Source: a virus
Lineage: Duplodnaviria; Heunggongvirae; Uroviricota; Caudoviricetes
Length of the DNA: 64,000 nucleotides
Direction: 5' to 3' (one strand)
IMG/VR virus record: IMGVR_UViG_2541047680_000004
In this document: piece by piece, positions 1 through 64,000 of the stretch
How the letters are laid out: every line of letters begins with the position of its first letter
Numbering within the stretch: position 1 is the first letter of the stretch
The notes under the pieces: generated by a model
What the model was told of the DNA's origin: nothing
Database searches by the model: none
What the model saw: the letters and a program-made list of their open reading frames with translations, nothing else
Translations under genes and position numbers: made by a program

Positions 1-74
1 TTAACTACGAATAGCTTTCATAGAACGAAATATTTCTAAGGCTGTCCAATGCAGACCAGCCTTAGAGATTTATA

Positions 75-434
75 TCAACCTTTCTTCATTAACTCGCGTT
101 TAATTTCATCGGTACGCATCGTGACATCGGCAGCAGTGATCGCCTCGTTCAGCTTCACGATGTCCTCGATTTCCTGCGGTGTCTTCTCCGCAAGATGGAA
201 AATAGCAGCACGAATCACATCAGAGCGGGTGAATTTCTCGAAGCGAGGGATGAACTTCATCATCTCCAGCAGTTCGAAGTATTCGTCTTCCAGTGACATT
301 GTGCGGCTTTTAATTTTCTCTTTGCCACGAGTCGGGCGTCCCTGTGGTCTGACTGGTTGGCGCAAAGGAGTTGTGTTCTTAGCCGGTGCATCAGGCTCTT
401 TGCGCTTTGCTAGGTCACCCATTTTCATGGACAT
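75..434 (-). CDS. putative partition partner protein (ParG/ParB-like candidate) downstream of ParA
   Basis: 119-aa ORF whose start overlaps the ParA stop by 1 nt; basic N-terminus; called from operon position, not from a recognised motif. Confidence 0.4.
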   Translation of the reverse strand: MSMKMGDLAKRKEPDAPAKNTTPLRQPVRPQGRPTRGKEKIKSRTMSLEDEYFELLEMMKFIPRFEKFTRSDVIRAAIFHLAEKTPQEIEDIVKLNEAITAADVTMRTDEIKRELMKKG

Positions 435-1102
435 TATTCTTCTTCCTCCAGACTCAACAGATAATCTACAAATTCTTCAAACTCGGCTTCCGCCTTTTTG
501 TCGCGCTCGCTACCGGTCATTTCAAAGATAGAACGACCAGACTCTTCCGCATCATCATAGACGTTGCGGTTATATAGATTGACTGGCGCAGACTCGATGC
601 CAAACGTCTCAACAATCTCTTTAGCCGCCAGAATGCGAGACACTTGTGATGGCAAAGCCGGGCACTGGTTCATGACCGCGCGGACCTTCACTTTATCGTT
701 TACATTACGAACATTGTCGATAATAGGATCGATGTCACGCAGAGATTTCAAATCACGACGCTTAGGACGAAGCGGGATAATGATAACGTCGGCCATCAGC
801 ATCGCTTGTCGCTGAATTTCGGAGTCAAAGCCACCAGCATCTACCACTACATACTCAGCTCTACCCTGAAGCGATTTTAGGTGCTTAATGATGTCATCCT
901 GAACGTATGCAAAAGGAATCAGCTCAAGGTCTTCGTTCTGTCGACGGTCTTCACACCAGCTCGTTGTCGTGCGCTGAATATCTATATCGGTGATATAAAC
1001 CTTCTTCTTCTTTTTGACTTTCAGGCAAACGGCAATTTGCTGGGCTACGGTGGATTTGCCTGGCCCGCCCTTTGTGCCGCCAACCACAAAGATCTTGGTC
1101 AT
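434..1102 (-). CDS. parA: ParA/Soj-family partition ATPase (small, type Ib-like)
   Basis: 222 aa; deviant Walker A GGTKGGPGKST near N-terminus; acidic C-terminal tail. Confidence 0.8.
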   Translation of the reverse strand: MTKIFVVGGTKGGPGKSTVAQQIAVCLKVKKKKKVYITDIDIQRTTTSWCEDRRQNEDLELIPFAYVQDDIIKHLKSLQGRAEYVVVDAGGFDSEIQRQAMLMADVIIIPLRPKRRDLKSLRDIDPIIDNVRNVNDKVKVRAVMNQCPALPSQVSRILAAKEIVETFGIESAPVNLYNRNVYDDAEESGRSIFEMTGSERDKKAEAEFEEFVDYLLSLEEEE

Positions 1103-1225
1103 TGGAGAGTTCCCTTTGCGTATATAATTATCGTCTGAAACAACTTGTTTTCTTATATGTGATATAGCCTAAATGCCTACGGCTGTGGTGTAAAGGTTTA
1201 ATGATAGGTACATAGGTGGGCTTAA

Positions 1226-1250
1226 TAACAAAAAACCCGCCGTAGCGGGT
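1226..1250 (-). terminator. rho-independent terminator after gene 1251..2024
   Basis: stem ACCCGC/GCGGGT with loop CGTA, flanked by an A-run on plus strand (U-run on minus-strand RNA) directly after the stop. Confidence 0.55.
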
Positions 1251-2024
1251 TTATTGATTCATAGATCGTTTACTCAGAATGTTCACTATATGAGTACAAG
1301 CACCTGGGGTGAGATTGATTTTATTAGTCCCCCACTCTTCACGTCTTCGCATCTGGCCTCCGTCAGACTTACCGATATCCCACGGAATAAAACCACTTAC
1401 GCCACAGGCATCCTCACCCAATTCCTCTATAAAATTTTCGTTCTTCGTATCGTAAATTTCGACCAGTCCATGTTTGCGCATACTCACAGCCCAAAGAGTT
1501 GCGCCTTTTATCGTCTGTAACGTATCGCAAACCAAGTACTGATACTTATCTACGAGATAAAGGTAAGCAAAACTTGCGATGCCTAATCCCATATAATCAG
1601 CATGAGTAAAAACCCCTCTAATCTGCTTGGCGCTGACTTTTACTCCAGATTTATCCTTGATTGGAAACTCGCAGTAGGCCACGCGGAAGACTGTTTGGAC
1701 TGGCTGCCCCACATGCAACTTGTAGGATTCAATTTCTGCTCCTATCTCAAGAGGTGTGTAACCAGCACGTTTGAGTCGCTTAACTTCCTGCTCTTGGTAA
1801 TCAGGATCACATGACTCAAGACACTCGCCAACAATACAGCGTTCATAGGCCGAATCAACAAGCTCGTATTCGGTAAATCGAATTAGATCGAAACCTCGGG
1901 AGATAAAATAGAACTCACCGAGAGCGATAATTCTCGTCGCTCTCGGCATTTCAGACAAGACCTTGCTGTAGTCTTCTATTTCAGGGATTAATCTGTTCGC
2001 CTGACCAATTAGAGATGGTGCCAT
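1251..2024 (-). CDS. hypothetical protein, possible acetyltransferase-like C-terminal half
   Basis: 257-aa ORF; segment YMGLGIASFAYLYL loosely resembles a GNAT glycine-rich motif; weak. Confidence 0.35.
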   Translation of the reverse strand: MAPSLIGQANRLIPEIEDYSKVLSEMPRATRIIALGEFYFISRGFDLIRFTEYELVDSAYERCIVGECLESCDPDYQEQEVKRLKRAGYTPLEIGAEIESYKLHVGQPVQTVFRVAYCEFPIKDKSGVKVSAKQIRGVFTHADYMGLGIASFAYLYLVDKYQYLVCDTLQTIKGATLWAVSMRKHGLVEIYDTKNENFIEELGEDACGVSGFIPWDIGKSDGGQMRRREEWGTNKINLTPGACTHIVNILSKRSMNQ

Positions 2025-2428
2025 GAAGTATTCTGTGCCGTTGATGGTTCCATATCATCGATTTTACAGAATTTCTTCATAAAAGACTCTACAACTTGTT
2101 TGATTCGTGAAGAAATATCACGATCTAAACACTTCAAGTCAGGATATTGTTCAGCAACATCTAAAACAAAAGAGGTTCGTTTACCGTTAGCGACAACCTC
2201 GGCCAACGGTTTAACCAGTGACGTAGAATTAGAGACCTTTTCGGCACGCGCCACATCGCTCTTAAAAGTGACGATGAAGTGCTGGCGGTTAGCTGATTCA
2301 CGGCACAACATACGTCGCACTTCTACTGCGTCTTCACTGTTGTGAATACGCATAGGAAAGCTGTCGATAACCGCAGTATTGGTGCGGATCGTCTGCATAG
2401 AACGCGTATTGTCATGATAATTTAGCAT
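2009..2428 (-). CDS. hypothetical protein
   Basis: 139-aa ORF overlapping the downstream gene by 16 nt; no motif recognised. Confidence 0.35.
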   Translation of the reverse strand: MLNYHDNTRSMQTIRTNTAVIDSFPMRIHNSEDAVEVRRMLCRESANRQHFIVTFKSDVARAEKVSNSTSLVKPLAEVVANGKRTSFVLDVAEQYPDLKCLDRDISSRIKQVVESFMKKFCKIDDMEPSTAQNTSWHHL

Positions 2429-2637
2429 ATATCCACCTTAGCCGTTAACACAAGTGTCATTGCGGCACCCCTCTCGGGGTTGAAGGCTACGAGAATGCGT
2501 AGCCTGTATGTGCCCACTTACGTGGATGCCTAATAAATCTACATCAAATTACTAAATGATTCAACATGAGCTTGAGTGAACAGGCGTGTATATGAGTGAA
2601 GATGCCATCTTTAGGATAAAAGGTAAACTGAGATCAA

Positions 2638-2874
2638 TCATCGACTCAGTTCAGGTGCCCCCCACTCACACAGCCTTTCACCTATCGTATTGTGGATAAG
2701 CAACTGTCGCTCCGTTTCCTCAGTCATAAAATCCTCTCTACTCACATAGATAGGATTTGCAGCATCGCAGAATAGCACGCCTGGAGCCTGCGTCTTAATC
2801 ACGCACCCATTTATCAAACAGCTCGCGATGAACACCAGAGGCATCTTTTTGCCGCACTTCATTAACCGTTTCAT
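2638..2874 (-). CDS. putative o-spanin (Rz1-like lipoprotein), overlapped architecture
   Basis: alternate frame overlapping the 3' part of the Rz-like ORF; short signal-like segment ending IASC (lipobox-like); start codon uncertain. Confidence 0.3.
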   Translation of the reverse strand: MKRLMKCGKKMPLVFIASCLINGCVIKTQAPGVLFCDAANPIYVSREDFMTEETERQLLIHNTIGERLCEWGAPELSR

Positions 2875-3046
2875 TTTTGACATCCACTGTGCTTTGAAGT
2901 CGTTTTCTGTCTTCCTGTTTTGCCTTCTCTTCCATTGCTCGTCGCGCCGCATTCCCGCCCATCGTGTAAGCGCCGACCAGAACGAAAAGAACGGCAGCCA
3001 GCGTAATCAAAGCAACTTTTAGCTTTGTCATCAGGCTGCCTAGCAT
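2795..3046 (-). CDS. putative i-spanin (Rz-like)
   Basis: 83 aa; N-terminal TM helix LKVALITLAAVLFVLVGAY followed by charged coiled-coil-like region; last gene of lysis cassette. Confidence 0.5.
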   Translation of the reverse strand: MLGSLMTKLKVALITLAAVLFVLVGAYTMGGNAARRAMEEKAKQEDRKRLQSTVDVKNETVNEVRQKDASGVHRELFDKWVRD

Positions 3047-3047
3047 A

Positions 3048-3740
3048 TTAGACCATCCCTTTCTGGTGTTTTCTTACCTGCGACCAGGCAATGAATCCTG
3101 CCACAACAATAGTGGCAATACCGAAGATGATGCGTACTGTATCCCCGCTAGAGATATGACCTTGTGCTTTATCCATAGCAGCGGAAACCTGTGGCATAAC
3201 ATCGGCCAGCTGTGCCAGACCAATACCTGCTGTAACAGTTGCGCCTGCGGTTTCTTTAGTTACAGGAACAGCCTTCACGGTTTTCACCGGCTTAACGACG
3301 CCAGCTCGACGCAGACCTTCCTCAATAACTTCTGCCGCATACCAGGTGTTCAGCGTTTTTAGCGGACCTCGCCCATTCTCATGGCGAATGATTGCCTCAA
3401 CCAAAGGTCGAAGGATGTCGTAATCATGCAGATCGATGATCATGTCTGCGGTTACACCAACGGCTTTAGACACCTCATTAATGTAGGCGTCAGTGTTGTT
3501 TTCATTCGGCGGTGCCCAACGTTCAATAACTTCACGAATGGTATCGATACTTGAGCCGTCTTTTGCGCGACGTTTGTCGTGGTAGGTAATTAGAGTCACC
3601 GCCAGCGCACGAATCCCCCAAACAGGGTCTTTAAACGTGCAAAAGCGCGGTTCGTCTGGATTCGCAACCAGACCTTGCCACGGTGATCCTTTATCAAGAT
3701 TACCGGGGTTATTATTACGAATGCCTCTCGGAGTCTTCAT
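3048..3740 (-). CDS. putative endolysin (peptidoglycan hydrolase) with C-terminal hydrophobic segment
   Basis: start placed at MKTPRG with RBS AGGAGA; motif IRNNNPGNL near N-terminus; C-terminal TM-like IIFGIATIVVAGFIAW; position between holin-like gene and spanins. Confidence 0.5.
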   Translation of the reverse strand: MKTPRGIRNNNPGNLDKGSPWQGLVANPDEPRFCTFKDPVWGIRALAVTLITYHDKRRAKDGSSIDTIREVIERWAPPNENNTDAYINEVSKAVGVTADMIIDLHDYDILRPLVEAIIRHENGRGPLKTLNTWYAAEVIEEGLRRAGVVKPVKTVKAVPVTKETAGATVTAGIGLAQLADVMPQVSAAMDKAQGHISSGDTVRIIFGIATIVVAGFIAWSQVRKHQKGMV

Positions 3741-3753
3741 CCTTGATCTCCTG

Positions 3754-4089
3754 TTATTGCAGTCCATTTTTTACGCCATACGCGGCTAACCCCAAAAGCA
3801 GTGCAGTAATAATGAACGACGTTATTTTAGAAACAATGCCGCCAAAGAACCCACTGGAGATGGAATCTAACCGGTTAAGGAGTTTGTCCAGATTGGAGTG
3901 TTGAATACTATGTTGCGCCGGGGTCATATCACCAAAGTAGGTTTTCAGCTGATCATTGACCTCTTGGCCAATTTCTTCACGTAGCTCTTTACCTAATTTA
4001 CCAACAACCTCCCGAGCAACGATCGCGGCAATACGCTCAACTTGCTCTGTTGTAACGCCCGCCATCTCGTTCGACATATTTTCCTCCAT
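3754..4089 (-). CDS. holin-like small membrane protein
   Basis: 111 aa with C-terminal TM segment ITSFIITALLLGLAAYGV; first gene of lysis cassette. Confidence 0.35.
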   Translation of the reverse strand: MEENMSNEMAGVTTEQVERIAAIVAREVVGKLGKELREEIGQEVNDQLKTYFGDMTPAQHSIQHSNLDKLLNRLDSISSGFFGGIVSKITSFIITALLLGLAAYGVKNGLQ

Positions 4090-4140
4090 GAAAAGTCAAA
4101 TCGGGATGGCGGATTTATATCACATTTCACCCTTTTGTTG

Positions 4141-4160
4141 TAGGTGTGTGCTTACCTATC
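4141..4160. promoter_or_regulatory. family-2 dyad-like motif (TAGGT..CTTACCTATC)
   Basis: shares the TTACCTATC word with sites at 30062, 56083 and 62343; intergenic between lipoprotein and holin genes. Confidence 0.3.
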
Positions 4161-4389
4161 ATTCAGCATTGCAACGGACTGATGAGAAAGCACCTACTCC
4201 AACCCATCGCCAGTTATAGATGCTACCCGCTTTGTATAAGGTATAGTCGTTCACTTTTTTAACAGCATATATGGGTATGACTGTCTCCTGTCCACCAATG
4301 ATAGCCTCACCATAACATATAGGTGTCGGCAATTTCTGGCAGCCAGTAAGAGAGAGAACAACAGCTATTGTTAGAAATAATCTTTTCAT
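4159..4389 (-). CDS. small lipoprotein
   Basis: 76 aa; signal peptide MKRLFLTIAVVLSLTGC with lipobox LTGC. Confidence 0.5.
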   Translation of the reverse strand: MKRLFLTIAVVLSLTGCQKLPTPICYGEAIIGGQETVIPIYAVKKVNDYTLYKAGSIYNWRWVGVGAFSSVRCNAE

Positions 4390-4399
4390 CGTTTACTCA

Positions 4400-5008
4400 T
4401 CAGTTATACAGATTTCTATTTATTACCGGTACTCTGCCATTTACACTAAAACTATGGCCGCCATTAAGTTGGTTTACGAATATAGAGCTAACAGTATTTC
4501 CATATGCCGCATATCCATAAACCATTGTCATGGCCCCGCCCGGTACTGGAACCGCGAACACATTTGCATATGTTGGGATTATCGCTGGCGGGTAATCAAA
4601 AACATGCCCTCCAGAACTGTTCCACTCCGTATTATTAAGAAAGGTAAATGAAAGTGGGATATTTGCCGTATTATAGATCTCCTCTCCTCGCGCATTGAAA
4701 AAACTCATGCCCCAAGTTTCTTTTTTGGCTATACCTTTCGAAAATACGTATATCGTGGCACTAGAGTCGCTACCCTGACCTCCGAAACTGTAAATCACCT
4801 GGTTGTTACGCACTATTCTGTTGGCTATTAATGAAACAGCTTTCGAATAGGCAACAAAAATCATCGGTGAACGATCTGGAGATATTTGGGTGTTAAACTC
4901 TGTCCCGCCGGACAAAGAAACAACCTGCTTTCTCTGAAAAACGATAGGAGACAAAGAAGGAGACATCCAGACCTTCCCGTCAGATCGATATATCTTGCTT
5001 CCGTACAT
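4400..5008 (-). CDS. hypothetical tail-fiber-associated protein
   Basis: 202 aa, Gly/Ser/Asn-rich; start overlaps upstream stop in TAATG arrangement (translational coupling). Confidence 0.35.
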   Translation of the reverse strand: MYGSKIYRSDGKVWMSPSLSPIVFQRKQVVSLSGGTEFNTQISPDRSPMIFVAYSKAVSLIANRIVRNNQVIYSFGGQGSDSSATIYVFSKGIAKKETWGMSFFNARGEEIYNTANIPLSFTFLNNTEWNSSGGHVFDYPPAIIPTYANVFAVPVPGGAMTMVYGYAAYGNTVSSIFVNQLNGGHSFSVNGRVPVINRNLYN

Positions 5009-5262
5009 TATTTTTGAAAAACCAATATGTTTAAATTACCACTAGCTCCAGACCACGAAATGGTATTTCCAGAAACCGTAAGACTTGTGTATTTTCCATT
5101 GGTTACGTCCATTATGTAATAGTCGATTCCCAATCCCGCCTCAACCTCATATGTTCTACTTCCTGAACCAGAGGGAGTAAAATAATCGAGGTAATAAACA
5201 GGGGCCAACGCATCGACCATCTCCTGTCTTGATGGCGACCAAACCTGTGCACCATAGCTCAT
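5008..5262 (-). CDS. hypothetical protein
   Basis: 84-aa ORF directly downstream of the tail fiber gene. Confidence 0.3.
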   Translation of the reverse strand: MSYGAQVWSPSRQEMVDALAPVYYLDYFTPSGSGSRTYEVEAGLGIDYYIMDVTNGKYTSLTVSGNTISWSGASGNLNILVFQK

Positions 5263-5322
5263 AAATATATCCTTATACTTTTAAGCAGGGGCTGGTTTAG
5301 TTCCAGCCCCGATTGAAGTTGT

Positions 5323-8300
5323 TTATTCTTTAGGTGAATTTAACTTCGTTTCAAGCTCCTCAACCCTTTTGGTCAATTGCTGAATATGATGAATGAGTGG
5401 TACAACCAAACGCTCATACATCACTCCTTCAGCGACCATACCATTTGAGGAAATATCTCCTGGAGAATCATTATTTGTTGGTTCACGCCAATGGACATAT
5501 TGCGGGGCAATCTCACCAACCTCTTCAGCAATAAGGCCGTAATACCCCCAATCCTTTCGGTCACCTCGACAAATTGAACGATACCAAACAGGTCTTAATG
5601 ACAAAAGTTCATCAGCATATCGATCTTGTAATGTTTCAATATCCTTTTTATAGCGCCTTGAAGATGTTGAACGCCAAACTGTATTGATACCTGGGTTTGG
5701 ATCAATGTACATATTGGCACCGCTAGTAGTTGTGCCAATATCCCATATAGCAAACCCTCCACTACCGCCTGATTTGACAACCAGTGTTTCAGCAATAATA
5801 TCCAGGTTGCCACTATAGCCTGTCAGTGATGATCTGCTTGCATAGGAACTTAGAAGGTTTGTTACCTCTGTTTTCGTATAAGCATTAAGGTTAGCCGCAG
5901 TCAAAGTAATATCGGCAGAGCCATCAAACGCCACACCAGCAATTTTCCTTGCTGTCTGCAATTTTGTGGCTGTTGCGGCATTACCAGTAGTATTCTGATT
6001 ACCGGTTGTATTCACACCAGGGATTGAATCCTTAGCGGTATATACCTGCGCCCACGCTGACCATGCCGCATCAGTGGTATCTCTTCTGGAGCGAATGAAA
6101 ACCGGCGCATGTGCACCGCTCGTACCACTCCAGCCAATAAGCAACTCGCCCTCACCAGCAGCACTCGCACCTTTCATGTGCAATACGTTGCCATACGTGG
6201 TCGGGTAGCTATTGTTGTACGCCTCGTACATTTGAATGCCAGCAGTACCTTGAGTAGAACCGCTTAAAGCCGTAACTCGACCACGAGAAACCAATGTATT
6301 AATATTGATATCACCTGAACCATCAAACTTAACACCATTGATGTTTCTCGCTGTTTGCAACTTCGTAGCTGTTGAAGCATTGCCATTCAAGCTACCATTT
6401 ACGCCACCAGTAACATTTAGTCCATTACCAATAGACACAACACCGCTGCTATTATTAATTATAATCGGTCGCAAACTGTTCCATGAACCTAACGTATCTC
6501 CTGATGCTGTTAGCATGAAATATGTGCTGCCGCCGTCATTACGGATAAAGAACCCGTAGTTACCGTAAGCAATGCGGAAACCATTTGCATATTTTGAAAC
6601 GATCTCACCAGAAGACGTCAACCCTCCAGATAATGTGCCACCTGAAAGCGGTAATGCTCCTACATCAGAAGCTGTTGGTTTGTTTCTAGTGTTATAAGAA
6701 CGACGCCAGCCTGGCGCATAATCACTCCCATTGTACACATAAATAAATTCCGCATTATTAACACCACCATGACCTGATGTTGTTGCCGTTGTAACACGAA
6801 TAGTGTAGTGGCTTGTTGCCTTATTACTAAACACCTCAATCACGGAACCAGATAGATCGATCCTACCGCAACCAGTGTCGTCTATATAATTATTGTTGGC
6901 GTAAGTCCATGAGCACCGTGCGATCCAATGTTTGTTTGTAAATGCCCCCTGATTGTTTAGCCAAGTTATAAATTGAGCAGTCGTAAATGCCGTTCCGTTA
7001 CCACTATTTAACCATCCAGCGGCAGCGGTTGGTGCGTTTATATCAGCCGGCTGAGGCATAAATCCAGTCGTGTAAACCTGCTCCCAACCACTTTCAAAAC
7101 CATAGCCATCTCTTGAGGAACGGTAGAACAGACCACCATTTTTATAGTGAGCTTTAATTTGAAGCGTACGGCAACTACCTACACCGGTATAAAAGTTGGC
7201 AAGAATATAACTGGCGCCTGTTCTAGTTACATTGTAAGCACCAGATTCAGCATTCCACGGCACGCCACCATCAGCATCCGCATATGACCCTGTTGCCCTT
7301 CTTGCGAAAGCGGCAACATGCGCAGCGGTTAAAGTGATATCAGTAGAACCATCAAATGGAACACCGGATATTTTTCTTGCAGTCTGAAGTTTTGTAGCAG
7401 TTGCAGCATTACCAGTGGTGTTCTGATTACCCGTAGTGTTTACACCTGGAAGGTTGATATTTGCAGAACCGTCGAAACCAACTCCACCGATAGATCTTGC
7501 CGTCTGCAATTTCGTTGCTGTACTTGCATTACCATTTAATGTTCCGGTGATCCCACCAGTAACAGACAACGGACCTGAAACTGTTCCTCCGGTTGTTGGC
7601 AGTGCTCCAATATCTAACGGCGTCGGTTTCTGATGTGTGCTATACATCGTATAAACAACACCATCGGTAACGCTGGAAGGCTTACTCGCTGAATATGTTG
7701 GCGATGTATAAACAGAAACTGACGCATTTGCAGTACAATCCCAATGGATATTTACACTCGTCGCATAATTGCCAATTTCAACGTAAATATCATATGTATC
7801 GCCGGATGTGTTGATCCAGGCGAAATTCGTTAATCCGACAGCTGTACGCTTCCACAAAGCACCTGTAATCCCTTTGGGGTTTCCATTGCCTGCTCGTAGA
7901 ACCAGTTCTGAAATGCCTGCCTGATGTGGGGAGCCGACGTTGTAACCAGCGCCACCAATCAATGCGATGTAAACGATGGAACTCGCTTGTGGCATTGTAA
8001 CAGTAGCCAGTTTGAACCACCCGGCCCCGCCAGAGAAAGACATCGTTATTGAATTTAAAGTACCAATATCTTTCGGCGTTAATGTGATATCCGCAGTCAG
8101 TGCTTTCCCGTTAATTTTTCGGTTAGATGGCACCCTGCTGTTCGCATTGTCATTGACTACTTTAACTGCTTTTGGCGTTGCGGCCAGCGATTCACTGGTG
8201 CTGTCGACAGCACTGCTAAGTTTCACAACACCTTTAGTTGTAAGGCTTGCGTCTTCCATCGCAACTGCACCGGCAATCTCTTCAGCACGATCAGCAGCAG

Positions 8301-9621
8301 CTTCCGCACGGGTCGCAGCGGATTCAGCAGCAGTTTTGCTCTGAGATGCTGCCGTCGCACTGCCTGCCGCCTCTGTTGCTTTCGTGGATGCCGTCGTGGC
8401 GCTGCCCTTCGCTGCTGACGCCTGTCTGGTCGCCTCATCTTTTGAAGCAGACGCAGATGATGCCGATGACGCTGCCGAACTGGCGGACGATGCGGCTGCC
8501 GTTTTTGAGGATTCTGCACGGGTTTCCGACGCTTTCGCGTTCGTTTCGGATGTCTTCGCTGCGGAAGCAGACCTCGCTGCTGCGCTGGCCTGTTCAGTGG
8601 CTTCGCCAGCCTTCGTTGTGGCTGTTGAAGCAGATGATGCGGCACTTTCTGCCGATTTTCCGGCGGCGGTGGCACTGGCTGAGGCCTGCCCGGCACTTGT
8701 TGACGCGGCACTGGCAGACGACGCAGCCGCTGTTTTTGAGCCTGCCGCAGCCGAGGCGCTCTGTCCCGCTGCCGTTTCAGAAGACCTGGCGTTCGTCTCG
8801 GACGTTTTTGCCGCCTTCGCGGAATTTCCTGCCGCCGTTGCCGAGGAAGCGGCATTACTGGCGCTCGAGGCTGCGCTCGTTTCTGATGATTTCGCTGCCT
8901 CTTTTGAGGCCGCCGCATCCCGGGCTGAGGTGGCAGCTTCTGACGCCTTCGTGGTCGCGGTGGATGCAGAAGTGGCTGCAGATTTTTGTGACGCTGCAGC
9001 ATTCGTTTCAGACGTTTTCGCGGCACCGGCACTGGTGGCCGCCGCGCTTTTTGAGGACTCTGCAGCGGATGCACTTTGAGACGCTTGAGAGGCTTTTTCT
9101 CCAGCGGTATTGGCGCTTTCTGCTGCTGCGGCAGCACTGGCCGCCGCCTCACGAGCTTTGTCGCCAGCAGCATCAATCGCGTCAGTGTTATTTTTATACC
9201 ACTCAACGTTTTCGTTGTGCTCGTTGACGATCTGCATTAGCGGCTTAACGGTCACTTCTGTACCGTCTTCACGCTCGATTGTCACCTCATCCAGAGCAGT
9301 CAACCAACTGCGCATGGACTTGGAATCAGCCGACATACGCGACATTAGTGCTGTAAAGCGCGCGCTAAACTGTGTTAAGTCGCCTTCATAGGTCGTAATG
9401 ATTCGGCACGGAACTTCAGACTGAGTTTCGCCGGTATAGGGTTCTGAGAGAACAATGTTCGTATCACTGGTTACGCGCTTGATCTCATACAGCTTATTGT
9501 CGGGGCCAATGACGATCATCCCCGGCAACACACCATTAGCTGTTACGTTCCAGGCTGTCCCTGCCCCAACCAGAGTATTGCTGCCCTGTGTAAATGTGAT
9601 AGTACCTTCCCTGTACCACAT
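5323..9621 (-). CDS. side tail fiber with C-terminal intramolecular-chaperone (S74-type) domain
   Basis: 1432 aa; tail-fiber motifs GVVKLSSAVDSTSESLAATPKAVK and repeated NGNASTATKLQTAR blocks; C-terminal chaperone-like segment (KKDIETLQDRYADELL...YGLIAEEV); long Ala/Ser-rich tract. Confidence 0.85.
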   Translation of the reverse strand: MWYREGTITFTQGSNTLVGAGTAWNVTANGVLPGMIVIGPDNKLYEIKRVTSDTNIVLSEPYTGETQSEVPCRIITTYEGDLTQFSARFTALMSRMSADSKSMRSWLTALDEVTIEREDGTEVTVKPLMQIVNEHNENVEWYKNNTDAIDAAGDKAREAAASAAAAAESANTAGEKASQASQSASAAESSKSAAATSAGAAKTSETNAAASQKSAATSASTATTKASEAATSARDAAASKEAAKSSETSAASSASNAASSATAAGNSAKAAKTSETNARSSETAAGQSASAAAGSKTAAASSASAASTSAGQASASATAAGKSAESAASSASTATTKAGEATEQASAAARSASAAKTSETNAKASETRAESSKTAAASSASSAASSASSASASKDEATRQASAAKGSATTASTKATEAAGSATAASQSKTAAESAATRAEAAADRAEEIAGAVAMEDASLTTKGVVKLSSAVDSTSESLAATPKAVKVVNDNANSRVPSNRKINGKALTADITLTPKDIGTLNSITMSFSGGAGWFKLATVTMPQASSIVYIALIGGAGYNVGSPHQAGISELVLRAGNGNPKGITGALWKRTAVGLTNFAWINTSGDTYDIYVEIGNYATSVNIHWDCTANASVSVYTSPTYSASKPSSVTDGVVYTMYSTHQKPTPLDIGALPTTGGTVSGPLSVTGGITGTLNGNASTATKLQTARSIGGVGFDGSANINLPGVNTTGNQNTTGNAATATKLQTARKISGVPFDGSTDITLTAAHVAAFARRATGSYADADGGVPWNAESGAYNVTRTGASYILANFYTGVGSCRTLQIKAHYKNGGLFYRSSRDGYGFESGWEQVYTTGFMPQPADINAPTAAAGWLNSGNGTAFTTAQFITWLNNQGAFTNKHWIARCSWTYANNNYIDDTGCGRIDLSGSVIEVFSNKATSHYTIRVTTATTSGHGGVNNAEFIYVYNGSDYAPGWRRSYNTRNKPTASDVGALPLSGGTLSGGLTSSGEIVSKYANGFRIAYGNYGFFIRNDGGSTYFMLTASGDTLGSWNSLRPIIINNSSGVVSIGNGLNVTGGVNGSLNGNASTATKLQTARNINGVKFDGSGDININTLVSRGRVTALSGSTQGTAGIQMYEAYNNSYPTTYGNVLHMKGASAAGEGELLIGWSGTSGAHAPVFIRSRRDTTDAAWSAWAQVYTAKDSIPGVNTTGNQNTTGNAATATKLQTARKIAGVAFDGSADITLTAANLNAYTKTEVTNLLSSYASRSSLTGYSGNLDIIAETLVVKSGGSGGFAIWDIGTTTSGANMYIDPNPGINTVWRSTSSRRYKKDIETLQDRYADELLSLRPVWYRSICRGDRKDWGYYGLIAEEVGEIAPQYVHWREPTNNDSPGDISSNGMVAEGVMYERLVVPLIHHIQQLTKRVEELETKLNSPKE
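8290..9175 (-). repeat. low-complexity Ala/Ser/Thr-rich coding repeats inside tail fiber gene
   Basis: recurring KTSETNA / SASAA units in translation; GC-rich repetitive codons create long spurious ORFs in other frames. Confidence 0.7.
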
Positions 9622-9664
9622 GTTGAATATGCTCCTTGATTTGGTGGGCTATCCTTGCCCCCAT

Positions 9665-9683
9665 TAAGTGTGTACCTACTTAT
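9665..9683. promoter_or_regulatory. family-2-like dyad (TAAGT..ACTTA)
   Basis: TAAGTGTGTACCTACTTAT in the J/tail-fiber intergenic gap. Confidence 0.25.
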
Positions 9684-9712
9684 TTTTACCGATATAAATA
9701 TTTTTTTCTACA

Positions 9713-12700
9713 TTACAGAAGGCCAATTCTTACTCGTAGGACGTTGTTATCGTCATAAACGTCAATCCGCTGACCATTTATGACCAGTCGCCCATTACCC
9801 CCGCTATTACCGTTGATCTCAAGCGTTCCATTTTTGCCGAACCGCCATCCAGATCTACCGCTAACAAAATTGGTAGATTGCAGATCGCCTACTTTTGCAT
9901 TGGTGATTGTGCCATCCTTGATATACGCACCATTCATATAGGCGATACTGTTTTCGATAACAAATGGCGTGGTGATCTTCCCGTTAACAGAGTTGACCAA
10001 ACCAAACCTGTCAGCCTGCACCAAAAACTGAGAAAGGCCAGTGGTGTCGATACCAAGCGCAATACCAGCAACATACTTCTGCCCTCCGCTCGTTGAAGTT
10101 TCCATTTTCAACGTCCACGCGGTTGACACTTTTTTGTTGGTATCAGCAATAGCTGTTGCCTGCTGTTGAATTGTCGCGGTATTTCCATCCACCTCTGCTT
10201 TCAGAGTATCGATTCGCCCACTCAGAGCATTATCTGCCTGCGTTCTCGCTGTCGTTTCAGTTGTTACCGCCGCGGAAATGTTGGCTGCCGTTTGAGACTC
10301 TAAGTTTGTGATTTGAGTCGCCAATGCAGCATCTTGCTCTGTACGCGTTTTCGTTTCGGTTGCTACAGCCGCTTTAATATCCTCTTTGTATTGAGAGGTC
10401 AGCTTGGTGATCTGAGACGACAACGCCGAGTCAGCATCAGTTCGAGCCTGCGTTTCAACTGCAACGGCCGCACTAATATCTTTCGCTGTCTGTGCTTTTA
10501 AACTTGAAACCTCTTTTGTTAAAGCGGTATCACCATCAGCACGAGCCGTTGTTTCTCTGGCAAGAGATGCCTCGAGATCATTAGCTTTTGCTGTAAGAGA
10601 CGAAATCTGAGTGGACAATGCACTATCGGCATCAGTCCTTGCCTTTGTCTCTACAGCAACCGCTGCGGCAATATCAGTTCCGGTTTGTGCTCGCAGGCTG
10701 TTAATTTCTCGTGAGAGCGCCTGGTCAGCACTTGCTCTGGCCTCCTGCTCCTGAGTGATGGCAGCGGATATATCACCGTCAACCTTTGACTGAAGCTGGT
10801 TTATTAGTTTGGCTAACGCAGAGTCCCCGCTTGCTCGGGCCTCCTGCTCACTACGTATTGCAGCAGAAATATCATCATCAACCTTTGCCTGAAGTTGGGT
10901 GATCTGGCTTGCCAGAGCCGAATCTTCCGTTGCTCGGGCTTCTTGCTCTTCCTTAATAGCTGCGACGATATCGTTGCTTACTTTCGACTCAAGCTGAGTG
11001 ATCTGTGTCGTCAGAGCTTCATCGGCAGATGTGCGAGCCTCCTGCTCTGTACTAATCGCCGCGCTGATATCTCCTTCAAACTTAGATTGCAGCTGAGTGA
11101 CACGCTTTGCCAACGCTTCATCGCCATCGGCACGAGCGGTGGACTCTTCCAGAATACTGGCCTTAATGTCTTCGCCAATTTCTACGCGAATTTCCTCAAC
11201 CTTCGTGGCCATTGCAGACATATCATCAGCAAAGGTTTTCTGTGTTGTTGCGATCTTCGCGTTATTGACCATCTGCTTGTGCTGGTCTTCATCTTGACGA
11301 AGAGCCAGGTCAATATTTGTTTTGGCTAACGCCTCAATGTTCGTAGTCAGTTCTGCACTGGCACGATCGACCTCTGCAACCGTCTTTTTCATTTCTTCAA
11401 CGGCAGCGGAGCTTTCCTCTACCGTTGACTGCAACACTTCCAGTTGTTTAGCGTTTGCAGCATCGCCTTCAACACGAGCCTCGCTTTCCTTAGCAATAAG
11501 AGCCGCCGCTTCATCTCTTGCAGCCTTTATTGCCTCGACTGTATTAGCGAGAGCTTTATCGTGTTCAGATACGGTGTTTTCGATTTCAACAATTGCAGCA
11601 TCAGTGGCATCAATTTTTTCAAACGCTTCATTGACCTTGTCGATCGTTGCCGAAACCTCACCTTTAAGCTCGGTTTGTGCGTTCTCCAAAGCATCGCTAC
11701 GCTCGTTGAATTTTATTTCAAAACCCGCGAGGTTATCGCTGAACTGCTTATCTAATTCAGCTATATCTTCCTTAACGTCGTTTACCGACCCCTCCAAAGA
11801 TTCGACGCTCTGGTTGATATGCTCATTTAACTCGTCAACTGCTTCTTGAGAGGCTTTGCTGTTGATGTCCTCAAGCAGAGCCTGACCAAGCTCGGAAGAT
11901 GTAATTTTGCCAGCCAGGAACGACAGTACATCGCGAGTTGTCGCCTCTGTACCCAAGTTTGAGTTCGGAGGGCTTAACATACCTCGCTTGTTCGATGCTC
12001 GAACCCAGTAATACCACGTTTCGCTATCCCCAAGACCAGCATGTGTAAAGGTGGTGCTTGCAGACTCTGCGATCAGTTTCGCCGTATCCAGATTGTTGGT
12101 CTGGGATGCGTAAACATTAATGTGATCAAGGTCTACCGAATCTGGATTAACCCAATTCAGTATCACATTACGATAGTCTCCAACGGCCGTTAATGACGTT
12201 GGGGCATCCGGCGGTGTCATTGTGCCCAACACCTGATAAACGGTACTGATAATCTCTGTTTTTTTACCGTTGAATGAAACCGCATACAGTTGGAAGTCGT
12301 AGCGTCCATTCTCCGCGACATTAACGATTTCGTATTGCTCTTCGGTTACACGCGCCGATTGCCAGTTCGATACATTGTTTTCATCAGAACGTCGCCAACT
12401 GATCCAATACTCTGGAGATTTTCCTTCCCATGTTGCAGTCAGTTTTACTGACAGGTTGCCCGGGCTTGAGAGATAAGTCCCTTCAGTGATTTGCAGATTA
12501 GATGGCTTGGAGTAAGTTGGGTCCAATACCGTCGTATTCTGCGGGATCAGCGTTGCACCATTGTCGATTGCCTCATATTTAGACGGATTGTTCTCAACAG
12601 CGGTGATGTCAAAGCTACCCGGCGTTTCCCCCTGCGCGATGTTAACGATGCGAACGCGCATAGGTTCGAGATCTGGTTCTGTAATTGTCCAGACACCGTT

Positions 12701-14443
12701 CAAAACAGGCGTTTCCGCTGACGACAGGGCTTTTGAAAACGTAACCTTTGTTATGTTTTCGCCAGTTTCAAGAACATCGCGTTCAACGATTTTGCCTTCC
12801 TGATTCAATATCCGAATAAAGCTGCCGCTTTTAGCTAACGACACAGGCGCATCGAGAGTGATGCTGTTTTTGGTAAACTCCACAATTCGACCGGAGTTAC
12901 GTTTACCTGCACGATATTTGTTCTGAATCAGAACGGTTTCACCGGGCATCAGAAATGAGGCGTCTAAGCCGGCAGTAAATGTAATTACATCCGACTCCAT
13001 TCTGGCGGTATACAAAAGCCACAAACCAACTCGGTGAGCCTGGCCTCGGCTTGTACATCCAAATGCTACGACTTCTGTTTTACGCTCACCATAACGGCGC
13101 ATTGCGTCCTGATCTTCAACGTACTCGATGTTTTGCTTATAACCGTCCTCCTTGTTGTTGTAGGTTACGAGCGCAACGGATGGGCGATCTTTACGCGCAG
13201 AACCTTTATAGGTAAACAGTCCATCTTTGACGTTGGAGTTGGTAAACATCATTACCGGATCTGATGGGCTATCCTGCATGATGTTAACCATGCCACCAGC
13301 CCAAAACACCATGCCGCGGAATGCACCGGCAATATCCTGAATTAATCGGTATGCGTCTTGTCGACTGGTGATCTGCGTATTGATTGCAAAGCGTTTCTCT
13401 TTACCCCCAAAGCCATCATCGACCTCTTCGTCACAATATCGACCAATCTGGTAGAGCTGGCCGAGGTCAATCATGGATTCCGACACAAATTGCCCAAGAC
13501 CATACCGAGTATTGGTAAGCAAATCGTAGAGAATCCACGCAGGGTTTGAAGAAGACAACAGCTTAAAAGTACCGTCCCATACGCCGACATAAGTATTGGT
13601 GTATTCGTTGTAGTTTGACGGTACTCGGATTTTGATACCGCGCACCAAATACGAACGGGAAGGCATTGTGCTACCAAACTGCTCTGAATTGACCTTCAAG
13701 CCAACAAGAGCAGAGTTAGGGTAGTTCATTGGCGTGTCGACAATCTCACCGATGGAATCAACCCATGTGTCGTTGTAGAGGTACTGGCTACTATTATCAT
13801 CTGTAAGACGAATCACCCTAACCTTGTATGCACGACCAGGCTTAGGCAGTTTCAGCTCATAGCTACGGTAATACACGCCGGTTTTCTTTGCCGTTAGCGT
13901 GATATCAACGCTTTTCTCACCTTCTGCCACTACATCAGAAAATGTTGCGTCTGCGTTGGCGATCTGGAATTTGTACTTCACCGTAGTGCCATTTGTATCG
14001 CCAGAGCTTTTATCAACGCTACGTAAAGAGGGGAATTTCATGATGACACGAACGCGATCAGCTTCATCGTTATCGATTGAAACCGTAACGTCGTGTGTTT
14101 TTTTAAGCTGAATATTTACGGACTTAGGCGTTTCGACAAAATCAAAACCAGCCATTGGCGTCTGATCTTGTGAGCCGTCACGAAAATCCCATGTAATACC
14201 GCTGAAGTTGGAAGAGCCATCTTCATTCAAGATCGGTAAATCGTCGATGAAGATCGACTTTGCGCCATTTACCAGGCCACCGATAACCCCCTCGCCAAGA
14301 AGGTCGAGGATGGCTGCCATAGCACGAGAATTGACAGTATCATCAGCTTCAACCGGGGTACGGCTGGAGCTTTTACTTTTCTTGCCACCAGCACCGGCAA
14401 TAAGAAGCGGTAATTTTTTCTTCTTGAACTGTTCCATGTCCAA
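9713..14443 (-). CDS. tail tip / host specificity protein (lambda J-like) with expanded coiled-coil repeat stalk
   Basis: 1576 aa; blocks matching lambda J (FGCTSRGQAHR, YCDEEVDDGFGG, SALVGLKVNSEQFGS, YVAGI..LSQFLV); about 380 aa of roughly 29-aa tandem repeats before the C-terminal domain. Confidence 0.9.
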   Translation of the reverse strand: MDMEQFKKKKLPLLIAGAGGKKSKSSSRTPVEADDTVNSRAMAAILDLLGEGVIGGLVNGAKSIFIDDLPILNEDGSSNFSGITWDFRDGSQDQTPMAGFDFVETPKSVNIQLKKTHDVTVSIDNDEADRVRVIMKFPSLRSVDKSSGDTNGTTVKYKFQIANADATFSDVVAEGEKSVDITLTAKKTGVYYRSYELKLPKPGRAYKVRVIRLTDDNSSQYLYNDTWVDSIGEIVDTPMNYPNSALVGLKVNSEQFGSTMPSRSYLVRGIKIRVPSNYNEYTNTYVGVWDGTFKLLSSSNPAWILYDLLTNTRYGLGQFVSESMIDLGQLYQIGRYCDEEVDDGFGGKEKRFAINTQITSRQDAYRLIQDIAGAFRGMVFWAGGMVNIMQDSPSDPVMMFTNSNVKDGLFTYKGSARKDRPSVALVTYNNKEDGYKQNIEYVEDQDAMRRYGERKTEVVAFGCTSRGQAHRVGLWLLYTARMESDVITFTAGLDASFLMPGETVLIQNKYRAGKRNSGRIVEFTKNSITLDAPVSLAKSGSFIRILNQEGKIVERDVLETGENITKVTFSKALSSAETPVLNGVWTITEPDLEPMRVRIVNIAQGETPGSFDITAVENNPSKYEAIDNGATLIPQNTTVLDPTYSKPSNLQITEGTYLSSPGNLSVKLTATWEGKSPEYWISWRRSDENNVSNWQSARVTEEQYEIVNVAENGRYDFQLYAVSFNGKKTEIISTVYQVLGTMTPPDAPTSLTAVGDYRNVILNWVNPDSVDLDHINVYASQTNNLDTAKLIAESASTTFTHAGLGDSETWYYWVRASNKRGMLSPPNSNLGTEATTRDVLSFLAGKITSSELGQALLEDINSKASQEAVDELNEHINQSVESLEGSVNDVKEDIAELDKQFSDNLAGFEIKFNERSDALENAQTELKGEVSATIDKVNEAFEKIDATDAAIVEIENTVSEHDKALANTVEAIKAARDEAAALIAKESEARVEGDAANAKQLEVLQSTVEESSAAVEEMKKTVAEVDRASAELTTNIEALAKTNIDLALRQDEDQHKQMVNNAKIATTQKTFADDMSAMATKVEEIRVEIGEDIKASILEESTARADGDEALAKRVTQLQSKFEGDISAAISTEQEARTSADEALTTQITQLESKVSNDIVAAIKEEQEARATEDSALASQITQLQAKVDDDISAAIRSEQEARASGDSALAKLINQLQSKVDGDISAAITQEQEARASADQALSREINSLRAQTGTDIAAAVAVETKARTDADSALSTQISSLTAKANDLEASLARETTARADGDTALTKEVSSLKAQTAKDISAAVAVETQARTDADSALSSQITKLTSQYKEDIKAAVATETKTRTEQDAALATQITNLESQTAANISAAVTTETTARTQADNALSGRIDTLKAEVDGNTATIQQQATAIADTNKKVSTAWTLKMETSTSGGQKYVAGIALGIDTTGLSQFLVQADRFGLVNSVNGKITTPFVIENSIAYMNGAYIKDGTITNAKVGDLQSTNFVSGRSGWRFGKNGTLEINGNSGGNGRLVINGQRIDVYDDNNVLRVRIGLL
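10250..11330 (-). repeat. tandem coding repeats (about 87 bp units) inside J-like gene
   Basis: repeated ISAAI..EQEARA..DSALA..QITQLQSKV units in translation. Confidence 0.65.
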
Positions 14444-14454
14444 AAAATCCTTGA

Positions 14455-15045
14455 TTACATAAGCTGGTCGATGGTGATAGAAGAACTCACGACCTGTGAG
14501 CCAACTAAAATTTCCTCGCCATAGATAAGCTGTACAGGGTTCCCCTGGTTTGTTGTGTTTTGAGGTCCATCAAAGTAATAAGAGTTCGAGTTATCCGCCT
14601 GCCTCACACTTTCGTTAGTGGCTTGCGGAGATATGATTTGCGCTATACCGCCCATCATCAGTGACAAACCGAGAGGCGCAAGAGCGGGCACCCATATCGA
14701 GGCAACCATTAATACTGCTCCAACAACCGTCTGAAACCATCCAAAAGCAGATCCACCACTTCCTCGCGGAACAGGGGTAATGCGGATTTTTGCAATATTG
14801 TCAGACTGCCCCATCATCTGATATTCACTCTCGTCCACAGACCACTTGTGGCCCTGTTTATTGGTGATCTGGATGTGGTATCTGTCATAGGTTTTGATAT
14901 TGCGCTTCATCCATGCTTTAAACCCAGGCTTGTTGGCCTCAATTAAATCCAGAGCCTGTTTTGTATTACGCACCTTTAGATGCCAGTGGCGGCCAAAATG
15001 TTTGGCCATAGGGCCGCCAAGCTGCACATGAACTAACTCAGACAC
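14455..15045 (-). CDS. tail assembly protein (lambda I-like)
   Basis: 196 aa; position between K-like and J-like genes; hydrophobic central segment. Confidence 0.75.
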   Translation of the reverse strand: MSELVHVQLGGPMAKHFGRHWHLKVRNTKQALDLIEANKPGFKAWMKRNIKTYDRYHIQITNKQGHKWSVDESEYQMMGQSDNIAKIRITPVPRGSGGSAFGWFQTVVGAVLMVASIWVPALAPLGLSLMMGGIAQIISPQATNESVRQADNSNSYYFDGPQNTTNQGNPVQLIYGEEILVGSQVVSSSITIDQLM

Positions 15046-15857
15046 GTCTCATCTCCCTTGAGCAAGTCTCTGTGACGCAAGTGATGCGTCGTATGTTTCT
15101 GATACATCCCGCCGTAATAAGCACGACAACTAAGGCGGTCGATCTGGTGATGAAGAATCATTCCATCGCCGATATAAACCGCACAGTGGTCAGGCATTTT
15201 TCCGTATTGGATAAAGAAGACGTCCCCACGTTGAGGTTCTGTTCCGGGCGCAAGCCGTACCAATCCTTCGTTTCGGTAGTTCTGATCGAGAATGTCGTTA
15301 TCGCCGGTGTACCACGATGGAATATGCAGGTGTGCGTTCGGGTTTAGTTCGACGTTAAACTCACGCTTCAAATAGTCCCGACACAACATCCAGCAATCAA
15401 ATACGCCAAATACATACGGTCTGCCCAGGTATGGCATTTCGAAACCATCAGGTGTGATCACATTCATCTCGCTAAAATGGAAAGGGGCATCTCCCTCAAC
15501 ATTCTTGCGAATAGCCAGAATCATCCACGGAACTTCCGTCGCTTCGCAGCCTGCACGATCGGCATAAGATGCTTCTGCTGATTCATCAGTATGTGAATGC
15601 CAGATTGCGATAACATCACCCGCATCCTCTGCCGCCATAATGTCGTCAACGTGCATTACAAAAGTGTTCTGCGGGTTCTCCGAAACATTCCGCGCTTCCA
15701 TAAAGCGATATTTGTCGCCATTAGTTCTAACCAGAAAGCCACACGCTTCATTAGGGTAGCGATTTATGGCGCAGAGATAGATTTGCTGCATAACGTCAGA
15801 GCCAAGCTCAGGGATTGCTTTATTACCCATACCGCGTAGCTCCAATAAATCCGCCAA
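15033..15857 (-). CDS. tail tip assembly protein (lambda K-like; MPN/JAMM plus NlpC/P60-like)
   Basis: HSH..D metal motif (AIWHSHTDES) and Cys..His pattern (FDCWMLC ... H); position between L-like and I-like. Confidence 0.8.
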   Translation of the reverse strand: MADLLELRGMGNKAIPELGSDVMQQIYLCAINRYPNEACGFLVRTNGDKYRFMEARNVSENPQNTFVMHVDDIMAAEDAGDVIAIWHSHTDESAEASYADRAGCEATEVPWMILAIRKNVEGDAPFHFSEMNVITPDGFEMPYLGRPYVFGVFDCWMLCRDYLKREFNVELNPNAHLHIPSWYTGDNDILDQNYRNEGLVRLAPGTEPQRGDVFFIQYGKMPDHCAVYIGDGMILHHQIDRLSCRAYYGGMYQKHTTHHLRHRDLLKGDETCLS

Positions 15858-16521
15858 AATGGATCACACCGTCGGCAAAATAATTCCGACGCGCATTACA
15901 GGCGTCATAACGTTTTGTGCAGTAATCCGCACCAGACATAGACGTCTGCTGGTTATTTTTGTCGAAATATGGACCGGTATAGCCGCATTCTGGCCCTCGG
16001 TATTTCCACGGGCAGGTGTTTTTAATGATCTGACGATACGGCAGTTGCACCCCCATCAAATCGAACACACTGGACAATTCAAACTCGACAACCTGATGAG
16101 TTTCGAGAGTTTTCTGTTCGATAAACCACATTTCATCCGGGAAATGTTGGTTTGGATCTGCTGTTGGGTTGCCGTCTTTAAAATTAACGGCATCGAGGAA
16201 GCGAGCCAGCGTCATCTTGCGAATAATGCGGCAGCCAACAAGATCGTCGTTCGCCTGAACTTCCGCAGAGACGGTTCCGGCAAAGTTCGATACCTGAATT
16301 TTTGGACGTGGCAACGTTCCCTGGCCAGTTTTGTCAAAGCCTGATGCTTTGATTGGCCACGGCTCGTATGTCACTCCTTGCCAGACGACCGGTTGCATCA
16401 GTTCGTTTGTTCCGGCGTGGAAGAATAGCTTCCCCCCTGAAGTTGTGTTCGACATATCCAGTACGAACAACTCAATGAGTGCAGAGGGAGATAAGCTCTG
16501 AATATCAGCTTTAATTCCCAT
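15823..16521 (-). CDS. minor tail protein (lambda L-like)
   Basis: cysteine motif CPWKYRGPECGY comparable to lambda L; start set at MGIKAD with RBS AAGGA. Confidence 0.8.
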   Translation of the reverse strand: MGIKADIQSLSPSALIELFVLDMSNTTSGGKLFFHAGTNELMQPVVWQGVTYEPWPIKASGFDKTGQGTLPRPKIQVSNFAGTVSAEVQANDDLVGCRIIRKMTLARFLDAVNFKDGNPTADPNQHFPDEMWFIEQKTLETHQVVEFELSSVFDLMGVQLPYRQIIKNTCPWKYRGPECGYTGPYFDKNNQQTSMSGADYCTKRYDACNARRNYFADGVIHFGGFIGATRYG

Positions 16522-16571
16522 TGTTTCATCCTTGAAATAAGTAGGCGCTAACATCCTGTCAGCGCCACAAT

Positions 16572-16596
16572 GATAGTAAATTAGTACTTACTTATC
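16572..16596. promoter_or_regulatory. family-2 dyad GATAGTAA-N8-TTACTTATC
   Basis: dyad symmetry in the M/L intergenic region. Confidence 0.3.
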
Positions 16597-16603
16597 CAGA
16601 TAC

Positions 16604-16939
16604 TTAAGCCTCAAATACTTGTCTGAATGTAGCAGTTAAGACACAGTACCCCTGATATCGCTTGACCGTATGACTGTCACATACAACTACAATCTGCTTG
16701 CCTCTTGGATTAACCCAATAGAACGATTCAACACCTGATCGCTCAGTCAGGAAGTCATCGATTGCATTAATTTCGTTGTATGATCTGGTAAAGGTTAACG
16801 ACCATTCTTCTTTAATACGATTAAGACCTTGAGCCTGTCGCTGCTCGTAGTCATCACCAAAATTAAGTACCGTTACATTCGGTTTTACGCTCTTTTCAGA
16901 TTCGTAATCTGGATACCAATTAAACGTTTGTCTTTCCAT
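16604..16939 (-). CDS. minor tail protein (lambda M-like)
   Basis: 111 aa; position between tape measure and L-like gene. Confidence 0.7.
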   Translation of the reverse strand: MERQTFNWYPDYESEKSVKPNVTVLNFGDDYEQRQAQGLNRIKEEWSLTFTRSYNEINAIDDFLTERSGVESFYWVNPRGKQIVVVCDSHTVKRYQGYCVLTATFRQVFEA

Positions 16940-16981
16940 CTCACATCCTTGTGAGACTGCCCCGGTCGGGGCAGTCGATAG

Positions 16982-19900
16982 TTAGTTACGTTGAGTGTTT
17001 GGGTTGAGTGATCCGCCAGGGCGTTTCTCTTGAGCGATAGTCTCAAGCGCGATTGCTTTCATCCGTTGAGCGGCATTGTTCCATATGCTTTCTGTATCGC
17101 CGGATTCTGTCGTGCTACCGTCACTATGGACGTTGATCTCAATTGATACAGGAGAAAGAACATTTCCGCCTCCACTCATACCATCGGTACTGAGCGTTAC
17201 AGGGATTGTTCGGCCATCAGGCAATGGAACATACGCCTCATTCATAGAACCTTCCCCAAACAACGCTAATTGAGGCGAGTTAGCAATACCGCCTTTCTGG
17301 TATGCCCCGAGCGGGATCACGCCGTCTTTTCCGAATATTCCTCCATTTGCAAACTTCGGGATTGCAGGAATGCCTTTAGTTCCGTCAGCCACACTGCTGG
17401 TTGCGGTTTTAGCAGAGCTTGATGTCACGCTGTCGAAACCACCGCCAGCCCAAGCTGAAACAAGACCAGATGCAACCGTTGCTCCAAAACTCAACCACTT
17501 ATTACCAGAGCCGGAAGCATTAGCTCCAAGCATTGCAAACGCGGCAGACAGCGCGCCGGTAACAGAGCTGAGGTTCTGCATCGAGAAGATGGAGTCCTTC
17601 ACGGCTTTTGTCTCGGCATCTTTGGCTTCAGTGCTATCAAATAGCCCTGATACCCAGCTACCAATCGCATTTGTTGCAGTGCCAATTGCGCTGGTGGTCT
17701 GCTGTGTTGTTTGCCCCAATCCAGTTACCGAACTGGACGTCTCCTTCGTGGCTTCTCCTACCGACTTGTCGCCGTTAACAGTGTTGCCCATTCGTACCCC
17801 TTGATTGGCAACGGCGGAAGCAACCCCGGTCAGCAAATTACCACTCTGTGAACTACCAGCTGCGGTGGTTCCCATCCCCAACATGTTCATTAGAGGCAGC
17901 GTGATTTGCGACTTCACGACCATATTGGTGATATCTTTCAAAATGGACTGAGATAGGCTGGAGAAGCTCATCTTCCCGTTAATAACGAAATCAGTCAGGA
18001 CATCAGTTAAGCCACTAAACAAATCAGTCCAGGTGCTTTCGATCTGCTCTGCCAAGTTTTCGTATTCCAGTGCCAACTTCTGCGTCGCAGTCCCCGTCTC
18101 TTTAATAAGCGCGGTATTGCCAGCAGCAATCAGTTGATTGATTTTCTTTGTATAAAGCGCCACAACTTTAGGATCAGACGCCTTATCACGAAGTTCTATC
18201 AACGCTTTGAGATTGCGGTTGTAGGTGTCTTCGAAATCAGCAACTTTCTCTTCGCGAGACGGCGTATAGCCAGCACTAATAATGGAATCCGCCTCCGGTG
18301 CCCAAGTGGAGATCATCTGCTCAACATTGCGGCGATTAAACATCTCGCGATATTCAGGTGTCGCATTTTTGAGGTCTTCAAGACGTTTTTTCGCCTTGTC
18401 GATCATCTCTTGAGTGATGAACTCGTTAGGAACCGCATTAGCCAAATCTGTCAGCGATTTCGTTGTATCGCGAAGAGACTGATCAAACGATACCGTAGCC
18501 TTAGAGCTTTCACCCATTTGCCCCATAAGCTGATCGGCTTTGTCCAGAGCCTTCTGGTATCCGGCTGCCAGTTTCTGTTGCGCTGCCTGTTCCTTCTTGG
18601 CCGCACGCTGCGAGGCGTTAGCTGATCGTTGGGCTGCTTTCTCGGCAGCTGCTGCATCCTGTTCACGAGCTTTAGTTAGTGCAGCAATGGCTGCGGCACG
18701 CTCTTCATCGCTCATTTTCTCCAGAGAGCTGGCGCTGGATGCTTTCTGCAAATTAAGCTGCGTCTTGAGTTGTTTAGGCCCAATAATCGGCTTACCTTCG
18801 AAGTCCATCATCGGAGTGCCGTCAGGCAAAGTACGCTGATAAGTCGCAGAATCCATCTGGTTTCGCATATATTGCGCCAACGCCTTCTGAGCAGCTTTAT
18901 CAGTTGTACCTAACCCAAGAACAGTCCCCTGGTTTGACATTACGCCCTTACCAGTTTTGGCCGCGTTATCTCTCTCGAACTCTGCCTGAGTAAGTTCCTG
19001 AGCAACGGCTTCCAAATGCTCCTGATAACCACGAATACTGCCTTGCAGTTTCTGGATTTGCTCGGTATTGCCATCCTTTTTGGCTTTTTCAAGCTGATCA
19101 TTAAGAGTCGCGATTTGCTTCTCGGTCGCATTCTTACGAGAAGAAAGTGAATCAACCAGTTTTTGCGCAGGCTCCAGATAGCTTTTGTTTACCGTTTCAC
19201 GTAACGGTGCCAATAGCTTGTTCTTTTCGTCATCTGAAAGTGAACCGTCATCATTGATTTTCTGAATCTTATCCAGAGCCTCCTGCCGGGCTTTCACGAA
19301 TGTTGCCGCGAAAATCTGGTTTTCCTCTCGAATTTTCTCAATCTGAGATTCGGCAGCCTCTTTAGCCAAACGCTTTGCTACAGCGCCGTCACCAAGAGCT
19401 ATCGTGCCGGTTATCTTTTGATACTCTTCCTGATTTTTTTTCAGGCGTGCTTCGATGTCAGCCTTCGACTCTTTGTGAGTAATAACACCGGCAGAGTTAG
19501 ATACGTAATTAACGCCCTCACCATTTTTTAATGCTCGTTGATCAGCGAGAATCTGCTTTTCGAGCTTTTCTGCGCGATCGGCCATCTGTGCTCGTTTGGC
19601 CGCTGTCATCGCCTCTGGTATTTTCCTAATCTCGTCAACGACCTTTGAAGTTTCGCTGCGGAGCATGGTCATGTACGTGATTAGGCCAGCAACAGCTACA
19701 GTGGCAACTGTAAATGCTGCCCCTATAGGGTTTGCTGCAATGAACGCCGTTAATCCCGCAAAAGCGCCTTTAAGCCCCGTAATCGCCCCACGGATGGCGA
19801 AAATAAGAGAGGGGATCGGAGCCAGCCCCATACGTGCCGCACGATTGAATCGAGTTACTGCTGTAGCACCGAGATTAAATGGAGTCTGTATGGCGGTCGC

Positions 19901-21556
19901 CATCGTGGCAAAGGTGCTAACCATCTGGCTCCCAGCGCCAACTACCCCCATGATCCCTGCTCGCATCAGTTTGAACGCAACCATCGCGGCCACGACCTTA
20001 CCGAGATTAATTACCAGCTCTTGGTTCTTTGCTAACCATTGAGCAAGCTGACGCAACCCATCGATTGCCGTTGTTAACCCCGAACCTAAAGAATTGGCAA
20101 ACGAAATCCCTTCGGCGCTATTCATGATTGAAGCCAGTTCTTTCATCCCCTTCGATAGAGAATCCAGATATCCGGCCTGACCAACCCGATCAGCAAATAA
20201 CGTGAATGACGTCTGAAGTTGCGCCAGCGCACCTGTGTAGGTTTGCATCATGTCTTTCGCTGCGTTCTCATTCTCCGCACGCAGACCAACAAACATCAGA
20301 GACAACGCCTGTTTTGCCTCAACCGTACCGCTGGCAACGGCTTTAGTCAGTTCCCCCATAGTGATGCCTGCGGCGTCTGCCATTGCCTGCATCGCGTTAG
20401 GAACGGCTTCACCTAATTGCTGACGTAGCTCTTCCATTGACACAACGCCCTTACCGGACATCTGCTGAACGGCCACAGCCGCACGTTTCAACAGCTCACT
20501 ATCACCACCAAAACGAGCAACGGAGTCCACCAGCGCCTTCAGAGAACCATCGGTTGGATCTAAGCCAGCAGAACGAAACTTCACGAAGGAGTCTGTTAAC
20601 GCCTGCATCGCGAACGGCGCATTTTGAGCCATGTCTACGATGTACTTCATATCATCAGCGGCAGCCTGGCCCGGGTTGGACTTCTCCTTATTCAACCCTC
20701 GAAGCATCACCCGCATACGTTCCATTTCGGCCGCAGCTTCAACAATAGGCTTCTGCCACCCAAACATGATGTCAGTAACCGTTCTGGCTGCATCTCCGAT
20801 CTCGCCAAGCAGGAAAATGTTGCCACGAAGGCCAGAGAACATACCTCCTTCGTTACTTTTACCGCTATGGCCAGAAGCGCCGCTACGCCGCCCGCTACCA
20901 CCATCGCCACTTCCAGATGTACGAACGCGTACCGGCTTGCTAATCAGTTGCTGACGTCCGATAACTTCGTCCATCTGCTCACGAACCTTTTTCAGTCCCT
21001 CGGCAGCCTGACTCGTTGTGACACCCCAATTACTGAGTCGCTTCGTCGTGGTATTAAGGCGCGTATTCATGCCACTCACGGACGCAGAGGCTTCTTTGAC
21101 CTCCGTACCAAAGCGGCTTGCGCTTTTGCTTGCATAGGTCGCCCAATCAGAGAAATCATTTAGCTCTGATTGCACTTTACGTAATGACGCGGTGAGTTTA
21201 TCTACTGAAGAAGTTGTCGTATCGACGCGCTCAATCAGGGCTTTAAGACCAGAATTGAGGCTGGTGATGTTGCCACGCATTTTACGCGTAGCATCTGAAG
21301 CAAGCTCAAAACCGGCAGCTACATCCTGTAGTTTATCTGCAGTAGAATCGAGCTTGCTTTCCAGAACGCCAATGATACGGGCGACCGAACCCAAAGAGCG
21401 TTCAAAGGTTTGGATTTTTTGAGCAGGCTTTGTTACCTGCTCACCAAATCGAGTAAGCAGTTTCCCCGCACGATCGATTGACGCTGTAAACTGTTTGTCT
21501 TCCAGCGACAGGATAAACTCTACGTTTTGTGACATTCCCTTGTCATCCTCTGCCAA
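16982..21556 (-). CDS. tail tape measure protein
   Basis: 1524 aa; long coiled-coil and Gly/Ala-rich hydrophobic regions; position upstream of M-like gene. Confidence 0.85.
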   Translation of the reverse strand: MAEDDKGMSQNVEFILSLEDKQFTASIDRAGKLLTRFGEQVTKPAQKIQTFERSLGSVARIIGVLESKLDSTADKLQDVAAGFELASDATRKMRGNITSLNSGLKALIERVDTTTSSVDKLTASLRKVQSELNDFSDWATYASKSASRFGTEVKEASASVSGMNTRLNTTTKRLSNWGVTTSQAAEGLKKVREQMDEVIGRQQLISKPVRVRTSGSGDGGSGRRSGASGHSGKSNEGGMFSGLRGNIFLLGEIGDAARTVTDIMFGWQKPIVEAAAEMERMRVMLRGLNKEKSNPGQAAADDMKYIVDMAQNAPFAMQALTDSFVKFRSAGLDPTDGSLKALVDSVARFGGDSELLKRAAVAVQQMSGKGVVSMEELRQQLGEAVPNAMQAMADAAGITMGELTKAVASGTVEAKQALSLMFVGLRAENENAAKDMMQTYTGALAQLQTSFTLFADRVGQAGYLDSLSKGMKELASIMNSAEGISFANSLGSGLTTAIDGLRQLAQWLAKNQELVINLGKVVAAMVAFKLMRAGIMGVVGAGSQMVSTFATMATAIQTPFNLGATAVTRFNRAARMGLAPIPSLIFAIRGAITGLKGAFAGLTAFIAANPIGAAFTVATVAVAGLITYMTMLRSETSKVVDEIRKIPEAMTAAKRAQMADRAEKLEKQILADQRALKNGEGVNYVSNSAGVITHKESKADIEARLKKNQEEYQKITGTIALGDGAVAKRLAKEAAESQIEKIREENQIFAATFVKARQEALDKIQKINDDGSLSDDEKNKLLAPLRETVNKSYLEPAQKLVDSLSSRKNATEKQIATLNDQLEKAKKDGNTEQIQKLQGSIRGYQEHLEAVAQELTQAEFERDNAAKTGKGVMSNQGTVLGLGTTDKAAQKALAQYMRNQMDSATYQRTLPDGTPMMDFEGKPIIGPKQLKTQLNLQKASSASSLEKMSDEERAAAIAALTKAREQDAAAAEKAAQRSANASQRAAKKEQAAQQKLAAGYQKALDKADQLMGQMGESSKATVSFDQSLRDTTKSLTDLANAVPNEFITQEMIDKAKKRLEDLKNATPEYREMFNRRNVEQMISTWAPEADSIISAGYTPSREEKVADFEDTYNRNLKALIELRDKASDPKVVALYTKKINQLIAAGNTALIKETGTATQKLALEYENLAEQIESTWTDLFSGLTDVLTDFVINGKMSFSSLSQSILKDITNMVVKSQITLPLMNMLGMGTTAAGSSQSGNLLTGVASAVANQGVRMGNTVNGDKSVGEATKETSSSVTGLGQTTQQTTSAIGTATNAIGSWVSGLFDSTEAKDAETKAVKDSIFSMQNLSSVTGALSAAFAMLGANASGSGNKWLSFGATVASGLVSAWAGGGFDSVTSSSAKTATSSVADGTKGIPAIPKFANGGIFGKDGVIPLGAYQKGGIANSPQLALFGEGSMNEAYVPLPDGRTIPVTLSTDGMSGGGNVLSPVSIEINVHSDGSTTESGDTESIWNNAAQRMKAIALETIAQEKRPGGSLNPNTQRN

Positions 21557-21812
21557 ATATTTGCATCAGTTGCTCTTTGGCGTCAGGGTCTGCCTTATCC
21601 TGGCTTGGATCGTAGACTTTATCTGTTACGACTGGTCTTCCAATCCTGAGTTGCAAACCCTCCATGAACGCCTTCACAGCCTCGCCATCCGCCTGGGACG
21701 CACGAGCGACTTGTAAGTTGCGGACATCCTCTTCCGCACGCAGACGGTCTATATTGCGACTGAGCATCCAGAACATCGTGAGAGGAACGTTCAGTAGCTC
21801 TAATGGCGACAC
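21543..21812 (-). CDS. putative tail assembly chaperone extension (T-like, possible G-T frameshift product)
   Basis: small ORF between G-like gene and tape measure, overlapping the tape measure start. Confidence 0.35.
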   Translation of the reverse strand: MSPLELLNVPLTMFWMLSRNIDRLRAEEDVRNLQVARASQADGEAVKAFMEGLQLRIGRPVVTDKVYDPSQDKADPDAKEQLMQIFGRG

Positions 21813-21892
21813 GGCGTAGTGAGCAACTACACGACTGAAATAGAATCCGAGATCTATTGAGACGGTCCTTGTCCCGGATTCATCGCGGGAAA

Positions 21893-22210
21893 TTACTTTG
21901 CCCCTTCGCCAGCCGCTTTTTCGTTTTCTTCATCAATCACTTCCATAGCGAAGGTGAAGATCTGCTGGAGTTGCGGAACAGTCAGTTTTTCAAGAACTTC
22001 GTCAGGTACTGAAGGGATAACCTTACGAACCAGATCTGCATAAGCTGTCACTTGCTCAACAGGAGACATGTTCATGAGATCTTTACCTTCCATCTGCTTG
22101 ATGGAAACGAACAGACCTACCGTCATTTCAACGATGGGATATTCCTGACCGCCAAATTTGATGCTTTTCTTCGGAGGCAGAATGGAATCGAGATCGAGTA
22201 ATTTGGTCAT
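21893..22210 (-). CDS. tail assembly chaperone (lambda G-like)
   Basis: 105 aa, acidic C-terminus; located between major tail and tape measure genes. Confidence 0.5.
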   Translation of the reverse strand: MTKLLDLDSILPPKKSIKFGGQEYPIVEMTVGLFVSIKQMEGKDLMNMSPVEQVTAYADLVRKVIPSVPDEVLEKLTVPQLQQIFTFAMEVIDEENEKAAGEGAK

Positions 22211-22227
22211 TGGTTAAAATCCTTTTA

Positions 22228-22252
22228 AAAGAGAGGCCCATCCTGAGCCTCT
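22228..22252 (-). terminator. attenuator/terminator-like hairpin after major tail gene
   Basis: stem AGAGGC/GCCTCT followed by CUUUUAAAA on the minus-strand transcript. Confidence 0.35.
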
Positions 22253-22265
22253 GCTTAATTACTGA

Positions 22266-23012
22266 TTAATCTGCGGGGTTAATCGTTACTGACTTAGTTG
22301 CCTTCTTACCACCGCTATTGCTGGTGAAGGAGATATTTGTAGAACCCTGCGCCACACCACGTACCAGACCCGTTTGATCTACCGTGGCCTTTTCCTGGTC
22401 TTCGGATTCCCAAACACCGGTTTTGTCTGCGGCATCAGCTGGAGTGATTTCGGCTGTCAGTTGCACAGTTTCTCCAGCTTTTACGGTTGGAGATTCCGGT
22501 GAGATCGACACAGTTTTTACCGGTTTAGGACCGCTCATTTTGCCCAGAACGCCTTCATCATCCGGGTATGCGCTGAACTGAACAGAGAACACACGAACAT
22601 CATCAGACTGGTAGGTCATAGTGAAGTTGCCCGCGGTTGCCGCTTTCGGGATGGTCAACACATAGTCGGTGGTGTCCTGCGGAGTCAGAACCAGCTCCTT
22701 CGCCACATCAATCAGGTTAACGCCCTGTGCAGATGTGATCGTGACAGAGTTGTCATCTTCGCTCAGAGTAGAACCAGGCATCAGGTCAACCATGTTTTGG
22801 AGTACAGACTCAGCCAGAGGCGCGGTGATGGTAATGTTGCGCCCCTGAACTAATTCGGAAATTACGGTCTGCCCCAACTGATCGACGGTGACTTTCAGCG
22901 TTTCAGTGGCTACTTCAACCTGAACACCACCTTTGGTGTAACCCAAATCCACACCACCAAACGACACCTTACAGGCACCAAGTTTGATGTTTTTTACATG
23001 GGTATTAGACAT
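22266..23012 (-). CDS. major tail protein (lambda V-like) with C-terminal Ig-like domain
   Basis: start set at MSNTHVKN; C-terminal Big_2-like segment (VSISPESPTVKAGETVQLTAEITPADAADKTGVWESEDQEKATVDQTGLVRGVAQGS). Confidence 0.8.
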   Translation of the reverse strand: MSNTHVKNIKLGACKVSFGGVDLGYTKGGVQVEVATETLKVTVDQLGQTVISELVQGRNITITAPLAESVLQNMVDLMPGSTLSEDDNSVTITSAQGVNLIDVAKELVLTPQDTTDYVLTIPKAATAGNFTMTYQSDDVRVFSVQFSAYPDDEGVLGKMSGPKPVKTVSISPESPTVKAGETVQLTAEITPADAADKTGVWESEDQEKATVDQTGLVRGVAQGSTNISFTSNSGGKKATKSVTINPAD

Positions 23013-23060
23013 TGATGGAAAACTCCTTTTTCCGTTAATTCTACGCATTCATTGCGCTAA

Positions 23061-23080
23061 TAGTAAGTATATACTTACTA
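23061..23080. promoter_or_regulatory. family-2 perfect dyad TAGTAAGTAT-ATACTTACTA
   Basis: 20-bp perfect palindrome about 50 bp upstream of the major tail gene. Confidence 0.35.
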
Positions 23081-23086
23081 ATTGAG

Positions 23087-23443
23087 TTAATTCAATAAAT
23101 AGCCAGCAAATTCAACAGGAATGCCTGCTTCTATTAATGCCCCATCATTTTTGGGATAAATGATTGGCATCGCCATCGGTCGTACAAGTCGAAAATAAAC
23201 ACCACCAGATTCCGTTTCCTCTACTGGAAACATCTCAATGATTTTATTGGCTTTCTCAACCGTCGTAGTAATTGACGAACCACGCACAATGATTGTGAAT
23301 GATTCGAGATAAAAGCCCTGTAGCTCATGATCGATGCTGATACCGGTATTTGGGTTAATAAGCAGGACGCCAGATTTCACATTGGCAGGCAAGTAGTGAC
23401 AGAAAATGTCAGTCCCGACCGTGCCAATCTTTGCCTTCTGCAT
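23087..23443 (-). CDS. putative tail terminator/completion protein
   Basis: start chosen at internal Met (MQKAKIG) to avoid overlap with upstream gene; position before major tail gene. Confidence 0.4.
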   Translation of the reverse strand: MQKAKIGTVGTDIFCHYLPANVKSGVLLINPNTGISIDHELQGFYLESFTIIVRGSSITTTVEKANKIIEMFPVEETESGGVYFRLVRPMAMPIIYPKNDGALIEAGIPVEFAGYLLN

Positions 23444-23471
23444 CAAACTTGCAAACGCTTCAATAAACACA

Positions 23472-23945
23472 TTAACCTCTCGTAAATCCGGCTTTTCTGG
23501 CAGCCTCAAGAATCGCTTCTGAGAACTGCTTCTCGCTAATTTCCACCGCTCTTTCCAGAAAGTGTGGCCCAACACGGGGTTTAACACCGGCAATTGGTGG
23601 GTTTGTCACGTTCTTCATTCGAGAAAGATAACCGAGTCGGTATTTACCCAGCTCCATGTACTTAGCATAGTCACCTACTTCTACGCCCGGATGCCCCTGA
23701 CGTGGTTTTGCTCCAGACACAGAAAGCTCAATACGCAGCCCTGAATAACCTTCTTTAATCACCCTGGCAAAGATGGCTGTCTCCAGAGATCCGGTTTCCA
23801 GCGGGGCCATTGCACGGCTGAGACGCTCAACCAAACGCGCCAGCTTTTCCATGTCCCGAATAAGATATCGCTTAAATGCTTTCTGGCTGTTGTTGAGTCG
23901 ATTCCCCGCACGTTTGAACTGATGCGCATCGTATTTCAGACCCAT
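23472..23945 (-). CDS. putative head-tail joining / tail completion protein
   Basis: 157-aa ORF within head-tail junction region; no motif recognised. Confidence 0.35.
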   Translation of the reverse strand: MGLKYDAHQFKRAGNRLNNSQKAFKRYLIRDMEKLARLVERLSRAMAPLETGSLETAIFARVIKEGYSGLRIELSVSGAKPRQGHPGVEVGDYAKYMELGKYRLGYLSRMKNVTNPPIAGVKPRVGPHFLERAVEISEKQFSEAILEAARKAGFTRG

Positions 23946-24280
23946 ATATTCGCCCCTACTTCAAGATGCCCAGGTCTTCCTCGTAGCCCCCAGCGGCGAT
24001 GAACACTGGACACCTTTAATTTTTGACCTTCAAGGATCAGTACATCATCAAGTTGTACAGCCGCTTCCAAAGGGACAACTAACACAGCATCAAACAGCTC
24101 CAGACTCGCCTTACCACGACTACCAGAGCTATCAGCACGAACTGACGATTTCTCATTACTCTGTTCGAACTTAACCACGCCGACATTCGTCTTCCTGACG
24201 AATTGTAATTGCGCCTCACCGTAAACGTTCTTTGCGCCAAAGCGGTAGATCGCAATTTCTGTTTGCCATGAAATATTCAT
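23936..24280 (-). CDS. putative head-tail connector protein
   Basis: start set at MNISWQ with RBS GGGAGAG; position. Confidence 0.35.
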   Translation of the reverse strand: MNISWQTEIAIYRFGAKNVYGEAQLQFVRKTNVGVVKFEQSNEKSSVRADSSGSRGKASLELFDAVLVVPLEAAVQLDDVLILEGQKLKVSSVHRRWGLRGRPGHLEVGANIWV

Positions 24281-24359
24281 GCTCTCTCCCTGTTGTTGTC
24301 GGTCGCTCTCATTACTGGCCAAAAACCCTTTAGACCAAAAGTAAATAATGCGACTGGCG

Positions 24360-25193
24360 TTACGCACGGCGAACAATCATACGGTTGTTGATGTAACTGA
24401 CCAGCAAGCGCCAGGTACTACGAGCCACATGCACGTTTGCAGCTTTACCGGTACGGTACATGTTGGTTGTTTCACCGATGGACTCTGACAAAATGCCATC
24501 CTCTCGTGCTGCGGCTACATCATTGCCATTTGCGATCTCACACGCTTCGTTGACAACGGCAAGCATCAACGCTTCTTTGAAGTAGTCAGGGAACTCTTCA
24601 AACTTCTCCTGCGTCATCTTTTCCCAATCGACTAAATCATGCCGGTACGCTCCATCTGCTCCCCACGGAATATCATACACATTCAGCATATTTTGAGGGC
24701 GATCGTATCGGTCAAAGTCGATACGTAGAATTTTGCGGATTGAGAACGGTAAAGTTTTAATTCGTCTGGTAGCCTCAATGAGACGCTTGCGCATTAAGCC
24801 TTCACCATCCGACAGCAAAGTGTCCCCATTCAGCATATCGATCGCCTGCATTTGAGCATCAGCGACAGTTGCAAACGACTGTTCTGGTATCGACAGTTCA
24901 AAACTATTCAGCAGAACATACATTTGCCGCTCTTCATGCGTCAGACCCGATGCAACAGCCTTCACAATGACGTACCGCAGATCTCGCTCTTTCTCAGAGA
25001 GCTGGTTATATTCAGCCGACACGACGACCGGAATCGACATTTGACCGCTGGTAATTTCTAGCGGCTCGCCATCAACGAGAATAGCCCCGGTGCTGTCCTT
25101 TACTGTGTAGGTGGCAGATTCGATATCCAGCACGTTGAAGGCAAATGAAAGAGAAACAGCTTCACCGCTACGATACGAGTCGATCTGCGCCAT
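24360..25193 (-). CDS. hypothetical structural protein
   Basis: 277-aa ORF in head-tail junction region. Confidence 0.4.
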   Translation of the reverse strand: MAQIDSYRSGEAVSLSFAFNVLDIESATYTVKDSTGAILVDGEPLEITSGQMSIPVVVSAEYNQLSEKERDLRYVIVKAVASGLTHEERQMYVLLNSFELSIPEQSFATVADAQMQAIDMLNGDTLLSDGEGLMRKRLIEATRRIKTLPFSIRKILRIDFDRYDRPQNMLNVYDIPWGADGAYRHDLVDWEKMTQEKFEEFPDYFKEALMLAVVNEACEIANGNDVAAAREDGILSESIGETTNMYRTGKAANVHVARSTWRLLVSYINNRMIVRRA

Positions 25194-25627
25194 TACTCAC
25201 CGCCTTGTGCTTTCAGGATGCCGTCAATCATTTCGACAATTCCTTTCGCTTTGACACCAACCTGATTACCAATAACTCGTAGACCGGCAATACCTTCGTT
25301 GTCTGCAATTGACTCCAGCTCTTCTCGTGTGAAAGTCTGGATCTGTTTGGCCGGTTCATCTGGTGTCCCACGTTTCATTGGCACAATGTCAGGCGCTGCT
25401 GGCTCGGTAATCAGGTCTGCTGTCAATTCACCACGATCACTGTATGCGGCAGACGGAGAAACATTTTTGCCCTCTACTGTTGACGCTCGCATTGAAGCAC
25501 AAATCCTCTGCTGATCGATAAAAGGCAACTCCGCTACGGATACCCCGTTCTCGAACTGAACGCCACACAGCATTCCCGAATAACCGGAAAATTGCGGTTC
25601 TAATAAAACAATTTTTGCTGGTTTCAT
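25193..25627 (-). CDS. hypothetical structural protein
   Basis: 144-aa ORF; TGATG-type coupling with downstream gene. Confidence 0.4.
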   Translation of the reverse strand: MKPAKIVLLEPQFSGYSGMLCGVQFENGVSVAELPFIDQQRICASMRASTVEGKNVSPSAAYSDRGELTADLITEPAAPDIVPMKRGTPDEPAKQIQTFTREELESIADNEGIAGLRVIGNQVGVKAKGIVEMIDGILKAQGGE

Positions 25628-25671
25628 AACGCTTTCTCTCTACATGGGCGGCTTTCGCCGCCCAATATTGA

Positions 25672-26592
25672 TTATTCCTGTGCAGCAGTGACTTCTACGG
25701 TCGCTGTCGCTTTGTGGCTACCATCTTGGGTAGTAACCTCGATTGTGGCAGTACCAGCCGCAACGCCAGTTACAACACCGGTTTCGCTATCCACCGTTGC
25801 AAACTCGGTATTTTTGGATTCCCAAGTAACGGTTTTATTTGTTGCTCCTGCCGGCTCGACATTTGCGGACAGCTGAACAGTTTTGTTTGCCTCAACGGTT
25901 GTGCTATTTGGGTCGATTTCGACGCCGGTAACAGCCACAACAGGCGCAGTTACTTCCACCGTTGCAGTTGCCTTTTTGCTGCCATCTTGGGAAACGATCT
26001 CAATCGTCGCAGTGCCAACTTCTACACCAGTAACGTTCCCGCTCTGGTCTACCGTTGCCTTATCTTCATTTTTGGAAGACCAGGTAACAGCCTTATTCGT
26101 CGCATTTGACGGCTGAACATTCGCTTTCAGACTGACTGATTTCCCTTTCTCAACAGACGTTGATTCTGGCGTTACCGTTACGGATTGAACGGCTACCGGA
26201 TTTACGGTGACTTCCACTGAAGCGGAAAGCTGGGTTTCCTGATCAGTTGCAGTAATTTTTACTTTGCCTGGTGCTACGCCAGTTACTAATCCAGTGCCGT
26301 TAACGGTTGCAATTTGGTCATTTGCTGACTTCCAGGTGAATGAACTGGCACTCTTACCCATACTAATACCTGCACTAAGTTGAACAGTTTTCCCAACCAA
26401 AACTGACGGTGAAGCCGGGGTTATGTTTACGGATTGGGAGAGGGGAACCGCCTGCAAACAAGCAGATAGCTGACTTTGTTGCCGCTCGGTTAAAGGTTCA
26501 TCGGAGATAGAATTGGTAAATCCGGCACGGCACATATGCCCCGTAAAATCCGAAAATGCCTCTTCCGTAATCTTCATCTTTTGTTCTGGCAT
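25672..26592 (-). CDS. Ig-like (Big_2 repeat) protein, probable head decoration protein
   Basis: three tandem Big_2-like units (e.g. VTWSSKNEDKATVDQSGNVTGVEVGTATI); directly downstream of capsid gene. Confidence 0.6.
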   Translation of the reverse strand: MPEQKMKITEEAFSDFTGHMCRAGFTNSISDEPLTERQQSQLSACLQAVPLSQSVNITPASPSVLVGKTVQLSAGISMGKSASSFTWKSANDQIATVNGTGLVTGVAPGKVKITATDQETQLSASVEVTVNPVAVQSVTVTPESTSVEKGKSVSLKANVQPSNATNKAVTWSSKNEDKATVDQSGNVTGVEVGTATIEIVSQDGSKKATATVEVTAPVVAVTGVEIDPNSTTVEANKTVQLSANVEPAGATNKTVTWESKNTEFATVDSETGVVTGVAAGTATIEVTTQDGSHKATATVEVTAAQE

Positions 26593-26637
26593 TTCTCGCT
26601 CCTACAAAAAGGGTGGGCGTATAGCCCACCCTTTAAC

Positions 26638-26655
26638 ATAGATAACTACTTATCT
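26638..26655. promoter_or_regulatory. family-2 dyad TAGATAA-CTAC-TTATCTA
   Basis: perfect 7-4-7 palindrome between capsid and Ig-like genes. Confidence 0.3.
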
Positions 26656-26665
26656 ACTACACTGA

Positions 26666-27541
26666 TTAAATTTTTACATTGGTCAGTGCAGCGATAGCCT
26701 TATCATGCTTATTCGCCAGAGAGCAGTACCACTTCACACGGGTACGTACTGCGTCTTTGTTCTGTACAGTACCAATGTTTTCAACAACGATACCTGCGTT
26801 ATCGCCGCCATACAGACCAGTAACGCCGTTCTCTTCTGACAGATGCAGGCAGTAGATGCTTGCTTTGCCAGCATCGGTCGGGATGAAGTCGTTGATGATG
26901 AACGGAACGCCGTTATGACACAGCATCGGACGACCAAAGTTCTCCATCATGATTTCAGACGGACCTACGTTTACTGTACGCAGCAGCGCACGATAAGCAC
27001 GCAGGTGCTCTGAACGCATCATGATGCAGTCAGCACCAAGATCTTTCACCGCATCGACCAGTTCGTCGAACATAGAGAAAGTCATAGATGCACCGGCGAT
27101 ATCGATCTTCTGATCTGCGTGCATCAGGCGTGGAATGCCGTCAAACGCCTTGTTGTTGGAGCTGGAGTCACCCAAAATCAGGTTGCGACGGAACGCACGA
27201 GCCAGACCTTTAACTTTCTGACGAACCTGAATAGCCAACTGGTTGTTGGTGTCGGCCATAGTGGTCGCCAGGAATTTATCAACGTCTACGTCACCAGCCA
27301 GAATACGCAGTTTCGCAACGCATTCTTCGAAGGTTGCTGCACCTTCAGGGATGGTGTCGTTAACGTCGATGAAGGTAGCTTCACTCAGCGTTTTTTCACG
27401 GTTGTACAGATATGCCTTTGAATTAATTTTCATAAAAGGCAGGATGGCAAACAGGTCATCGCGATCGATGATAGTTTCGATCACACCCTGTTCAAGTTCG
27501 TTGTTAGACAGCTTTTCAGCTTCTTCACGCAGTAATGGCAT
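26666..27541 (-). CDS. major capsid protein (candidate)
   Basis: 291 aa between scaffold-like and decoration-like genes; called from position and size. Confidence 0.55.
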   Translation of the reverse strand: MPLLREEAEKLSNNELEQGVIETIIDRDDLFAILPFMKINSKAYLYNREKTLSEATFIDVNDTIPEGAATFEECVAKLRILAGDVDVDKFLATTMADTNNQLAIQVRQKVKGLARAFRRNLILGDSSSNNKAFDGIPRLMHADQKIDIAGASMTFSMFDELVDAVKDLGADCIMMRSEHLRAYRALLRTVNVGPSEIMMENFGRPMLCHNGVPFIINDFIPTDAGKASIYCLHLSEENGVTGLYGGDNAGIVVENIGTVQNKDAVRTRVKWYCSLANKHDKAIAALTNVKI

Positions 27542-27566
27542 CTATCAATTCCCTTTGATTTAGATG

Positions 27567-28454
27567 TTACTTAAGTCCAATTTTCCCCAGACCGGAGGCC
27601 AACTTATCCATAGTCGACTTGTTCTTCGGTTGGGATATTGTGTAGGTCGATTTGGAATGTGAGCCTACACCCTGCTTGGCTTCGCTACGCATCAATGCGT
27701 CAGCTTCCGGATCTGCCCGCACAATGCGTTCAATCGCGGATTCAAACGGCAACGGCTTACCTTCACCGTCAACCAGAACAGCTCGTTCTTTGTGACCTGC
27801 CGGTTTGTCATAACCCACTACGCTACCGTCTTCACCCACTTCAAAATGAGAACCGTAGATCACGCGGGCTTTTGCCGGGGTCATCAGAACTTTGTCACGT
27901 AGGAAGAGAGAGTTACTGAAGGAAGCGCCCACGGTCATCTCGACTAATTGAGATTTCAGTGATGCGTTTTCACTTTCCAGTGCTGCATAACGTTCGTCAC
28001 GCTGTGCCAGCTCTGCCTGGTGTGCTTCGATCATCTGTTTTTTAACAGCATCGAACTCACCACGACGCTCCAGTTCAGCTTGCTCCGCCTCACGACGTGC
28101 GTTTTCTGCGGCCTGTTCAGCTTCTAAAAGCTGGCGAGCACGAGCCGGATCGATATCACCGTACTGAGCAAGCTGATCGGCCAATGTGCGCTCTTTCTCT
28201 TTGCGCTTCATGTTCTCCTTCAGCAGTTCAGCACCAGCTTTCTTGGTTTTACGAAGTTCGGCCAGTAACTCTTCCTGAGTCATGCCAGCGTATTCGTCAT
28301 CGCCCTTCGGCTGCTCTTTTTGTTCACCCTGTTTGTCAGGATCTTGTGTACTCTGCTCATTATCAGCAGCTACACCGCCAGCGCCTCCACGCTCATGCGC
28401 TTCAGCGACATCCATCAGACCACGACGGGCCAAAAGCATTTGCCACAGATTCAT
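27567..28454 (-). CDS. scaffolding protein (candidate)
   Basis: 295 aa, highly charged with coiled-coil stretches; between portal and capsid genes. Confidence 0.55.
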   Translation of the reverse strand: MNLWQMLLARRGLMDVAEAHERGGAGGVAADNEQSTQDPDKQGEQKEQPKGDDEYAGMTQEELLAELRKTKKAGAELLKENMKRKEKERTLADQLAQYGDIDPARARQLLEAEQAAENARREAEQAELERRGEFDAVKKQMIEAHQAELAQRDERYAALESENASLKSQLVEMTVGASFSNSLFLRDKVLMTPAKARVIYGSHFEVGEDGSVVGYDKPAGHKERAVLVDGEGKPLPFESAIERIVRADPEADALMRSEAKQGVGSHSKSTYTISQPKNKSTMDKLASGLGKIGLK

Positions 28455-28475
28455 AAAAATTCCTTTTGTTACTTA

Positions 28476-30050
28476 TCACTCGTTCTCTTGAGTAGATGAG
28501 TCCCCATTCCCTCGGGGTTGATCTTGCCCTCTTTCTTGGGCTGCACCACGATCATAAGTAAGTGCTGACTTATTTTCAAGGGTATTTAGATCATTTTTTG
28601 GAGGAAAATTCAAGAGATCTTTATCAAATTCCTTTTTCATCGCCTCAGTAATGTTCGGGAAAATCTTCTCAATAAGCATTTCCATCTGGTGACGACGTAC
28701 AGAGTCCGGTGCCTGAAGTAATGACAGTTTCTCGGCAACAGAAAATTCATCAGTAAGGCCACGAATATCGAAACTTTCTGGATACGCAATTAAAGAGTGG
28801 TCTTCGTCCAGATCTACCCCCATCCATTTCGCAACCAGTAGCATGATTTGGCGTTCAGCCCTTTCCAGACGCTCTGCTTTTGTGACAAGCAAGCTATTTA
28901 CACGCTGGAAGTCATACATTTTTGCGGCACCAGATGAGTTATCGATTCCCTGTGCGTTGTCCTGCTTCGTTCGCTCACCAGCTACACCAACTGAATGGTA
29001 GATTTCGTTAATCACCGTCTTAATCGTAGTGATGATCATCTGAGCTTGTTTCGGGTCTGGTGACAGATAAAACGGCTGGTTTCCACCTTCAGAATCGTAG
29101 GTGAAGACTCGCTTTGTGCCCATTTCAAGCACTTTAGTGTGGTTTTCATCACCAGGTAAAAGCGACTGTACTGGTATAGCCAACTGGCTAAATGTCTGAT
29201 CCTGAATAATGGCATCAAGGTTTGACAGATAGTTTGCAACCGCACGATCAAGATAAGCGATATCATCGATCAACGATGGGCTGAAATACGGTGATTCACT
29301 TTCTCCAATACAATCAACAGGAAACACAGGAACTACGCTGAGATTATGCTCACCGCTATCCTCTAAAATAACTTTTGCCTGACGGCGACCTGCTCCACCA
29401 GCGCCCTTCTTCACTTCCTCACGGAACAGATACCACTCGTTTTGTGTCCACAGACGATAACGTTGGTATTCCTGACCTGTAGAAGTAAAAGGATCTGCGT
29501 CATCGCGAGCGACTTCCACAATTAACGCCCATAACATATTCCCGTCGTCGTCCCATGCCACATCCAGCATTTGCTGAGGTGAAATCCAGTAGGCGTAGGC
29601 GCGAGCATCTTTCTTTTTCTCGTCAGCTACTGACTCAACATCACCACTCATCGTGCTATCGACAACAACCCATATGCGACCGTAAATAGACGACTGCAAA
29701 TCAATAGCGGCCATAAATGAGTCAATAGAGGCATTCTGGCGAGTCGCACGTTTCCAGAAATTGCGGATCTGCTCTGGTGCCTCTTCGATATTTCTATGAA
29801 TGTCTTCTTTAAAGAGATATTTGTTGATGAGGTTTACCACCTCACGAGTGTGGTTGAAGCGATAAGCACGTTCAACTCGCTCCTTAAACTCCTGATCTCC
29901 CTCTTTAAAGTAACGAAAGATATTGTCTGTAAACCAACCACGCCCGCCAGCGTAAGTGCTGGCGAGGAAGTCCCAATGTTCTTTTTTCTTTTCGTATTCC
30001 GGGTGGCGTCGCGCCACCAGATCCTTAATTTGTTTGTCGTTCAATTCCAT
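28476..30050 (-). CDS. portal protein
   Basis: 524 aa immediately downstream of TerL; size and position. Confidence 0.7.
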   Translation of the reverse strand: MELNDKQIKDLVARRHPEYEKKKEHWDFLASTYAGGRGWFTDNIFRYFKEGDQEFKERVERAYRFNHTREVVNLINKYLFKEDIHRNIEEAPEQIRNFWKRATRQNASIDSFMAAIDLQSSIYGRIWVVVDSTMSGDVESVADEKKKDARAYAYWISPQQMLDVAWDDDGNMLWALIVEVARDDADPFTSTGQEYQRYRLWTQNEWYLFREEVKKGAGGAGRRQAKVILEDSGEHNLSVVPVFPVDCIGESESPYFSPSLIDDIAYLDRAVANYLSNLDAIIQDQTFSQLAIPVQSLLPGDENHTKVLEMGTKRVFTYDSEGGNQPFYLSPDPKQAQMIITTIKTVINEIYHSVGVAGERTKQDNAQGIDNSSGAAKMYDFQRVNSLLVTKAERLERAERQIMLLVAKWMGVDLDEDHSLIAYPESFDIRGLTDEFSVAEKLSLLQAPDSVRRHQMEMLIEKIFPNITEAMKKEFDKDLLNFPPKNDLNTLENKSALTYDRGAAQERGQDQPRGNGDSSTQENE

Positions 30051-30061
30051 TTGAATAACCT

Positions 30062-30081
30062 TAGATAATTACTTACCTATC
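30062..30081. promoter_or_regulatory. family-2 dyad-like motif (GATAATTACTTACCTATC)
   Basis: in the 26-bp gap between terL stop and portal start. Confidence 0.3.
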
Positions 30082-31333
30082 GAGAACCACCAAGAATAAC
30101 ACGGTTTTTGACTGGATACCTACGATGTACTGGATAGCCCAATGCGTCTGCACTATGCTCAATGCCACCTGTCTTATCCATATCTCGTGTTCCAGGCTTG
30201 TAGATGACTTTTTCCAGTGAATCAATCAAATGCTTGCACTTCGGATCGATATACAGCCGGATATCTCCAGATGCGGTCATCAGCATTCGGTTAACAGCAT
30301 TAACACGATCCGCAATTGGCGGGTGCTTTTTCGAATAATCGACACGTAAGAATCCCTTCTCTTTGAATATGTCGACGTCAGACTCCCCGCGAGCATGTTG
30401 GCGATAAGCACCTGCCGGATCTGGAAATATCGTTATCTGTGATTTCCAGCGCCAGAAGCGTCTCTCAAGCTCATCACAAACCTCTGCCGTGTTAGAGGAA
30501 AAGAGCACCAATTCATCAATTGCCCATAGCTCACCATTTGGCTGAGGTTGCAAAATTACGGAAGACATCGGGTCAATGTTGAAGTCCTGCCCTACCCATA
30601 TAGGTAACCGAGGGTTGAACTGAAGCGGTTTTACATGCACGTTACGATCGAACGGGTAGTAAACGCGCCCGGACATGTTCTCAAAGCTGGCCAGGTACTC
30701 CTGAGCGAACGATTTGGGGTCCATATCGTTCTTAGCAGCTTCAATTTCCGCCGTAGGTACAAACGGAGAATCGGCAGTTACAAACTGCCAGCTCTTCCAC
30801 TGTCCCTTTCTTTGCAGCTCTACGTTCTGGCCTATAGTCCACAGTTTGTGAAATTCCGAGAAGCCTTTTGGCGTACCAATGATCAGTGCACCGCCGCGTG
30901 TCGATGAAAGAGTAGGTCGTAACACCTTGTACCAAGTGTCAGCCTTCATATCCTGAAATTCATCAAGCACTACAAAATGCAACGCTACGCCGCGCAGAGT
31001 GTCAGGCTTATCAGCACCTTTGAGGGCGATCTCCGAACCGTTCTTCAACACGATTGTCATCGTGGTGTCGTTCTTTTTCCTAACCCACTTACGAGGCAGA
31101 ACTTCCTGTAGATCGTCCCACAAAATCTGGCGAGCCATCTGGTAAGTAGGAGCGACATACCAGACCCTTTGCTTTTTTTCCTTTGCCGCCGCACGAATAA
31201 TAGTGGAGATCGACAACCGGGATTTTCCCCAGCGTCGACCAGCACAAACAACTTTAAATCGATGCGGAGACTGGAAGACTTTCATCTGTCCAGAATGCAG
31301 TTGCACAAGACTGAGCGAGGACGGGATTGCCAT
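30077..31333 (-). CDS. terL: terminase large subunit
   Basis: Walker A GRRWGKS, Walker B-like VLDEF, C-terminal nuclease-like region; 418 aa. Confidence 0.9.
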   Translation of the reverse strand: MAIPSSLSLVQLHSGQMKVFQSPHRFKVVCAGRRWGKSRLSISTIIRAAAKEKKQRVWYVAPTYQMARQILWDDLQEVLPRKWVRKKNDTTMTIVLKNGSEIALKGADKPDTLRGVALHFVVLDEFQDMKADTWYKVLRPTLSSTRGGALIIGTPKGFSEFHKLWTIGQNVELQRKGQWKSWQFVTADSPFVPTAEIEAAKNDMDPKSFAQEYLASFENMSGRVYYPFDRNVHVKPLQFNPRLPIWVGQDFNIDPMSSVILQPQPNGELWAIDELVLFSSNTAEVCDELERRFWRWKSQITIFPDPAGAYRQHARGESDVDIFKEKGFLRVDYSKKHPPIADRVNAVNRMLMTASGDIRLYIDPKCKHLIDSLEKVIYKPGTRDMDKTGGIEHSADALGYPVHRRYPVKNRVILGGSR

Positions 31334-31965
31334 TATTCGTCCTCCCCTTCACTTCCATCATCTGTCGCATCAAATTCGCTTAGAGCTTCTTCTTCCAACG
31401 TCTCAAGCAATTCGTCATCGATGATTTCAGGCTCGTCGTCTTCCTGACGTAATTTCGCCACCTGGGAAGGCGTAAGCTCACCAAATACCAGATTCGGAAT
31501 TTCTTCCTCGTCATTTTCCGCATGATCCATGCCCAATGCTTTGGACGAAACTTCAAAGCATTTTGCAAGGGTATTACTGGCTCTCTGTAAGCTCTTGAGA
31601 GAATCCTCAATCGCCCCTAAAGGCTTACCCTCACGTTTGGCCGTAGTGACTTCGACCATCACCATCTGCCCCAACGCATACGCCCAGCCGTCATAACGTG
31701 TACGACGTTCTTCTATCTTTTCCGCACGGGCTTTAGCGCGAAGCTCTGCGTCAGATTTAAGAGACTCACGAACCATCTTCCCAACAGAGTCCGCGCCTTT
31801 CTCTAATCCTCGCTTTTTGAAATGTCTGGAGAGTGTTTCACGACGAATGCCGTACTCTTCCTCCAGCTTTGAGAGTGTATATTCGCCTGACGTCCATTTG
31901 GCTTCAGCTTCGGCCCACTCCGCTGGTGTCAGGCGAGTTTTTACCTCGTCTTTTTCGACCGTCAT
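31333..31965 (-). CDS. terS: terminase small subunit (candidate)
   Basis: 210 aa; N-terminal HTH-like region, very acidic C-terminus; ATGA overlap with terL. Confidence 0.55.
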   Translation of the reverse strand: MTVEKDEVKTRLTPAEWAEAEAKWTSGEYTLSKLEEEYGIRRETLSRHFKKRGLEKGADSVGKMVRESLKSDAELRAKARAEKIEERRTRYDGWAYALGQMVMVEVTTAKREGKPLGAIEDSLKSLQRASNTLAKCFEVSSKALGMDHAENDEEEIPNLVFGELTPSQVAKLRQEDDEPEIIDDELLETLEEEALSEFDATDDGSEGEDE

Positions 31966-31984
31966 AGATCCCTCTAAAACACAC

Positions 31985-32004
31985 AGAGCGCGTCCATGCG
32001 CTCT
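31985..32004 (-). other. hairpin immediately upstream of terS RBS
   Basis: perfect 7-bp stem AGAGCGC/GCGCTCT with loop GTCCAT. Confidence 0.4.
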
Positions 32005-32020
32005 AAAACAACTTGTTTAC
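32005..32020. promoter_or_regulatory. family-1 operator-like dyad (AAAACAA-C-TTGTTT)
   Basis: matches dispersed consensus AGAAAACAAnTTGTTTTCT; upstream of terS. Confidence 0.45.
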
Positions 32021-32030
32021 TGCATCTGCT

Positions 32031-32049
32031 AACCAACTTGTTTTCTGGG
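32031..32049. promoter_or_regulatory. family-1 operator-like dyad
   Basis: AACCAACTTGTTTTCTGGG; second copy upstream of terS. Confidence 0.4.
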
Positions 32050-32080
32050 GTGTTTAATTAGGTCTGGCATGTCTTACGAA

Positions 32081-32136
32081 GCCTGCTTCCGTATATATTT
32101 AATAAGTTACTTATTATTTATATATACAGATGCAGG
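32081..32136. repeat. large AT-centred palindromic element, copy 1
   Basis: arms GCCTGCTTCCGTATAT / ATATACAGATGCAGG around a palindromic AT-rich centre; GGTCTGG 13 nt upstream; related copy at 61660-61716. Confidence 0.6.
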
Positions 32137-32160
32137 TCTTTAAATAAGCTCCCAGACCGA

Positions 32161-32427
32161 TTACATCACCAGTAACTTCGCTTTGGCTCGACCTAAAGTG
32201 GTTAACCCAAGAGTTCGGCGGTGATAGCGATTGTCACTGCGTTGGCGCGTATGCCCTTTCTCCACCAGCCCCTTTTTTATCAGAGCGCGAATTGAGAACT
32301 GGATACTTTGCTTGGTTGTCTTGTACGGCAAAACTTCAAGCAATTCGTCCAGGTCAAGTAGATGACCTCGCTCATAACCGAGATTGAGCGTTTTGATGAT
32401 GTCCTTTTGTTTATCGGTTAACGTCAT
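32161..32427 (-). CDS. small winged-helix-like DNA-binding protein (candidate)
   Basis: 88 aa; helix-turn-wing-like pattern TKQSIQFSIRALIKKGLVEK and basic C-terminus. Confidence 0.4.
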   Translation of the reverse strand: MTLTDKQKDIIKTLNLGYERGHLLDLDELLEVLPYKTTKQSIQFSIRALIKKGLVEKGHTRQRSDNRYHRRTLGLTTLGRAKAKLLVM

Positions 32428-32436
32428 GGCAAATCC

Positions 32437-33327
32437 TTATGCCGGTAAAGCAATTTCTAACGGTTTATCCAAAGGTTGTTTGTCGAATGCCAGCAGTGGC
32501 AGCGTGTCAGGCAGTCGACGGCCAAAGTCAGGGTTTCGGTACACACCATACAACGGAGACGTAAAGCTCAGGTTGTGAATGTCCTTGAGCAGCTTCACAA
32601 TGCTGGCCTCGTCCACCAGACTGTCGGCAATGTCCTGAATCGTCGTGCCACGATTCCGCCCAGCTTTTGCCAGGGAACTGTTCTTGTGGTAGTCCGCCAC
32701 CAGATCACGCAGTGCACGGCGACGACGAGACTCGCTCATTGCGAACAATTCTTTGACGATCGCCTCGTTATCACCCGGGTCGGAACGGAAATGGCGCTGG
32801 AATACACGCAGTGCACTTTCATAGCTCTTCGGTCGCTCAGGGCGGATGAACTTAAACCCTGCTTTCATGGCGAAGGGATTGTATTTGCTCATCGAGGACT
32901 GGATCTCAATGATTGGCCGGTCATGCATCCTGCTAACCAGGTTAATCATTCGATAAGAGACGCCTACGCCACGATACTGAGTATCCACAACTGAGCGACT
33001 GATCACCGCAAAGTTGTTATTCACGTACCGACCCCAGTACTGGTTAGCCACGGTGGTATTAGTGGTTGGTTTCAACTTAGGAAACATGCGGTGGCGAGGT
33101 GCCAGCAGTAGTTTCGGGTAAGCCATAACCACGACGCCCACCAGACGGTCATCAAGTTCGCAGCGATAGTAAGTTGGCGCGAAAGGTTTGCCGTCTGTTT
33201 TGTAGTGAAGCGACTTAAGAGCGTGCCAGTCCTCTACAGTTCCCTTTGTGACAGTCATTCGCTCCAGAAAGTCCAGATGACGCGGAAACTCTTCAGGGCG
33301 GTAGCGTTTAATGATGATGTCCGTCAT
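32437..33327 (-). CDS. GNAT-like acetyltransferase domain protein with C-terminal extension
   Basis: VVDTQYRGVGVSYRMI (R-x-x-G-x-G-like) and NPFAMKAGFKFI resemble GNAT motifs A and B; 296 aa. Confidence 0.45.
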   Translation of the reverse strand: MTDIIIKRYRPEEFPRHLDFLERMTVTKGTVEDWHALKSLHYKTDGKPFAPTYYRCELDDRLVGVVVMAYPKLLLAPRHRMFPKLKPTTNTTVANQYWGRYVNNNFAVISRSVVDTQYRGVGVSYRMINLVSRMHDRPIIEIQSSMSKYNPFAMKAGFKFIRPERPKSYESALRVFQRHFRSDPGDNEAIVKELFAMSESRRRRALRDLVADYHKNSSLAKAGRNRGTTIQDIADSLVDEASIVKLLKDIHNLSFTSPLYGVYRNPDFGRRLPDTLPLLAFDKQPLDKPLEIALPA

Positions 33328-33989
33328 AAATGAACCTCATCATGACTACCATTGTGATATTCCACCTTCACGCGTTCTTTGTAGTGCTTGGTGATCTGCA
33401 TATCCGGGCGCAGCGCGTTCTTCAGGTCTTCGTGAGTCGTCGCCACCATTACCGTCGCACCAACCTTTCGAGCGGCACGCTGGAGGTTAGATGCCACAAC
33501 CTGAGCGGTTACACGGTCTAGAACAGCACCGAACTCGTCAGCAGCCCACACTTTAGCGCCTGACTCAATCAGTTTGGCAATCTTGAGACGATATTTCTGA
33601 CCGTCTGACATTTCAGAAGGCTTGCGAACAAACAGATATGCATCGTTCAGACCAGCCATAGATAACAACCCAAGCGCATCGCTGGTCGTTTTGCCCAACT
33701 GATCGATGACGTTAACCTCATTATCGAAGGTAAAATCATCGATGGAGGCTACAGACAGCCCTTCATCCTTCATCTGTCGTTGCAACTCGCGCAGCACAAC
33801 GGATTTGCCGGAACCGGATTGGCCGGTGATGTACACCACATCGCCCTGCTTCACTTCCAGCTCCAGATTGTCGTAAAGCGTCCACTCTTTTTCGTCCAGG
33901 CCAAGCCCGAACGACTCAGCGATTTCCAACGTGCGCGTGGTTTTATTTACGCGTGTCTGAAACGATACGTTGATGATGTATTTGCTCAT
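33324..33989 (-). CDS. small ABC-type ATPase
   Basis: Walker A GQSGSGKS, signature-like MSDGQKYRL, Walker B VWAADEF, H-loop TTHE; 221 aa, no transmembrane partner adjacent. Confidence 0.8.
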   Translation of the reverse strand: MSKYIINVSFQTRVNKTTRTLEIAESFGLGLDEKEWTLYDNLELEVKQGDVVYITGQSGSGKSVVLRELQRQMKDEGLSVASIDDFTFDNEVNVIDQLGKTTSDALGLLSMAGLNDAYLFVRKPSEMSDGQKYRLKIAKLIESGAKVWAADEFGAVLDRVTAQVVASNLQRAARKVGATVMVATTHEDLKNALRPDMQITKHYKERVKVEYHNGSHDEVHL

Positions 33990-34654
33990 ACAGCCATCTC
34001 CCCGGAAGAGATCTTCTCCGCATATGCCACAAATGCGTCTACCCCGCTTTCTCCCGTCATTTCTTCCATGTGGGCAAGCAAATCACCAACAACAATGGCA
34101 GAGCCAGCAGGAAGCGTTTTAAAGCCCAATACGTCGACAACACGTACTTCTTCCGCTGCAACTTCACGACTGATCTCGGTGTGTTCATCCTTCTGTCGTT
34201 TAGTTTCTTCGCCAAGATCGATAACTAGCGAGTCGGTGTCCATTTCTTCTGTCATGCTGCCAACGAGAACATTCAACTCACGCTCTTCAAAGCCGAAAAC
34301 CTCGATATCGTCCAGAACAAGCGACTCAAGCTCTTTCTGTAGCTTAATTGCATCGTAATCAATGCTGGCAAGTCGGTTATCTTCAAGGCGCTTCGCACGA
34401 ACCTCGTCATCACTGAGATCATCGCGAACAATAACCGGTACGCGCTCAAGTCCAGCAAAAATTGCAGCCTCACGGCGGCCGTGGCCAGTAATAATTACGT
34501 CGTTCTTATCGACCGTAATTGGCTGGTCAAATCCGCGCTTTTTAATGGCTGCGGCTAGATCTCGGATCTGCTGTTCATCATGCTTTTTGGCATTCATCTC
34601 ATAGGGAATAAGATCTGCCGGGTCGCGATATACGATTTCAAACTTTTTGGTCAT
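33986..34654 (-). CDS. ParB/Srx-like N-terminal domain protein
   Basis: motif ITGHGRREAA (GxxRxxA-type ParB box); start set at internal Met overlapping upstream stop. Confidence 0.7.
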   Translation of the reverse strand: MTKKFEIVYRDPADLIPYEMNAKKHDEQQIRDLAAAIKKRGFDQPITVDKNDVIITGHGRREAAIFAGLERVPVIVRDDLSDDEVRAKRLEDNRLASIDYDAIKLQKELESLVLDDIEVFGFEERELNVLVGSMTEEMDTDSLVIDLGEETKRQKDEHTEISREVAAEEVRVVDVLGFKTLPAGSAIVVGDLLAHMEEMTGESGVDAFVAYAEKISSGEMAV

Positions 34655-35334
34655 TACATACGCTCCTTGTAGTAGTCGACCAGCCACACCAGAGCCTCAC
34701 CAGCGTTCTCCATTTCATTACCGGTGTTAATAGCCTGCTCTTTGATGATGTTTTTTATGGTTTCTGCAACACGATCTGACGCATCGAAAGTTACTTTGAA
34801 GCGCATGGTCTGATGTTCCGCCCCCACACGTTCGGTTTTCTCTCGTTTGTCGGTATCGACAGGCTCATCACTACCACGAGACAACGCCTCCAGTGCTTCA
34901 AGGTCGATTGCCGCCTCTTTTGCTAAAACCATCGAGATTTCGTCGTCATACGGGGCGATTTCAGACAGTTGATAGTCAAGTTCTGACTGAATTTCTTCAA
35001 TGAAGCGTTGCAATGCGATTTGGTCGTCTTCACCGTATCGCTCGTTGTCCACCAGTGACATCTGTTTAGCTACGACATCGCTAATTTTGCCCACAGAAAG
35101 CACTGGAACCGTTGAAATTCCTTGCTCAATAGCGGCACGCCAGCGATGTTCGCCGCCGAGGATTTCAAAAAATCCATCTTCAAGTTCACGAGCCAAAATT
35201 GGCTTAAAAAAGCCCAATTTTTCGATAGAACCTTTCAGTTTTTCAAAATTCTGCGCACCAACCGAATTGGTGTTCCAGGTATTCGGGCGAAGGTTGGCAA
35301 CATCAACCTGCAAAATCGTGATTTTTACATCCAT
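34654..35334 (-). CDS. ParB/Srx-like N-terminal domain protein
   Basis: motif ILGGEHRWRAA; first gene of the minus-strand operon; start codon uncertain (ATG at 35334 or GTG at 35352). Confidence 0.7.
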   Translation of the reverse strand: MDVKITILQVDVANLRPNTWNTNSVGAQNFEKLKGSIEKLGFFKPILARELEDGFFEILGGEHRWRAAIEQGISTVPVLSVGKISDVVAKQMSLVDNERYGEDDQIALQRFIEEIQSELDYQLSEIAPYDDEISMVLAKEAAIDLEALEALSRGSDEPVDTDKREKTERVGAEHQTMRFKVTFDASDRVAETIKNIIKEQAINTGNEMENAGEALVWLVDYYKERM

Positions 35335-35352
35335 TTTATTGCTACAATCCAC

Positions 35353-35370
35353 TAAGTAATCACTTACTTA
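35353..35370. promoter_or_regulatory. family-2 dyad TAAGTAA-TCAC-TTACTTA in divergent promoter region
   Basis: perfect 7-4-7 dyad between the ParB-like operon and the helicase operon. Confidence 0.35.
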
Positions 35371-35416
35371 TTATAATAGCCAAATAACATACAAAAGGCA
35401 CTAAGGAAAGAGGTTT

Positions 35417-36976
35417 ATGACTGTTCGGATTGTATCTAACGCAGTTAATGCGCTTATTTCTGGCGCAGATGACAAGGTAAAGCAACTGGTGCAACAGATG
35501 TTGAGCTACGAAGTCGAGACTGGCGACTGGAAGGGCACAAGCACAATGTTCAACTGGAGTAAAAACTCGTTCCCTGCAGGCTTTGCCAAGCCTGTAGCGG
35601 CGAACTTGAACAAGGCGGGCATCAAATGTGTTCATATCCGCAAAGACAAAGCCCCGGCGCTTGGAAAACCAAATCCGGCGGTTAACCCATTCCCATACAA
35701 TCCTGATTATGCGTATCAGGATCAGACTGTGGAAACACTGGTTCGAGAGGGAATGATGATTGCGCAGATCGCTACTGGTGGCGGGAAATCTAACGTTGCC
35801 TGCAAAGCAGCTGCACGTATCGGTCGAATGACATTATTTTTAACAACCCGCTCTGTTCTGATGTTTCAAATGGCCGAAAACTTCCAGAGATCCATCGACT
35901 ACCGCGCCGAAAATGGCGAACCGTGGTTAAAAGACCAAAAGGTTGGAGTCATTGGCTCGGGTGAGTTCCAGGTATCACGACATATCAACGTCGCTACAGT
36001 TCAAACTCTTGCAAGTTTCCTCGAAGAACCACCACGCGATGCAACACCAGATAAGAAAAGCTACCACCTCAAACGTCGGGAGTTGGTGAAACGCTTCCTT
36101 TCAAGTGTCTCTCTTCTTATTCTGGAAGAGGCGCATGAGTCTTCAGGCTCAAATTTCTATGACATCGCCAGATTATGTGTGAACGCAGACTATCGTCTGG
36201 CGCTTACAGCCACGCCGTTCATGAAGGATTCGACGGAAGCCAACATGCGCCTGATGGCGGTGGCCGGGCGAATTGAAATTAAAGTCACAGAAAAGTACCT
36301 GATTGATCGAGGCATTCTGGCAAAGCCGTACTTCCTTTATCATAAAGTTGCCTACAAGCCAGACGAGGCCAGAATCAAGGCCGAACTTGCCAACAAACAC
36401 CTCAATTTTAGAGTTGGTATGAGCACCGCCTACCAAAAGGCTTATCAGTTGGGGATCGTGTATAATTTGGGACGTAACGAGGCCATTGTTCGCGAAGCAT
36501 TGCTCTATAAGCAACATTCTCTCAATTGTATGACTCTGGTTCGTCTTAAACGCCACGGGCAAATCCTGATGGAAATGATGAAAGAGTCCGGCCTTAGAGT
36601 TGACTTCATCTATGGGGAATCTAACCAGGCGACAAGGCAAGCAAAGCTGAACAGTTTAGCGTCTGGAGAAATAGATGTTTTAATAGGCTCGACTATTCTG
36701 GATGTCGGTGTTGATGTGCCAAGCGTTGGTGCGGTCATTCTTGCTGGTGGTGGGAAAGCAGAAGTTGAAATGAGGCAGCGTGTCGGTCGTGGCTTACGAG
36801 CAAAAAAAAATCAGGCAAACGTGTGTTTTATCACTGATTTCATTGACATTAGCAACAAATACCTGTTGTCTCACTCTTATGAGCGAAAACACATCATCGA
36901 CACCACACCTGGCTTTGCAGAAGGTGTATTGCCTATTGATGGAGCATTCGATTTTGGAGTTCTGAAACGAGATTAG
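35417..36976 (+). CDS. superfamily-2 DEAD/DEAH-type helicase
   Basis: motif I ATGGGKS, motif II ILEEAHE, motif III TATP, motif VI QRVGRGLR; about 100-aa N-terminal extension. Confidence 0.85.
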   Translation: MTVRIVSNAVNALISGADDKVKQLVQQMLSYEVETGDWKGTSTMFNWSKNSFPAGFAKPVAANLNKAGIKCVHIRKDKAPALGKPNPAVNPFPYNPDYAYQDQTVETLVREGMMIAQIATGGGKSNVACKAAARIGRMTLFLTTRSVLMFQMAENFQRSIDYRAENGEPWLKDQKVGVIGSGEFQVSRHINVATVQTLASFLEEPPRDATPDKKSYHLKRRELVKRFLSSVSLLILEEAHESSGSNFYDIARLCVNADYRLALTATPFMKDSTEANMRLMAVAGRIEIKVTEKYLIDRGILAKPYFLYHKVAYKPDEARIKAELANKHLNFRVGMSTAYQKAYQLGIVYNLGRNEAIVREALLYKQHSLNCMTLVRLKRHGQILMEMMKESGLRVDFIYGESNQATRQAKLNSLASGEIDVLIGSTILDVGVDVPSVGAVILAGGGKAEVEMRQRVGRGLRAKKNQANVCFITDFIDISNKYLLSHSYERKHIIDTTPGFAEGVLPIDGAFDFGVLKRD

Positions 36977-36978
36977 TT

Positions 36979-37257
36979 ATGAGTGAAAAGAAAACAACTT
37001 ACTGTCAGGTAGCATTGTCTGATAAGGCCAATGACAAACTTGGAAAGTTTCAAGTGAAACTAAAAGAAAAAAATATCAAAATGTCTAAGGCTGAAGTCAT
37101 AAATACCATTCTGGAACAATTGACAATGGCCGACTTTGACAAGGTTATATCTTCTGTCGGGGCTTCCGCTAAGACTCGTGAGAAAATCATGCGTATCTAT
37201 GAGAACTCTAATATGACAAAGGAAGATCTCGAAACGCTATTAAGCAGATTAAAATAA
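36979..37257 (+). CDS. hypothetical small protein
   Basis: 92-aa ORF tightly following the helicase gene. Confidence 0.35.
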   Translation: MSEKKTTYCQVALSDKANDKLGKFQVKLKEKNIKMSKAEVINTILEQLTMADFDKVISSVGASAKTREKIMRIYENSNMTKEDLETLLSRLK

Positions 37258-37325
37258 TCACGCTATCAATTAGGGAGACAAAGATGAAGTCTCCCATACT
37301 GTTCACTTTCTGTTCTAAAACTATC

Positions 37326-37748
37326 ATGAAATACTCGCTTCTCCCTCTACTAACGTTACCAGTGTTGATGCTTACCGCGTGCCAATCACGCCCAATATCA
37401 ATCCATGACGCCAAACCAGCACCGCAGGCCAAAGTGTTCAAGTATCAAAGCGCAGCGCCAGCTACGTTGGTGGTAATGAGAGACACAGGTTTTGTAGGAG
37501 CTGGATGTGATGCTTCCATTTTCATCAACGGCGAAACTGTCGCAAAACTGGCTACAGGCGAAAAAGCGACTTTCCATTTAAATGCCGGAGAATTAATTGT
37601 GGGTGCATCTCTTGAAGGTGCAGGTTTATGTGCTCTAAACCCCGCTCGTCAAGAGCGAGAAACGACTCTGAAGAATGGAGACACAAAAGCGTTCAGGGTG
37701 TTCACCAGCAATTCTGGTGACATCGACATTCTGCCAACAACTCTGTGA
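37326..37748 (+). CDS. lipoprotein
   Basis: signal peptide MKYSLLPLLTLPVLMLTAC with lipobox LTAC; start set at MKYSL. Confidence 0.5.
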   Translation: MKYSLLPLLTLPVLMLTACQSRPISIHDAKPAPQAKVFKYQSAAPATLVVMRDTGFVGAGCDASIFINGETVAKLATGEKATFHLNAGELIVGASLEGAGLCALNPARQERETTLKNGDTKAFRVFTSNSGDIDILPTTL

Positions 37749-37752
37749 TGAC

Positions 37753-38277
37753 ATGACAACCAAAGATATTACCTACGGTATCCAAGCTGAACTCTGGCCG
37801 CGAGATTACACTAACGTTGAAAAACTACTGATGTTCTGGCGCAGAGAACAAATTCCTGTAAGGGTCACTCTCGAAGATGGCCAGGCGTTTTGCATGTACG
37901 TTTATGGCCTCATGCCATCTCGTAACAAAGTTGACCTTTGCCCAGCCCCTTTTGACAAAGAAAATCGTATAAGGCTCCCACTTGAACGCATTAGTACAAT
38001 TGAATCAGGTGTGGTTGACAGTATCGCTCACGATTTCAAAGGTCGACTAACAGTTCACCCTGATTATGTCGATAATCGGCCATCACGCCGCGATTTTTTT
38101 GCAATTTGCAACCAAGCCTACAAAGCAAACAAATCTATAAGGGTGTACATGGCGGATGGCCGTGAAATTGAGGGGGTGTCAGCAGGCGCAGATGCTTGTC
38201 AGGTTACACTACGTGTCGAGAACGGTAGAAAAATAGTTGTTTTGTTCGATTGGGTTGAACGAATTTTGCCTTTTTGA
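37753..38277 (+). CDS. hypothetical protein
   Basis: 174 aa from MTTKDITYG; no motif recognised. Confidence 0.45.
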   Translation: MTTKDITYGIQAELWPRDYTNVEKLLMFWRREQIPVRVTLEDGQAFCMYVYGLMPSRNKVDLCPAPFDKENRIRLPLERISTIESGVVDSIAHDFKGRLTVHPDYVDNRPSRRDFFAICNQAYKANKSIRVYMADGREIEGVSAGADACQVTLRVENGRKIVVLFDWVERILPF

Positions 38278-38280
38278 GTT

Positions 38281-38589
38281 ATGAAATCGATATTGTTACC
38301 ACCATTATTTTTACTTTGCTCAGTTGCGGCAAATGCAATGGACTATAAGCCTGTCATTCAGTCGCTGATGAATGACGTGTGCTCAACGTCTCAGAATGTA
38401 TCAGTTTGCATGTATCAATTTTCGGCAGCCGTAAAAGCAGGAAAAGCGATAGGTGAGAATGTGGAACTGTGTAAGAAAGTGGCAAATGAAGAACGGGCAA
38501 TGTTGGATTGCGAATCTAGCGAGTCATCGGCACAGTTCGTTGATGCGCTATTTGACACCAATCGTAAGGCTGTAGAGTCTGTTCAATAA
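38281..38589 (+). CDS. small secreted protein
   Basis: signal peptide MKSILLPPLFLLCSVAANA; several Cys in mature part. Confidence 0.45.
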   Translation: MKSILLPPLFLLCSVAANAMDYKPVIQSLMNDVCSTSQNVSVCMYQFSAAVKAGKAIGENVELCKKVANEERAMLDCESSESSAQFVDALFDTNRKAVESVQ

Positions 38590-38604
38590 ATCTATAAGGT
38601 TAAT

Positions 38605-38631
38605 AACCGGCTAAGTCCGGTTATTATTTTT
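38605..38631 (+). terminator. rho-independent terminator
   Basis: stem AACCGG/CCGGTT with loop CTAAGT followed by TTATTATTTTT. Confidence 0.6.
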
Positions 38632-38778
38632 CACATCACTTCTTTATATCTATAAATCAAATAATCTAAATATATAAGGTCGAAAGCCGGAATCGATTAT
38701 TTATTTAGGGAACACCTTCGACGATCTCGCTTTTATTTCTAGGACTTTCATCCCTGCAAAAAAAACTTAAAAAAACAC

Positions 38779-38806
38779 TTGCAATCTTTTTTCGCGTATC
38801 GATAAT
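38779..38806 (+). promoter_or_regulatory. sigma70-like promoter of low-GC moron
   Basis: TTGCAA, 16-nt spacer, GATAAT; about 65 nt upstream of the 38872 start. Confidence 0.45.
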
Positions 38807-38871
38807 TGAACTCGTCGAAAGCGAAGACGCTAACGACAATAAATTTTAAATTTACATAAGGAAAAATTATC

Positions 38872-39522
38872 ATGGCTAACATTATCATTTCTAAAAAGTC
38901 CATCATTGAAGCTGCATCTATTGTATCCGACGAGCTGCGCGAAAAAGCAGATCTGGCAACTCAAACATATAACGAACATTATAAAAATGGTACGCACACT
39001 AAAGCAGACAAAGCAAATATGCAAGCTGCGACCACTAAACTTGCTTACTTCATCAACAACGTCGTAAACGCAGTAGAAGACGAAAAATTATGCTCTGTTT
39101 TCTACTATGCGATTAAAGCAAGCAAACAAGCGCCAGAAGTATTTTTCCGTGATGCAATGACTAATAGTTATTCTCTGGAAAAACTGGTTTATCTGGTTAA
39201 ATCAATTAAATCTGGTAAATGCGTTTATTCCGTCGCTGATATGTCTGGATCTCGTGTATTCGCTTTAATCGATATGATTAACGACGAGATCGACACGTTC
39301 ACTAATGGCGCTGTTTTCGATTTAATGAATGAAGCTAAAAAAGCGTGTGAAATTAAATTGGACGCTGGCTATACTCAAGCCAACCAGTTGATCAATCTTT
39401 GCGAACGTCTTGGACTTGTTGAAAAAGTCAAAGGAGCTGGGAGTGCGAAAGCTGGTACTCAGCAATATCGCTTTATTAAAAATGATTTCTACAATTATTT
39501 AGCTGATGCTTTCAAAGCGTAA
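38872..39522 (+). CDS. hypothetical protein (low-GC moron gene 1)
   Basis: 216-aa ORF in AT-rich segment with own promoter and terminators. Confidence 0.5.
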   Translation: MANIIISKKSIIEAASIVSDELREKADLATQTYNEHYKNGTHTKADKANMQAATTKLAYFINNVVNAVEDEKLCSVFYYAIKASKQAPEVFFRDAMTNSYSLEKLVYLVKSIKSGKCVYSVADMSGSRVFALIDMINDEIDTFTNGAVFDLMNEAKKACEIKLDAGYTQANQLINLCERLGLVEKVKGAGSAKAGTQQYRFIKNDFYNYLADAFKA

Positions 39523-39533
39523 TTAATGGAATC

Positions 39534-39554
39534 AAGCGCCCACTATGGGCGCTT
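39534..39554 (+). other. hairpin (copy 1 of GCGCCC-ACTAT-GGGCGC) between moron genes
   Basis: identical stem-loop recurs at 40030-40054 where it carries a T-run; here only TTT follows. Confidence 0.45.
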
Positions 39555-39570
39555 TAAAGGAGCTTTAAAG

Positions 39571-39774
39571 ATGGTCAGCTATGACAAGATCCGCGCGGAA
39601 TATCGCGCAAAGTATCGCGCTTATAAACTGGAATTAATCGATGATTTGATCGCGCAACGCGACCAATTAAATTTTACGTTTTCTGATTTGCTTAACAACA
39701 AGCGAGATTGCAAGCGTAAACGTGAATACTTACGTTTAAGCGCATTAATCGGAAAACTTCAAAATTCTATTTAA
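39571..39774 (+). CDS. hypothetical small basic protein (moron gene 2)
   Basis: start at MVSYDK with RBS AAGGAG; Arg/Lys-rich. Confidence 0.35.
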   Translation: MVSYDKIRAEYRAKYRAYKLELIDDLIAQRDQLNFTFSDLLNNKRDCKRKREYLRLSALIGKLQNSI

Positions 39775-39793
39775 TTTTTTAAGGAGCTTAATC

Positions 39794-40024
39794 ATGTTTG
39801 TTCTTATCGCTGGCGTTAACGTCCATAATGAATATTATGTTAATCGCATCGCTGGGATCGCTGGTTACGCTGGGCGCGCAGTCGAGCTTATAGATGAAAC
39901 GACGCGCAAAATTGACTTATTGAGCGACCAGGAGCGAAAAAAAGCAGACGTGAACGACGCTGATATATTTTTAATGTTAAAAGCGTTTGTAGAAATGGGA
40001 TTTGAAATCAGTCTACATAAATAA
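39794..40024 (+). CDS. hypothetical small protein (moron gene 3)
   Basis: 76-aa ORF with RBS-like AAGGAG upstream. Confidence 0.4.
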   Translation: MFVLIAGVNVHNEYYVNRIAGIAGYAGRAVELIDETTRKIDLLSDQERKKADVNDADIFLMLKAFVEMGFEISLHK

Positions 40025-40029
40025 AATCG

Positions 40030-40054
40030 AGCGCCCACTATGGGCGCTTTTTTC
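40030..40054 (+). terminator. rho-independent terminator
   Basis: stem GCGCCC/GGGCGC, loop ACTAT, then TTTTTT. Confidence 0.65.
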
Positions 40055-40075
40055 GTTTCCAATACTCCCACCAAA

Positions 40076-40101
40076 ACGCGCCAATGATGGCGCGTTTTTT
40101 A
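40076..40101 (+). terminator. second tandem terminator (bidirectional shape)
   Basis: stem ACGCGCCA/TGGCGCGT, loop ATGA, T-run after and A-run before. Confidence 0.6.
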
Positions 40102-40472
40102 TTGTCTTTAACTCACTCCAACAACATAAAAATAAGCGCCAAAATAACGCCATAGACGCGCTTTTATATCCTTACCAGTACATACCCATTACTTAACACA
40201 TTAACGCGCTTAAAACGCGTTATATTGCGCTATAGAGTATGGTTAATCATTGGCTTTTAGTCTTGCTTTATGATCCGCGTTTATTTGTCGGCGCGGATCG
40301 GCATTTTGTTTTGTTCCGTATCCGCTCGCGTATTATGTGCGCGTGATTTTTCACATAATCACACCACTTAATCACGTATGTGATTATGCTACGAAAGAAA
40401 TCTGGATGTCTCAGGCGACGAAAGTCATCATAATTTTCCCCGCTCACCTGTCCGACAACCGCTGGTTGGATT

Positions 40473-40480
40473 CCACCAGC
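40473..40480 (-). other. Chi sequence (GCTGGTGG on minus strand)
   Basis: CCACCAGC on plus strand; forms 9-bp inverted repeat with the Chi at 40597-40604 bracketing iteron cluster 1. Confidence 0.5.
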
Positions 40481-40594
40481 TTCCCGATGTTTTTTCTACA
40501 CAAAGGCGAATGCAGCCGTTTCCCGAAAAAATCCTGGCCGTTCCCCGTCGGCTCATGAATACGTTCCTCGCCGTTTCTGAAAATTTCCCTGCGG
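40481..40594. repeat. iteron cluster 1 (direct repeats of GCCGTTTCCCGAAAA-like units)
   Basis: units at about 40514, 40536, 40570 with partial copies at 40488, 40561, 40584; 22-33 bp phasing; ORF-free convergent intergenic region. Confidence 0.6.
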
Positions 40595-40596
40595 CA

Positions 40597-40604
40597 GCTG
40601 GTGG
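40597..40604 (+). other. Chi sequence GCTGGTGG
   Basis: exact octamer. Confidence 0.5.
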
Positions 40605-40640
40605 CTATAGAGAAAGGGCCGTTTCTGGCCCTCTTCTCAG

Positions 40641-41123
40641 TTACACGCCATCAAGGATGTGGATGCGGTTGCTTGCGTATACATTCAGCATAAAGTTAGC
40701 GCAAAACAGTTTCCATGTATCAACGCCAGCGGTATACGTAATGTTTTTGCATTTAATCGCATTGTTGGCGATCCGCATCCCCTGCGATACTGCTTCATCG
40801 TCGGAAAATTTGAACGACGATTGAGTTTTAATCCAGACAGAAATCTGCGTAGCAAACTCAATCAGCTTAGACTGGCAGAATCGCCCGGAGCGTACCGGGA
40901 AGACGAACGTTCCGAATCCAGAATTAACCACATATGCTTTCTCAAATACCCTCGAGTAACGACGATTGCCAATGATGTCGCGTGCAATAATGCATTTTTC
41001 TTGTGCTGACAGTTCTACCGTCTCATTGTCGCGCCATGCACCAAGTACTCGTTTTTCAATGTCAGAGAACGTTACAGCGATATTGCCATGTGCGGGTGCG
41101 TTTACAGTAGCGATAAAATTCAT
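40641..41123 (-). CDS. hypothetical protein
   Basis: 160-aa ORF preceded by family-1 operator and GATAAT-like element. Confidence 0.45.
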   Translation of the reverse strand: MNFIATVNAPAHGNIAVTFSDIEKRVLGAWRDNETVELSAQEKCIIARDIIGNRRYSRVFEKAYVVNSGFGTFVFPVRSGRFCQSKLIEFATQISVWIKTQSSFKFSDDEAVSQGMRIANNAIKCKNITYTAGVDTWKLFCANFMLNVYASNRIHILDGV

Positions 41124-41142
41124 GATTAATTCCTTATCGTAA

Positions 41143-41177
41143 ATAACAAATTGTTTTCTTGTTGGTGTTAATTATCG
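41143..41177. promoter_or_regulatory. family-1 operator/promoter element
   Basis: AACAAATTGTTTTCTTGTTGGTGTTAATTATCG; GATAAT-like -10 on gene strand. Confidence 0.5.
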
Positions 41178-41207
41178 TTGTACGAATAAGGCGTCAAAGT
41201 GGAAAGT

Positions 41208-41280
41208 TGCGGTAGCCGGACGGGAACAGGTGGGTTTGTCGGTTGCCTGGAGGTAAGAGGTTGGTGTTTTTAGCCTGCGG
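41208..41280. repeat. about 70-bp G/T-rich repeat, copy A
   Basis: roughly 75 percent identical to 44385-44455 (shared GGTAGCC..AGGTGGGT..TCGGT.GCCTG..AAGAGGTTGGT). Confidence 0.5.
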
Positions 41281-41473
41281 GAAACAGGATGGTCATTTAA
41301 GGCCACCAATGCTGATGGCCTTAATAATTATCGACCGATTACGCTAAGGATCTTTTCCTCAACTGATTTGTTGTTGCGACTAAACTGCCTTGCGTATCTG
41401 ATGACAGAAGAGGCGTTTTGCTTTCTGACCATCTCGGCTCTTTCCTTCAGGCGTTTCTTGAAATCGCCCATAT

Positions 41474-41848
41474 TTACCACCAGGCGCAGAAGGTCAGTCT
41501 GTTATTGTGAAAGTCGTGGTTCCTGATCAGGTCTTCCACAAGTTTTTTCAGCTTATCCACGTCATGCCAGTAACCTTCGTCGTACTCCTGACTGCCGAAG
41601 AAAAAACCTTCCCGAGTAGGCAAGTACTCTTCGCAATTGCTTTCGTTTATGTGCATCAAATGAGCTTTCAGAAGACAAATGTCATTCATCGTTAATTCTA
41701 AAAGCTCACAATTTTCGACTTCACCTACGTTGCGCTCCATCCACCCAACGAGCGCATTGAACTTACGGAAGTAAGCAACCTGCTTTCTGGATGCCTCGTT
41801 ATTCAGATCGTTTTTAGGCTGTGTCTCGATATAGATATCAAGTCCCAT
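41474..41848 (-). CDS. hypothetical protein
   Basis: start set at MGLDIY with RBS AAGGAAA; Trp/Cys-containing C-terminus. Confidence 0.45.
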   Translation of the reverse strand: MGLDIYIETQPKNDLNNEASRKQVAYFRKFNALVGWMERNVGEVENCELLELTMNDICLLKAHLMHINESNCEEYLPTREGFFFGSQEYDEGYWHDVDKLKKLVEDLIRNHDFHNNRLTFCAWW

Positions 41849-41882
41849 GATGGTTTCCTTATTAAGTTGCTTCAGTGAAATC

Positions 41883-41922
41883 ATTTTCACAAATCAGATA
41901 AGGCAGAAAACAAATTGTTATC
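41883..41922. promoter_or_regulatory. family-1 operator element (B-form)
   Basis: ATTTTCACAAATCAGATAAGGCAGAAAACAAATTGTTATC. Confidence 0.5.
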
Positions 41923-41930
41923 GGGCATAA

Positions 41931-41958
41931 TAAAATGGCGCGGTTTACGCGCCATTTA
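41931..41958 (-). terminator. terminator hairpin after gene 41966..42361
   Basis: perfect inverted repeat AAATGGCGCG / CGCGCCATTT with loop GTTTA. Confidence 0.5.
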
Positions 41959-41965
41959 AAGAGGA

Positions 41966-42361
41966 TTAAGCGAATACGCTTTCAGGGATTAAGGTGTCGG
42001 CAGGAATGCCAGAGGTAATGCGCAGACCGTACTGGCCAATCCAGGTGGTGCTGGTGTTCAGGCTGGAGGCGAATACGGTGTTAACCATATTCATCATGGT
42101 TTCAAACACCTCTTCATCAACCTGGCGGAAGTAGTTCTCGATTTTCAGCAGCAGCGGGTCAGTTGCATCGAGAATGGACTGGTATTGAGTCGCGTACTCG
42201 CCGTCGGAGGCATCACCTTTACGCACGATCGTACTGGCCTGTACTTCGGCACCAGTTTCGGTGTTGTACGTAACAACGGTGATTTTTGCCACATTCTTAC
42301 CTTCGGCGGTTTCAGAGGCATAGTAAACATCAACTGTCAGTTTTTCGCGTTTAACGGTCAT
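41966..42361 (-). CDS. hypothetical protein
   Basis: start set at MTVKREKL with RBS GGAGAG. Confidence 0.45.
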   Translation of the reverse strand: MTVKREKLTVDVYYASETAEGKNVAKITVVTYNTETGAEVQASTIVRKGDASDGEYATQYQSILDATDPLLLKIENYFRQVDEEVFETMMNMVNTVFASSLNTSTTWIGQYGLRITSGIPADTLIPESVFA

Positions 42362-42487
42362 TTCACTCTCCGTAGTGTATTGGTTATTTTTATATTCTAT
42401 GATCGTAAGTATGTACTTACAATACAAAAAAGCCCCGTAAGGATGGCGGGGCTGTCGTACTGTCGACTAATTACCACTTGCACATTA

Positions 42488-42799
42488 TCAGGCTATTGCC
42501 ATCACTGATGCTCTCTGAATTTCTTGCTGGGCCACGCGGTTAACTTCCATCAAGGCCAGTTCGAGCTGATGTTCCGGCCACATTCTTTGAAACGCCATCC
42601 AGCCTTTTCCACGCTGGCGACGAACATTCATTACATAACGAGTAAAGGTGTTTTTATCGAAAGACACCGCTGTTTCACGGAACAGACGAATAGAGGTTCC
42701 ATTGGCAACGATGTCCAGCAAAGTTAATTGAGCAACCAGCGCAGGCTTCTCTTTTCTCTTCTGGTCTTTGTCCAGACCAAGAACCAATGATTTTTTCAT
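42488..42799 (-). CDS. hypothetical protein
   Basis: start set at MKKSLVLGL; basic. Confidence 0.45.
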   Translation of the reverse strand: MKKSLVLGLDKDQKRKEKPALVAQLTLLDIVANGTSIRLFRETAVSFDKNTFTRYVMNVRRQRGKGWMAFQRMWPEHQLELALMEVNRVAQQEIQRASVMAIA

Positions 42800-42810
42800 C
42801 ACAACTCCGT

Positions 42811-42834
42811 AAACAACTTGTTTTCTCAATGGCG
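42811..42834. promoter_or_regulatory. family-1 operator element
   Basis: AAACAACTTGTTTTCTCAATGGCG about 12 nt upstream of the start codon. Confidence 0.5.
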
Positions 42835-42953
42835 TAAATAATACCAGTAAGAAAACGGCTACAAAGCATAATGATCAGGTGTATGAGCGATATGCAGGTT
42901 CTTCCCTGCGGCTACAGATGAAGTTAAGCCAGCATTGCTGGCTTTGGTTGGGT

Positions 42954-43283
42954 TTACTCGAATACTTCAAGAAACTCCTGAACGTCCCAATGCTGGACGA
43001 GGTGAAGATAGACCTTAGAAATCACGTCATTTTCGCTATCGCATGTGAAGTAGTACTTCTGGCTGCGGTTGTATGTGTCCACACAAAATTCGCTCATATC
43101 CATAAAGTCAGCATCTTCACCCATGTCGCAAATCATCAAAGCAGGTGCATCATCACGAGTCATCAGCTCCAGCACCCATCTTGAATTAATCAGAGTGGAA
43201 GACCAACCTTCCAGCTCATAGAACTGGTCAAACTCTTTTTGAGTTAATTTCTTGATTTGGTTGATGTCGATATTTGCAAACAT
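42954..43283 (-). CDS. hypothetical small acidic protein
   Basis: start set at MFANIDIN; Asp/Glu-rich. Confidence 0.45.
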   Translation of the reverse strand: MFANIDINQIKKLTQKEFDQFYELEGWSSTLINSRWVLELMTRDDAPALMICDMGEDADFMDMSEFCVDTYNRSQKYYFTCDSENDVISKVYLHLVQHWDVQEFLEVFE

Positions 43284-43294
43284 AAAGCAATCCT

Positions 43295-43329
43295 TAAACA
43301 ACATGTTTTCTTGATGGTGTTATTATCGC
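43295..43329. promoter_or_regulatory. family-1 operator/promoter element
   Basis: TAAACAACATGTTTTCTTGATGGTGTTATTATCGC. Confidence 0.5.
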
Positions 43330-43444
43330 AATAACGCACAGGCGAAAAAGGATTTTATTCCGGTGAATATGGTTTTGGCAGTGAGTTTTCAGGTTCAGTA
43401 CCGAGTATACTTTTTACATTATTCTGATTTAGTGGCCGAAGGTG

Positions 43445-43452
43445 GCTGGTGG
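43445..43452 (+). other. Chi sequence GCTGGTGG
   Basis: exact octamer about 200 bp from iteron cluster 2. Confidence 0.45.
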
Positions 43453-43644
43453 GCAGAATAATCCTCTCCCCGAAAACCTACTGAAATCGATTGTGACCCG
43501 TTGGCTGTCTGGCACAATTACGCTGTAGCTGGGCATTCAGAGGGAATCCAGCGGTAAGCAAGTCCGCCTACGTGAGCGCCTCTCTTCTTCCCGCACATTA
43601 CAGGTGGGTAGCCGCAACTCTCCCTCTCGCTATACCGGTACGCC

Positions 43645-43777
43645 GCCGTTCCTGAACCGGCATCGAGCCTTTTCCCGAAATCCACACAGGCAACTCGACC
43701 GTTTCCCTGAAAACCTCCAGCCGTTCCCCGAAGGCAACCCAGCCTTTTCTGTAGCGGGATGCAACCTTTTCCCTGTA
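43645..43777. repeat. iteron cluster 2 (six direct repeats, about 22-bp phasing)
   Basis: units at 43645, 43666, 43697, 43719, 43741, 43763 (e.g. GACCGTTTCCCTGAAAA); extra copy near 43470; same family as cluster 1. Confidence 0.65.
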
Positions 43778-44100
43778 TGGACCGAAGGCTGACCGTAGGG
43801 GTTTTACGGGGGATAAAATCAGGAGTTGAATAAATACGAAAAAGGAGGCGACACCCCTCCTTCCCTCCCCACTTATACATACCTGGCTTCTTCGCTATAC
43901 ATGTTGTGTTTTCTTCGTGTTTTATCTGTCTCAACCTCTCTATAGGCGTTAATGCTCACTCCTTCCAGAACCTTCTATACGGCGACTATTTCTGTTGGTG
44001 AATTGGGTGTGTTGTTCTCTCTGTCGGTGTATGTGGTTTCGTTCGTTTTGCGGTGGTTCTTCTATGGGGTGTTCTCGTCGTTTTGGTGATTGTTCTTCTC

Positions 44101-44460
44101 CGTGTATGGAGTAATGGCAGGTGGGCGATTCCTTTCGTTATTGTGTTTGAGTTGTTTGTCTGGAGTGTGTGAAAGGCTTTTGTAGTTATTCGTGTATTGG
44201 GTAATGGCGTTTCCCGTGATTGTTATGTTTCGTGTCTTTTGGGATTGAGAGAAACCTTGCGGTTACAGGCTTCGTTGGGGTTTCAGTGATTCTGGTGTTT
44301 CTTCGCTGTTTGGGTAATGGCGTGTCGTGGGTATCGCGCGTATGAATGTTTTCGGATTGCCTGTGAAAGTTAGGTTGGTTGTCCGGTAGCCTGGGGAGAA
44401 GAGGTGGGTCTTTTCGGTAGCCTGCCATAAAGAGGTTGGTTGTTTTGGGTAATGGTATAT
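44101..44460. repeat. direct repeats in GT-rich ORF-free region
   Basis: CGTGTAT(T)GG(A/G)GTAATGGC at 44101, 44191, 44304 and degenerate copy at 44437; strong G+T excess on plus strand across 43960-44700. Confidence 0.55.
44385..44455. repeat. about 70-bp G/T-rich repeat, copy B
   Basis: pairs with 41208-41280. Confidence 0.5.
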
Positions 44461-44701
44461 GTGTTATTTAGTTGTTTTGTTATGCCTGAAAATAAGTTGT
44501 TTATATGGTTGTGTAACGCAACGGGAGCGATTTTGAGCGTGTGTTTTTGTTGGTAGTGTGTTGAGTCGTCTGTGGTGAAAATTGGACGCTGTGGCGCTAT
44601 CTGCTGCGTAGAATTACGGGTATAAGAAGTGATGTGTGATAACGTCAATTTTTTAGACCAAATCGGGAGAAAGCGTTGATGTTTCGTTGATCTGTTATTT
44701 A

Positions 44702-44728
44702 GTTGTTTTCTTATTGGTATAAACAACC
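44702..44728. promoter_or_regulatory. family-1 half-site element
   Basis: GTTGTTTTCTTATTGGTATAAACAACC; would drive minus-strand transcription into the GT-rich region. Confidence 0.35.
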
Positions 44729-44845
44729 ATAACCTATTGATATTTAATGATGTGATTGCTGGTATGGGAGGGGAGTAGTGGCGATCAACGGGTTCTTATA
44801 GAAAAGAATCAAATTGTGACCGCCATTATCAATAAGTTGCAACCG

Positions 44846-45451
44846 TTAGTTGTTCAGATAAACATTTGGAACACGGACGTAGAACTTACTGTTACCGGTA
44901 AGTTCCAGAGTAATGTTAATGTCATTACCATTGTCTAGTGTAGCCGTCGCTCTATAGAACTTATCAGTTACCTTTTCGTCAATATTAACCTTGATGCATT
45001 TCGCCGCAGTAGAACCATTATGCTCTTTCAGAATAGTTGTCACGACAGGACATGCGGCTTCCTCAATGACGCCATCTTCCTGTTTCGGTATTACAATGAA
45101 GAATACGTAAGCCAGCAAGGTAACGACTATAATAAATGGCAGTCTACTGCTCTTTGTTATAGTCGCACGCTTCCATAGGTAGATTGGCATGAAAACTATT
45201 CCCCATAAAATAGCAGGTGGCTCATAGCCGGATTCCGAAATCGCCATTCTGTCAGCCACTAATAATCCGATGGCAGCTAAACTTCCAATTAATACAGCAT
45301 AATTTGCATACTCTTCGTTCGGAATGCCGAAGCAAATTGGAATAAAAGCTAAAATCCACGCATAAGTGTTATTCAAAGGTTTTTTTTGTTGGTTATTGGT
45401 TTCCATCACATCCATCTCATCACTTAAATTACTTGTATATATTATCAACAT
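44846..45451 (-). CDS. membrane protein (three or four N-terminal TM helices plus soluble C-terminal domain)
   Basis: hydrophobic segments WILAFIPICF, VLIGSLAAIGLLV, AILWGIVFMPIYL, FIIVVTLLAYVFFIV; AT-rich segment. Confidence 0.5.
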   Translation of the reverse strand: MLIIYTSNLSDEMDVMETNNQQKKPLNNTYAWILAFIPICFGIPNEEYANYAVLIGSLAAIGLLVADRMAISESGYEPPAILWGIVFMPIYLWKRATITKSSRLPFIIVVTLLAYVFFIVIPKQEDGVIEEAACPVVTTILKEHNGSTAAKCIKVNIDEKVTDKFYRATATLDNGNDINITLELTGNSKFYVRVPNVYLNN

Positions 45452-45527
45452 TTAACAAACATAACCTAAACACACAGCAGATATAGCATTACAAACTCAT
45501 TGTGAAAACCATTATCATAGGAAACGA

Positions 45528-45713
45528 TTAGATGAGATGGTCTAATTCATCATCTATCATGGCTTTGACGCTGGAGTCATTCACTCCATATTTATTTATG
45601 AGCTGTTTCAGCTCTGGCGAAAACTGAAGGTAGATATCGTGAGCGTTTTTCACTGTAGGTTCAACGCCACGCATTTCAAGCGCCTTTAGTAGATATGAGT
45701 CTTCTTTAAGCAT
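45528..45713 (-). CDS. hypothetical small protein
   Basis: 61-aa ORF. Confidence 0.3.
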   Translation of the reverse strand: MLKEDSYLLKALEMRGVEPTVKNAHDIYLQFSPELKQLINKYGVNDSSVKAMIDDELDHLI

Positions 45714-45749
45714 AAATTCTCCGTTATCTAGTATGAAGCGATTGCCGGA

Positions 45750-46049
45750 TTACCATTGCCAGCACTCAAGCCCTTCAACGACCGGTGCGCCACAATCAAA
45801 ATGTACAGAGTCAAAGCCTACATCAAGTACTTTCTGAATGTTCGCAATCGCGCCCTCGGATATACCATATCGACGCAACTCATCTATCCAGTCATCGTCC
45901 TGTAACCCGGCGTGGACAATGCAACCGTACTCAATTTGTGAAACCCAATCCAGCTCATTGCTTGCGATCATGAATCGGCGAGCATCTTCCTCTGATGTAT
46001 GAGATGAGCTGATCAATGCCACCTGGTAGGCTTGGGTAATGTTCAACAT
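45750..46049 (-). CDS. hypothetical protein
   Basis: ATG start at 46049 with RBS GGAGTGG; family-1 operator pair immediately upstream. Confidence 0.4.
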   Translation of the reverse strand: MLNITQAYQVALISSSHTSEEDARRFMIASNELDWVSQIEYGCIVHAGLQDDDWIDELRRYGISEGAIANIQKVLDVGFDSVHFDCGAPVVEGLECWQW

Positions 46050-46062
46050 TTCAACCACTCCA

Positions 46063-46095
46063 AAACAAGTTGTTTTCTTATGTGGTTTATTATCT
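46063..46095. promoter_or_regulatory. family-1 operator/promoter element
   Basis: AAAACAAGTTGTTTTCTTATGTGGTTTATTATC. Confidence 0.5.
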
Positions 46096-46107
46096 CCATC
46101 AACAAAA

Positions 46108-46130
46108 GGCAGAAAACATATTGTTTTAGG
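46108..46130. promoter_or_regulatory. family-1 operator element (B-form)
   Basis: GGCAGAAAACATATTGTTTTAGG about 40 bp from metG terminator. Confidence 0.5.
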
Positions 46131-46162
46131 TACTGTGTAAATCAGAAGGGATTGTGTCTATA

Positions 46163-46190
46163 TGAAAATGCCCGGCGTGTTGCCGGGCAT
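46163..46190 (-). terminator. metG rho-independent terminator
   Basis: stem ATGCCCGGC/GCCGGGCAT, loop GTGTT, U-run on minus-strand transcript. Confidence 0.7.
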
Positions 46191-46210
46191 TGCGAAGAGA
46201 GGTTGTTTAA

Positions 46211-48244
46211 TTACTTAACCTGGTGGCCAGGTTTAGCACCAGCATCCGGGCTTAACAGGAAGATATCTTTCCCGCCGGGGCCAGCAGCCATCACCATGCC
46301 TTCAGAGATACCGAAGCGCATTTTACGCGGAGCCAGGTTAGCCACCATAATTGTGTGACGACCAATCAGTGCCTGTGGGTCTGGATAAGCAGAACGGATG
46401 CCTGAGAAGACATTACGCTTTTCACCACCGAGATCCAGCGTCAGGCGCAGCAGCTTGTCAGAACCTTCAACAAACTCTGCGTTTTCAATCAGCGCCACGC
46501 GCAGGTCAACTTTAGCGAAGTCGTCAAAGGTGATGGTTTCCTGAATCGGGTCGTCTGCCAGTGGGCCAGTTACCGGTGCGGCTGTGGCTTTCACTTCTTC
46601 TTTGGATGCTTCCACCAGTGCTTCCACCTGTTTCATATCGATACGGTTATACAATGCCTTGAACGGATTCACTTTATGGCCCAGCAGCGGTTGCTGGATA
46701 CCATCCCAGGTCAGTTCTGTATTCAGGAATGCTTCTGCACGTTCAGTCAGTTTCGGCAGTACCGGTTTCAAGTAAGTCATCAGCACGCGGAACAGGTTAA
46801 TGCCCATAGAGCAAATCGCCTGCAGATCGGCATCGCGTCCTTCCTGCTTCGCCACCACCCACGGAGCCTGTTCATCAACATAGCGGTTAGCCAGGTCAGC
46901 CAGTGCCATGATTTCACGGATAGCTTTACCAAATTCGCGGCTTTCCCATGCTTCGCCAATCACTTCAGCGGCATCAGTAAAGGTTTTGTACAGTTGCGGG
47001 TCAGCCAGTTCGCTTGCCAGCACGCCGTCAAAACGCTTGTTGATAAAGCCTGCATTACGGGAGGCCAGGTTAACCACTTTGTTCACGATATCGGCATTCA
47101 CGCGCTGAACGAAATCCTCCAGGTTGAGATCGATATCATCAATGCGCGAAGAGAGTTTCGCAGTGTAGTAGTAACGCAGGCTGTCGGCGTCAAAATGATT
47201 CAGCCAGGTGCTGGCTTTAATAAAGGTACCGCGAGACTTAGACATCTTCGCGCCGTTCACCGTCACATAGCCATGAACAAACAGGTTGGTCGGCTTGCGG
47301 AAGTTGCTGCCTTCCAGCATTGCTGGCCAGAACAGACTGTGGAAGTAAACAATATCTTTACCGATGAAGTGGTACAGCTCGGCGGTGGAGTCTTTCTTCC
47401 AGTATTCATCGAAGCTTACGCTGTCGCCGCGCTTGTCGCACAGATTCTTGAAAGAACCCATATAGCCAATCGGCGCATCTAGCCAGACGTAGAAATATTT
47501 ACCCGGCGCGTTCGGAATTTCAAAACCGAAATACGGCGCGTCGCGGGAGATATCCCACTGTTGCAGGCCAGATTCAAACCACTCCTGCATTTTATTTGCC
47601 ACCTGCTCCTGCAACGCACCGCTGCGGGTCCATGCCTGCAACATTTCGCTGAAAGAGGGCAGATCAAAGAAGAAGTGTTCAGAATCACGCATTACCGGCG
47701 TAGCGCCAGAAACCACCGATTTCGGCTCGATCAATTCAGTCGGGCTGTAGGTCGCGCCGCAGACTTCGCAGTTATCGCCGTATTGATCCGGGGATTTACA
47801 TTTCGGGCAGGTGCCTTTCACAAAACGATCCGGCAGGAACATGCCTTTTTCCGGGTCGTACAACTGAGAGATAGTGCGATTTTTAATAAAACCGTTCTCT
47901 TTCAGGCGAGTATAGATAAGCTCAGACAACTGACGGTTCTCTTCGCTGTGCGTCGAGTGATAGTTGTCATAGCTGATGTTAAAGCCTGCGAAATCAGTCT
48001 GGTGTTCCTGACTCATTTCGCCAATCATCTGCTCCGGTGTGATACCAAGTTGCTGTGCTTTCAGCATGATCGGCGTACCGTGGGCATCGTCGGCACAGAT
48101 GAAATTAACCTCGTGGCCGCGCATTCGCTGGTAACGAACCCAGACATCAGCCTGGATGTGCTCCAGCATATGGCCGAGGTGGATTGAGCCGTTAGCGTAC
48201 GGCAGCGCGCACGTCACCAGAATTTTCTTCGCGACTTGGGTCAT
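46211..48244 (-). CDS. metG: methionine--tRNA ligase
   Basis: 677 aa from [25 protein letters not shown] (HIGH-type) with KMSKS; C-terminal tRNA-binding domain; near-identical to enterobacterial MetG as I recall it. Confidence 0.97.
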
Positions 48245-48401
48245 AGTAGGCATTACTTCTTTGTAGTGAAAAGGGGCTTGATAGTAACAAAATGGCCTTA
48301 TGTCTGCCATGTGATAACAGCATTTCTCATAAATGATTAAATGTCGCAGCTGGAGTACACTACAAGGCGACAATTGCGCAAATTAAAATAAAGGAGACGG
48401 G

Positions 48402-49502
48402 ATGAGCGAGTCCAAATCGCCGGATGCCCTGAGAGCAATGGTAGCCGGTACGCTGGCTAATTTTCAGCACCCAACCCTGAAACACAACCTGACTACGCTT
48501 AAAGCGTTACACCATGTTGCGTTGATGGATGACACACTGCATGTCGAACTAATCATGCCTTTCGTGTGGAATAAGCCTTTTGAAGACCTGAAAGAGCAAT
48601 GTAGTGGTGATCTGCTCCGTATCACTGGCGCAAAGGCTATTGACTGGAAGCTGTCGTACAACATTGCCACGCTTAAGCGCGTCAAAAACCAACCAGGCAT
48701 TAATGGTGTTAAGAATATTATCGCCGTAAGCTCAGGCAAGGGCGGTGTAGGCAAATCGTCCACAGCAGTAAACTTGGCACTGGCTTTGGCTGCTGAAGGT
48801 GCGAAAGTTGGTATTTTGGATGCCGATATCTATGGTCCATCAATTCCAACCATGCTGGGCGCGGAAAACCAACGTCCAACCTCACCGGACGGTACTCACA
48901 TGGCACCTATCATGTCTCATGGCCTGGCAACCAACTCTATTGGTTATCTGGTCACCGACGACAATGCAATGGTGTGGCGTGGACCGATGGCCAGCAAGGC
49001 GCTGATGCAGATGTTGCAGGAAACACTGTGGCCTGATCTGGACTATCTCGTTCTCGATATGCCGCCGGGCACTGGTGATATTCAATTGACGCTGGCGCAG
49101 AACATTCCTGTAACTGGTGCGGTTGTGGTAACTACGCCGCAAGACATCGCGCTGATCGATGCGAAGAAAGGCATTGTGATGTTCGAAAAAGTCGAAGTGC
49201 CGGTACTAGGTATCGTCGAAAACATGAGTGTGCATATTTGCAGTAACTGCGGTCATCACGAGCCAATTTTTGGCACCGGTGGCGCACAGAAACTGGCCGA
49301 GAAATACAACACGCAGTTGTTAGGCCAAATGCCACTTCATATCTCTCTTCGTGAAGATCTGGATAACGGAACACCAACCGTTATTAGTCGTCCAGATAGC
49401 GAATTTACGGCTATTTATCGTGACCTCGCAGATCGCGTTGCTGCCCAAATGTATTGGCAAGGTGAAGTAATACCTGGCGAAATCGCATTCCGCGCAGTGT
49501 GA
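48402..49502 (+). CDS. apbC: Fe-S cluster carrier ATPase Mrp/ApbC
   Basis: P-loop SSGKGGVGKS, CxxC motif (CSNCGH); divergent from metG as in E. coli. Confidence 0.95.
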   Translation: MSESKSPDALRAMVAGTLANFQHPTLKHNLTTLKALHHVALMDDTLHVELIMPFVWNKPFEDLKEQCSGDLLRITGAKAIDWKLSYNIATLKRVKNQPGINGVKNIIAVSSGKGGVGKSSTAVNLALALAAEGAKVGILDADIYGPSIPTMLGAENQRPTSPDGTHMAPIMSHGLATNSIGYLVTDDNAMVWRGPMASKALMQMLQETLWPDLDYLVLDMPPGTGDIQLTLAQNIPVTGAVVVTTPQDIALIDAKKGIVMFEKVEVPVLGIVENMSVHICSNCGHHEPIFGTGGAQKLAEKYNTQLLGQMPLHISLREDLDNGTPTVISRPDSEFTAIYRDLADRVAAQMYWQGEVIPGEIAFRAV

Positions 49503-49503
49503 T

Positions 49504-49530
49504 AAAAAGGTGGTGCAATGCACCACCTAA
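49504..49530 (-). terminator. terminator hairpin between convergent mrp and UmuD'-like gene
   Basis: inverted repeat GGTGGTG / CACCACC with U-run on minus-strand RNA. Confidence 0.5.
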
Positions 49531-49539
49531 ACAGTTCTC

Positions 49540-49929
49540 CTACATCACAGGACAATCATCAAACTCGCCACTTCTTGCGTCGTTGATAATGTGAGTGATC
49601 ACACCAAACACGGCATTGCTGCCCGTGCATCCATCATCATCCTTTGGCAATGCTTCCTTCTTACCAGTTCTTAAATCCTCCAGATGCTGACGTGGATACT
49701 TCCGGTATCTTTTTACGCGATATTCCCCATCCAGAGCACATACAAGAAGAGATCCATCAACAGGAGTCAGTGAGGAATCGACCACCAGCAATGCACCCTG
49801 CAATATTCCCTCACGATGATGACTATCAGCCGCCCTCATGAAGTAGGTCGCTGAAGGATGTCTAATTATCTGCTGATCAAGAGAAATACGGCTCTCAGCA
49901 TAATCCGCCGCAGGAGAAGGGAAGCCCAT
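49540..49929 (-). CDS. UmuD'-like S24 peptidase-fold protein (HumD-like)
   Basis: begins MGFPSPAADY, aligning with UmuD from the RecA cleavage site onward; Ser (ADSH) and Lys (RVKR) positions conserved; in-frame TAA 15 nt upstream of ATG; RBS AAGAGG. Confidence 0.85.
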   Translation of the reverse strand: MGFPSPAADYAESRISLDQQIIRHPSATYFMRAADSHHREGILQGALLVVDSSLTPVDGSLLVCALDGEYRVKRYRKYPRQHLEDLRTGKKEALPKDDDGCTGSNAVFGVITHIINDARSGEFDDCPVM

Positions 49930-49945
49930 AATACTCGCCTCTTAA

Positions 49946-49965
49946 TGCTGTATATGCATACAGTA
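49946..49965. promoter_or_regulatory. LexA (SOS) box
   Basis: TGCTGTATATGCATACAGTA = CTGT-N8-ACAG, 16 nt upstream of the UmuD'-like start. Confidence 0.8.
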
Positions 49966-50260
49966 TATGTTGAAGCTATATATTTTTGAACTCTATCTCT
50001 TAAAAAAGATGTTAATAAGATGCTAACTATTGAAAGGCATAAATATATACAATTCCAACAAACGTTATTTTTAACAAATTTTTACTTCCCATTGACTTTC
50101 CCAGACTCCTTGTCTGAACTAATGTCCGCGGAAACCACTTTTTCCTTTACGAGTTATCCACAAAGTTATGCACTTGCACATAGTCTCTATAAATCCTATC
50201 TTAATTCGCAAGACACTGATGTTGCGGTATTGTGGGTACATTTGGTTAAAAACGGACATT

Positions 50261-50293
50261 AAAAAAGCCCAGTTGACTAGGCTGGGCTTTTTA
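50261..50293. terminator. bidirectional rho-independent terminator
   Basis: AAAAAAGCCCAG..CTGGGCTTTTT. Confidence 0.65.
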
Positions 50294-50299
50294 AAAGGA

Positions 50300-50716
50300 A
50301 ACAGAGTTTGCGCCTCTGTTCCTGAGCCATAAGTATCTGGCGACTGAGCTAAGATTAACCGAATGTACTGGATTCATCAAGAAACGTTGAGCCGTCATGC
50401 TAGGTAATAATGACCATTTACCAAACATCGTTGTTCTCAAAGAAGATTTAAGTCCAGGTTTTTGGTGACTCTAAAACCTTACCTTAACTCGAAATCGTGC
50501 CGTAAGTATCTGGCGACTACAGATATTGCAACTGCAAAGGCAAGCTCAAAGGTATTTGCAGCTAGGTGCGATAAAACTAAGTGAGGCCTATAGTGCTTAA
50601 CTTACTTTTCAAAATCGTGCCGCCTATGTTCGCAATCATCGAAGCGATCATTGAGTACGTCAACCAGCGCCCATAATGCTAGTTGTTACCGGCCCCATCC
50701 AAATGGGGCCATTTTA
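50300..50716 (+). ncRNA. candidate structured noncoding region / small RNA locus
   Basis: ORF-free; direct repeats TAAGTATCTGGCGACT (50330, 50503) and AAATCGTGCCG (50492, 50612); hairpins; plus-strand terminator GGCCCCAT..ATGGGGCC then ATTTTATTG at 50690-50716. Confidence 0.25.
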
Positions 50717-50725
50717 TTGTATTGA

Positions 50726-51358
50726 CTACATACTTTCTGATCTAATTGAGTTGTTCACTGCTCTGGCAATTTTCTCCCGCAATTGCTGCGTTCCGTGGTA
50801 CTGAACCGCAATATCCCGCAACTCATTCACCAGTTCTCTAATCTGGTGATCTTTAAGCTCATTATTTGGGTGATGGGCAACAACTCTGGTTAATTCACCC
50901 TTGTCTTTTGCTCTTACGTATGCAGCTCTTGTGCATTCGACCCATGTATTACCGCCTACATTAACTTCGTAGATTAGGCTGGACTTATCTGTCAATTCGG
51001 AACAAATACGGGCCGTGGTCTGGCAACTAGAGCATTCGCAGTTATCGCGGAAACCGTGATCTACCGGTCGAGAAAGAGGTTTAACTTTTTCATCCAACTT
51101 CATCACAGCATCGTGATAAGCGTTCCAGCCGTCATCTTTACCAAGTTGATAAATCTCTGAAGGCTCCATGTAGTCTATATCGCAACCTTCTTCATCTGAT
51201 CTATCTGGTCGTTTCCCTGGTAATCGTTCATAAAAACGATTTCTGTCTCGACGTTCGGCTCTCAGTGCTAACGCAAGAAGTTGCTCAAGCGAGGTATTTG
51301 CACCAGCAATAATTTCATTGAGAATATCTTCTGTGAGATCTTTCGCTACCGTGCTCAT
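50726..51358 (-). CDS. hypothetical protein
   Basis: 210-aa ORF with Cys cluster CECSSCQ. Confidence 0.4.
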   Translation of the reverse strand: MSTVAKDLTEDILNEIIAGANTSLEQLLALALRAERRDRNRFYERLPGKRPDRSDEEGCDIDYMEPSEIYQLGKDDGWNAYHDAVMKLDEKVKPLSRPVDHGFRDNCECSSCQTTARICSELTDKSSLIYEVNVGGNTWVECTRAAYVRAKDKGELTRVVAHHPNNELKDHQIRELVNELRDIAVQYHGTQQLREKIARAVNNSIRSESM

Positions 51359-51942
51359 TTATCTCTCTCAGTATGTTGCGATGGCGTAAATTTGACGACA
51401 TCAAATATTTTGGATGGCATCAACTTTATCCGCGAGCTTAGTTCGGCTCTTCTCTGTAATGCGGTTAATAATGTTTTCGTTCTGACGCCTTCGTGTATCC
51501 TCATCCCTGGCACAAGGACTACATCGCAGGGGAGATGCTCAGGTGACAAATCATTTTGGGCATCACCAATAAGTTGTGTAATCTCTCTTTCAAGCCGACC
51601 GCCTAACTCCGTTTTAGTGCAATGTTCTGACCAATCGCCAGCCTCAAGAAGCGCGAGAATGTTTAAAATATCGTCCACAAGAGCAGTAGTGTCGCCGATG
51701 ACAGGAAAGGGATCGGCATAAAGCGCGACAATATCCCCAATCGTTTTTTGTTCCGCATCCTCAATATCTAAATATGCCGGAGTCGAAACAATTGCCGGAT
51801 CGGCCAAATCATCTTTCATTACAAACGCAGATGGCTTTTGTTCAGACAAGGCCAGTAACACATTCGCCATACGATGTGCGATGTGCTTTTTTCCGTAATC
51901 CTTTGTTGCCTGTGTTAGTTCTTCTTTTGTCATTTCAATCAT
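51355..51942 (-). CDS. hypothetical protein
   Basis: 195-aa ORF, ATGA overlap with neighbour. Confidence 0.4.
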   Translation of the reverse strand: MIEMTKEELTQATKDYGKKHIAHRMANVLLALSEQKPSAFVMKDDLADPAIVSTPAYLDIEDAEQKTIGDIVALYADPFPVIGDTTALVDDILNILALLEAGDWSEHCTKTELGGRLEREITQLIGDAQNDLSPEHLPCDVVLVPGMRIHEGVRTKTLLTALQRRAELSSRIKLMPSKIFDVVKFTPSQHTERDK

Positions 51943-52475
51943 CGTAAGGCATCCTCCACACTTAGCAGTCCGTTCCGCAAAAGATAATCCATCGCCCTAT
52001 CCGGTAATTTGCAATCAGGTTTTGCTTTTTTCAGTTGGCTGACCAATTGTTTAACCAGCATTGTTAATTCGATAACCTGGTAGCGCGGCAATGGTGAATT
52101 ATCGGCTTTACCCTGGATGACTGAACGTCCTTTCTCCTCCTTCGACGGTTCTGGCTGCGCCATGTAAAGCGGGGCAACATGTGCGACAGAACCGAGTGAC
52201 TCATGTATCCGAACCCATGTATCTTTCTCTGCACAGTCACGGTAAATAATAGAGACTGATTCCTGATCGTTTTTTGTGAGTGTTACCAGCCACGCCACTG
52301 GCTCTGCCTCCAGTGAGGTCAGTGCAATTCGAGCCAGTTTTAGATCTCGTTCAACCATCTCATGAACAACTTTGCAGTCCGCTCCTTCTTTACTAACACG
52401 TCCTTTCAAGTCTTCCAGATAACTAACGCTTTCGCGTGCATGGGAGATTAACTGTTCTTTGGTAAAGGTGGTCAT
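51939..52475 (-). CDS. hypothetical protein
   Basis: 178-aa ORF in coupled gene string. Confidence 0.4.
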   Translation of the reverse strand: MTTFTKEQLISHARESVSYLEDLKGRVSKEGADCKVVHEMVERDLKLARIALTSLEAEPVAWLVTLTKNDQESVSIIYRDCAEKDTWVRIHESLGSVAHVAPLYMAQPEPSKEEKGRSVIQGKADNSPLPRYQVIELTMLVKQLVSQLKKAKPDCKLPDRAMDYLLRNGLLSVEDALR

Positions 52476-52663
52476 TAGGTAGCTCTCTCAACAACAAGCA
52501 ATTCGTCGTAGTCATAATCAGTTTCGGAACCATCCGTACCGAACAGAGTCACTTTTTCACCGTTCATCCAGAAAGATTTAACCGCACATCGTTTGCCTTT
52601 AGATGTTATGACCACATCACCTGGGGTTACATCTTCAGCGCGAACTTCTACTGTTCTCATCAT
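52475..52663 (-). CDS. hypothetical small protein
   Basis: short ORF from MMRTVEV; start uncertain. Confidence 0.3.
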   Translation of the reverse strand: MMRTVEVRAEDVTPGDVVITSKGKRCAVKSFWMNGEKVTLFGTDGSETDYDYDELLVVERAT

Positions 52664-53201
52664 GCTGACCCTCTTTGGTGAAAACGCCTGATGCAATACT
52701 GTTTATGATGCTGTCAGTACAGGGAGTAGAAAGCTGGGCATCTCCAGCTATTTTCATGACTTCGACATCCGCATATCGAATACCGAGGTGTATCAGACCT
52801 GCTATACCTGACTTAAGTCGAACATTTTCCATAAACAGATCCTTTTCCCGCTGTTTAACGGTCTCCAGCTCAACACGCAGTTTCTCAAGCGTTAGGGCCA
52901 TCTCTACGTTCTCCTGCTCAAGACGTCGGATGTGTTGCTGTCTTTTATCCAGTTCGTCCAGCAGTGCAATCACATCGGGATCACTATCATCAACTACTGT
53001 TACGCGTGATTTTTCATAATGTTCGTCTGCAAAAGTACGCCCTATCTTAAAATATCCGTCATCACCCTCACCGGAACAGGCATAAACAACATGTGCTCCA
53101 GATATGCGCTGTATTGACATTTCCTCGCCACAAACAGAGCATTTAGGCGCTGGTTTTGGTGAATAACGTTCACGTAACGTCAGGTAGTAAATCTCATTCA
53201 C
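52635..53201 (-). CDS. zinc-ribbon plus coiled-coil protein
   Basis: CSVCGEE..YACSGEG Cys pairs; central coiled-coil-like segment. Confidence 0.4.
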   Translation of the reverse strand: MNEIYYLTLRERYSPKPAPKCSVCGEEMSIQRISGAHVVYACSGEGDDGYFKIGRTFADEHYEKSRVTVVDDSDPDVIALLDELDKRQQHIRRLEQENVEMALTLEKLRVELETVKQREKDLFMENVRLKSGIAGLIHLGIRYADVEVMKIAGDAQLSTPCTDSIINSIASGVFTKEGQHDENSRSSR

Positions 53202-53653
53202 TGTTTAGCTCCTGTACGAAGCTCAGCGGCAAAAGCTACTGCGTGATCATGATGTTCAAGTGTGTATGCGCACTCAGCAAACATCTCCACGCCCTGCGCA
53301 CGTACTTCAGCCAGAAAAGCATCGGTTGCTGGAGTCTCCGTTAATTCGCTAACCCAATTATCTCCGTGTTCCTCGGCACACATCGCATCGAATGCTCGCT
53401 CAGATTCTTTCAGGGCTGCATTCTCCGCCGCTAATGCGTCTCTCTGCGCCCGCAACTTCTCAATTTCGGCAGCCATGTAGTAACCAACCATAGCGAAAGT
53501 GGCGAAAGGGTAGTCCGAATCATCAGGAGATACGGAGGCCATTAGCAGACCATCGTGCATGTTCTGGCTTCCATCAGTGATGGATACCGCATAAGAATCG
53601 CTGGTTTCCCGTTTATACAATACGACGACCGGGTTCTTGATTTTCTCTCTCAT
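53198..53653 (-). CDS. hypothetical protein
   Basis: 151-aa ORF. Confidence 0.4.
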   Translation of the reverse strand: MREKIKNPVVVLYKRETSDSYAVSITDGSQNMHDGLLMASVSPDDSDYPFATFAMVGYYMAAEIEKLRAQRDALAAENAALKESERAFDAMCAEEHGDNWVSELTETPATDAFLAEVRAQGVEMFAECAYTLEHHDHAVAFAAELRTGAKQ

Positions 53654-54207
53654 TACGATGCCTCTAACTTGTCTAACTCTTTCAGCCCTTCACGTACCGC
53701 GTTCACAATGCGTTCCAGATACTGGTATTTCGGGTTTGGTATCGTTGGCCAGTCGGCATACCACGGATCATCACCAAATAGATTCAGCAGTTTGTTACCG
53801 ATGCCGAGACAACAGCAGCTTTCTTTGACATCATCTGCGTTTTCCGCCTCGACCCACATTTCGCGAGCCTGTACAGCATCGATTTCTCTCTCTCTTCGTA
53901 ACTTTATGATTTCTGACTTCACGAAAAGCAGATTTGCATCGTTGTCATCGTCGACCGTGCTTAGCAGTTGAGGGTCGAAATTGTCGATTAGATAGTCGTT
54001 GCTAACTCGCTTGATGAACGTCTGCACATCATCACCGCCCATAGCAAACCAAGCCGCAGTCCACGCTTTTCCGTAGCAGGTGATGGTGATTCTTCCCTTA
54101 CCAGGTTCGTAGTTTTCAATCATCACTCGAACCGGATCGAGGCGTTCCAGATCCGTCAGCACAAAGGAAAGAACATCTATTTTTTCGACCTTCATGCAGC
54201 CTCCCAC
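53653..54207 (-). CDS. hypothetical protein
   Basis: 184-aa ORF. Confidence 0.4.
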   Translation of the reverse strand: MGGCMKVEKIDVLSFVLTDLERLDPVRVMIENYEPGKGRITITCYGKAWTAAWFAMGGDDVQTFIKRVSNDYLIDNFDPQLLSTVDDDNDANLLFVKSEIIKLRREREIDAVQAREMWVEAENADDVKESCCCLGIGNKLLNLFGDDPWYADWPTIPNPKYQYLERIVNAVREGLKELDKLEAS

Positions 54208-54833
54208 GCGCTCCAGATCAGCGATTTGTGTTTTTCATAACGTTTGATGTGTACCGGTTTCAGAAGCGCAATACCTTCTGTCACTTTCGCCATTGCGCTT
54301 AATAGCAACGGGTGTTCTATACCTACCCTCTCCATGTACTCGACAACATCAGCATTGGCACCAATCTCTTTGCCGTTAAAGAGTACGTCCAGCATCAGTT
54401 CTTTCTCTGCAAGGTAGATAGCTGAAAACTCAGGATCGCGACTCACGATAGAAGAGGTATTGTCCAGCAGGTCAGCCAGCTTGATCATGCGCGTCTGCAT
54501 GTTGAGATTTTGCTCCAGCTCCCGGACATTGATGATGAAACGCTGTATTCGATTGCCGTCTTCTGGCCTTGCAATGTTGGTCAGAGCCAGAACCATTTCA
54601 GCTACGCGCTCACCGAAGTGATCACGAACCATCTCTATGGTTACATTTGTGTCTTCGACCACATCATGCAGAAGCGCCGCGATCTGCATCTCCACGGTTC
54701 CGTCATGCAATGCAACGATCTCTCGGACAGCAACCGGATGATTTATATAATCTTCACCTGTATATTTTCTTTTCTGACCAACGCCACCATGAGCGCCAGC
54801 GGCGAACATATGTGCTTCGGAAATACTAGACAT
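54192..54833 (-). CDS. SpoT/RelA-like HD-domain hydrolase (small alarmone hydrolase candidate)
   Basis: YINHPVAV and AALLHDVVEDT match the (p)ppGpp-hydrolase HD signature; 213 aa, no synthetase domain. Confidence 0.75.
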   Translation of the reverse strand: MSSISEAHMFAAGAHGGVGQKRKYTGEDYINHPVAVREIVALHDGTVEMQIAALLHDVVEDTNVTIEMVRDHFGERVAEMVLALTNIARPEDGNRIQRFIINVRELEQNLNMQTRMIKLADLLDNTSSIVSRDPEFSAIYLAEKELMLDVLFNGKEIGANADVVEYMERVGIEHPLLLSAMAKVTEGIALLKPVHIKRYEKHKSLIWSAWEAA

Positions 54834-54842
54834 TCTTAACTC

Positions 54843-54905
54843 CGTTGTTTTCTAGTTGTGGTTATTTTCACAAATAAGAAAAGGCAGAAAACAATTTATT
54901 TAAGG
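54843..54905. promoter_or_regulatory. composite family-1 operator pair upstream of HD-hydrolase gene
   Basis: TTGTTTTCT half-site plus AAGGCAGAAAACAATTTATTT. Confidence 0.5.
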
Positions 54906-54952
54906 CCATAAGTTATGGCCTTTATTTATTCATGCAGAAGGATTTGTAGCGC

Positions 54953-55333
54953 CTAATTGCCGGATAAAATGGGTTGAGGTGCTTGCCAGTAAGCTCCACC
55001 GTCCCATGTGAACCCCATGCGAATAAGAGTGTTTATTGCGGCTTTGGTAGACTCCGATTCGACACTGGCTTTTCGAAACTCTTGAACCTCTTTCGCCAAC
55101 TTGTATGTAATTGTGCAGGGGACGATTGCAGCCCAGCCTTTCTCATGACTGTTAATGACCATCTGGATGTGACCATCCAGAATAGGTTGATCAGGCATGT
55201 TATTGAAAACGTCTGCCTGTTTTTGAATATGAAGAAAAAGCCTTGCCAGCTCCATTTGCTCACTACGAGACAAGGGATTATCAAGAGGGTTTTTTGCAAA
55301 AGCGGCTATACGCTGTGCGTCAATGCCAAACAT
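54953..55333 (-). CDS. hypothetical protein
   Basis: 126-aa ORF. Confidence 0.35.
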   Translation of the reverse strand: MFGIDAQRIAAFAKNPLDNPLSRSEQMELARLFLHIQKQADVFNNMPDQPILDGHIQMVINSHEKGWAAIVPCTITYKLAKEVQEFRKASVESESTKAAINTLIRMGFTWDGGAYWQAPQPILSGN

Positions 55334-56037
55334 CAGCGCACCTCACCATCTTTATGGCTGGAGTTAACTTCCGCCATTAAATGTCTGACGTAATCGACAA
55401 GAGAGCCACCTGGTGGAATCTGGCATTCCTCAACTAACTGGAAGTAGATATCCGCAGCATTACGTGTATTGCTACCCGCGCATATTCTTTCTTCCCGAAG
55501 TGCATGAAGCTCGTTGATCAAACGGTCACACTCTCCGTTACGCTGATCCACAACAGCCTCAAGCTCTGCGACGCGTTCACCTGGCGTCTTACCTTCTTTG
55601 CGTTGGATGGTAACGACGAAATCGCCAATTGCAGGGACGTTGTAATCCAGCTCAAGGTAGTTTTTGGCACCGCTGCGGACGAACTCACCCGCGAACATGG
55701 TGGCGAACATCGCAGAGGCCACTTCGCCGTTGAAAAGTGACTCCAGATCTAACGGAGTCCCGGCAGCAAGAGCCTCTTTTGCTGTATCCATTGCATCCAT
55801 GAACCGATCAAACTCATTAGCGCGCTTTTCCAGGTCTTTCCATTGCTCGCTCCAACGTTTGGCAACGAAGTCTATGAATGTTTTCGCGGATTCATCAAAA
55901 TCCCCCTCAAACTTAACGATGCCTTTATCAATAATGATCTGGCCTACCGCATCCTCTGCATAACCTTTCAATGTAAACTTGAAAGAAAAATCAGAACGGC
56001 CTGTGACGTTAAAATGCTCTAACTGGAGGTTGCTCAT
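55333..56037 (-). CDS. hypothetical protein
   Basis: 234-aa ORF. Confidence 0.4.
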   Translation of the reverse strand: MSNLQLEHFNVTGRSDFSFKFTLKGYAEDAVGQIIIDKGIVKFEGDFDESAKTFIDFVAKRWSEQWKDLEKRANEFDRFMDAMDTAKEALAAGTPLDLESLFNGEVASAMFATMFAGEFVRSGAKNYLELDYNVPAIGDFVVTIQRKEGKTPGERVAELEAVVDQRNGECDRLINELHALREERICAGSNTRNAADIYFQLVEECQIPPGGSLVDYVRHLMAEVNSSHKDGEVR

Positions 56038-56082
56038 GTGTTTTTCTCTTCTCGTTTAGTTACTACATTCTTACACAAATTA

Positions 56083-56100
56083 AGTAAGTATTTACCTATC
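56083..56100. promoter_or_regulatory. family-2 dyad-like motif
   Basis: AGTAAGTATTTACCTATC. Confidence 0.3.
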
Positions 56101-57784
56101 ATTTAACGCGTTTGAAAACGTATACGCTGACTGTGATCCCGGTATCTTCAAACTCGTTGGTAAACGACTTCCCTCTGGCATAAACGTAATTATCCATCGT
56201 CATCCAGTCCAGTATTGGCGCAGTGCCCGGCAATACTGCTACAAGACGCCCGCCGACTTTCAGATGCCCCAGCGCAGCCATCGTGTGCTCTCTATGACGA
56301 CCAAGCGAGTACGGCGGGTTCATAACGATTTTGTCGAACTGATAACCTGCGTTGTTCTCAGACCACTTTATGAAGTCGCAGCAAATCGTGTTCGTATACC
56401 CTTTTCCACGCAGGATATCAGCGAAGAGAGGTGCGATTTCTATGCAGGTAACATCTTCCAGATCGGCGTTAATATAGGCCAGAAGATCCCCACGTCCGGC
56501 TTGAGGCTCCAGCAGCTTCTCACCAGGCTTCAATTCAGTGGCTCTGGCAACGTACTCAGCAATCAAGCGTGGGGTAGGGTAGAACTGGTGTGATTTTGTA
56601 TCCGGTATTAATCCGGTAGCCACAATCGTATTTAGCGTATGGCCGATCTCATACGGGAACTGCCAGTGCTTTTTCTCCTGCACGCCGCCAATGAAGCTCA
56701 GTGTGCGCTCAAGCTCTTCCACCTGCGACTTCTGGAGAGCTGAATCAGAGAAGTACCATACGCCTTTGTCTTTGCTCAATCGCCCGTCACGAAGCGCAGT
56801 GCGAACCGGCACGGAGATCGTCTTCTGGATTAAACCGAACTGCTTTGGTGCCCGTGTTTTTGGCGCAGTTCGGCATGGCGCGGGGATTGCAGCAGGCATA
56901 CTGTAAGCCAGCACCTCATTCAACTTCCAGGCCACGTCAGGATGTATTTCAAAGTGAACGTTGCCGTTCTTGAACATCTTCACGCGCATCAGATTTCCAT
57001 CGACGTTCATCCAGTCACCGGTCTGGCAGTCGTTTGCCCTATACGCAGCTGATAGCACCTCAGCAGTGCGGTTGATGGTAATAAATTCTTTGTGCGCGAA
57101 GAAATGAAGCAAGACACGCAGATCGTCGATGTAGTCCTCTTTGCGATAGTTCACGCTAACGCTGTCCCGCCAGAAATCAGAAATGCAGTCAGCGATTATC
57201 AGACGCTCGCTGAAACCGTTTGTCTTATTTGTCTTGTGCGCAGGACTCAGCGCCTTAAACAAGCCATACACGCGCTCAGAGAGATATTTGTGCCTGTCAT
57301 TCAGCAAATTAAGCATCGTGGGTATGACCGTTTCTGCTTTGAACTCCGGTACACCAACGAACTCTTTAACCTTCATCTGGTAGCCTGTTCTGTCAGTTTT
57401 GATGACTTCCTGTTTGCCCTCTATAAACTGCTCGCGCCACTCATCTCGACGGGAAGCTGGCATGATCAGCAAAACGTTAGTCATGTCCGTGACCTTCCTC
57501 CAGTACTCGGCCCAAATATTCTGTTTCACCCATTCCAGATCGACTTTATCCAACCAACCTCGATTTAAACGCGAGCGATCTTCATCTGGTCGATGGTTTA
57601 GTCTCAGCAGGCGATTAATCATGTTGTGGCGTTCGTCGCCATAAACGAAGTCGTGTACCTGATACATGAAGGCGATCTCTTTCTCGCACTCGGCCACGAT
57701 TTCGTGGATGACATTCATTTCCTGACGATAGTCGATAGCCGTGTTTGAGCTGGCATCGTCGATGATAGAAAGGGCTGTATTCAT
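56099..57784 (-). CDS. N6-adenine DNA methyltransferase with large N-terminal domain of unknown function
   Basis: C-terminal motifs FYPTP, LEPQAGRGDLL (SAM-binding-like) and NPPY; about 370-aa N-terminal region without recognised motif. Confidence 0.75.
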   Translation of the reverse strand: MNTALSIIDDASSNTAIDYRQEMNVIHEIVAECEKEIAFMYQVHDFVYGDERHNMINRLLRLNHRPDEDRSRLNRGWLDKVDLEWVKQNIWAEYWRKVTDMTNVLLIMPASRRDEWREQFIEGKQEVIKTDRTGYQMKVKEFVGVPEFKAETVIPTMLNLLNDRHKYLSERVYGLFKALSPAHKTNKTNGFSERLIIADCISDFWRDSVSVNYRKEDYIDDLRVLLHFFAHKEFITINRTAEVLSAAYRANDCQTGDWMNVDGNLMRVKMFKNGNVHFEIHPDVAWKLNEVLAYSMPAAIPAPCRTAPKTRAPKQFGLIQKTISVPVRTALRDGRLSKDKGVWYFSDSALQKSQVEELERTLSFIGGVQEKKHWQFPYEIGHTLNTIVATGLIPDTKSHQFYPTPRLIAEYVARATELKPGEKLLEPQAGRGDLLAYINADLEDVTCIEIAPLFADILRGKGYTNTICCDFIKWSENNAGYQFDKIVMNPPYSLGRHREHTMAALGHLKVGGRLVAVLPGTAPILDWMTMDNYVYARGKSFTNEFEDTGITVSVYVFKRVK

Positions 57785-57796
57785 AATTACACCATT

Positions 57797-57830
57797 AAAT
57801 AATTTGTTTTCTGATTGGTGTAATTATCGC
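57797..57830. promoter_or_regulatory. family-1 operator/promoter element
   Basis: AAATAATTTGTTTTCTGATTGGTGTAATTATCGC. Confidence 0.5.
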
Positions 57831-57925
57831 AAACTTGAAAAGGCATAAAAGCTGCATTCATAGGCGTTACAGCAGATTTAAGGCGTAAAAATGGGGGCTT
57901 TCGCCCCCTGTCGACTGGTGCAGTA

Positions 57926-58492
57926 TTAGAGTGCGTATTGCGTTTTGTGCGGCTGCTTATTCAAGTCATGGCGATGCGTGAGCTCCCGCATCATGTCTTC
58001 AAGGCGACTCTTTGTGTCGTCGAGCTGGTCGGCCATTGCACCTAAAAGCTGGCGAACGGCCATCGGATCGTCGCTGTTTAGTGATGGCATTTTATAACCT
58101 GCTTTAGAAGATATAAGGTTAATTGCAGACATCAACATCGTTAGAGAGGATTTAAGCCCGGCAATTTCACGATCTTTGCTGGCAATAATCGTCTCACTTT
58201 TATTACCGTCATGAGATCCTTGAGTCTCGCTCACCATATCCAAAGTCGCTTGCAACTTATCAGCTCTCTCTTTTTCAGCAAGATAATGAACACCGAAATG
58301 ATGTGCTAAAGCTACAATCTGAGTTGGCTCTTCAAAGGTGGACTCAAAATTAAGTGCTGTAACCACTCTCTCAAATATGGAAACGTCTTCTATTCCTCGA
58401 AGAATGGCTAACATTTTGACCAGTTCATTAGCATCCATTTCTTCGAATAAGGCGTTTTGTTCATCAGCTATCGCTTTGCATTTCTTGCACAT
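57926..58492 (-). CDS. hypothetical protein
   Basis: 188-aa ORF. Confidence 0.4.
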   Translation of the reverse strand: MCKKCKAIADEQNALFEEMDANELVKMLAILRGIEDVSIFERVVTALNFESTFEEPTQIVALAHHFGVHYLAEKERADKLQATLDMVSETQGSHDGNKSETIIASKDREIAGLKSSLTMLMSAINLISSKAGYKMPSLNSDDPMAVRQLLGAMADQLDDTKSRLEDMMRELTHRHDLNKQPHKTQYAL

Positions 58493-58510
58493 GTGTTTTT
58501 CCTAATGCTT

Positions 58511-58549
58511 AAACAAGTTGTTTTCTTATTGGCTTTATTGTGATGTGGC
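58511..58549. promoter_or_regulatory. family-1 operator/promoter element
   Basis: AAACAAGTTGTTTTCTTATTGGCTTTATTGTGATGTGGC. Confidence 0.5.
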
Positions 58550-58789
58550 ATAAAAGGGGAGCAAGCTAAACGTAAAGGTGCAAACTCTCTATTTCGGTCA
58601 ACGAAACACAAGGGCCATTTGGCCCTTGTCATTAGCACTTTGCTTTACGAACTAACGGATAAGCGAAGTAGATCGCCAAACCAATGAGGACGCCATCAGA
58701 AATGACAGACATCATCTTTCCCGTAAAATCCACCAACACCGCCATCACCAGAAGAGCAATGACGATCACAAGCCGGAATCTCTCAAGCA

Positions 58790-59215
58790 TTAGAGATAAG
58801 CATCCAGTGACAACTGAAGCGCCTGGGCGATCTTTTTCAGTGCCTGCTCTTCTTGTTCACCAATGCCGTCCTGATCGGCAATATCAAGGCACAGACACAG
58901 AACATCGACCGCCTCTGGAGTACCCGCAATATCAGACAGCTCACGAATAGCCTGTGCATTAGCAGAACGAGGGGACGCTTCGTAACGAGCACGGATATTG
59001 GCGCTCATTTGGGCAATTTCACCAGCAAACGGAGAAAACGCAGGCAGAGCTGCAATTGTCTTCTCAAGAATGGCAATTTCTTTTGCGTCACATGTGCCGT
59101 CGGCATAGGAGATCATGTACGCGCCCCACACGGTGGCCTCAACCGCATCACGGTTCTCCATTTTTTTGACTTCGATAACAGCTTTACGAGTTTTCTTTTT
59201 GAAGAAACCTAACAT
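58790..59215 (-). CDS. hypothetical protein (possible TerB-like fold)
   Basis: 141 aa; loose resemblance to TerB-type pattern (YADG..E..L); weak. Confidence 0.35.
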   Translation of the reverse strand: MLGFFKKKTRKAVIEVKKMENRDAVEATVWGAYMISYADGTCDAKEIAILEKTIAALPAFSPFAGEIAQMSANIRARYEASPRSANAQAIRELSDIAGTPEAVDVLCLCLDIADQDGIGEQEEQALKKIAQALQLSLDAYL

Positions 59216-59238
59216 GTGTTTTCCTTTTATTATTTGTC

Positions 59239-59270
59239 AAAACAAGTTGTTTTCTAATTACATAAATTGC
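59239..59270. promoter_or_regulatory. family-1 operator/promoter element
   Basis: AAAACAAGTTGTTTTCTAATTACATAAATTGC. Confidence 0.5.
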
Positions 59271-59308
59271 TTACGCAGAGATGGTCAATGCATATGCACT
59301 AACAGCCG

Positions 59309-59497
59309 TCAGAAATAACCAAGTACCGAACCAACTGGAAAAACAAAAATCCCAACTACACGAGCCAAGGTCATGCCAGCCTGAAACTGGAGATCGCCAG
59401 AGCAAACAAGTTTTATAATGTTCGATACCCAACCGGCGGCCATGAGGGCAAGAATTGCCAGCCAAATTTTTCCAAAGTGATTTGAAAACCAGTTCAT
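59309..59497 (-). CDS. small membrane protein
   Basis: 62 aa with two hydrophobic helices. Confidence 0.35.
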   Translation of the reverse strand: MNWFSNHFGKIWLAILALMAAGWVSNIIKLVCSGDLQFQAGMTLARVVGIFVFPVGSVLGYF

Positions 59498-59506
59498 ACA
59501 ACCGCC

Positions 59507-60001
59507 TTAGTCACAGCATGATCCTGAGTAACTGGATGAACTTGAGGTATCGCATCCACCGCCATCCCATCCAGAGTGACAGGACGCTCCACTGGAGTGG
59601 TGGTAATTGTCGTCGACGAAGGTGTGGTGATGGATGAATCCGGCATCAAAAGGCTCTGACCGGCTGGAACGGCTACCGTCGCCAGTGAAACTATAATGAG
59701 AACGTAGGCCATTGGTTTCAGCCTCTTTCTTTGAAAATTTTCCATTCGAACTGTCCTTGTTGTTTTTCTCCTTCACTAAAGGCCGTGCATTTTTCGCTTC
59801 GCGTGAAGAACCAGAGGCAACAATCGCCCCCACGTTCGCAACAACTGACGCTTGATTATCTAAACGTTCATTCAGCAACCGAACGGTAGTCTCTAGTTCA
59901 TCAAGACGTGACATAACACGACCGCTAAATAATTCGGCCAAAATTTGACGTAAAGAACGAGGACGTTTAGTTACAGAAGTGAAATAGGTTTGACGTGCCA
60001 T
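59507..60001 (-). CDS. hypothetical protein (N-terminal coiled coil, low-complexity C-terminus)
   Basis: first about 75 aa protein-like; remainder Ser/Gly/His-rich and overlapped by another ORF with a signal-peptide-like start (59494..59745). Confidence 0.3.
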   Translation of the reverse strand: MARQTYFTSVTKRPRSLRQILAELFSGRVMSRLDELETTVRLLNERLDNQASVVANVGAIVASGSSREAKNARPLVKEKNNKDSSNGKFSKKEAETNGLRSHYSFTGDGSRSSRSEPFDAGFIHHHTFVDDNYHHSSGASCHSGWDGGGCDTSSSSSYSGSCCD

Positions 60002-60130
60002 GTGGACTCCATCCAGTGTCAGAAAGAGTTGCGGCTGGCGATTGCCAGCCGCCTTTCTCGTTCCATCCTGGAACTGTGTCTTACCGACACATTGTCATCC
60101 TGACGCCGATAAGATACATGATTTAAAATG

Positions 60131-60153
60131 ATAGGTAAACACTTACTTACTAT
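60131..60153. promoter_or_regulatory. family-2 dyad-like motif
   Basis: ATAGGTAAACACTTACTTACTAT. Confidence 0.3.
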
Positions 60154-60740
60154 TTGTTATAAACAAAACCAATATCTTTCTTGTGAGGCATATCTGCTGC
60201 TGAAAAAGCTGCGATCTTCGCGAGTCGATCACATATTTCATTTTCACGATGCCCGGCGTGACCTTTAACCCACTTCCAGCGAACATTATGTCGACTTGCG
60301 GCCTCATCCAGACGCTTCCACAGATCAACATTCTTTACCGGTTTTTTGTCAGAAGTCATCCATCCATTGCGTTTCCACCATTTCATCCACTGTGTCATGC
60401 CGTTTTTCAGATACTGGCTATCAGAGTGCAAAATAACGTTGCATGGATATTTCAAACGCTCCAGCCCGATAAGTGCCCCCATCATCTCCATGCGGTTATT
60501 GGTGGTGCTATGAAAACCATCTGAGAACTCGCGTTCCTCACCACGATACTGGAGAACGATACCGTAACCGCCCGGGCCACCCGGATTTTTAAGGCAAGAG
60601 CCATCACTAAAGATTTTCACGGTTTTAAGCTGGGGATTGAACTCTACGACAGGCGTTGTGGGATTGGTGCGGGGAGAATTTTTGTTTTTGTCTTTTTTGC
60701 GAGTTTTTGCTTGCGATCGGGCTGGTGTCTTCGTCGTCAT
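60150..60740 (-). CDS. ribonuclease H (RNase HI family) with basic N-terminal extension
   Basis: SDGSC, NNRME, HSDSQY, VKGHAGH, NE..D motifs; start set at MTTKT with RBS AGGAG. Confidence 0.8.
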
Positions 60741-60839
60741 ATAAACTCCTGAATCAAGCGCCGCGCCGATTTTTCCTCGCGCGTGCGCACACGCGTGCGT
60801 GTTAATAATTATTAAAATAAACAAATTACTTCCCAGAAC

Positions 60840-61205
60840 AGGTTTTTATAAACCTGAACTGAACGAACGAAGTGAGTGACGTTCACCTCGAACGAAGTGA
60901 GAGGTTGTCTTTTCAGGTAATACTCTCCCAGGGAGGTGAGTATAAAATTCCTCACCAACCTGGTCGTTTCATAACCTGAAAAGCTATGGTCTAAGTCTAC
61001 TGCCAGCTTAGACTTGGGAAGTTATGGATGACAGCACCCCAGAACCGAGATCTTCCCACACTTTATGAAGGGGAGTACTGGATTCAACCTCTCGAAACAC
61101 CCCAGACTCGACAATCATAAAGTGACCCTTGTCTCTGCTCACTTTGGTTCCCCCTTCCCCGACACCTATACGGCACCGGTTCTACGCTGGTAGTGAGCTT
61201 TTTTA
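60840..61205 (+). ncRNA. candidate structured noncoding RNA (antisense to flanking genes)
   Basis: ORF-free 480-bp gap; nested inverted repeats CTTTTCAGGT/ACCTGAAAAG and GGTGAG/CTCACC; duplicated GAACGAAGTGAG; plus-strand hairpin GCTCACT..AGTGAGC followed by TTTTTT at 61137-61205. Confidence 0.3.
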
Positions 61206-61321
61206 AACCTGACGCCAGTGACGCTTACCCCCACCCATCAGGTCGAGCCTCCAGTCTACGACTGGAAACTATCAGATCTTAGCACTTACAATTCACTTTA
61301 TGAATAGTTTGTACTTATCTA

Positions 61322-61576
61322 TCATTGTGATTGATTATTTTCTCGACCATGTAGTTGAACATTCAAGGCAAACACCTCATTGATCAACTCACCTAAAAGC
61401 TGTTCAACAAGTTCGCGATGCTCGCCAAGATGCAAGCACTTAATTGCCCACTCGTACAAGTTGAAAGCCTGCTCACGATCTTTCATCATTTCACGAGCCT
61501 GGGCCAGAAAATCGCTCTCTACGAGCGCAACGACATTAGTCGGGTATGACATGTTGGTTTCCTTAAAGTGGTTCAT
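61322..61576 (-). CDS. hypothetical protein
   Basis: 84-aa ORF. Confidence 0.35.
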   Translation of the reverse strand: MNHFKETNMSYPTNVVALVESDFLAQAREMMKDREQAFNLYEWAIKCLHLGEHRELVEQLLGELINEVFALNVQLHGRENNQSQ

Positions 61577-61659
61577 AAAATCGATTTTAAAGCGTCTGGG
61601 AAGGGGGTCTAGTGGATTCTGTAGTGATGTTCAGGTCTGGGAGTCTCTGATACAAAACA

Positions 61660-61716
61660 GCCTGCTTCCGTATATTAATAATTAATATGTAGTTATTTAT
61701 ATATACAGAAGCAGGC
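61660..61716. repeat. large AT-centred palindromic element, copy 2
   Basis: arms GCCTGCTTCCGTATAT / ATATACAGAAGCAGGC; GGTCTGG 19 nt upstream. Confidence 0.6.
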
Positions 61717-61738
61717 TAATTACAGACGCCAGAGCAAA

Positions 61739-62332
61739 CTAAGCAGCCTTCTTTGATGGTCTTTTTTTCCTGATCACATTCGCAGGATCATACCCTCCCA
61801 GACTTTTCATGACGTCCAAAGGGATCTTGCTTATAGAGTGCCCAGCGTCCTGACAAAACCCTCGAAAAACAACGAGCATACTGCCACCGGGGTTGATGTT
61901 TACTTCTACCTGACCCAAATTGACGTCAGGCTCGACAAACGCAACGCGGCCACCAGACAGAATAATCGTCTCATTCGCATACTCTGTTGCACGCTCATAC
62001 CACTTTGTATCGAGGGATTGAGGAATTAGCATCACTGTTGTAACTCCGCGAGCCTGCTCACGTATAGCCGCATCAATCCAGGGGGAGATTTTGGAGTAGG
62101 GTGGATTGAGGAAGGCAATTGTACCTGGCTGCCCCCATTCAGATTTCAAAGCATCGCGCTCAACGCCTATGAAAATAGGCAGCTTTGCATTGTCCTTGTT
62201 GCAGGCAACGTCAACATCAAATGTCACTCCAAGATAACGTTGAATGGCAGAAAACAGCCAATCAGGTGTTCTCCAGAGGTCACGAAGAGAGTTGTCGCGC
62301 TTTCGCTGTTTGATTTTTTCGGCTGCAATCAT
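61739..62332 (-). CDS. phage-type DNA N6-adenine methyltransferase (Dam-like)
   Basis: motifs RTPDWLF, FDVDVAC and FLNPPYS; 197 aa; no adjacent restriction partner. Confidence 0.8.
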   Translation of the reverse strand: MIAAEKIKQRKRDNSLRDLWRTPDWLFSAIQRYLGVTFDVDVACNKDNAKLPIFIGVERDALKSEWGQPGTIAFLNPPYSKISPWIDAAIREQARGVTTVMLIPQSLDTKWYERATEYANETIILSGGRVAFVEPDVNLGQVEVNINPGGSMLVVFRGFCQDAGHSISKIPLDVMKSLGGYDPANVIRKKRPSKKAA

Positions 62333-62342
62333 CTTCTTCCTC

Positions 62343-62364
62343 GATAGGTAAGTGATTACCTATT
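62343..62364. promoter_or_regulatory. family-2 perfect dyad ATAGGTAA-GTGA-TTACCTAT
   Basis: 8-4-8 palindrome about 10 bp upstream of the methyltransferase start. Confidence 0.35.
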
Positions 62365-62514
62365 TTTGCATTTGATTTTATGTATGGCAATCAAATAAAA
62401 CGCGCCAGAAATGCGAACAAGAAGCTCTCTGGCGCGTTTTTGTGGTGCTGGGTATGGGTTAGCTTACCCAGCACTATAAAGCTCTCTATGGGCTTTATTT
62501 TCAGTAGGGGAACG

Positions 62515-63324
62515 TCATCCAATAGTGTACTCCGCGACAAACTTCTTAACGATCGGTGATTCTTCGTTCAATGTTAGATTTCCACCGTCTCTAACAGCAA
62601 TTCCTGTAGCTGGAAATACAGCCATCATTTGCCCAGCCTGAGTTGACGCAGTGTTAAGCGGATACGGTTTTTCTGGATTGCTCATTAAAGCAATCTTAAT
62701 ACTATTACTTGTAGCCTTCTTTTCTGTGAGAAGGTGTCTCATGGAAATTACCGTGTAAACACTAATATCTGGACCTCCGCTAAACCAATTAAGAAGGTTT
62801 AATATCTTATCCTTTGCTTTGACAGGCGCGTTTTCGTAAGCGTCTAAGAAAATATCTTTTTCTAAGCCTGCTTTATTGAAAAACAAATCATCTTTATCAC
62901 TTAAAGTAAAACGAGGACCTCTTGCAGTACGAGCTTTTTTATTTGTATTGCTATCATTTGACTGTTGAACTTTTAATTCATCATTAACCTCAACACACTC
63001 TTCAACCTCAATAAACCCCAATTGTTCTGGCTCGTTTTCGGCAGATTCAACACTTTCAGCCTTAATTACGTTTATAGGCTCATGAGCTAACTCCAACTCA
63101 TTTAAAGCGGAGCTGAAATCACCTGCTTTTTCTTCATTGAACAGTTCTTCGGCAACATCATCAGAACTCATGGCTACGCCAGCATCGAGGCCGAGAAGCA
63201 GATCGTCAATATCATCAGTATTTTCAACCTGTGCAGCTTTTTTTACTGGTTCATCAAGTGATTGCAACATGGCTGTCAGCTCATCCAGATCATCATTTGT
63301 CATTACATTTTCAACCGAACTCAT
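62515..63324 (-). CDS. hypothetical protein with highly acidic N-terminal half
   Basis: 269 aa; Asp/Glu-rich first 120 aa. Confidence 0.4.
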   Translation of the reverse strand: MSSVENVMTNDDLDELTAMLQSLDEPVKKAAQVENTDDIDDLLLGLDAGVAMSSDDVAEELFNEEKAGDFSSALNELELAHEPINVIKAESVESAENEPEQLGFIEVEECVEVNDELKVQQSNDSNTNKKARTARGPRFTLSDKDDLFFNKAGLEKDIFLDAYENAPVKAKDKILNLLNWFSGGPDISVYTVISMRHLLTEKKATSNSIKIALMSNPEKPYPLNTASTQAGQMMAVFPATGIAVRDGGNLTLNEESPIVKKFVAEYTIG

Positions 63325-63447
63325 GTAAGTCTCCTTCTGTTTAGTTGCATTTGCGTTTCGATGGCTACATTTTGACTAAACCTATCAGGCGGAAAAGTAT
63401 TAAATACAGGCAGGAAATGATTGAAAGGCGACTGTTCTTTAAAAGAA

Positions 63448-63486
63448 AGCCTGCTTCAAACTCTCTTTAAAGCAGGCTTTTGTTTT
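63448..63486. terminator. terminator hairpin related to the palindromic elements
   Basis: AGCCTGCTT..AAGCAGGCT stem followed by TTTTGTTTT. Confidence 0.5.
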
Positions 63487-63784
63487 ACACAATTTCAGAG
63501 GGTAATTTAAAAAATCCGTATTTATTACGTGCCTTAAAGAAGCATTGCATCATTAAGTTTGTGTCATATAAGGCACTATGTGCTTTGGCATGATCGTATA
63601 TAAAGCCAAGAGAGAAGGCCAATTCTTCAAGGCGAGGACGTTTACCGTCTTCTGTGGCCCACAATCCCGATAACATAGTATCTATAACGGGAACGTCTGG
63701 CAGTCTTACTCCATACCCTGAAAACTCGTGTCGAATAAATGGTATATCAAACGCTTCGCCGTTATGAGCAATCCACGCACTACA
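63485..63784 (-). pseudogene. DnaQ-like (DEDDh) 3'-5' exonuclease gene, 5'-truncated by IS10
   Basis: C-terminal reading frame contains HNGEAFDIPF (Exo II-like) and HSALYD (Exo III-like); reading frame runs into the IS10 end at 63785 with no Exo I region. Confidence 0.65.
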
Positions 63785-64000
63785 CTGATGAATCCCCTAA
63801 TGATTTTGGTAAAAATCATTAAGTTAAGGTAGATACACATCTTGTCATATGATCAAATGGTTTCGCGAAAAATCAATAATCAGACAACAAGATGTGCGAA
63901 CTCGATATTTTACACGACTCTCTTTACCAATTCTGCCCCGAATTACACTTAAAACGACTCAACAGCTTAACGTTGGCTTGCCACGCCTTACTTGACTGTA
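63785..64000 (+). mobile_element. IS10 (IS4 family) end, partial, continues beyond window
   Basis: sequence from CTGATGAATCCCCTAATGATTTTGGTAAAAATCATTAAG matches the IS10 terminal sequence as I recall it. Confidence 0.85.
63892..64000 (+). CDS. IS10 transposase, N-terminal fragment (partial at window edge)
   Basis: translation MCELDILHDSLYQFCPELHLKRLNSLTLACHALLD. Confidence 0.85.
   Translation, partial: MCELDILHDSLYQFCPELHLKRLNSLTLACHALLDC

What the first reader, a model, noticed from the sequence alone, without database searches (positions are those of the whole stretch)
38600..40110. Autonomous low-GC three-gene moron with its own promoter, duplicated hairpin and tandem terminators
This segment is markedly more AT-rich than its flanks. 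It has a good sigma70-like promoter (TTGCAA-16-GATAAT), three small genes of unknown function, the same GCGCCC-ACTAT-GGGCGC hairpin after gene 1 and after gene 3, and two consecutive terminators. Self-contained morons in prophages often carry toxin-antitoxin, abortive-infection or exclusion functions.
Basis: partly seen in the sequence, partly recalled or inferred. Interest (0 to 1): 0.6.

Follow-up and report, generated by a model that had tools for sequence, protein, structure and literature searches.

The report
Silent core operon of SSU5 phage-plasmids
The AT-rich three-gene unit is real, but it is an ancient, lineage-wide part of SSU5-type phage-plasmids that stays switched off in the plasmid state; it encodes an uncharacterised winged-helix protein followed by small genes that are swapped in and out at a repeated hairpin.

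Summary
The TTGCAA-16-GATAAT promoter is unremarkable as a pattern match but is conserved across genera.

The window is an SSU5-type phage-plasmid, 99.9% identical to E. coli plasmid pAVS0225-A, not an integrated prophage. Gene 1 (216 aa, helical N-terminal domain plus C-terminal winged helix, an orphan family) is a core gene. It sits at the same syntenic position in all ~90 loci examined, down to ~30% identity, and always at ~38% GC. Only genes 2 and 3 are accessory: they occur singly, together, duplicated or not at all, always at a conserved hairpin-plus-RBS junction.

In the one available lysogen transcriptome (E. coli LF82/Cyrano), the homologs of genes 1 and 3 sit at the detection floor and track the endolysin, so the unit is not lysogen-expressed. 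Toxin-antitoxin, abortive-infection and exclusion roles find no support.

A rigid three-block element upstream of the promoter is more conserved than the proteins and remains unexplained. The most likely reading is a tightly silenced lytic- or infection-phase regulator operon with swappable cargo. Interest is moderate.

The parts
38601..38631 (+). Terminator of the preceding operon (TAATAACCGG-CTAAGT-CCGGTTATTA followed by a T-run); it isolates the cassette from upstream transcription
   Evidence: Terminator scan. Folds at -12.6 kcal/mol, z = -4.4. Conserved in Cyrano, SSU5 and pJN2-26. In LF82 the upstream genes are transcribed while g1 is not.
38670..38679 (+). Upstream block B1 (ATATATAAGG) of the conserved three-block element
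   Evidence: Invariant in the alignments. The B1-to-B2 spacing is identical in all loci.
38699..38721 (+). Upstream block B2 (ATTTATTTAGGGAACACCTTCGA)
   Evidence: Invariant core AAC-A-CTT, recognisable down to about 30% g1 identity. A single copy in the whole ~112-kb plasmid.
38733..38745 (+). Upstream block B3 (TTATTTCTAGGAC)
   Evidence: Conserved, with a fixed 26-nt offset from B2 in all loci. No consensus RNA structure spans B1-B3.
38779..38806 (+). Sigma-70-type promoter TTGCAA-16-GATAAT preceded by an A-tract. The -10 lies within TCGATAATT, which resembles the H-NS high-affinity motif tCGATAAATT.
   Evidence: H-NS motif from PMC2094087. Local clustering of motif-like sites.
38872..39522 (+). 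g1: 216-aa orphan protein (phrog_1513) with a helical N-terminal part (more variable over residues 1-75) and a C-terminal winged-helix domain; the core gene of the unit
39535..39555 (+). Hairpin copy 1 (stem GCGCCC/GGGCGC, loop ACTAT) followed by only three T: a probable leaky terminator or 3' mRNA stabiliser, and the junction for cargo genes
39553..39565 (+). RBS junction repeat TTTAAAGGAGCTT, copy 1, ahead of g2
   Evidence: Direct repeat D12. Cyrano's loss of g2 lies exactly between the two copies. The same junction separates the g3 paralogs in L026 and L031.
39571..39774 (+). g2: 67-aa basic (pI 9.7), apparently helical accessory protein (phrog_6145). The 'MIT/CorA metal ion transporter' label is an annotation error.
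   Evidence: Present in roughly half of the loci, and as a diverged homolog in the 62%-identity lineage. dN/dS 0.068.
39777..39789 (+). RBS junction repeat TTTTAAGGAGCTT, copy 2, ahead of g3
39794..40024 (+). g3: 76-aa acidic accessory protein (phrog_1585), modelled as a ferredoxin/ACT-like beta-alpha-beta-beta-alpha-alpha-beta fold (only one of five models is confident)
40030..40053 (+). Hairpin copy 2 followed by T6: the first of the tandem intrinsic terminators
40073..40100 (+). Second intrinsic terminator (AAAACGCGCC-AATGA-GGCGCGTTTTTT). The A-run and T-run on either side should make it bidirectional towards the convergent minus-strand genes.
   Evidence: The stem is conserved and the loop varies across lineages. 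In the 62%-identity lineage a third copy of the hairpin takes its place.

Best explanation
This is a core, ancient, stand-alone transcription unit of SSU5-type phage-plasmids. It is kept off while the element lives as a plasmid and is transcribed together with lytic-cycle genes.

Shown:
- A sigma-70-type promoter, conserved across genera, drives g1.
- g1 is an orphan 216-aa protein with a helical N-terminal part and a C-terminal winged helix.
- A GC-rich hairpin lies directly after g1. Its stem is invariant across the enterobacterial lineage.
- The hairpin together with a fixed Shine-Dalgarno sequence forms a repeated junction. At this junction small accessory genes (g2, g3 and g3 paralogs) are present, absent or duplicated.
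- The unit ends in two strong terminators that face convergent genes.
- In LF82 lysogens the unit is transcriptionally silent.

Inferred:
- g1 is a nucleic-acid-binding regulator that acts on infection or induction. Its recognition helix and lysine-rich wing are nearly invariant.
- Hairpin 1 is a leaky terminator or 3' stabiliser that gives more g1 product than cargo product.
- Identical hairpin/RBS junctions let related elements exchange cargo by homologous recombination or slippage.
- Silencing in the plasmid state comes from H-NS-type binding to the persistently AT-rich promoter region (the -10 is embedded in an H-NS-like nucleation motif), from a dedicated factor bound to the rigid B1-B2-B3 element, or from both. 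Candidates for that factor are g1 itself and the always-adjacent FljA-like regulator.
For: Identity and context: the segment is 99.9% identical to pAVS0225-A. It is found on plasmids only, in 240 of 5426 complete E. coli genomes, in 815 PLSDB plasmids across Klebsiella, Escherichia, Enterobacter, Yersinia, Salmonella and Citrobacter, and in SSU5-type phages.

Core status: the order FljA-like gene, g1, hairpin, convergent 160-aa gene holds in all 89 loci and in loci at about 30% g1 identity. Low GC holds in 84 of 84 loci. dN/dS for g1 is 0.066 at dS of about 1.

Promoter and upstream element: conserved sequence and spacing. The blocks are unique within the plasmid and are not a structured RNA.

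g1 fold: pLDDT 80.8; winged-helix matches only.

Cargo modularity: the content after g1 is g2, g3, g2+g3, g3'+g3 or nothing. The deletion and duplication end points fall at the hairpin/RBS repeat.

Silence in lysogeny: CYRAN_113 reads 5.9 and CYRAN_112 reads 5.0, against a Cyrano median of 9.8, repressor 96 and RepA 133. The g1 profile matches the endolysin profile with r = 0.98 (PMC9928086). Cyrano's -35 and -10 hexamers are identical to the window's.

H-NS plausibility: the published motif is tCGATAAATT (PMC2094087). Eleven of 92 motif-like sites cluster in 38513-39647. There is a precedent in phage-plasmid P1, whose lytic gene ref is repressed by C1 and bound by H-NS (PMC4713147).
Against: Expression evidence comes from one strain and one study, and Cyrano lacks g2.

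No data show the unit being switched on during induction. The only rise is about 8-fold at 6 h in macrophages, in parallel with virion genes.

The clustering of H-NS-like sites is confounded by AT-richness, and window-wide enrichment is not significant.

The factor that binds B1-B3 is unknown.

g1 is retained intact in Y. pestis pMT1/pFra plasmids, which would also fit a plasmid-state role.
Confidence: 0.55

Rival explanations
1. Classic lysogenic-conversion moron: a recently acquired cassette expressed from the resident element that provides toxin-antitoxin stabilisation, abortive infection or superinfection exclusion.
For: It has its own promoter and terminators and a deviant GC content. SSU5-type elements do carry several expressed toxin-antitoxin pairs elsewhere (PMC9928086). 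g2 and g3 vary between relatives.
Against: g1 is universal and syntenic, and low GC is ancient. The g1 and g3 homologs are at the detection floor in lysogens and are not among the 13 Cyrano morons. There are no PADLOC, Pfam or NCBIfam matches. g1, g2 and g3 occur independently of one another, so no pair is obligate.
Confidence: 0.08
2. Early anti-defence or host-takeover locus with an autoregulator, working like anti-CRISPR (acr)/aca operons. A strong promoter fires on DNA entry. g2 and g3 are fast-evolving, swappable inhibitors of host systems. g1 is the helix-turn-helix-type autorepressor that shuts the promoter down afterwards, which would explain the silence in lysogens.
For: The layout fits: a strong conserved promoter, one conserved winged-helix protein, and variable small orphan proteins in one insulated operon. 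The unit is silent in the established lysogen. g3 evolves faster (dN/dS 0.29) and has divergent alleles. A conserved upstream element could be the autoregulator's operator.
Against: g1 stands alone, without any cargo, in about 10 enterobacterial loci and in the 3 distant loci examined, so it is more than a servant of the cargo. At 216 aa it is far larger than known Aca proteins (from my own knowledge). The gene order (regulator first) is the reverse of typical acr-aca operons. An autorepressor normally shows measurable steady-state mRNA, whereas g1 is at the floor. There is no homology to any known anti-defence protein.
Confidence: 0.2
3. g1 is not a transcription factor. It is a protein- or RNA-binding winged-helix adaptor for DNA replication, partition or packaging of the element, and the conserved upstream blocks are a cis site for that machinery.
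Against: Plasmid-maintenance genes of Cyrano (RepA, ParA) are clearly expressed in lysogens, whereas g1 is not. B1-B3 is tied at a short, limited distance (40-61 nt) to the g1 promoter in every lineage, which is typical of a promoter-proximal regulatory site.
Confidence: 0.12
4. The duplicated palindrome GCGCCC-N5-GGGCGC is chiefly a double-stranded DNA operator for a dimeric protein such as g1, bracketing the cargo, rather than a terminator.
For: It is a perfect 6-N5-6 palindrome whose half-site centres are 11 bp apart. The stem is invariant at dS of about 1 while the loop varies and flips orientation. It is found only in this cassette.
Against: In lineages at about 30% identity the g1 recognition helix is conserved, but the terminator is an unrelated hairpin. 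The last copy always carries a T-run and stands in tandem with a second terminator, or replaces it. The stem of the second terminator is equally conserved, so stem conservation is not specific to this hairpin.
Confidence: 0.05

Closest known systems
Phage morons (Hendrix-type: a promoter-gene-terminator unit of deviant composition inserted between conserved phage genes)
   Same: Own sigma-70-type promoter, own terminators, lower GC than the surrounding genome, small genes of unknown function. g2 and g3 show the presence/absence pattern expected of added DNA.
   Different: g1 and the promoter-terminator frame are present in every relative and are ancient. The unit is not transcribed in the lysogen in the only dataset available. 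Accessory genes are added inside an existing unit at a reused hairpin/RBS junction and do not bring their own promoter.
Bacteriophage P1 ref gene (a stand-alone lytic-cycle gene of a phage-plasmid, repressed by C1 and bound by host H-NS; PMC4713147)
   Same: A phage-plasmid context; a single insulated unit that is silent in lysogens and belongs to the lytic programme; a CGATAA-type H-NS motif in the 5' regulatory region.
   Different: No sequence or fold relationship: Ref is an HNH endonuclease, g1 is a winged-helix protein. H-NS binding here is only inferred. No operator for the element's master repressor was identified. This unit also carries swappable downstream cargo.
Anti-CRISPR (acr)/aca operons and similar early anti-defence loci
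   Same: A strong promoter, one conserved helix-turn-helix-type protein and variable small orphan proteins within one short operon.
   Different: The regulator comes first and is much larger. It also exists without any cargo. There is no homology to known Acr or Aca families, and no functional evidence.
Integron gene-cassette arrays
   Same: An array of promoterless small genes, each bounded by a repeated palindromic element downstream of a common promoter, with content that varies between relatives.
   Different: No adjacent integrase. The repeat is a 17-nt perfect hairpin that also works as a terminator, not a 57-141-nt attC site. The end points suggest homologous recombination or slippage at the hairpin/RBS repeat, not site-specific recombination.

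Membership tests
Phage moron | Flanked by its own promoter and terminator | tested here: met
   Conserved TTGCAA-16-GATAAT promoter. There is a terminator upstream at 38601-38626 and tandem terminators at 40030-40100.
Phage moron | Nucleotide composition different from the neighbouring phage genes | tested here: met
   37.7% against 46.6% GC, lowest 0.24% of windows; the same in 84 of 84 related loci.
Phage moron | Extra DNA: present in some phages and absent, between the same neighbours, in close relatives | tested here: not met
   The promoter, g1, hairpin and terminator are present in all 89 + 3 loci examined. The criterion is met only for the internal genes g2 and g3.
Phage moron | Expressed from the repressed prophage (lysogenic conversion) | tested here: not met
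   CYRAN_113 and CYRAN_112 are at the detection floor in LF82 lysogens and are not among the authors' morons (PMC9928086). This rests on a single strain and study.
Type II toxin-antitoxin system | Two co-dependent adjacent genes (toxin plus cognate antidote) that are inherited together | tested here: not met
   g1 occurs alone in about 10 enterobacterial loci and in the 3 distant loci examined. g2 and g3 each occur without the other.
Type II toxin-antitoxin system | Homology to known toxin or antitoxin folds or families | tested here: not met
   No significant Pfam, NCBIfam, PADLOC or PDB sequence hit. The predicted folds are a generic winged helix and a generic ferredoxin-like fold.
Type II toxin-antitoxin system | Constitutive expression in the plasmid-carrying cell | tested here: not met
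   Silent in LF82, whereas the genuine toxin-antitoxin pairs of Cyrano (KacT, HicAB, RelE) read 89-592 units.
Known anti-phage defence systems (PADLOC) | A match to a defence-system protein model | tested here: not met
   No families matched for g1, g2, g3 or their neighbours at E <= 0.1.
Winged-helix DNA-binding transcription regulators (MarR/ArsR/Fur/PadR-like) | Winged helix-turn-helix fold | tested here: met
Winged-helix DNA-binding transcription regulators (MarR/ArsR/Fur/PadR-like) | Sequence membership in one of these families | tested here: not met
   No Pfam or NCBIfam hit. The deep profile search finds only 23 representatives, all from the same orphan family.
Winged-helix DNA-binding transcription regulators (MarR/ArsR/Fur/PadR-like) | Specific DNA binding | not testable with these tools
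   This needs EMSA, ChIP or a co-folding prediction with DNA.
Integron cassette array | An adjacent integron integrase and attI site | tested here: not met
   No recombinase lies in the locus. In the near-identical plasmid pAVS0225-A the nearest tyrosine recombinase is about 50 kb away.
Integron cassette array | attC-type recombination sites (imperfect palindromes of roughly 57-141 nt) | tested here: not met
   The repeat is a 17-nt perfect hairpin within a 21-34-nt repeat. The attC size range is from my own knowledge.
MIT/CorA metal ion transporter (the database label of g2) | CorA domain with two C-terminal transmembrane helices, about 300 aa | tested here: not met
   g2 is 67 aa, basic (pI 9.7) and has no long hydrophobic stretch in its sequence. 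It has no Pfam or NCBIfam CorA hit. The label is carried only by PHROG 6145 and the SSU5 record.

The most novel reading that the evidence does not exclude
The unit could be a previously undescribed control module of SSU5-type phage-plasmids, made of three parts.
(i) A rigid, deeply conserved three-block enhancer- or operator-like DNA element. It may be read by g1, by the neighbouring FljA-like protein or by H-NS.
(ii) An orphan winged-helix protein that helps decide between the plasmid state and lytic growth.
(iii) An integrase-free way of exchanging small cassettes, in which a terminator hairpin fused to a fixed ribosome-binding site serves as a portable recombination joint for small effector genes.
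Probability: 0.15. Interest if true: 0.65.

Novelty: new variant of a known kind. Interest (0 to 1): 0.4.

Why it matters
SSU5-type phage-plasmids are common in clinical Enterobacteriaceae. g1 is found in 815 PLSDB plasmids and in about 4% of complete E. coli genomes. Relatives include S. Typhi pHCM2-type and Y. pestis pMT1-type plasmids, and members carry resistance genes: the near-identical pAVS0225-A carries blaCTX-M-15 and dfrA51.

Their lysis-lysogeny and early-gene control is essentially uncharacterised. This work points to three concrete experimental handles:
- a core gene that is tightly silenced and encodes a probable regulator;
- an upstream control element that is more conserved than the proteins;
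- a defined slot where small accessory genes are exchanged.

It also corrects two things. The 'moron' label applies only to g2 and g3, not to the unit as a whole. The propagated 'CorA/MIT transporter' annotation of g2 is wrong.

Tried and rejected
Homology:
- Pfam, NCBIfam, PADLOC and PDB sequence searches for all three proteins gave nothing significant.
- A deep profile search of 1.84 billion representatives returned only the same small family.

Fold searches:
- The afdb50 library was unavailable.

RNA:
- Rfam gave nothing above threshold.
- The idea that the B1-B3 element is a structured RNA is rejected: consensus energy -0.75 kcal/mol and no covariation.

Shared operators:
- I tested whether the upstream blocks are operators shared with other promoters of the element. 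This is rejected: each is a single copy across the window plus the rest of pAVS0225-A. The first script for this failed.

Hairpin:
- The idea that the hairpin is a widespread repeat or a generic phage terminator is rejected. Exact copies occur only in this cassette of SSU5-type phages.
- The idea that g1 binds the hairpin is disfavoured, because distant lineages keep the recognition helix but use an unrelated terminator.

Other checks:
- By eye, no CTGT-N8-ACAG (LexA/SOS box) motif is visible in the promoter. This was not searched formally.
- The distance from B3 to the promoter is 40-61 nt and shows no clear helical periodicity.

Literature:
- No paper in the searchable library mentions these genes or their accessions.
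- Two phage-plasmid papers were not relevant.
- I could not map g1 to old Y. pestis YPMT1 locus tags, so I could not mine Yersinia transcriptomes.
Full report
**What was checked.**
- The segment 38600-40110 is 37.7% GC, against 46.6% for the window and 43-46% for the flanks. It lies in the lowest 0.24% of windows of that size.
- There are three plus-strand genes with good ribosome-binding sites: g1 38872-39522 (216 aa), g2 39571-39774 (67 aa) and g3 39794-40024 (76 aa).
- The 21-nt sequence AGCGCCCACTATGGGCGCTTT occurs exactly twice, after g1 and after g3, with none expected by chance.
- The second copy carries a T6 tail and is followed by a second strong stem-loop with a T-run. Together they fold at -32.2 kcal/mol, z = -5.65.
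- The promoter TTGCAA-16-GATAAT exists at 38779-38806. As a pattern match it is unremarkable: 9 of 12 positions, with 12 such sites found in the region against 9.3 expected. Its credibility comes from conservation, described below.

**What the window is.** The cassette is 99.9% identical to E. coli plasmid pAVS0225-A (111.7 kb). It occurs in 240 of 5426 complete E. coli genomes, always on plasmids of about 95-120 kb and never on a chromosome. It also matches Salmonella phage SSU5, Escherichia phage Cyrano and Klebsiella phage-plasmids. The neighbours are capsid, portal, terminase, ParB-like, helicase, metG and S24-peptidase genes. The element is therefore an SSU5-type phage-plasmid, not an integrated prophage.

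**The proteins.** All three fall in PHROG families (1513, 6145, 1585). None has a significant Pfam, NCBIfam, PADLOC or PDB sequence match.
- Each family is confined to ~100-113 kb contigs of Enterobacteriaceae. A profile search of 1.84 billion representative proteins returned only 23 members of the g1 family.
- In g1, residues 77-216 are almost invariant, including the putative recognition helix YTQANQLINLCERLG and a lysine-rich wing. Residues 1-75 vary more.
- g2 is a basic (pI 9.7) 67-residue protein that appears helical from its sequence. The 'MIT/CorA transporter' label it carries in SSU5 and PHROGs has no support.
- All three are under purifying selection, with median dN/dS of 0.066, 0.068 and 0.29. 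Synonymous divergence between the E. coli, Salmonella and Klebsiella versions is about 1.0-1.3 per site.

**Comparative anatomy.** I fetched 89 related loci and three very distant ones.
- In every case g1 lies between an FljA-like regulator gene (Pfam Flag1_repress) and a conserved convergent 160-aa gene. A 102-aa secreted-protein gene is sometimes present ahead of g1.
- Throughout the enterobacterial lineage g1 is followed by the GCGCCC-N5-GGGCGC hairpin.
- What lies between that hairpin and the last copy varies: g2 alone, g3 alone, g2+g3, two g3 paralogs, or nothing.
- Where g1 is only 62% identical, the cargo is a diverged g2 homolog, and the second terminator is replaced by a third copy of the hairpin.
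- Where g1 is only about 30% identical, it stands alone with an unrelated terminator hairpin.
- The repeating unit is [hairpin - TTTAAGGAGCTTAATC - ATG...]. Cyrano's lack of g2 maps exactly between the two copies of the RBS repeat. In L026 and L031 the same junction separates two g3 paralogs.
- The hairpin stem is invariant. The loop is not, and each loop variant occurs in both orientations (ACTAT/ATAGT, ATTAT/ATAAT, ACAAT/ATTGT, ATCAT/ATGAT). This points to a structural role for the stem rather than a sequence-specific loop.
- Exact copies of the hairpin exist only in this cassette of SSU5-type phages.
- Low GC is a fixed property of the locus. In 84 of 84 loci the cassette (mean 38.0%) is below both flanks (46.0% and 48.3%), including the divergent lineage. 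It is therefore not a mark of recent acquisition.

**Regulatory region.** Phylogenetic footprinting of 80 distinct upstream sequences shows several invariant features:
- the TTG of the -35, a 16-nt spacer and the -10;
- a short leader motif (TCGAAAGC ... CTAACGA);
- three upstream blocks: B1 ATATATAAGG, B2 ATTTATTnAGGnAACACCTTC and B3 TTATTTCTAnG.

The internal spacing of these blocks is identical in every locus, including the lineages at about 30% identity. The distance from B3 to the promoter drifts between 40 and 61 nt. The blocks are single-copy across the ~112-kb plasmid sequence searched (the window plus the rest of pAVS0225-A), so they are not operators of a master repressor used elsewhere. 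They show no consensus RNA structure or covariation. The element is thus more conserved than the protein it precedes, and what binds it is unknown.

The -10 lies inside TCGATAATT, close to the published H-NS high-affinity motif tCGATAAATT (PMC2094087). Eleven of the window's 92 motif-like sites fall within 38513-39647, but this is confounded by AT-richness.

- Cyrano's homologs of g1 (CYRAN_113) and g3 (CYRAN_112) are not on the list.
- In the supplementary table they read 5.9 and 5.0 normalised units, where the floor is 4.99. Cyrano's median is 9.8, the repressor reads 96, RepA 133, HicA 294 and CYRAN_43 reads 7084.
- Across five conditions the g1 profile is almost superimposable on the endolysin profile (r = 0.98, mean difference 0.2 log2 units). 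It resembles the terminase, holin and capsid genes, and sits 4-10 log2 units below the lysogeny-expressed genes.
- The genes immediately upstream (CYRAN_114 to CYRAN_118) are transcribed. The upstream terminator therefore works, and the g1 promoter is off.
- Cyrano's -35 and -10 hexamers are identical to the window's, so the inference carries over. It still rests on one strain, and Cyrano lacks g2.

**Interpretation.** The unit has the layout of a moron but fails two defining tests: variable presence among relatives, and expression in the lysogen. Only g2 and g3 behave as added DNA.

A toxin-antitoxin reading is excluded by the independent occurrence of the three genes and by their silence in the plasmid state. 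Defence and exclusion roles have no support.

The best-supported reading is a core operon that is tightly silenced and belongs to the lytic or infection phase. Its constant product is a winged-helix, probably nucleic-acid-binding, protein. The hairpin after g1 probably acts as a leaky terminator or mRNA stabiliser (it has only three T in the window) and serves as a portable junction for exchanging small cargo genes. Silencing plausibly involves H-NS acting on the persistently AT-rich promoter, a dedicated factor bound to B1-B3, or both.

P1 ref offers a precedent in another phage-plasmid: a stand-alone lytic gene that is repressed by C1 and bound by H-NS (PMC4713147).

Rivals that remain open:
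- an acr/aca-like early anti-defence locus in which g1 is the autoregulator;
- a role for g1 as a replication, partition or packaging adaptor. Its retention in Y. pestis pMT1/pFra keeps a plasmid-state role possible.

**Verdict.** The feature is real, conserved and uncharacterised. It is a variant of the moron/accessory-operon theme, not a new category. Interest is moderate (0.4). What lifts it is the unusually rigid and deeply conserved upstream element, together with the hairpin/RBS cassette junction.

Noticed in passing
window 40495-40630 and 43660-43780 (+ strand): There are two clusters of GCCGTTTCCC-like direct repeats, at 40515, 40537, 40570, 40618 and at 43667, 43698, 43720, 43764. They lie within segments of about 80 nt that align with each other. 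The first cluster is in the 540-nt non-coding gap before the convergent 160-aa gene and is conserved across SSU5-type loci, including distant ones. They look like iterons or operators; their function is unknown.
   Followed up: partly
window 38128-38142 and 38585-38599: A 15-nt direct repeat, AA(C/T)AAATCTATAAGG, occurs inside the 3' part of the FljA-like gene and again at the stop codon of the 102-aa signal-peptide gene (38281-38589). That gene is present in only some related loci, so the repeat may be a scar of its insertion.
   Followed up: partly
window 37675-38277 (+): The gene next to the cassette encodes a homolog of FljA, the repressor of phase-1 flagellin (Pfam PF03614, E = 2.5e-84), with a weak Hfq-like signal. 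It lies beside g1 in every lineage examined and is transcribed in LF82 lysogens, rising in macrophages. A phage-plasmid-borne flagellin repressor may be worth studying in its own right.
   Followed up: partly
window 39571-39774; SSU5_119; phrog_6145: The label 'MIT family metal ion transporter / CorA' attached to g2 in the SSU5 record and in PHROGs is an annotation error. The protein has 67 residues, is basic, has no long hydrophobic stretch in its sequence and has no CorA domain.
   Followed up: yes
hairpins at window 39536-39552 and 40031-40047, and their counterparts in L001-L089: The 5-nt loop of the hairpin is found in both orientations for every sequence variant (ACTAT/ATAGT, ATTAT/ATAAT, ACAAT/ATTGT, ATCAT/ATGAT), at either copy, in many loci. 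This indicates recurrent inversion of the loop between the perfectly palindromic stem arms.
   Followed up: partly
L090 and L091 (pAVS0225-A, outside the window): The plasmid that is 99.9% identical over the cassette carries ISEcp1-blaCTX-M-15 and dfrA51. It also carries its own dnaE, recA, nrdAB, DNA ligase and four tRNA genes. I did not check whether the source of the window carries the resistance genes.
   Followed up: no
L006 and L095 (Y. pestis pMT1/pFra): An intact g1 (about 86% identical) and a divergent g3 allele, with the same hairpins, are retained in 62 Yersinia plasmids in PLSDB.
   Followed up: partly
window 36979-37257 (+): The 92-aa gene just after the helicase is the homolog of CYRAN_117. 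That gene is one of the Cyrano genes genuinely expressed in lysogeny (12-fold above background in PMC9928086), so it fits the moron definition better than the reported cassette does.
   Followed up: no

Follow-up and report, generated by a model that had tools for sequence, protein, structure and literature searches.

What is the function of a phased cluster of direct repeats that lies between two convergent genes of a phage and has a Chi octamer on either side of it? The window (the whole 64,000-nucleotide stretch of DNA that was analysed) is a phage-plasmid of the SSU5/pHCM2/pMT1 type and is near-identical to pECOH89. Yersinia pestis pMT1 and Salmonella Typhi pHCM2 belong to this type, as do numerous elements that carry CTX-M-15 and KPC in E. 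coli and Klebsiella. The plasmid replicon of this group is already known (RepA, typed IncFIB); our literature search found nothing on how the phage mode of replication starts in SSU5-type elements or how it is silenced in the prophage state, and no paper describing these repeats.

The repeats occupy a non-coding convergent spacer

The repeats lie in a convergent spacer of 616 bp (40025-40640), defined from the list of open reading frames (ORFs) and the annotation of pECOH89 and 12 other records. A plus-strand gene for a 76-aa protein ends at 40024, and a minus-strand gene for a 160-aa protein (40641-41123) forms the other border. Two tandem bidirectional terminator hairpins (40029-40049 and 40073-40098), whose stems are invariant in 12 diverse sequences, close the plus-strand unit and form the left bound of the spacer; at its right end is the intrinsic-terminator hairpin of the 160-aa gene (40616-40631, minus strand), which reads GGGCC-GTTTCT-GGCCC and is followed by a T-run on the minus strand. 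A homologous spacer is present in 784 PLSDB plasmids, the closest records coming from E. coli, Klebsiella, Salmonella and Enterobacter. In 12 of the 13 records inspected it has no annotated feature, the sole exception being SSU5_118, a short ORF that covers the terminator hairpins. A locus tag is skipped at the spacer in two RefSeq records, and neither an Rfam match nor a plausible ORF was found at those sites.

The original prediction had called this an ORF-free convergent intergenic region, which is true in the functional sense. Mechanical ORFs do overlap the spacer (e.g., 40337-40558), but we regard it as non-coding because near-identical relatives are separated by 1-nt indels in its T and A runs. 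These frameshifts, together with the non-triplet indels that occur among distant relatives, rule out the small ORF at 40406-40558 and the other mechanical ORFs, and no protein-coding signal was found in the repeat-bearing spacer.

Two arrays of phased repeats are conserved across the family

Repeat and phasing analysis bore out the claim that the direct repeats are real. Array 1 (40515-40594) consists of copies of a 10-bp core, GCCGTTTCC(C), also written CCGTTTCC, all of them on the plus strand and 22 and 33 bp apart. Their conservation was assessed in 22 representatives that are at most 96% identical. Unit 1 (GCCGTTTCCCGAAAA, 40515-40529) is the best conserved, with its 8-mers intact in 95-100% of these representatives, and is kept in the distant relatives L221 and L222. 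Unit 2 (GCCGTTCCCCGTCGG, 40537-40551; family consensus GCCGTTTCCCTTCGG) follows 22 bp later and has 8-mers intact in 77-86%, and unit 3 (GCCGTTTCTGAAAA), intact in 64-68%, starts at 40570, a further 33 bp on. Unit 3 is adjoined by a half-unit, TTTCCCTGCGG (40584-40594). Within this stretch TTCCCTGCGG is intact in 91-100% of the representatives, and TTTCCCTGCGGC also occurs in L229, whose neighbouring protein has only 33% identity. A fourth plus-strand copy of the core, GCCGTTTCT (40618-40626), sits in the loop of the 160-aa gene's terminator hairpin, where a GTTTCC-type core recurs in relatives, L229 included, so part of the conservation of this copy could stem from the terminator. The start-to-start spacing of 22, 33 and 48 bp corresponds to about two and three helical turns for the first three copies, which would place these sites on roughly the same face of the helix.

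The motif recurs in a second, identically oriented array 3.1 kb away, beyond five small genes. This array 2 (43645-43785, plus strand) has six units, starting at 43645, 43667, 43698, 43720, 43742 and 43764 and thus spaced by 22, 31, 22, 22 and 22 bp. The degenerate core RCCKTTYCY has 16 matches in the window, compared with 7.5 ± 2.7 in shuffled sequences, and 10 of the 16 are concentrated in two short same-strand clusters that would be expected by chance about 3e-7 and 1e-12 times; because this pattern was derived post hoc, conservation in relatives is the stronger argument. On that score, conservation across the spacer is highest at the array-1 cores (64-100% of representatives have the 8-mers intact, vs 20-45% for the intervening sequence), and the spacing of 22 and 33-34 bp is held in all 22. 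Array 2 is likewise conserved in relatives, and the two-array layout is shared by SSU5 and the distant loci L221, L222 and L224, with the first array also present in L229. The repeats are the best-conserved part of the spacer across hundreds of related plasmids and phages, which clearly answers the possibility, raised with the original prediction, that related elements might not conserve them.

We consider it probable that the repeats form a protein-binding DNA array. An RNA role for the conserved block (as a protein-sponge RNA, Rho-loading site or sRNA) seems very improbable to us, as does a small protein encoded there. The minus strand reads UUUUCGGGAAACGGC and is GGA-rich, with six GGA motifs in ~130 nt, several terminator-like hairpins occur in the spacer (nine found against 1.8 expected), and a mechanical ORF covers part of the block. 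However, a conserved ORF is excluded by indels that shift the frame between close relatives, and searches of the spacer and four relatives gave no Rfam match at the gathering threshold and only chance-level matches at a relaxed threshold. The consensus folds are weak on both strands, and a fixed spacing of 22 and 33-34 bp with free intervening sequence is what a DNA-binding array predicts rather than an RNA fold. The more specific idea of a CsrA sponge, suggested by the GGA-rich minus strand, is similarly opposed by the fixed 22-bp phasing and by the lack of hairpin conservation.

The arrays are distinct from the plasmid replicon

Phased 22-bp direct repeats in two clusters resemble the ori and inc sets of P1/F-type replicons, and the arrays might on that basis be origin or incompatibility/copy-control (handcuffing) sites for a plasmid Rep protein. 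The repA gene of the element (RepB family), however, is located beyond the window, at 101-1315 of pECOH89. An unrelated repeat, GTATGCTGTCAGCGGTAA (also given as GTATGCTGTCAGCGG), which has nothing in common with GCCGTTTCC, occurs there in at least 15 copies that flank the gene on either side. Conversely, the degenerate core of the window repeats is absent from positions 1-33491 of pECOH89, the repA region included. The different motif and the different locus rule out that the window repeats are the RepA iterons, and since RepA has its own unrelated iterons elsewhere, a role in incompatibility or copy control via RepA is unlikely. These sequence comparisons leave the plasmid-replicon reading largely refuted, and we give it next to no credence. 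The resemblance to P1/F/RepFIB-type iterons, which likewise are direct repeats of ~22 bp in two separated clusters of the same orientation, is also limited in other respects: only ~10 bp per unit are conserved here, compared with 17-22 bp in classical iterons, the clusters have no Rep-family gene between them or next to them, and neither DnaA boxes nor an AT-rich block is evident.

The classical hallmarks of an origin are in fact weak at array 1. No strongly AT-rich unwinding block was found beside it (the minimum GC content over 40 bp is 0.30-0.33, at sites more than 200 bp from the repeats); the single DnaA-box match in the spacer (40347) is not conserved, there is no match to an IHF site in the spacer, and the GC skew shows no inflection at 40-44 kb but tracks gene orientation. 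The suggestion that such iterons are typical of plasmid or phage origins and incompatibility loci therefore survives in part: a conserved iteron-like array is present, but it does not consist of plasmid-replicon iterons and the accompanying hallmarks are weak.

A separate origin nonetheless remains plausible because the element encodes its own replication proteins (a helicase, a primase, DnaE, SSB, and UvsW-like and UvsX-like proteins) and the RepA origin has unrelated iterons. We tentatively favour the arrays being a second replication origin or an origin-control site, apart from the RepA origin, while holding the chances of this to be somewhat short of even.

Several phage systems offer parallels. 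In bipartite phage origins such as ori and crr of P4, oriL and oriR of SPP1, and the iteron-containing oriE of T4, one phage initiator recognises the repeat clusters. The window resembles these in having two separated clusters of short repeats together with UvsW-like and UvsX-like recombination-replication genes; it differs in that no homologue of an alpha-type primase-helicase, G38P or RepEB was identified. Arrays with the GCCGTTTCC core and 22-bp phasing also occur in other temperate phages, where they are origin-type repeats within lambda-O-like initiator genes. In three IMG/VR contigs of the Klebsiella-prophage type (L103, L187 and L212) these arrays have four to five units, and the unit GCCGTTTCCATTCGGC agrees with the SSU5-type unit GCCGTTTCCCTTCGGT in 14 of 16 positions, as counted on the sequences; this likeness is no more than an analogy, since the core and its shared 8-mer were dictated by the search pattern. 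The lambda-type arrays are built on 14-bp palindromes inside a coding gene, in contrast to those of the window, which are intergenic, not palindromic and without a detectable O-like homologue. No homologue of a known initiator was detected, and a profile built from 13 O-like proteins gave no match in the window, the fetched segments of pECOH89 or the SSU5 locus (best E = 0.7).

A family-specific protein with a predicted winged-helix-type domain is the candidate binder

The candidate binder that we identified from AlphaFold, Foldseek and synteny is a 216-aa protein encoded at 38872-39522 on the plus strand. Its gene, with a promoter-like site at 38781-38807, is the first in a promoter-to-terminator unit of its own that extends as far as the spacer. 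The protein is confined to this phage-plasmid family (24 cluster representatives among 1.84 billion), and in all loci that we examined its gene is found upstream of the spacer with the repeats, down to 31-33% identity, even where the 160-aa gene has been replaced. The AlphaFold model (pLDDT 83) has a C-terminal alpha1-beta1-alpha2-alpha3-beta2-beta3 arrangement of the winged-helix type, and the best Foldseek matches are to the winged-helix domains of Orc1/Cdc6, MukE/F, RTP and MarR/PadR, although these are weak (all E ≥ 0.03), and there is no sequence-level match in Pfam or the PDB. Within the putative recognition helix (residues 168-179), neither T168 nor Q169 varies, even among homologues with as little as 21% identity. 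In P0174, the homologue furthest removed, both the helix sequence and the downstream repeat (CCCTTATA..GCGCATTGG) are different. On the basis of this model and the synteny, the 216-aa protein is the most likely binder of the arrays.

Lambda O binds its iterons through a winged-helix N-terminal domain; an HMM of O-like proteins and an hhalign comparison with the 216-aa family found no relation between the two. The neighbouring 160-aa protein was rejected as a binder, given that its confident model (pLDDT 89) has no structural match and that distant relatives with the array have another gene in its place. Pfam and PHROGs assigned no function to the genes neighbouring the arrays.

Regulatory and centromere-like roles

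Winged-helix proteins are mostly regulators, and the arrays could be operator- or enhancer-type sites through which the 216-aa protein, or another regulator, controls nearby minus-strand transcription. The targets would be the five-gene unit running from 43281 to 40641 and possibly an unannotated RNA in 40025-40470, perhaps via looping between the arrays, which bracket this one minus-strand gene block. Read on the minus strand, both arrays directly follow intrinsic terminators (40616-40631 and 43839-43865), points at which a new minus-strand unit could begin, and promoter-like minus-strand sites do occur to the left of array 1. These sites are, however, specific to the window lineage, and the conserved promoter of the minus-strand block (an extended -10 near 43326-43345) lies ~300 bp from array 2. 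The DNA in between varies in both sequence and content among relatives, and a role for array 2 as a proximal operator was rejected for this reason. Autoregulation is not evident either, as there is no repeat copy in the promoter of the 216-aa gene, and with just two arrays in the window the sites do not form a dispersed regulon. Taken together, we judge a regulatory array to be unlikely.

The arrays might alternatively be centromere-like or DNA-organising, as loading or pairing sites for a segregation or condensation system. Candidates for such a system are encoded ~5-7 kb upstream of the arrays, where two genes for ParB_N-domain proteins and one for a small ABC-type ATPase form, with the UvsW-like gene, a block found in synteny with the arrays in each relative examined; moreover, no canonical parAB is annotated beside repA in pECOH89. 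Two clusters of phased short direct repeats bracketing a gene block are also reminiscent of known centromeres (R1 parC, parC1/parC2 of pB171 and the heptad arrays of pSM19035). Unlike in those systems, the genes between the window clusters encode small proteins with no ParM/ParA-type NTPase, other NTPase or known adaptor domain. The ParB_N proteins have no detected HTH domain, the ATPase matches ABC_tran rather than ParA/CbiA, the repeat units are not palindromic sites of the parS type, and pMT1 carries a P1-type parABS of its own elsewhere; we count all of this against a centromere. A role of this kind is accordingly improbable in our estimation.

The Chi pair is a clade-specific accessory

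Array 1 is bracketed by two exact copies of the octamer 5'-GCTGGTGG-3', which is recognised as Chi by RecBCD of E. coli, Klebsiella, Salmonella and Enterobacter. The left arm, CCACCAGCT (40473-40481, minus strand), has Chi on the bottom strand at 40473-40480, and the right arm, AGCTGGTGG (40596-40604, plus strand), has it on the top strand at 40597-40604. In these orientations the left site would be active for RecBCD arriving from the left and the right site for RecBCD arriving from the right. The arms are perfect inverted copies of each other over 9 bp; when they are lengthened to 12 nt, the complementarity is 92% and 108 nt separate them. The sequence and coordinates of this Chi-bearing inverted repeat are thus as the original prediction had them.

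We asked what the pairing itself amounts to. The perfect complementarity over 9 bp would suit a structural inverted repeat (a hairpin, a cruciform or a closing stem around the array), and the numbers would allow for mere chance pairing: two of the 12 Chi sites in the window fall within 132 bp of each other with P ~0.24, a window this long should by chance contain ~35 perfect 9-bp inverted repeats within 150 bp, and the region is dense in Chi, with up to 10 sites per 10.5 kb in the ±5 kb around the array in relatives. A structural stem is contradicted by the absence of any compensatory change in the opposite arm where one arm has mutated (pMT1, CCACCGGC/ACTGGTGG; SSU5, L083, L085, L048 and L021). 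The left arm, moreover, is found at two non-homologous positions, so that the enclosed length differs: it is at -43 from repeat 1 in the window lineage, and in most relatives CCACCAGC is at -88 or -64. Against chance, 15 of the 22 representatives retain both octamers, the window lineage has a CCACCAGC that re-appeared at a different site, and Chi is over-represented in the window (12 observed vs 1.4-5.2 expected). The right arm is intact in 16 of the 22, its octamer forming a local conservation peak (64-73%). We therefore consider structure and chance, taken together, an unlikely account of the pair. A switch in Chi polarity at the array was sought in the ±5 kb around it in 25 loci and rejected on the counts (29 minus and 23 plus on the left, 61 plus and 50 minus on the right).

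The bracket is conserved in the clade from E. coli, Klebsiella, Enterobacter and Salmonella, but pMT1, SSU5 and the lineages of L083, L085 and L096 no longer have the right arm, and the bracket does not occur in those deeper relatives in which the repeats persist. This absence, and the lack of compensation, mean that the Chi pair is not integral to the element; on sequence comparison it is an accessory of one clade, outside the core element, and the bracket implied by the original prediction is to that extent lineage-specific rather than a structural part. The exact octamers, their over-representation and their very high density around the arrays in relatives are in keeping with Chi in enterobacteria and in P1, itself a Chi-rich phage-plasmid. 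What differs here is the placement of two opposite, outward-facing sites around a 115-bp repeat array, and their absence in deeper relatives.

A possible mechanism and its implications

We propose that a sequence-specific protein encoded by the phage-plasmid binds three to five sites in array 1, and that array 1 would be one half of a two-part element whose partner is the six-site array 2. The 216-aa protein, produced from the transcription unit that ends at the spacer, would be the binder. Cooperative binding at the phased sites may then wrap or pair the DNA and recruit the helicase, and the arrays would serve the T4-like replisome of the element during lytic growth. Where the outward-facing Chi sites are present, they would make RecBCD coming from the left or the right begin to load RecA shortly before it meets the array. 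In its most far-reaching form, which we consider quite unlikely as a whole, the two arrays would be an undescribed bipartite lytic origin, served by a narrow family of winged-helix binders, with Chi, in the enterobacterial clade, converting RecBCD to a RecA loader at the origin and so coupling origin use to recombination-dependent replication by the UvsW-like/UvsX-like machinery.

For this family of phage-plasmids, a family-wide pair of phased arrays that is unannotated in nearly all of the records inspected is a testable candidate for the missing cis element, and the adjoining family-specific, putative DNA-binding protein is a testable candidate for its binder. If the proposal is true, the arrays would help to type these elements, to predict how co-resident ones interfere with each other, and to cure or engineer them, and the Chi arrangement would be a natural case of RecBCD management around a phage control region.

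Two repeat arrays in a phage-plasmid

The repeats lie in a convergent spacer of 616 bp (40025-40640), bearing out the predicted intergenic setting: 12 of the 13 annotated records inspected carry no feature there, the exception being SSU5_118, a short ORF called across terminator hairpins, and two RefSeq records leave out a locus tag at this point. On re-reading, the sequence of 40473-40604 was as first described, with direct repeats inside a Chi-containing inverted pair. The arms, CCACCAGCT (40473-40481) and AGCTGGTGG (40596-40604), form a 9-bp inverted repeat without mismatch (92% over 12 nt) with both Chi orientations inside it, and between them three units follow on the same strand: GCCGTTTCCCGAAAA at 40515, GCCGTTCCCCGTCGG at 40537 and GCCGTTTCTGAAAA at 40570. 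The third is adjoined on that strand by TTTCCCTGCGG at 40584, and an additional core copy, at 40618, lies within the hairpin loop in the terminator of the 160-aa gene downstream. A second array carries this core six times on the same strand (43645-43785; spacing 22, 31, 22, 22 and 22 bp) within an unannotated stretch of 1570 bp, and five small - strand genes (43281 to 40641) separate the two.

Several other features accompany the arrays. TAATCAC occurs three times at 40347-40388 (two direct, one inverted) in the window lineage specifically, with a perfect 10-bp inverted repeat (40354-40363 and 40379-40388) and a DnaA-box-like TTTTTCACA at 40347, an arrangement that looks like an operator. Tandem bidirectional terminator hairpins (40029-40049 and 40073-40098) have stems that do not vary among 12 diverse relatives; as the upstream operon does not need the second, this one could terminate an unannotated - strand transcript from the spacer. 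To the right of array 2, beyond a - strand terminator (43839-43865), lies ~1 kb of non-coding DNA (43880-44850) whose + strand is strongly G+T-rich (GC skew +0.12, AT skew -0.2) and which has repeats of its own: TGGGTAATGGC at 44103, 44193, 44306 and 44441, and CGGTAGCCTG..AAGAGGTGGGT at 44384 and 44415, the latter motif recurring in the distant relatives L224 (12390-12470) and L018 (upstream of the 160-aa gene). Two conserved promoter-like sites of the sigma-70 type, with an extended -10, (T)GCGATAAT / CGATAAT, were found at 38781-38807 (+) and ~43326-43345 (-), the second preceding the five-gene block inside a longer conserved box, TTGTTTTCTTGNTGGTGTTATTATCGCAAT.

Escherichia phages CMS-2020a, PhiR41_1 and Cyrano match the region 39800-41300 at 97-98% identity, and the spacer is 100% identical to that of plasmid pECOH89 (NC_023916.1), all of which are SSU5/pHCM2/pMT1-type phage-plasmids. 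From ~30 kb on, pECOH89 is collinear with the window, yet the two are distinct molecules; they differ at 44832-45759 and 51064-53282. Spacer homologues occur in 784 PLSDB plasmids from Klebsiella, Escherichia, Enterobacter, Yersinia (pMT1), Salmonella, Citrobacter and Cronobacter. The window also carries metG (methionyl-tRNA synthetase; 46211-48373) and an ApbC-type iron-sulfur carrier gene (48402-49502), both by pECOH89 annotation, a protein with a full-length Flag1_repress domain (FljA, repressor of phase-1 flagellin; 37675-38277, E = 2.5e-84) and, at its right edge, RNA-OUT (Rfam RF00240, 63830-63899, - strand, 98.8 bits), an IS10/Tn10 end.

Conservation of the repeats and their phasing

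The degenerate core RCCKTTYCY has 16 matches in the window against 7.5 +/- 2.7 in shuffles, and 10 of the 16 fall within two short same-strand clusters, which a Poisson estimate makes vanishingly unlikely; as the pattern was defined post hoc, conservation carries more weight. We compared 83 related loci retrieved via the 160-aa protein, together with SSU5 itself, and counted conservation over 22 representatives at most 96% identical. The conservation peaks coincide with the core copies (8-mers intact in 95-100% for unit 1, 77-86% for unit 2, 64-68% for unit 3 and 91-100% for TTCCCTGCGG), while 8-mers of the intervening sequence are intact in 20-45%. The phasing analysis called for by the original prediction gave spacings of 22, 33 and 48 bp in the array 1 region, and spacings of 22 and 33-34 bp are invariant among the representatives. 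Most representatives, and SSU5, also have array 2.

The original prediction had counted a lack of conservation in related elements among the points against it, and the repeats are kept well beyond these loci. Among remoter elements reached through the 216-aa protein (at 53%, 62% and 33% identity), L221, L222, L224 and L229 retain CCGTTTCC-type repeats in the spacer after its gene, the first three with a second array farther along and L224 against a 55% GC background. In L225 (33% GC; 31% identity) the repeats have changed to ACGTTCCCTTTCC and GGCGTTTTGAA.

A coding reading was rejected both for the mechanical ORF, in whose T6 and A6 runs near-identical relatives show single-base changes, and for the spacer, which has non-triplet indels among distant relatives. 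An RNA was rejected likewise: consensus folding of the representatives yields short, weak hairpins only, on either strand, and neither the spacer nor four relatives have an Rfam match, RNA-OUT being the only one in the window. Fixed spacing with free sequence between is what a DNA-binding array predicts, and we consider it probable that the repeats form a protein-binding array.

The Chi bracket

The inverted repeat by itself is unremarkable, as chance should give a window like this ~35 perfect 9-bp inverted repeats within 150 bp, and its 12 Chi sites give P ~0.24 for one pair within 132 bp. Chi is over-represented (12 observed vs 1.4-5.2 expected, Markov orders 1-4), and relatives have a very high Chi density in the surrounding +-5 kb (up to 10 per 10.5 kb); loci L017-L099 together have 163 octamers in ~260 kb (25 loci), some of them parts of terminator stems or coding sequence, and several as close opposite-orientation pairs, for example in the stems GCCACC..GGTGGC.

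CCACCAGC lies left of the repeats in 19 of the 22 representatives and GCTGGTGG at +80 in 16, with both present in 15. The left octamer is at -88 in most lineages (-64 after a deletion) and at -43 in the window lineage, where, with the intervening segment diverged, it is a second occurrence, independent of the first but in the same orientation. One arm is mutated with no compensating change in pMT1, SSU5 and the lineages of L021, L048, L083, L085 and L096, which argues for selection of the octamers, not of a stem. By RecBCD polarity, both Chi are oriented to act on enzymes that come towards the array from outside; such an outward-facing pair would shield the array, with RecA loaded across it. 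The octamers of the predicted bracket are real, but deeper relatives in which the repeats are retained lack Chi at these positions, and the wider surroundings of the array show no polarity switch, so the bracket is a clade-specific accessory in a Chi-rich region.

A candidate binding protein

The 216-aa protein is a candidate binder of the repeats. Its gene (38872-39522) is the first of the transcription unit ending at the spacer, with its own promoter-like site (38781-38807) and a terminator hairpin ahead of that, and it still adjoins the repeat-bearing spacer where the 160-aa gene opposite is replaced. The family is limited to these elements (102 matches, 53-97% identity), and of 1.84 billion cluster representatives only 24 belong to it. 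In the model (pLDDT 83), the N-terminal part is a helical hairpin and the C-terminal part an H-E-H-H-E-E domain, in whose putative recognition helix T168 and Q169 do not vary even at 21% identity. In the remotest homologue both the helix and the repeats downstream differ, a single case of co-variation that may be taken as a weak hint. The 160-aa protein gave a confident model without any structural match. Two adjacent ParB_N-domain proteins and a small ABC-type ATPase form a block (33324-35352) whose synteny with the arrays, the 216-aa gene and the UvsW-like helicase holds in all relatives, very distant ones among them.

Possible roles of the arrays

The iteron reading of the original prediction stands as regards an iteron-like array. 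Its strict form, plasmid-replicon origin or incompatibility sites, is unsupported because at least 15 copies of GTATGCTGTCAGCGGTAA, spaced 21-51 bp apart in a classical ori and inc layout, flank the RepB-family repA of pECOH89 (101-1315 in pECOH89 coordinates, outside the window); GTATGCTGTCAGCGGTAA bears no relation to GCCGTTTCC, and the core of the window repeats was not found in the repA region.

A different origin is plausible. The element has a T4-like replication and recombination set, with a UvsW-like helicase at 35417-36976 and, outside the window, a UvsX-like recombinase, gp32-like SSB, DnaB-like helicase, primase, DnaE, ligase and RNase H, as well as an ATPase and metallophosphoesterase pair, SbcCD-like in appearance. 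A lytic-mode origin apart from the RepA origin is therefore expected, of which we found no description in the literature searched. Phased arrays and a two-cluster layout are features for which P4 ori/crr, SPP1 oriL/oriR and T4 oriE offer a comparison, and the arrangement here may recall them. Scanned for pairs of CCGTTTCC at a distance of 21-23 bp, IMG/VR yielded Klebsiella-prophage-type contigs with 4-5 GCCGTTTCCATTCGGC units at 22-bp phase inside lambda-O-like initiator genes (phrog_9773/391), which shows, by analogy, that such arrays can serve as origin-type repeats elsewhere. This likeness is not homology, since the scan pattern itself imposed the shared core, the units there are palindrome-based, unlike those of the window, and an O-like protein was not detectable for the window element. 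The contigs (L103, L119, L130, L187, L212 and others) are temperate phages whose closest named relative is Klebsiella phage ST405-OXA48phi1.2; each GCCGTTTCCATTCGGC unit consists of a 14-bp palindrome and the spacer TTTCCATT, and L103 encodes a ParB-HTH protein two genes downstream of the initiator gene.

Three results count against an origin: the repeats lack a strongly AT-rich adjoining block, the one DnaA box is non-conserved and GC skew shows no inflection. That the arrays form an origin or origin-control element is a serious possibility that we put forward tentatively. Of the main rivals, a regulatory array appears unlikely and centromere-like sites distinctly improbable. The element is best filed as phased repeats of the origin or control type, putatively protein-binding, whose layout is unusual in being bipartite and Rep-less and whose candidate binder is specific to the family.

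Follow-up and report, generated by a model that had tools for sequence, protein, structure and literature searches.

A cluster of small, separately terminated genes with shared promoter-operator modules in an SSU5/pECOH89-type phage-plasmid of E. coli

The reading that we favor, and that we judge to be rather probable, is that the island of small genes described here is an array of short, separately terminated units, four of which belong to a repressor-controlled lytic regulon. The 64,000-nucleotide stretch that was analyzed (the window) is an SSU5/pECOH89-type phage-plasmid of E. coli, with 98.6% identity to pECOH89, and phage Cyrano is 97% identical to it. Phage-plasmids of this type, some of which carry CTX-M-15, are frequent in clinical E. 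coli, Klebsiella, Salmonella and Shigella; hardly anything is known about how their lytic genes are controlled, and recognised anti-defence genes are few. Conservation was followed in a survey of 82 related loci, with counts for individual genes that range from 36 to 82, and whole-element counts were made on pECOH89 (111.7 kb). The genes of the island are:

40641..41123, minus strand: g1, 160 aa, pI 9.2; core gene family-wide; phrog_1641
41328..41471, minus strand: g2b, 47 aa, pI 11; sixth small gene, 3' of g2, without an operator of its own
41474..41848, minus strand: g2, 124 aa, pI 4.9; phrog_7971; accessory cassette
41966..42361, minus strand: g3, 131 aa, pI 4.4; phrog_2473; core gene, two allelic types
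42488..42799, minus strand: g4, 103 aa, pI 10.5; phrog_5125; core gene
42954..43283, minus strand: g5, 109 aa, pI 4.2, net charge -14; phrog_7645; accessory cassette

An earlier note on this DNA had described five ORFs of 100-160 aa here, several with acidic products, and five are indeed found, all on the minus strand and 103-160 aa long; three of the five products are acidic (g2, g3 and g5), and g1 and g4 are basic. Both pECOH89 and Cyrano annotate g1-g5 as hypothetical proteins, yet all five are real genes, given that each ORF has a full-length match to a separate PHROG family of its own and given the dN/dS values of g1, g3 and g4 (below). For g2 and g5 the shorter starts are preferred, because the longer start codons would overlap the -10 element and the operator. 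The small gene g2b, which the earlier note overlooked, is annotated in Cyrano (counterpart CYRAN_109).

Every transcription unit has its own hairpin at its end (z from -2.9 to -4.6):

40610..40638, minus strand: hairpin right behind the g1 stop codon, -19.3 kcal/mol (48-nt stretch folded), z -3.45
41297..41324, minus strand: hairpin 3' of g2b, -17.5 kcal/mol, z -4.57
41927..41957, minus strand: intrinsic terminator 3' of g3, -15.2 kcal/mol, z -4.13, followed by a U-tract
42426..42453, minus strand: intrinsic terminator in the g4-g3 gap, conserved
42926..42944, minus strand: hairpin 3' of g5, -12.4 kcal/mol, z -4.31

At their other ends, g1, g2, g4 and g5 share a stereotyped module of about 55 bp, in which the 17-bp palindrome GAAAACAAnTTGTTTTC accompanies a weak -35 and an extended -10 (TGnGATAAT):

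41142..41197, minus strand: g1 module; TTGACG, 15 nt, GATAAT (41171-41197); palindrome GAAAACAATTTGTT (41142-41158); 80/80 loci
41883..41922, minus strand: g2 promoter with a single palindrome; TTTTCTGCC..TGTGAAAAT (41883-41910); palindrome 41906-41922, over the -35 region; 39/39 loci
42394..42422, minus strand: g3's own promoter; TTGTAA, 17 nt, TAGAAT; without the family-1 palindrome; TGTATTGTAAGT invariant in all relatives
42809..42864, minus strand: g4 module; palindrome 42809-42825; -35 to -10 at 42838-42864; 82/82 loci
43294..43348, minus strand: g5 module; palindrome 43294-43310; TTTTCGCC..TGCGATAAT (43322-43348); 36/36 loci

The palindrome lies 19-66 nt 5' of the starts of g1, g2, g4 and g5 (19-27 nt for most start codons), at about +7 to +23 from the inferred start site, the exception being g2, where it overlaps the -35 region. 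Matches to GAAAACAAnTTGTT with at most two mismatches number 26, corresponding to 12 sites in the window, against 3.1 expected, and none of the shuffled sequences reached 26. Across the 82 related loci the palindrome stands upstream of every copy of g1, g2, g4 and g5 surveyed and of none of the 80 copies of g3. The earlier note's claim that each gene sits behind a family-1 operator thus holds for four of the five and fails for g3, and its view that these small genes are individually regulated is borne out by the hairpin at the end of each unit and by the separate promoter-operator module of four of them. The consensus from 167 unique contexts, TTtt..gCCTttt..t.attgcGATAATaAcaCcaAcAAGAAAACAAnTTGTTTA, occupies a fixed position relative to the extended -10, and neighboring palindromes are 51 bp apart in 89 of 94 pairs. 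The module is also present in SSU5, in Klebsiella pJN2-26 and in Cyrano, and pECOH89 has about 18 module sites, located 5' of the DnaB-like helicase, nrdB, an AAA ATPase, the packaging operon and others. Judged by this distribution, the palindrome is a general lytic operator of the element and is not specific to the island.

That g1-g5 belong to the lytic programme is supported. In the published RNA-seq of LF82(Cyrano) (S1 Table, PMC9928086), the levels in the lysogen were 12.8 for g5, 12.2 for g4, 17.0 for g3, 5.7 for g2 and 25.5 for g1 against a background of 9.8, that is 0.6-2.6 times background and below the authors' cut-off for morons, while the putative repressor CYRAN_45 stood at 95.8 (PMC9928086). 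Cyrano is induced 39-fold by ciprofloxacin (PMC9928086). Under macrophage stress the rise among the five genes reaches about 20-fold, with log2 values going from 3.35 to 7.66 for g5 and from 4.56 to 7.53 for g1 (PMC9928086); phage production is reported to be blocked in macrophages, and this rise is not to be equated with prophage induction (PMC9928086). Other operator-bearing units responded much less in macrophages (helicase +0.5 log2, from 4.4 to 4.9; TerS +1.1), and TerL went from 3.0 to 3.1 (PMC9928086). Two genes depart from the simple pattern. The g2b counterpart CYRAN_109 is listed as a Cyrano moron and reaches 6 times background in the lysogen (PMC9928086), versus 0.6 times for its upstream partner g2, a mismatch that a simple repressor model leaves unexplained. 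On the other hand, g3 is nearly silent in the lysogen despite a good sigma-70 promoter and no palindrome, and therefore at least one further layer of control must exist.

In the plasmid (lysogenic) state, a dimeric repressor would sit on the palindrome and block RNA polymerase, and where there is a second site exactly 51 bp upstream its binding may be cooperative. DNA damage would relieve this repression, whereupon the units would fire early. The wiring of g3 is different, for this gene lacks the palindrome and has a conserved terminator and a sigma-70 promoter to itself. The best candidate for the repressor is a 128-aa helix-turn-helix protein adjoining the integrase, outside the window, which has a weak HTH_19 match and is expressed in the lysogen. 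It is present in both E. coli and Klebsiella elements, where it is only 56% identical between the two although the operator is the same in both, and it is absent from the virulent phage SSU5, which retains the operators.

Since the palindrome falls in the 5' untranslated region, we also considered a role at the RNA level, in which it would be an element recognised by a translational repressor. FljA binds fliC mRNA, and an FljA-like protein (Flag1_repress, E 1.5e-84) is encoded 3 kb away at 37753-38277; furthermore, the inferred start site precedes the palindrome and the ribosome-binding site follows it, most start codons being 19-27 nt downstream. We think this very unlikely, however, as second copies are found at a distance of exactly 51 bp on the upstream side, where they cover the -35 region and fall outside the regulated transcript, and the g2 copy occurs only in that upstream position. 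The perfect dyad symmetry and helical phasing suit a dimeric DNA binder, and as RNA the palindrome gives only a weak A-U hairpin.

The genes divide into two classes in their conservation. Comparison among relatives indicates that g1, g3 and g4 belong to the core of the whole family and evolve under purifying selection, with dN/dS of about 0.1-0.5 (0.11-0.47; 0.12-0.18 for g1). The g1 protein is 70% identical to SSU5_117 and 82% identical to pJN2-26_0042, and its homologues comprise only 19 cluster representatives among 1.8 billion proteins. The role of these three genes is probably developmental or regulatory. The predicted structure of g4 (pLDDT 81) has a disordered basic N-terminal tail, a four-stranded antiparallel sheet and a long C-terminal helix, and a basic protein with this modeled sheet-plus-helix arrangement may bind nucleic acid.

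By contrast with this core, the distribution of g2/g2b and g5 marks them as lineage-specific cassettes in recombination-prone slots with fast turnover. Whereas g2 is missing from SSU5 and pJN2-26, g5 is confined to E. coli-type elements. One slot, upstream of g4, is occupied here by g5, and the other, between g3 and g1, by g2/g2b; among relatives the two show at least 13 and at least 20 architectures and carry at least 15 unrelated, mostly acidic ORFans. Most of the cassettes checked carry the same promoter-operator module. Such rapid turnover is circumstantially consistent with host-directed accessory functions, and we consider g2/g2b and g5 the best candidates for functions in takeover or anti-defence; the conserved status of g1, g3 and g4 is less typical of anti-defence cargo.

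Given this division, how far an anti-defence role extends over the island has to be considered with care. The broad proposal is that, soon after entry or induction, all or most of these small proteins neutralise the immunity of the host, with g5 as an acidic DNA mimic directed against restriction or related systems. The genes are quiet in the lysogen and responsive to stress, g2, g3 and g5 are acidic, the high-turnover slots of g2 and g5 otherwise hold unrelated acidic ORFans, and g5 is restricted to E. coli-type elements. Few known anti-defence genes have been found in SSU5-group elements (10.1101/2025.09.12.675607), and therefore unrecognised ones are to be expected. Moreover, no replication or recombination family, the outcome that the earlier note had named as counting against this proposal, was found among the five. 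Nevertheless, g1-g5 gave no match against Pfam, NCBIfam, PADLOC or PDB sequences apart from a noise hit of g3 to the PADLOC defence profiles, fold comparison of g3 and g4 gave no convincing match to any known protein, anti-defence proteins included, and in none of the 82 loci was a known anti-defence gene identified. The DNA-mimic-like acidity that the earlier note had ascribed to g5 is real insofar as the protein has a pI of 4.2, a net charge of -14 over 109 residues, and a place among the two most acidic ORFs of the window, but pI values below 5 occur in 29% of the window's ORFs, and the charge density of g5 (-0.13 per residue) is about half that of Ocr (-0.24). The proteins g5, g2 and g3 had no Pfam, NCBIfam or PDB-sequence match that would place them with Ocr or ArdA. 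Given further that g1, g3 and g4 are a conserved core with dN/dS around 0.1-0.2, two of them basic, and that an individual operator is a feature of about 18 lytic units in general and so no mark of the island, the broad proposal appears unlikely. A narrower version can be put forward, tentatively, as a somewhat better prospect, namely that the two slots are a phage-plasmid anti-defence hot spot whose unrelated, mostly acidic cassettes (g5, g2/g2b and at least 13 others among relatives) are exchanged among SSU5-type elements of Enterobacterales, with g5 and/or g2 as new inhibitors of E. coli immune systems. As the same module arrives with most of the cassettes checked, a new cassette would be silent in the plasmid state and would fire first on entry or induction. 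A separate assignment of g3 as a CARF (Cas_APE2256) protein was rejected, the combination of a significant profile match and a Rossmann-like fold not being found.

In P1, small C1-controlled genes such as coi act as lysis-lysogeny regulators, and it was reasonable to ask whether the core genes here encode small factors of the Cro, Coi or antirepressor type, which would strengthen the switch or set its timing after the repressor is lost. They are conserved family-wide, and being small and operator-controlled they would be first made on derepression; g4 is basic and possibly binds nucleic acid, and a helix-turn-helix 'repressor-like' gene lies within the same island of SSU5. Yet none of the five genes has a helix-turn-helix or other regulator signature, structure comparison gave no match to folds of the Cro, CI or Arc type, and we regard the proposal as improbable. 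Still harder to sustain, and in our view scarcely credible, is the suggestion that these are morons, that is, lysogenic-conversion or defence genes expressed in the plasmid state for the benefit of the host. They are indeed small accessory ORFs of a variable region, and g2b figures on the Cyrano moron list, but the five genes themselves fall under the moron cut-off in the lysogen, no PADLOC match was found, and four of the five carry the lytic operator.

The repressor-controlled array that we favor resembles the C1 regulon of P1, in which likewise one site recurs, here about 18 times, around a plasmid prophage at the promoters of separate lytic or early units, small accessory genes included, and in both the lysogen keeps the units silent, with induction, here probably, through the SOS response. 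It differs in that P1 operators are asymmetric 17-mers whereas the site here is a perfect dyad, in that the candidate repressor has no detected relation to C1, and in that the 51-bp paired sites and stereotyped module of about 55 bp are features of this element. With T7 Ocr and ArdA, g5 shares small size, acidity, its own promoter and probably early expression, although it lacks a sequence match, has the lower charge density given above and is known here from sequence alone. As in acr-aca loci and anti-defence hot spots, short ORFan cassettes are swapped at a fixed position behind a strong promoter with an inverted-repeat operator; unlike in those loci, the cassettes lack an Aca-type regulator, the operator belongs to the global lytic regulon of the element, and 0 of the 82 loci has a recognised anti-defence gene. 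The small, non-essential-looking genes of the lambdoid ea and nin regions are similarly part of the early programme and mosaic among relatives, but they are read as one antiterminated early operon, whereas each cassette here has its own promoter-operator and terminator. The analysis yields a candidate operator and promoter module, which delimit a regulon of about 18 units, together with a candidate repressor, and the two slots form a small and clearly bounded reservoir of candidate host-interference proteins. If the cassettes are anti-defence genes, they would help to explain the host range of these elements and the spread of those that carry resistance; if they are not, the island is an ordinary block of conserved hypothetical early genes.

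Two kinds of direct repeat accompany the island:

40516..40577, minus strand: X1, short direct repeats, 22-nt period, core GGRAAMGG, 3-4 units; downstream of g1; kept in the most divergent relatives
41205..41292, minus strand: Y1, three direct repeats of about 30 nt, ACCnACCTsTT..CAGGCTACCG; upstream of the g1 promoter, within the island; nearly invariant in SSU5 and pJN2-26
43646..43773, minus strand: X2, six units, 22-nt period, core GGRAAMGG; upstream of the island
44349..44439, minus strand: Y2, second triplet of repeats of about 30 nt; with Y1 the only copies in the 111.7-kb element

The earlier note had the island enclosed by iteron clusters, and the clusters are real and do bracket it, but they are unrelated to the Rep iterons of the plasmid, GTATGCTGTCAGCGGT, of which at least 15 copies surround repB and none lies in the window. 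These arrays raise the possibility that they and a 1.5-kb non-coding stretch form a lytic origin or a protein-DNA assembly site bound by core proteins (the basic proteins g4 and g1), much as iterons flank rep in P1 and F. Phased 22-nt repeats on both sides of the island hold 6 of the 7 exact 9-mer core matches of the element, the triplets of about 30 nt occur at two places only, both kinds are kept in all relatives examined, and the non-coding region, whose strand asymmetry is extreme, shows 60-71% conservation with SSU5 and pJN2-26. The resemblance to P1 oriR-repA-incA and F oriS-repE-incC, however, extends to two arrays of phased direct repeats of about 22 bp bracketing a gene block and no further, for the arrays enclose nothing resembling a Rep initiator (among g1-g5, neither a Rep family or fold nor any Pfam or PDB match was found), and DnaA boxes show no enrichment, with none in the 1.5-kb non-coding region. 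In addition, the repeat cores do not co-vary with g1 and g4, remaining unchanged in relatives where these two proteins are only 33-50% identical, so that an origin or assembly site of this kind seems to us a doubtful proposition at best. The X and Y arrays, though conserved, play no part in the repressor model.

The part of the window between 40.0 and 44.8 kb is 98.6% identical to pECOH89 (NC_023916), a 111.7-kb phage-plasmid of E. coli, the corresponding figure for Escherichia phage Cyrano (pLF82), a related prophage of E. coli LF82, is ~97%, and Klebsiella phage-plasmids and Salmonella phage SSU5 match more weakly. On the strength of these matches we assign the window, by sequence comparison, to an SSU5-type phage-plasmid, of which it is a portion. 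All of the island genes are annotated as hypothetical proteins in both pECOH89 and Cyrano and were thus already in the databases; what is new here is the regulon, the promoter module and the slot structure. A published case of phage-plasmid heteroresistance was set aside, as it concerns an unrelated family.

The earlier note had described an island of five small genes at 40641-43304, each behind its own operator and the whole enclosed by iteron clusters. That description is largely correct. Five minus-strand ORFs (g1 to g5) are indeed present, but a sixth, g2b, which is annotated in Cyrano, had been overlooked. Ribosome-binding sites, PHROG profile coverage and promoter-element positions guided the choice of start codons for g1 to g5.

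Genes of the island, in window positions
40641-41123, minus strand: g1, 160 aa, pI 9.2
41328-41471, minus strand: g2b, 47 aa, pI 11, directly after g2
41474-41848, minus strand: g2, 124 aa, pI 4.9
41966-42361, minus strand: g3, 131 aa, pI 4.4
42488-42799, minus strand: g4, 103 aa, pI 10.5
42954-43283, minus strand: g5, 109 aa, pI 4.2, net charge -14

The candidate operator is a 17-bp palindrome found at promoters. The dyad GAAAACAAnTTGTT(TTC) has 26 matches in the window against 3.1 expected, a number reached by no shuffle, and its core alone has 16 against 4.1 expected; the operator matches resolve to 12 sites. For comparison we assembled 82 loci, comprising 79 collected with a g4 profile together with the window, SSU5 and the Klebsiella relative pJN2-26. 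In front of g1, g4 and g5 the sites have a longer module in common (consensus TTtt..gCCTttt..t.attgcGATAATaAcaCcaAcAAGAAAACAAnTTGTTTA, from 167 unique contexts), in which a weak -35 element, an extended -10 element (TGnGATAAT), 12 nt and the palindrome follow in that order. If the start lies ~7 nt past the -10 element, the palindrome would cover positions from about +7 to +23.

Within the 130 nt preceding the start codon there is a palindrome for g1 in 80/80 cases, for g2 in 39/39, for g4 in 82/82 and for g5 in 36/36, but for g3 in 0/80, and thus the proposal that each gene has its own operator holds for four of the genes and fails for g3, a systematic exception. Upstream of g3 there is, in all relatives, an invariant terminator and then TGTATTGTAAGT...TAGAAT, a TTGTAA-17-TAGAAT promoter whose motif occurs only once in the window. 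The promoter of g2 resembles those of g1, g4 and g5 in type, and the lone palindrome of g2 overlaps its -35 region. A stable hairpin immediately follows the stop codon of every unit. Where palindromes are adjacent they lie 51 bp apart, centre to centre, in 89 of 94 pairs across the 82 loci, with one of the pair covering the -35 region and its partner downstream of the -10 element (for example 46064-46125 in the window, and 4603/4654 and 9946/9997 in SSU5 locus L006). Given that 51 bp is about five helical turns, this pairing suggests cooperative DNA binding or looping.

The reassembled pECOH89 carries 18 operator sites, which precede, among others, genes for a DnaB-like helicase, nrdB, an AAA ATPase, and HD-domain, DUF4942, TerB-like and DUF5983 proteins; the gene heading the terminase/structural operon has two. 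Judged by this distribution the operator is not island-specific, and its arrangement is that of a global lytic regulon. The C1 system of P1 is a global lytic regulon of the same layout. The best candidate for the repressor is a 128-aa HTH protein encoded outside the window (pECOH89 19362-19748; CYRAN_45 in Cyrano), because it is present in phage-plasmids and absent from virulent SSU5 (NC_018843), which has no detectable homologue and retains the palindromic operators. This candidate has a weak match to HTH_19, and its identity is 97-100% in E. coli elements and 56% in Klebsiella elements. The 129 aa encoded at 49540-49929 (minus strand) form a stand-alone S24 (LexA/CI-type) peptidase domain that lacks a DNA-binding domain; in Cyrano its gene is highly expressed in the lysogen, at 15 times background, and climbs to log2 12 in macrophages. 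This protein and the separately encoded HTH candidate resemble a repressor/peptidase pair split in two. The palindrome copy at 44487-44503 is an orphan, with no gene after it.

Published RNA-seq of E. coli LF82 carrying Cyrano (Misson et al., PMC9928086) bears on how these genes behave. Against a Cyrano background of 9.8 normalised reads in overnight LB, the lysogen gave 12.8 for g5, 12.2 for g4, 17.0 for g3, 5.7 for g2 and 25.5 for g1, with 95.8 for the putative master repressor CYRAN_45 and 57.9 for g2b (CYRAN_109), which the authors count as a moron (PMC9928086). After one hour inside macrophages g5 rose from log2 3.35 to 7.66 and g1 from 4.56 to 7.53, with g3, g4 and g2 up by ~2 log2 units; TerL (3.0 to 3.1), the helicase (4.4 to 4.9) and nrdA changed little (PMC9928086). 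Ciprofloxacin induced Cyrano 39-fold, and according to the authors phage production is blocked in macrophages (PMC9928086). The expression data, which come from an LB lysogen and from macrophages rather than from an induction time course, fit lysogen-repressed, early-responding genes. Sequence comparison and the published expression data together give good support to a regulatory reading in which the genes are individually controlled, silent in the lysogen and part of the lytic programme. In the lysogen g2b stands at 6 times background and g2, immediately upstream on the same strand, at 0.6 times; the gap must come from an internal promoter, from antisense RNA or from a stable RNA fragment.

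Across the 82 loci g4, g3 and g1 are nearly always present and keep their order, g3 occurring as two allelic types only 35% identical to one another. Amino acid identities of the orthologues in SSU5 and pJN2-26, respectively, are 70% and 82% for g1, 54% and 37% for g3, and 64% and 63% for g4; with dN/dS values of 0.11-0.47, at near-saturated synonymous sites, all three are real genes under purifying selection. SSU5 and pJN2-26 have no counterpart of g2/g2b or of g5, and the relatives of g5 are confined to E. coli-type elements. Two spaces vary, one upstream of g4, with at least 13 architectures, and one between g3 and g1, with at least 20. These slots hold g5, g2, g2b, members of the SSU5_115, SSU5_116, SSU5_112 and SSU5_111 families, and about ten more ORFs of 46-310 aa; the alternative ORFs are mostly acidic and mutually unrelated, and many carry the promoter-operator module (SSU5_115 in 42 of 54 loci, SSU5_111 in 29 of 34). 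The variability of the slots and the constancy of the core genes mark g2/g2b and g5, on comparative grounds, as lineage-specific cargo of two exchange-prone slots, and g1, g3 and g4 as family-wide.

Each island protein has a full-length match to a separate PHROG, none with an assigned function. Pfam, NCBIfam and PADLOC returned no family for any of the six, and neither single-sequence nor profile searches found a relative among PDB sequences. A single-sequence PDB match of g5 to multicystatin (E 1e-4) was lost with a profile and was therefore treated as compositional; weak matches of g3 to APE2256/Csm6 fell under cut-offs, and the predicted fold is incompatible. For g4, nucleic-acid binding is a reasonable guess, no more, from its charge and the topology of the predicted structure. 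Homology searches with g5, g3 and g4 gave exclusively SSU5-type relatives. An exhaustive HMMER search of 1.8 billion proteins yielded 19 cluster representatives for the g1 family, one of them spurious (a 5602-aa eukaryotic repeat protein). The alternative cassettes from relatives likewise gave no Pfam or PHROG function, the sole Pfam match being to DUF7706.

The earlier note had proposed anti-defence functions for these genes and a DNA-mimic-like acidity for g5. By charge density g5 is among the two most acidic ORFs of the window, but 29% of window ORFs have a pI <5, and at -0.13 per residue its net charge is roughly half as dense as the -0.24 of T7 Ocr; acidity alone does not set g5 apart. 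Rad, a known anti-defence gene of the SSU5 group (189 aa, TOPRIM-like), was not recognised among ten other window ORFs, including the operator-preceded 57926-58492 (188 aa) and 58790-59215. Few recognised anti-defence genes turned up in the SSU5 group when clinical phage-plasmids were surveyed (10.1101/2025.09.12.675607), a scarcity that leaves room for further ones and proves nothing. The analysis neither supports nor refutes an anti-defence or DNA-mimic role; such a role is more plausible for the two swappable acidic cassettes than for the conserved core trio. The sole anti-defence-flavoured match near the island is that of a 61-aa acidic ORF (45528-45713, minus strand), adjoining the operator-controlled DUF5983 gene, to the T7 gp5.9 RecBCD-inhibitor family; it is sub-threshold (E 0.0057, 17 aligned residues) and probably noise.

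The supposed iteron clusters are real repeats, in two families.

Repeat arrays, in window positions
40516-40577, minus strand: X array, three to four units, 22-nt period, core GGRAAMGG
43646-43773, minus strand: X array, six units, 22-nt period, core GGRAAMGG
41205-41292: Y triplet, ~30-nt units, between g2b and the g1 promoter
44349-44439: Y triplet, ~30-nt units

The X arrays flank the five genes on both sides, and of the seven exact matches to the X core in pECOH89 as a whole, six fall within these two clusters; Y triplets occur in two places only in the 111.7 kb. They are not Rep iterons: the true iterons of the plasmid are GTATGCTGTCAGCGGT, of which at least 15 copies surround repB; X and Y are unrelated to these, and the window has none of them. 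Both families are conserved in SSU5, in pJN2-26 and in the most divergent relatives, where g1 is 33% identical, and given this conservation a binder of X or Y that co-evolves with g1 or g4 is unlikely. A live rival reading is that the repeats, together with the 1.5-kb non-coding stretch next to them, constitute a lytic origin or another assembly site; conservation of that stretch with SSU5 and pJN2-26 is 60-71%, and it shows extreme strand asymmetry and no DnaA-box enrichment, and lies in a region with no match in Rfam.

Within 43950-44800, ~800 bp of non-coding DNA shows extreme strand asymmetry, with an A+C-rich minus strand (plus-strand GC skew +0.4 to +0.6, AT skew -0.3 to -0.8) and four GCCATTACCCAA-type repeats at 44107-44456; it too is conserved at 60-71% with SSU5 and pJN2-26. 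Expression of CYRAN_103, a Cyrano ORF over this stretch, lies at the detection floor in the LB lysogen and near that floor under the remaining RNA-seq conditions. In the convergent zone adjoining g1, near-identical GC-rich hairpins (AGCGCCCACTATGGGCGCT) at 39529-39553 and 40030-40054, 495 bp apart and at the ends of plus-strand genes, look like bidirectional terminators. Two genes occupy 46211-49502: one for a full-length methionyl-tRNA synthetase, and a divergent one for an ApbC/MinD-like ATPase, the latter at 9 times background in the Cyrano lysogen. The gene at 37753-38277 (plus strand) encodes a protein that belongs over its full length to the FljA family (Pfam Flag1_repress, E 1.5e-84) and also gives a weak Hfq-like signal; in Cyrano its expression goes from log2 4.2 to 8.1 in macrophages; a homologue of a flagellar-phase repressor on a phage-plasmid is notable.
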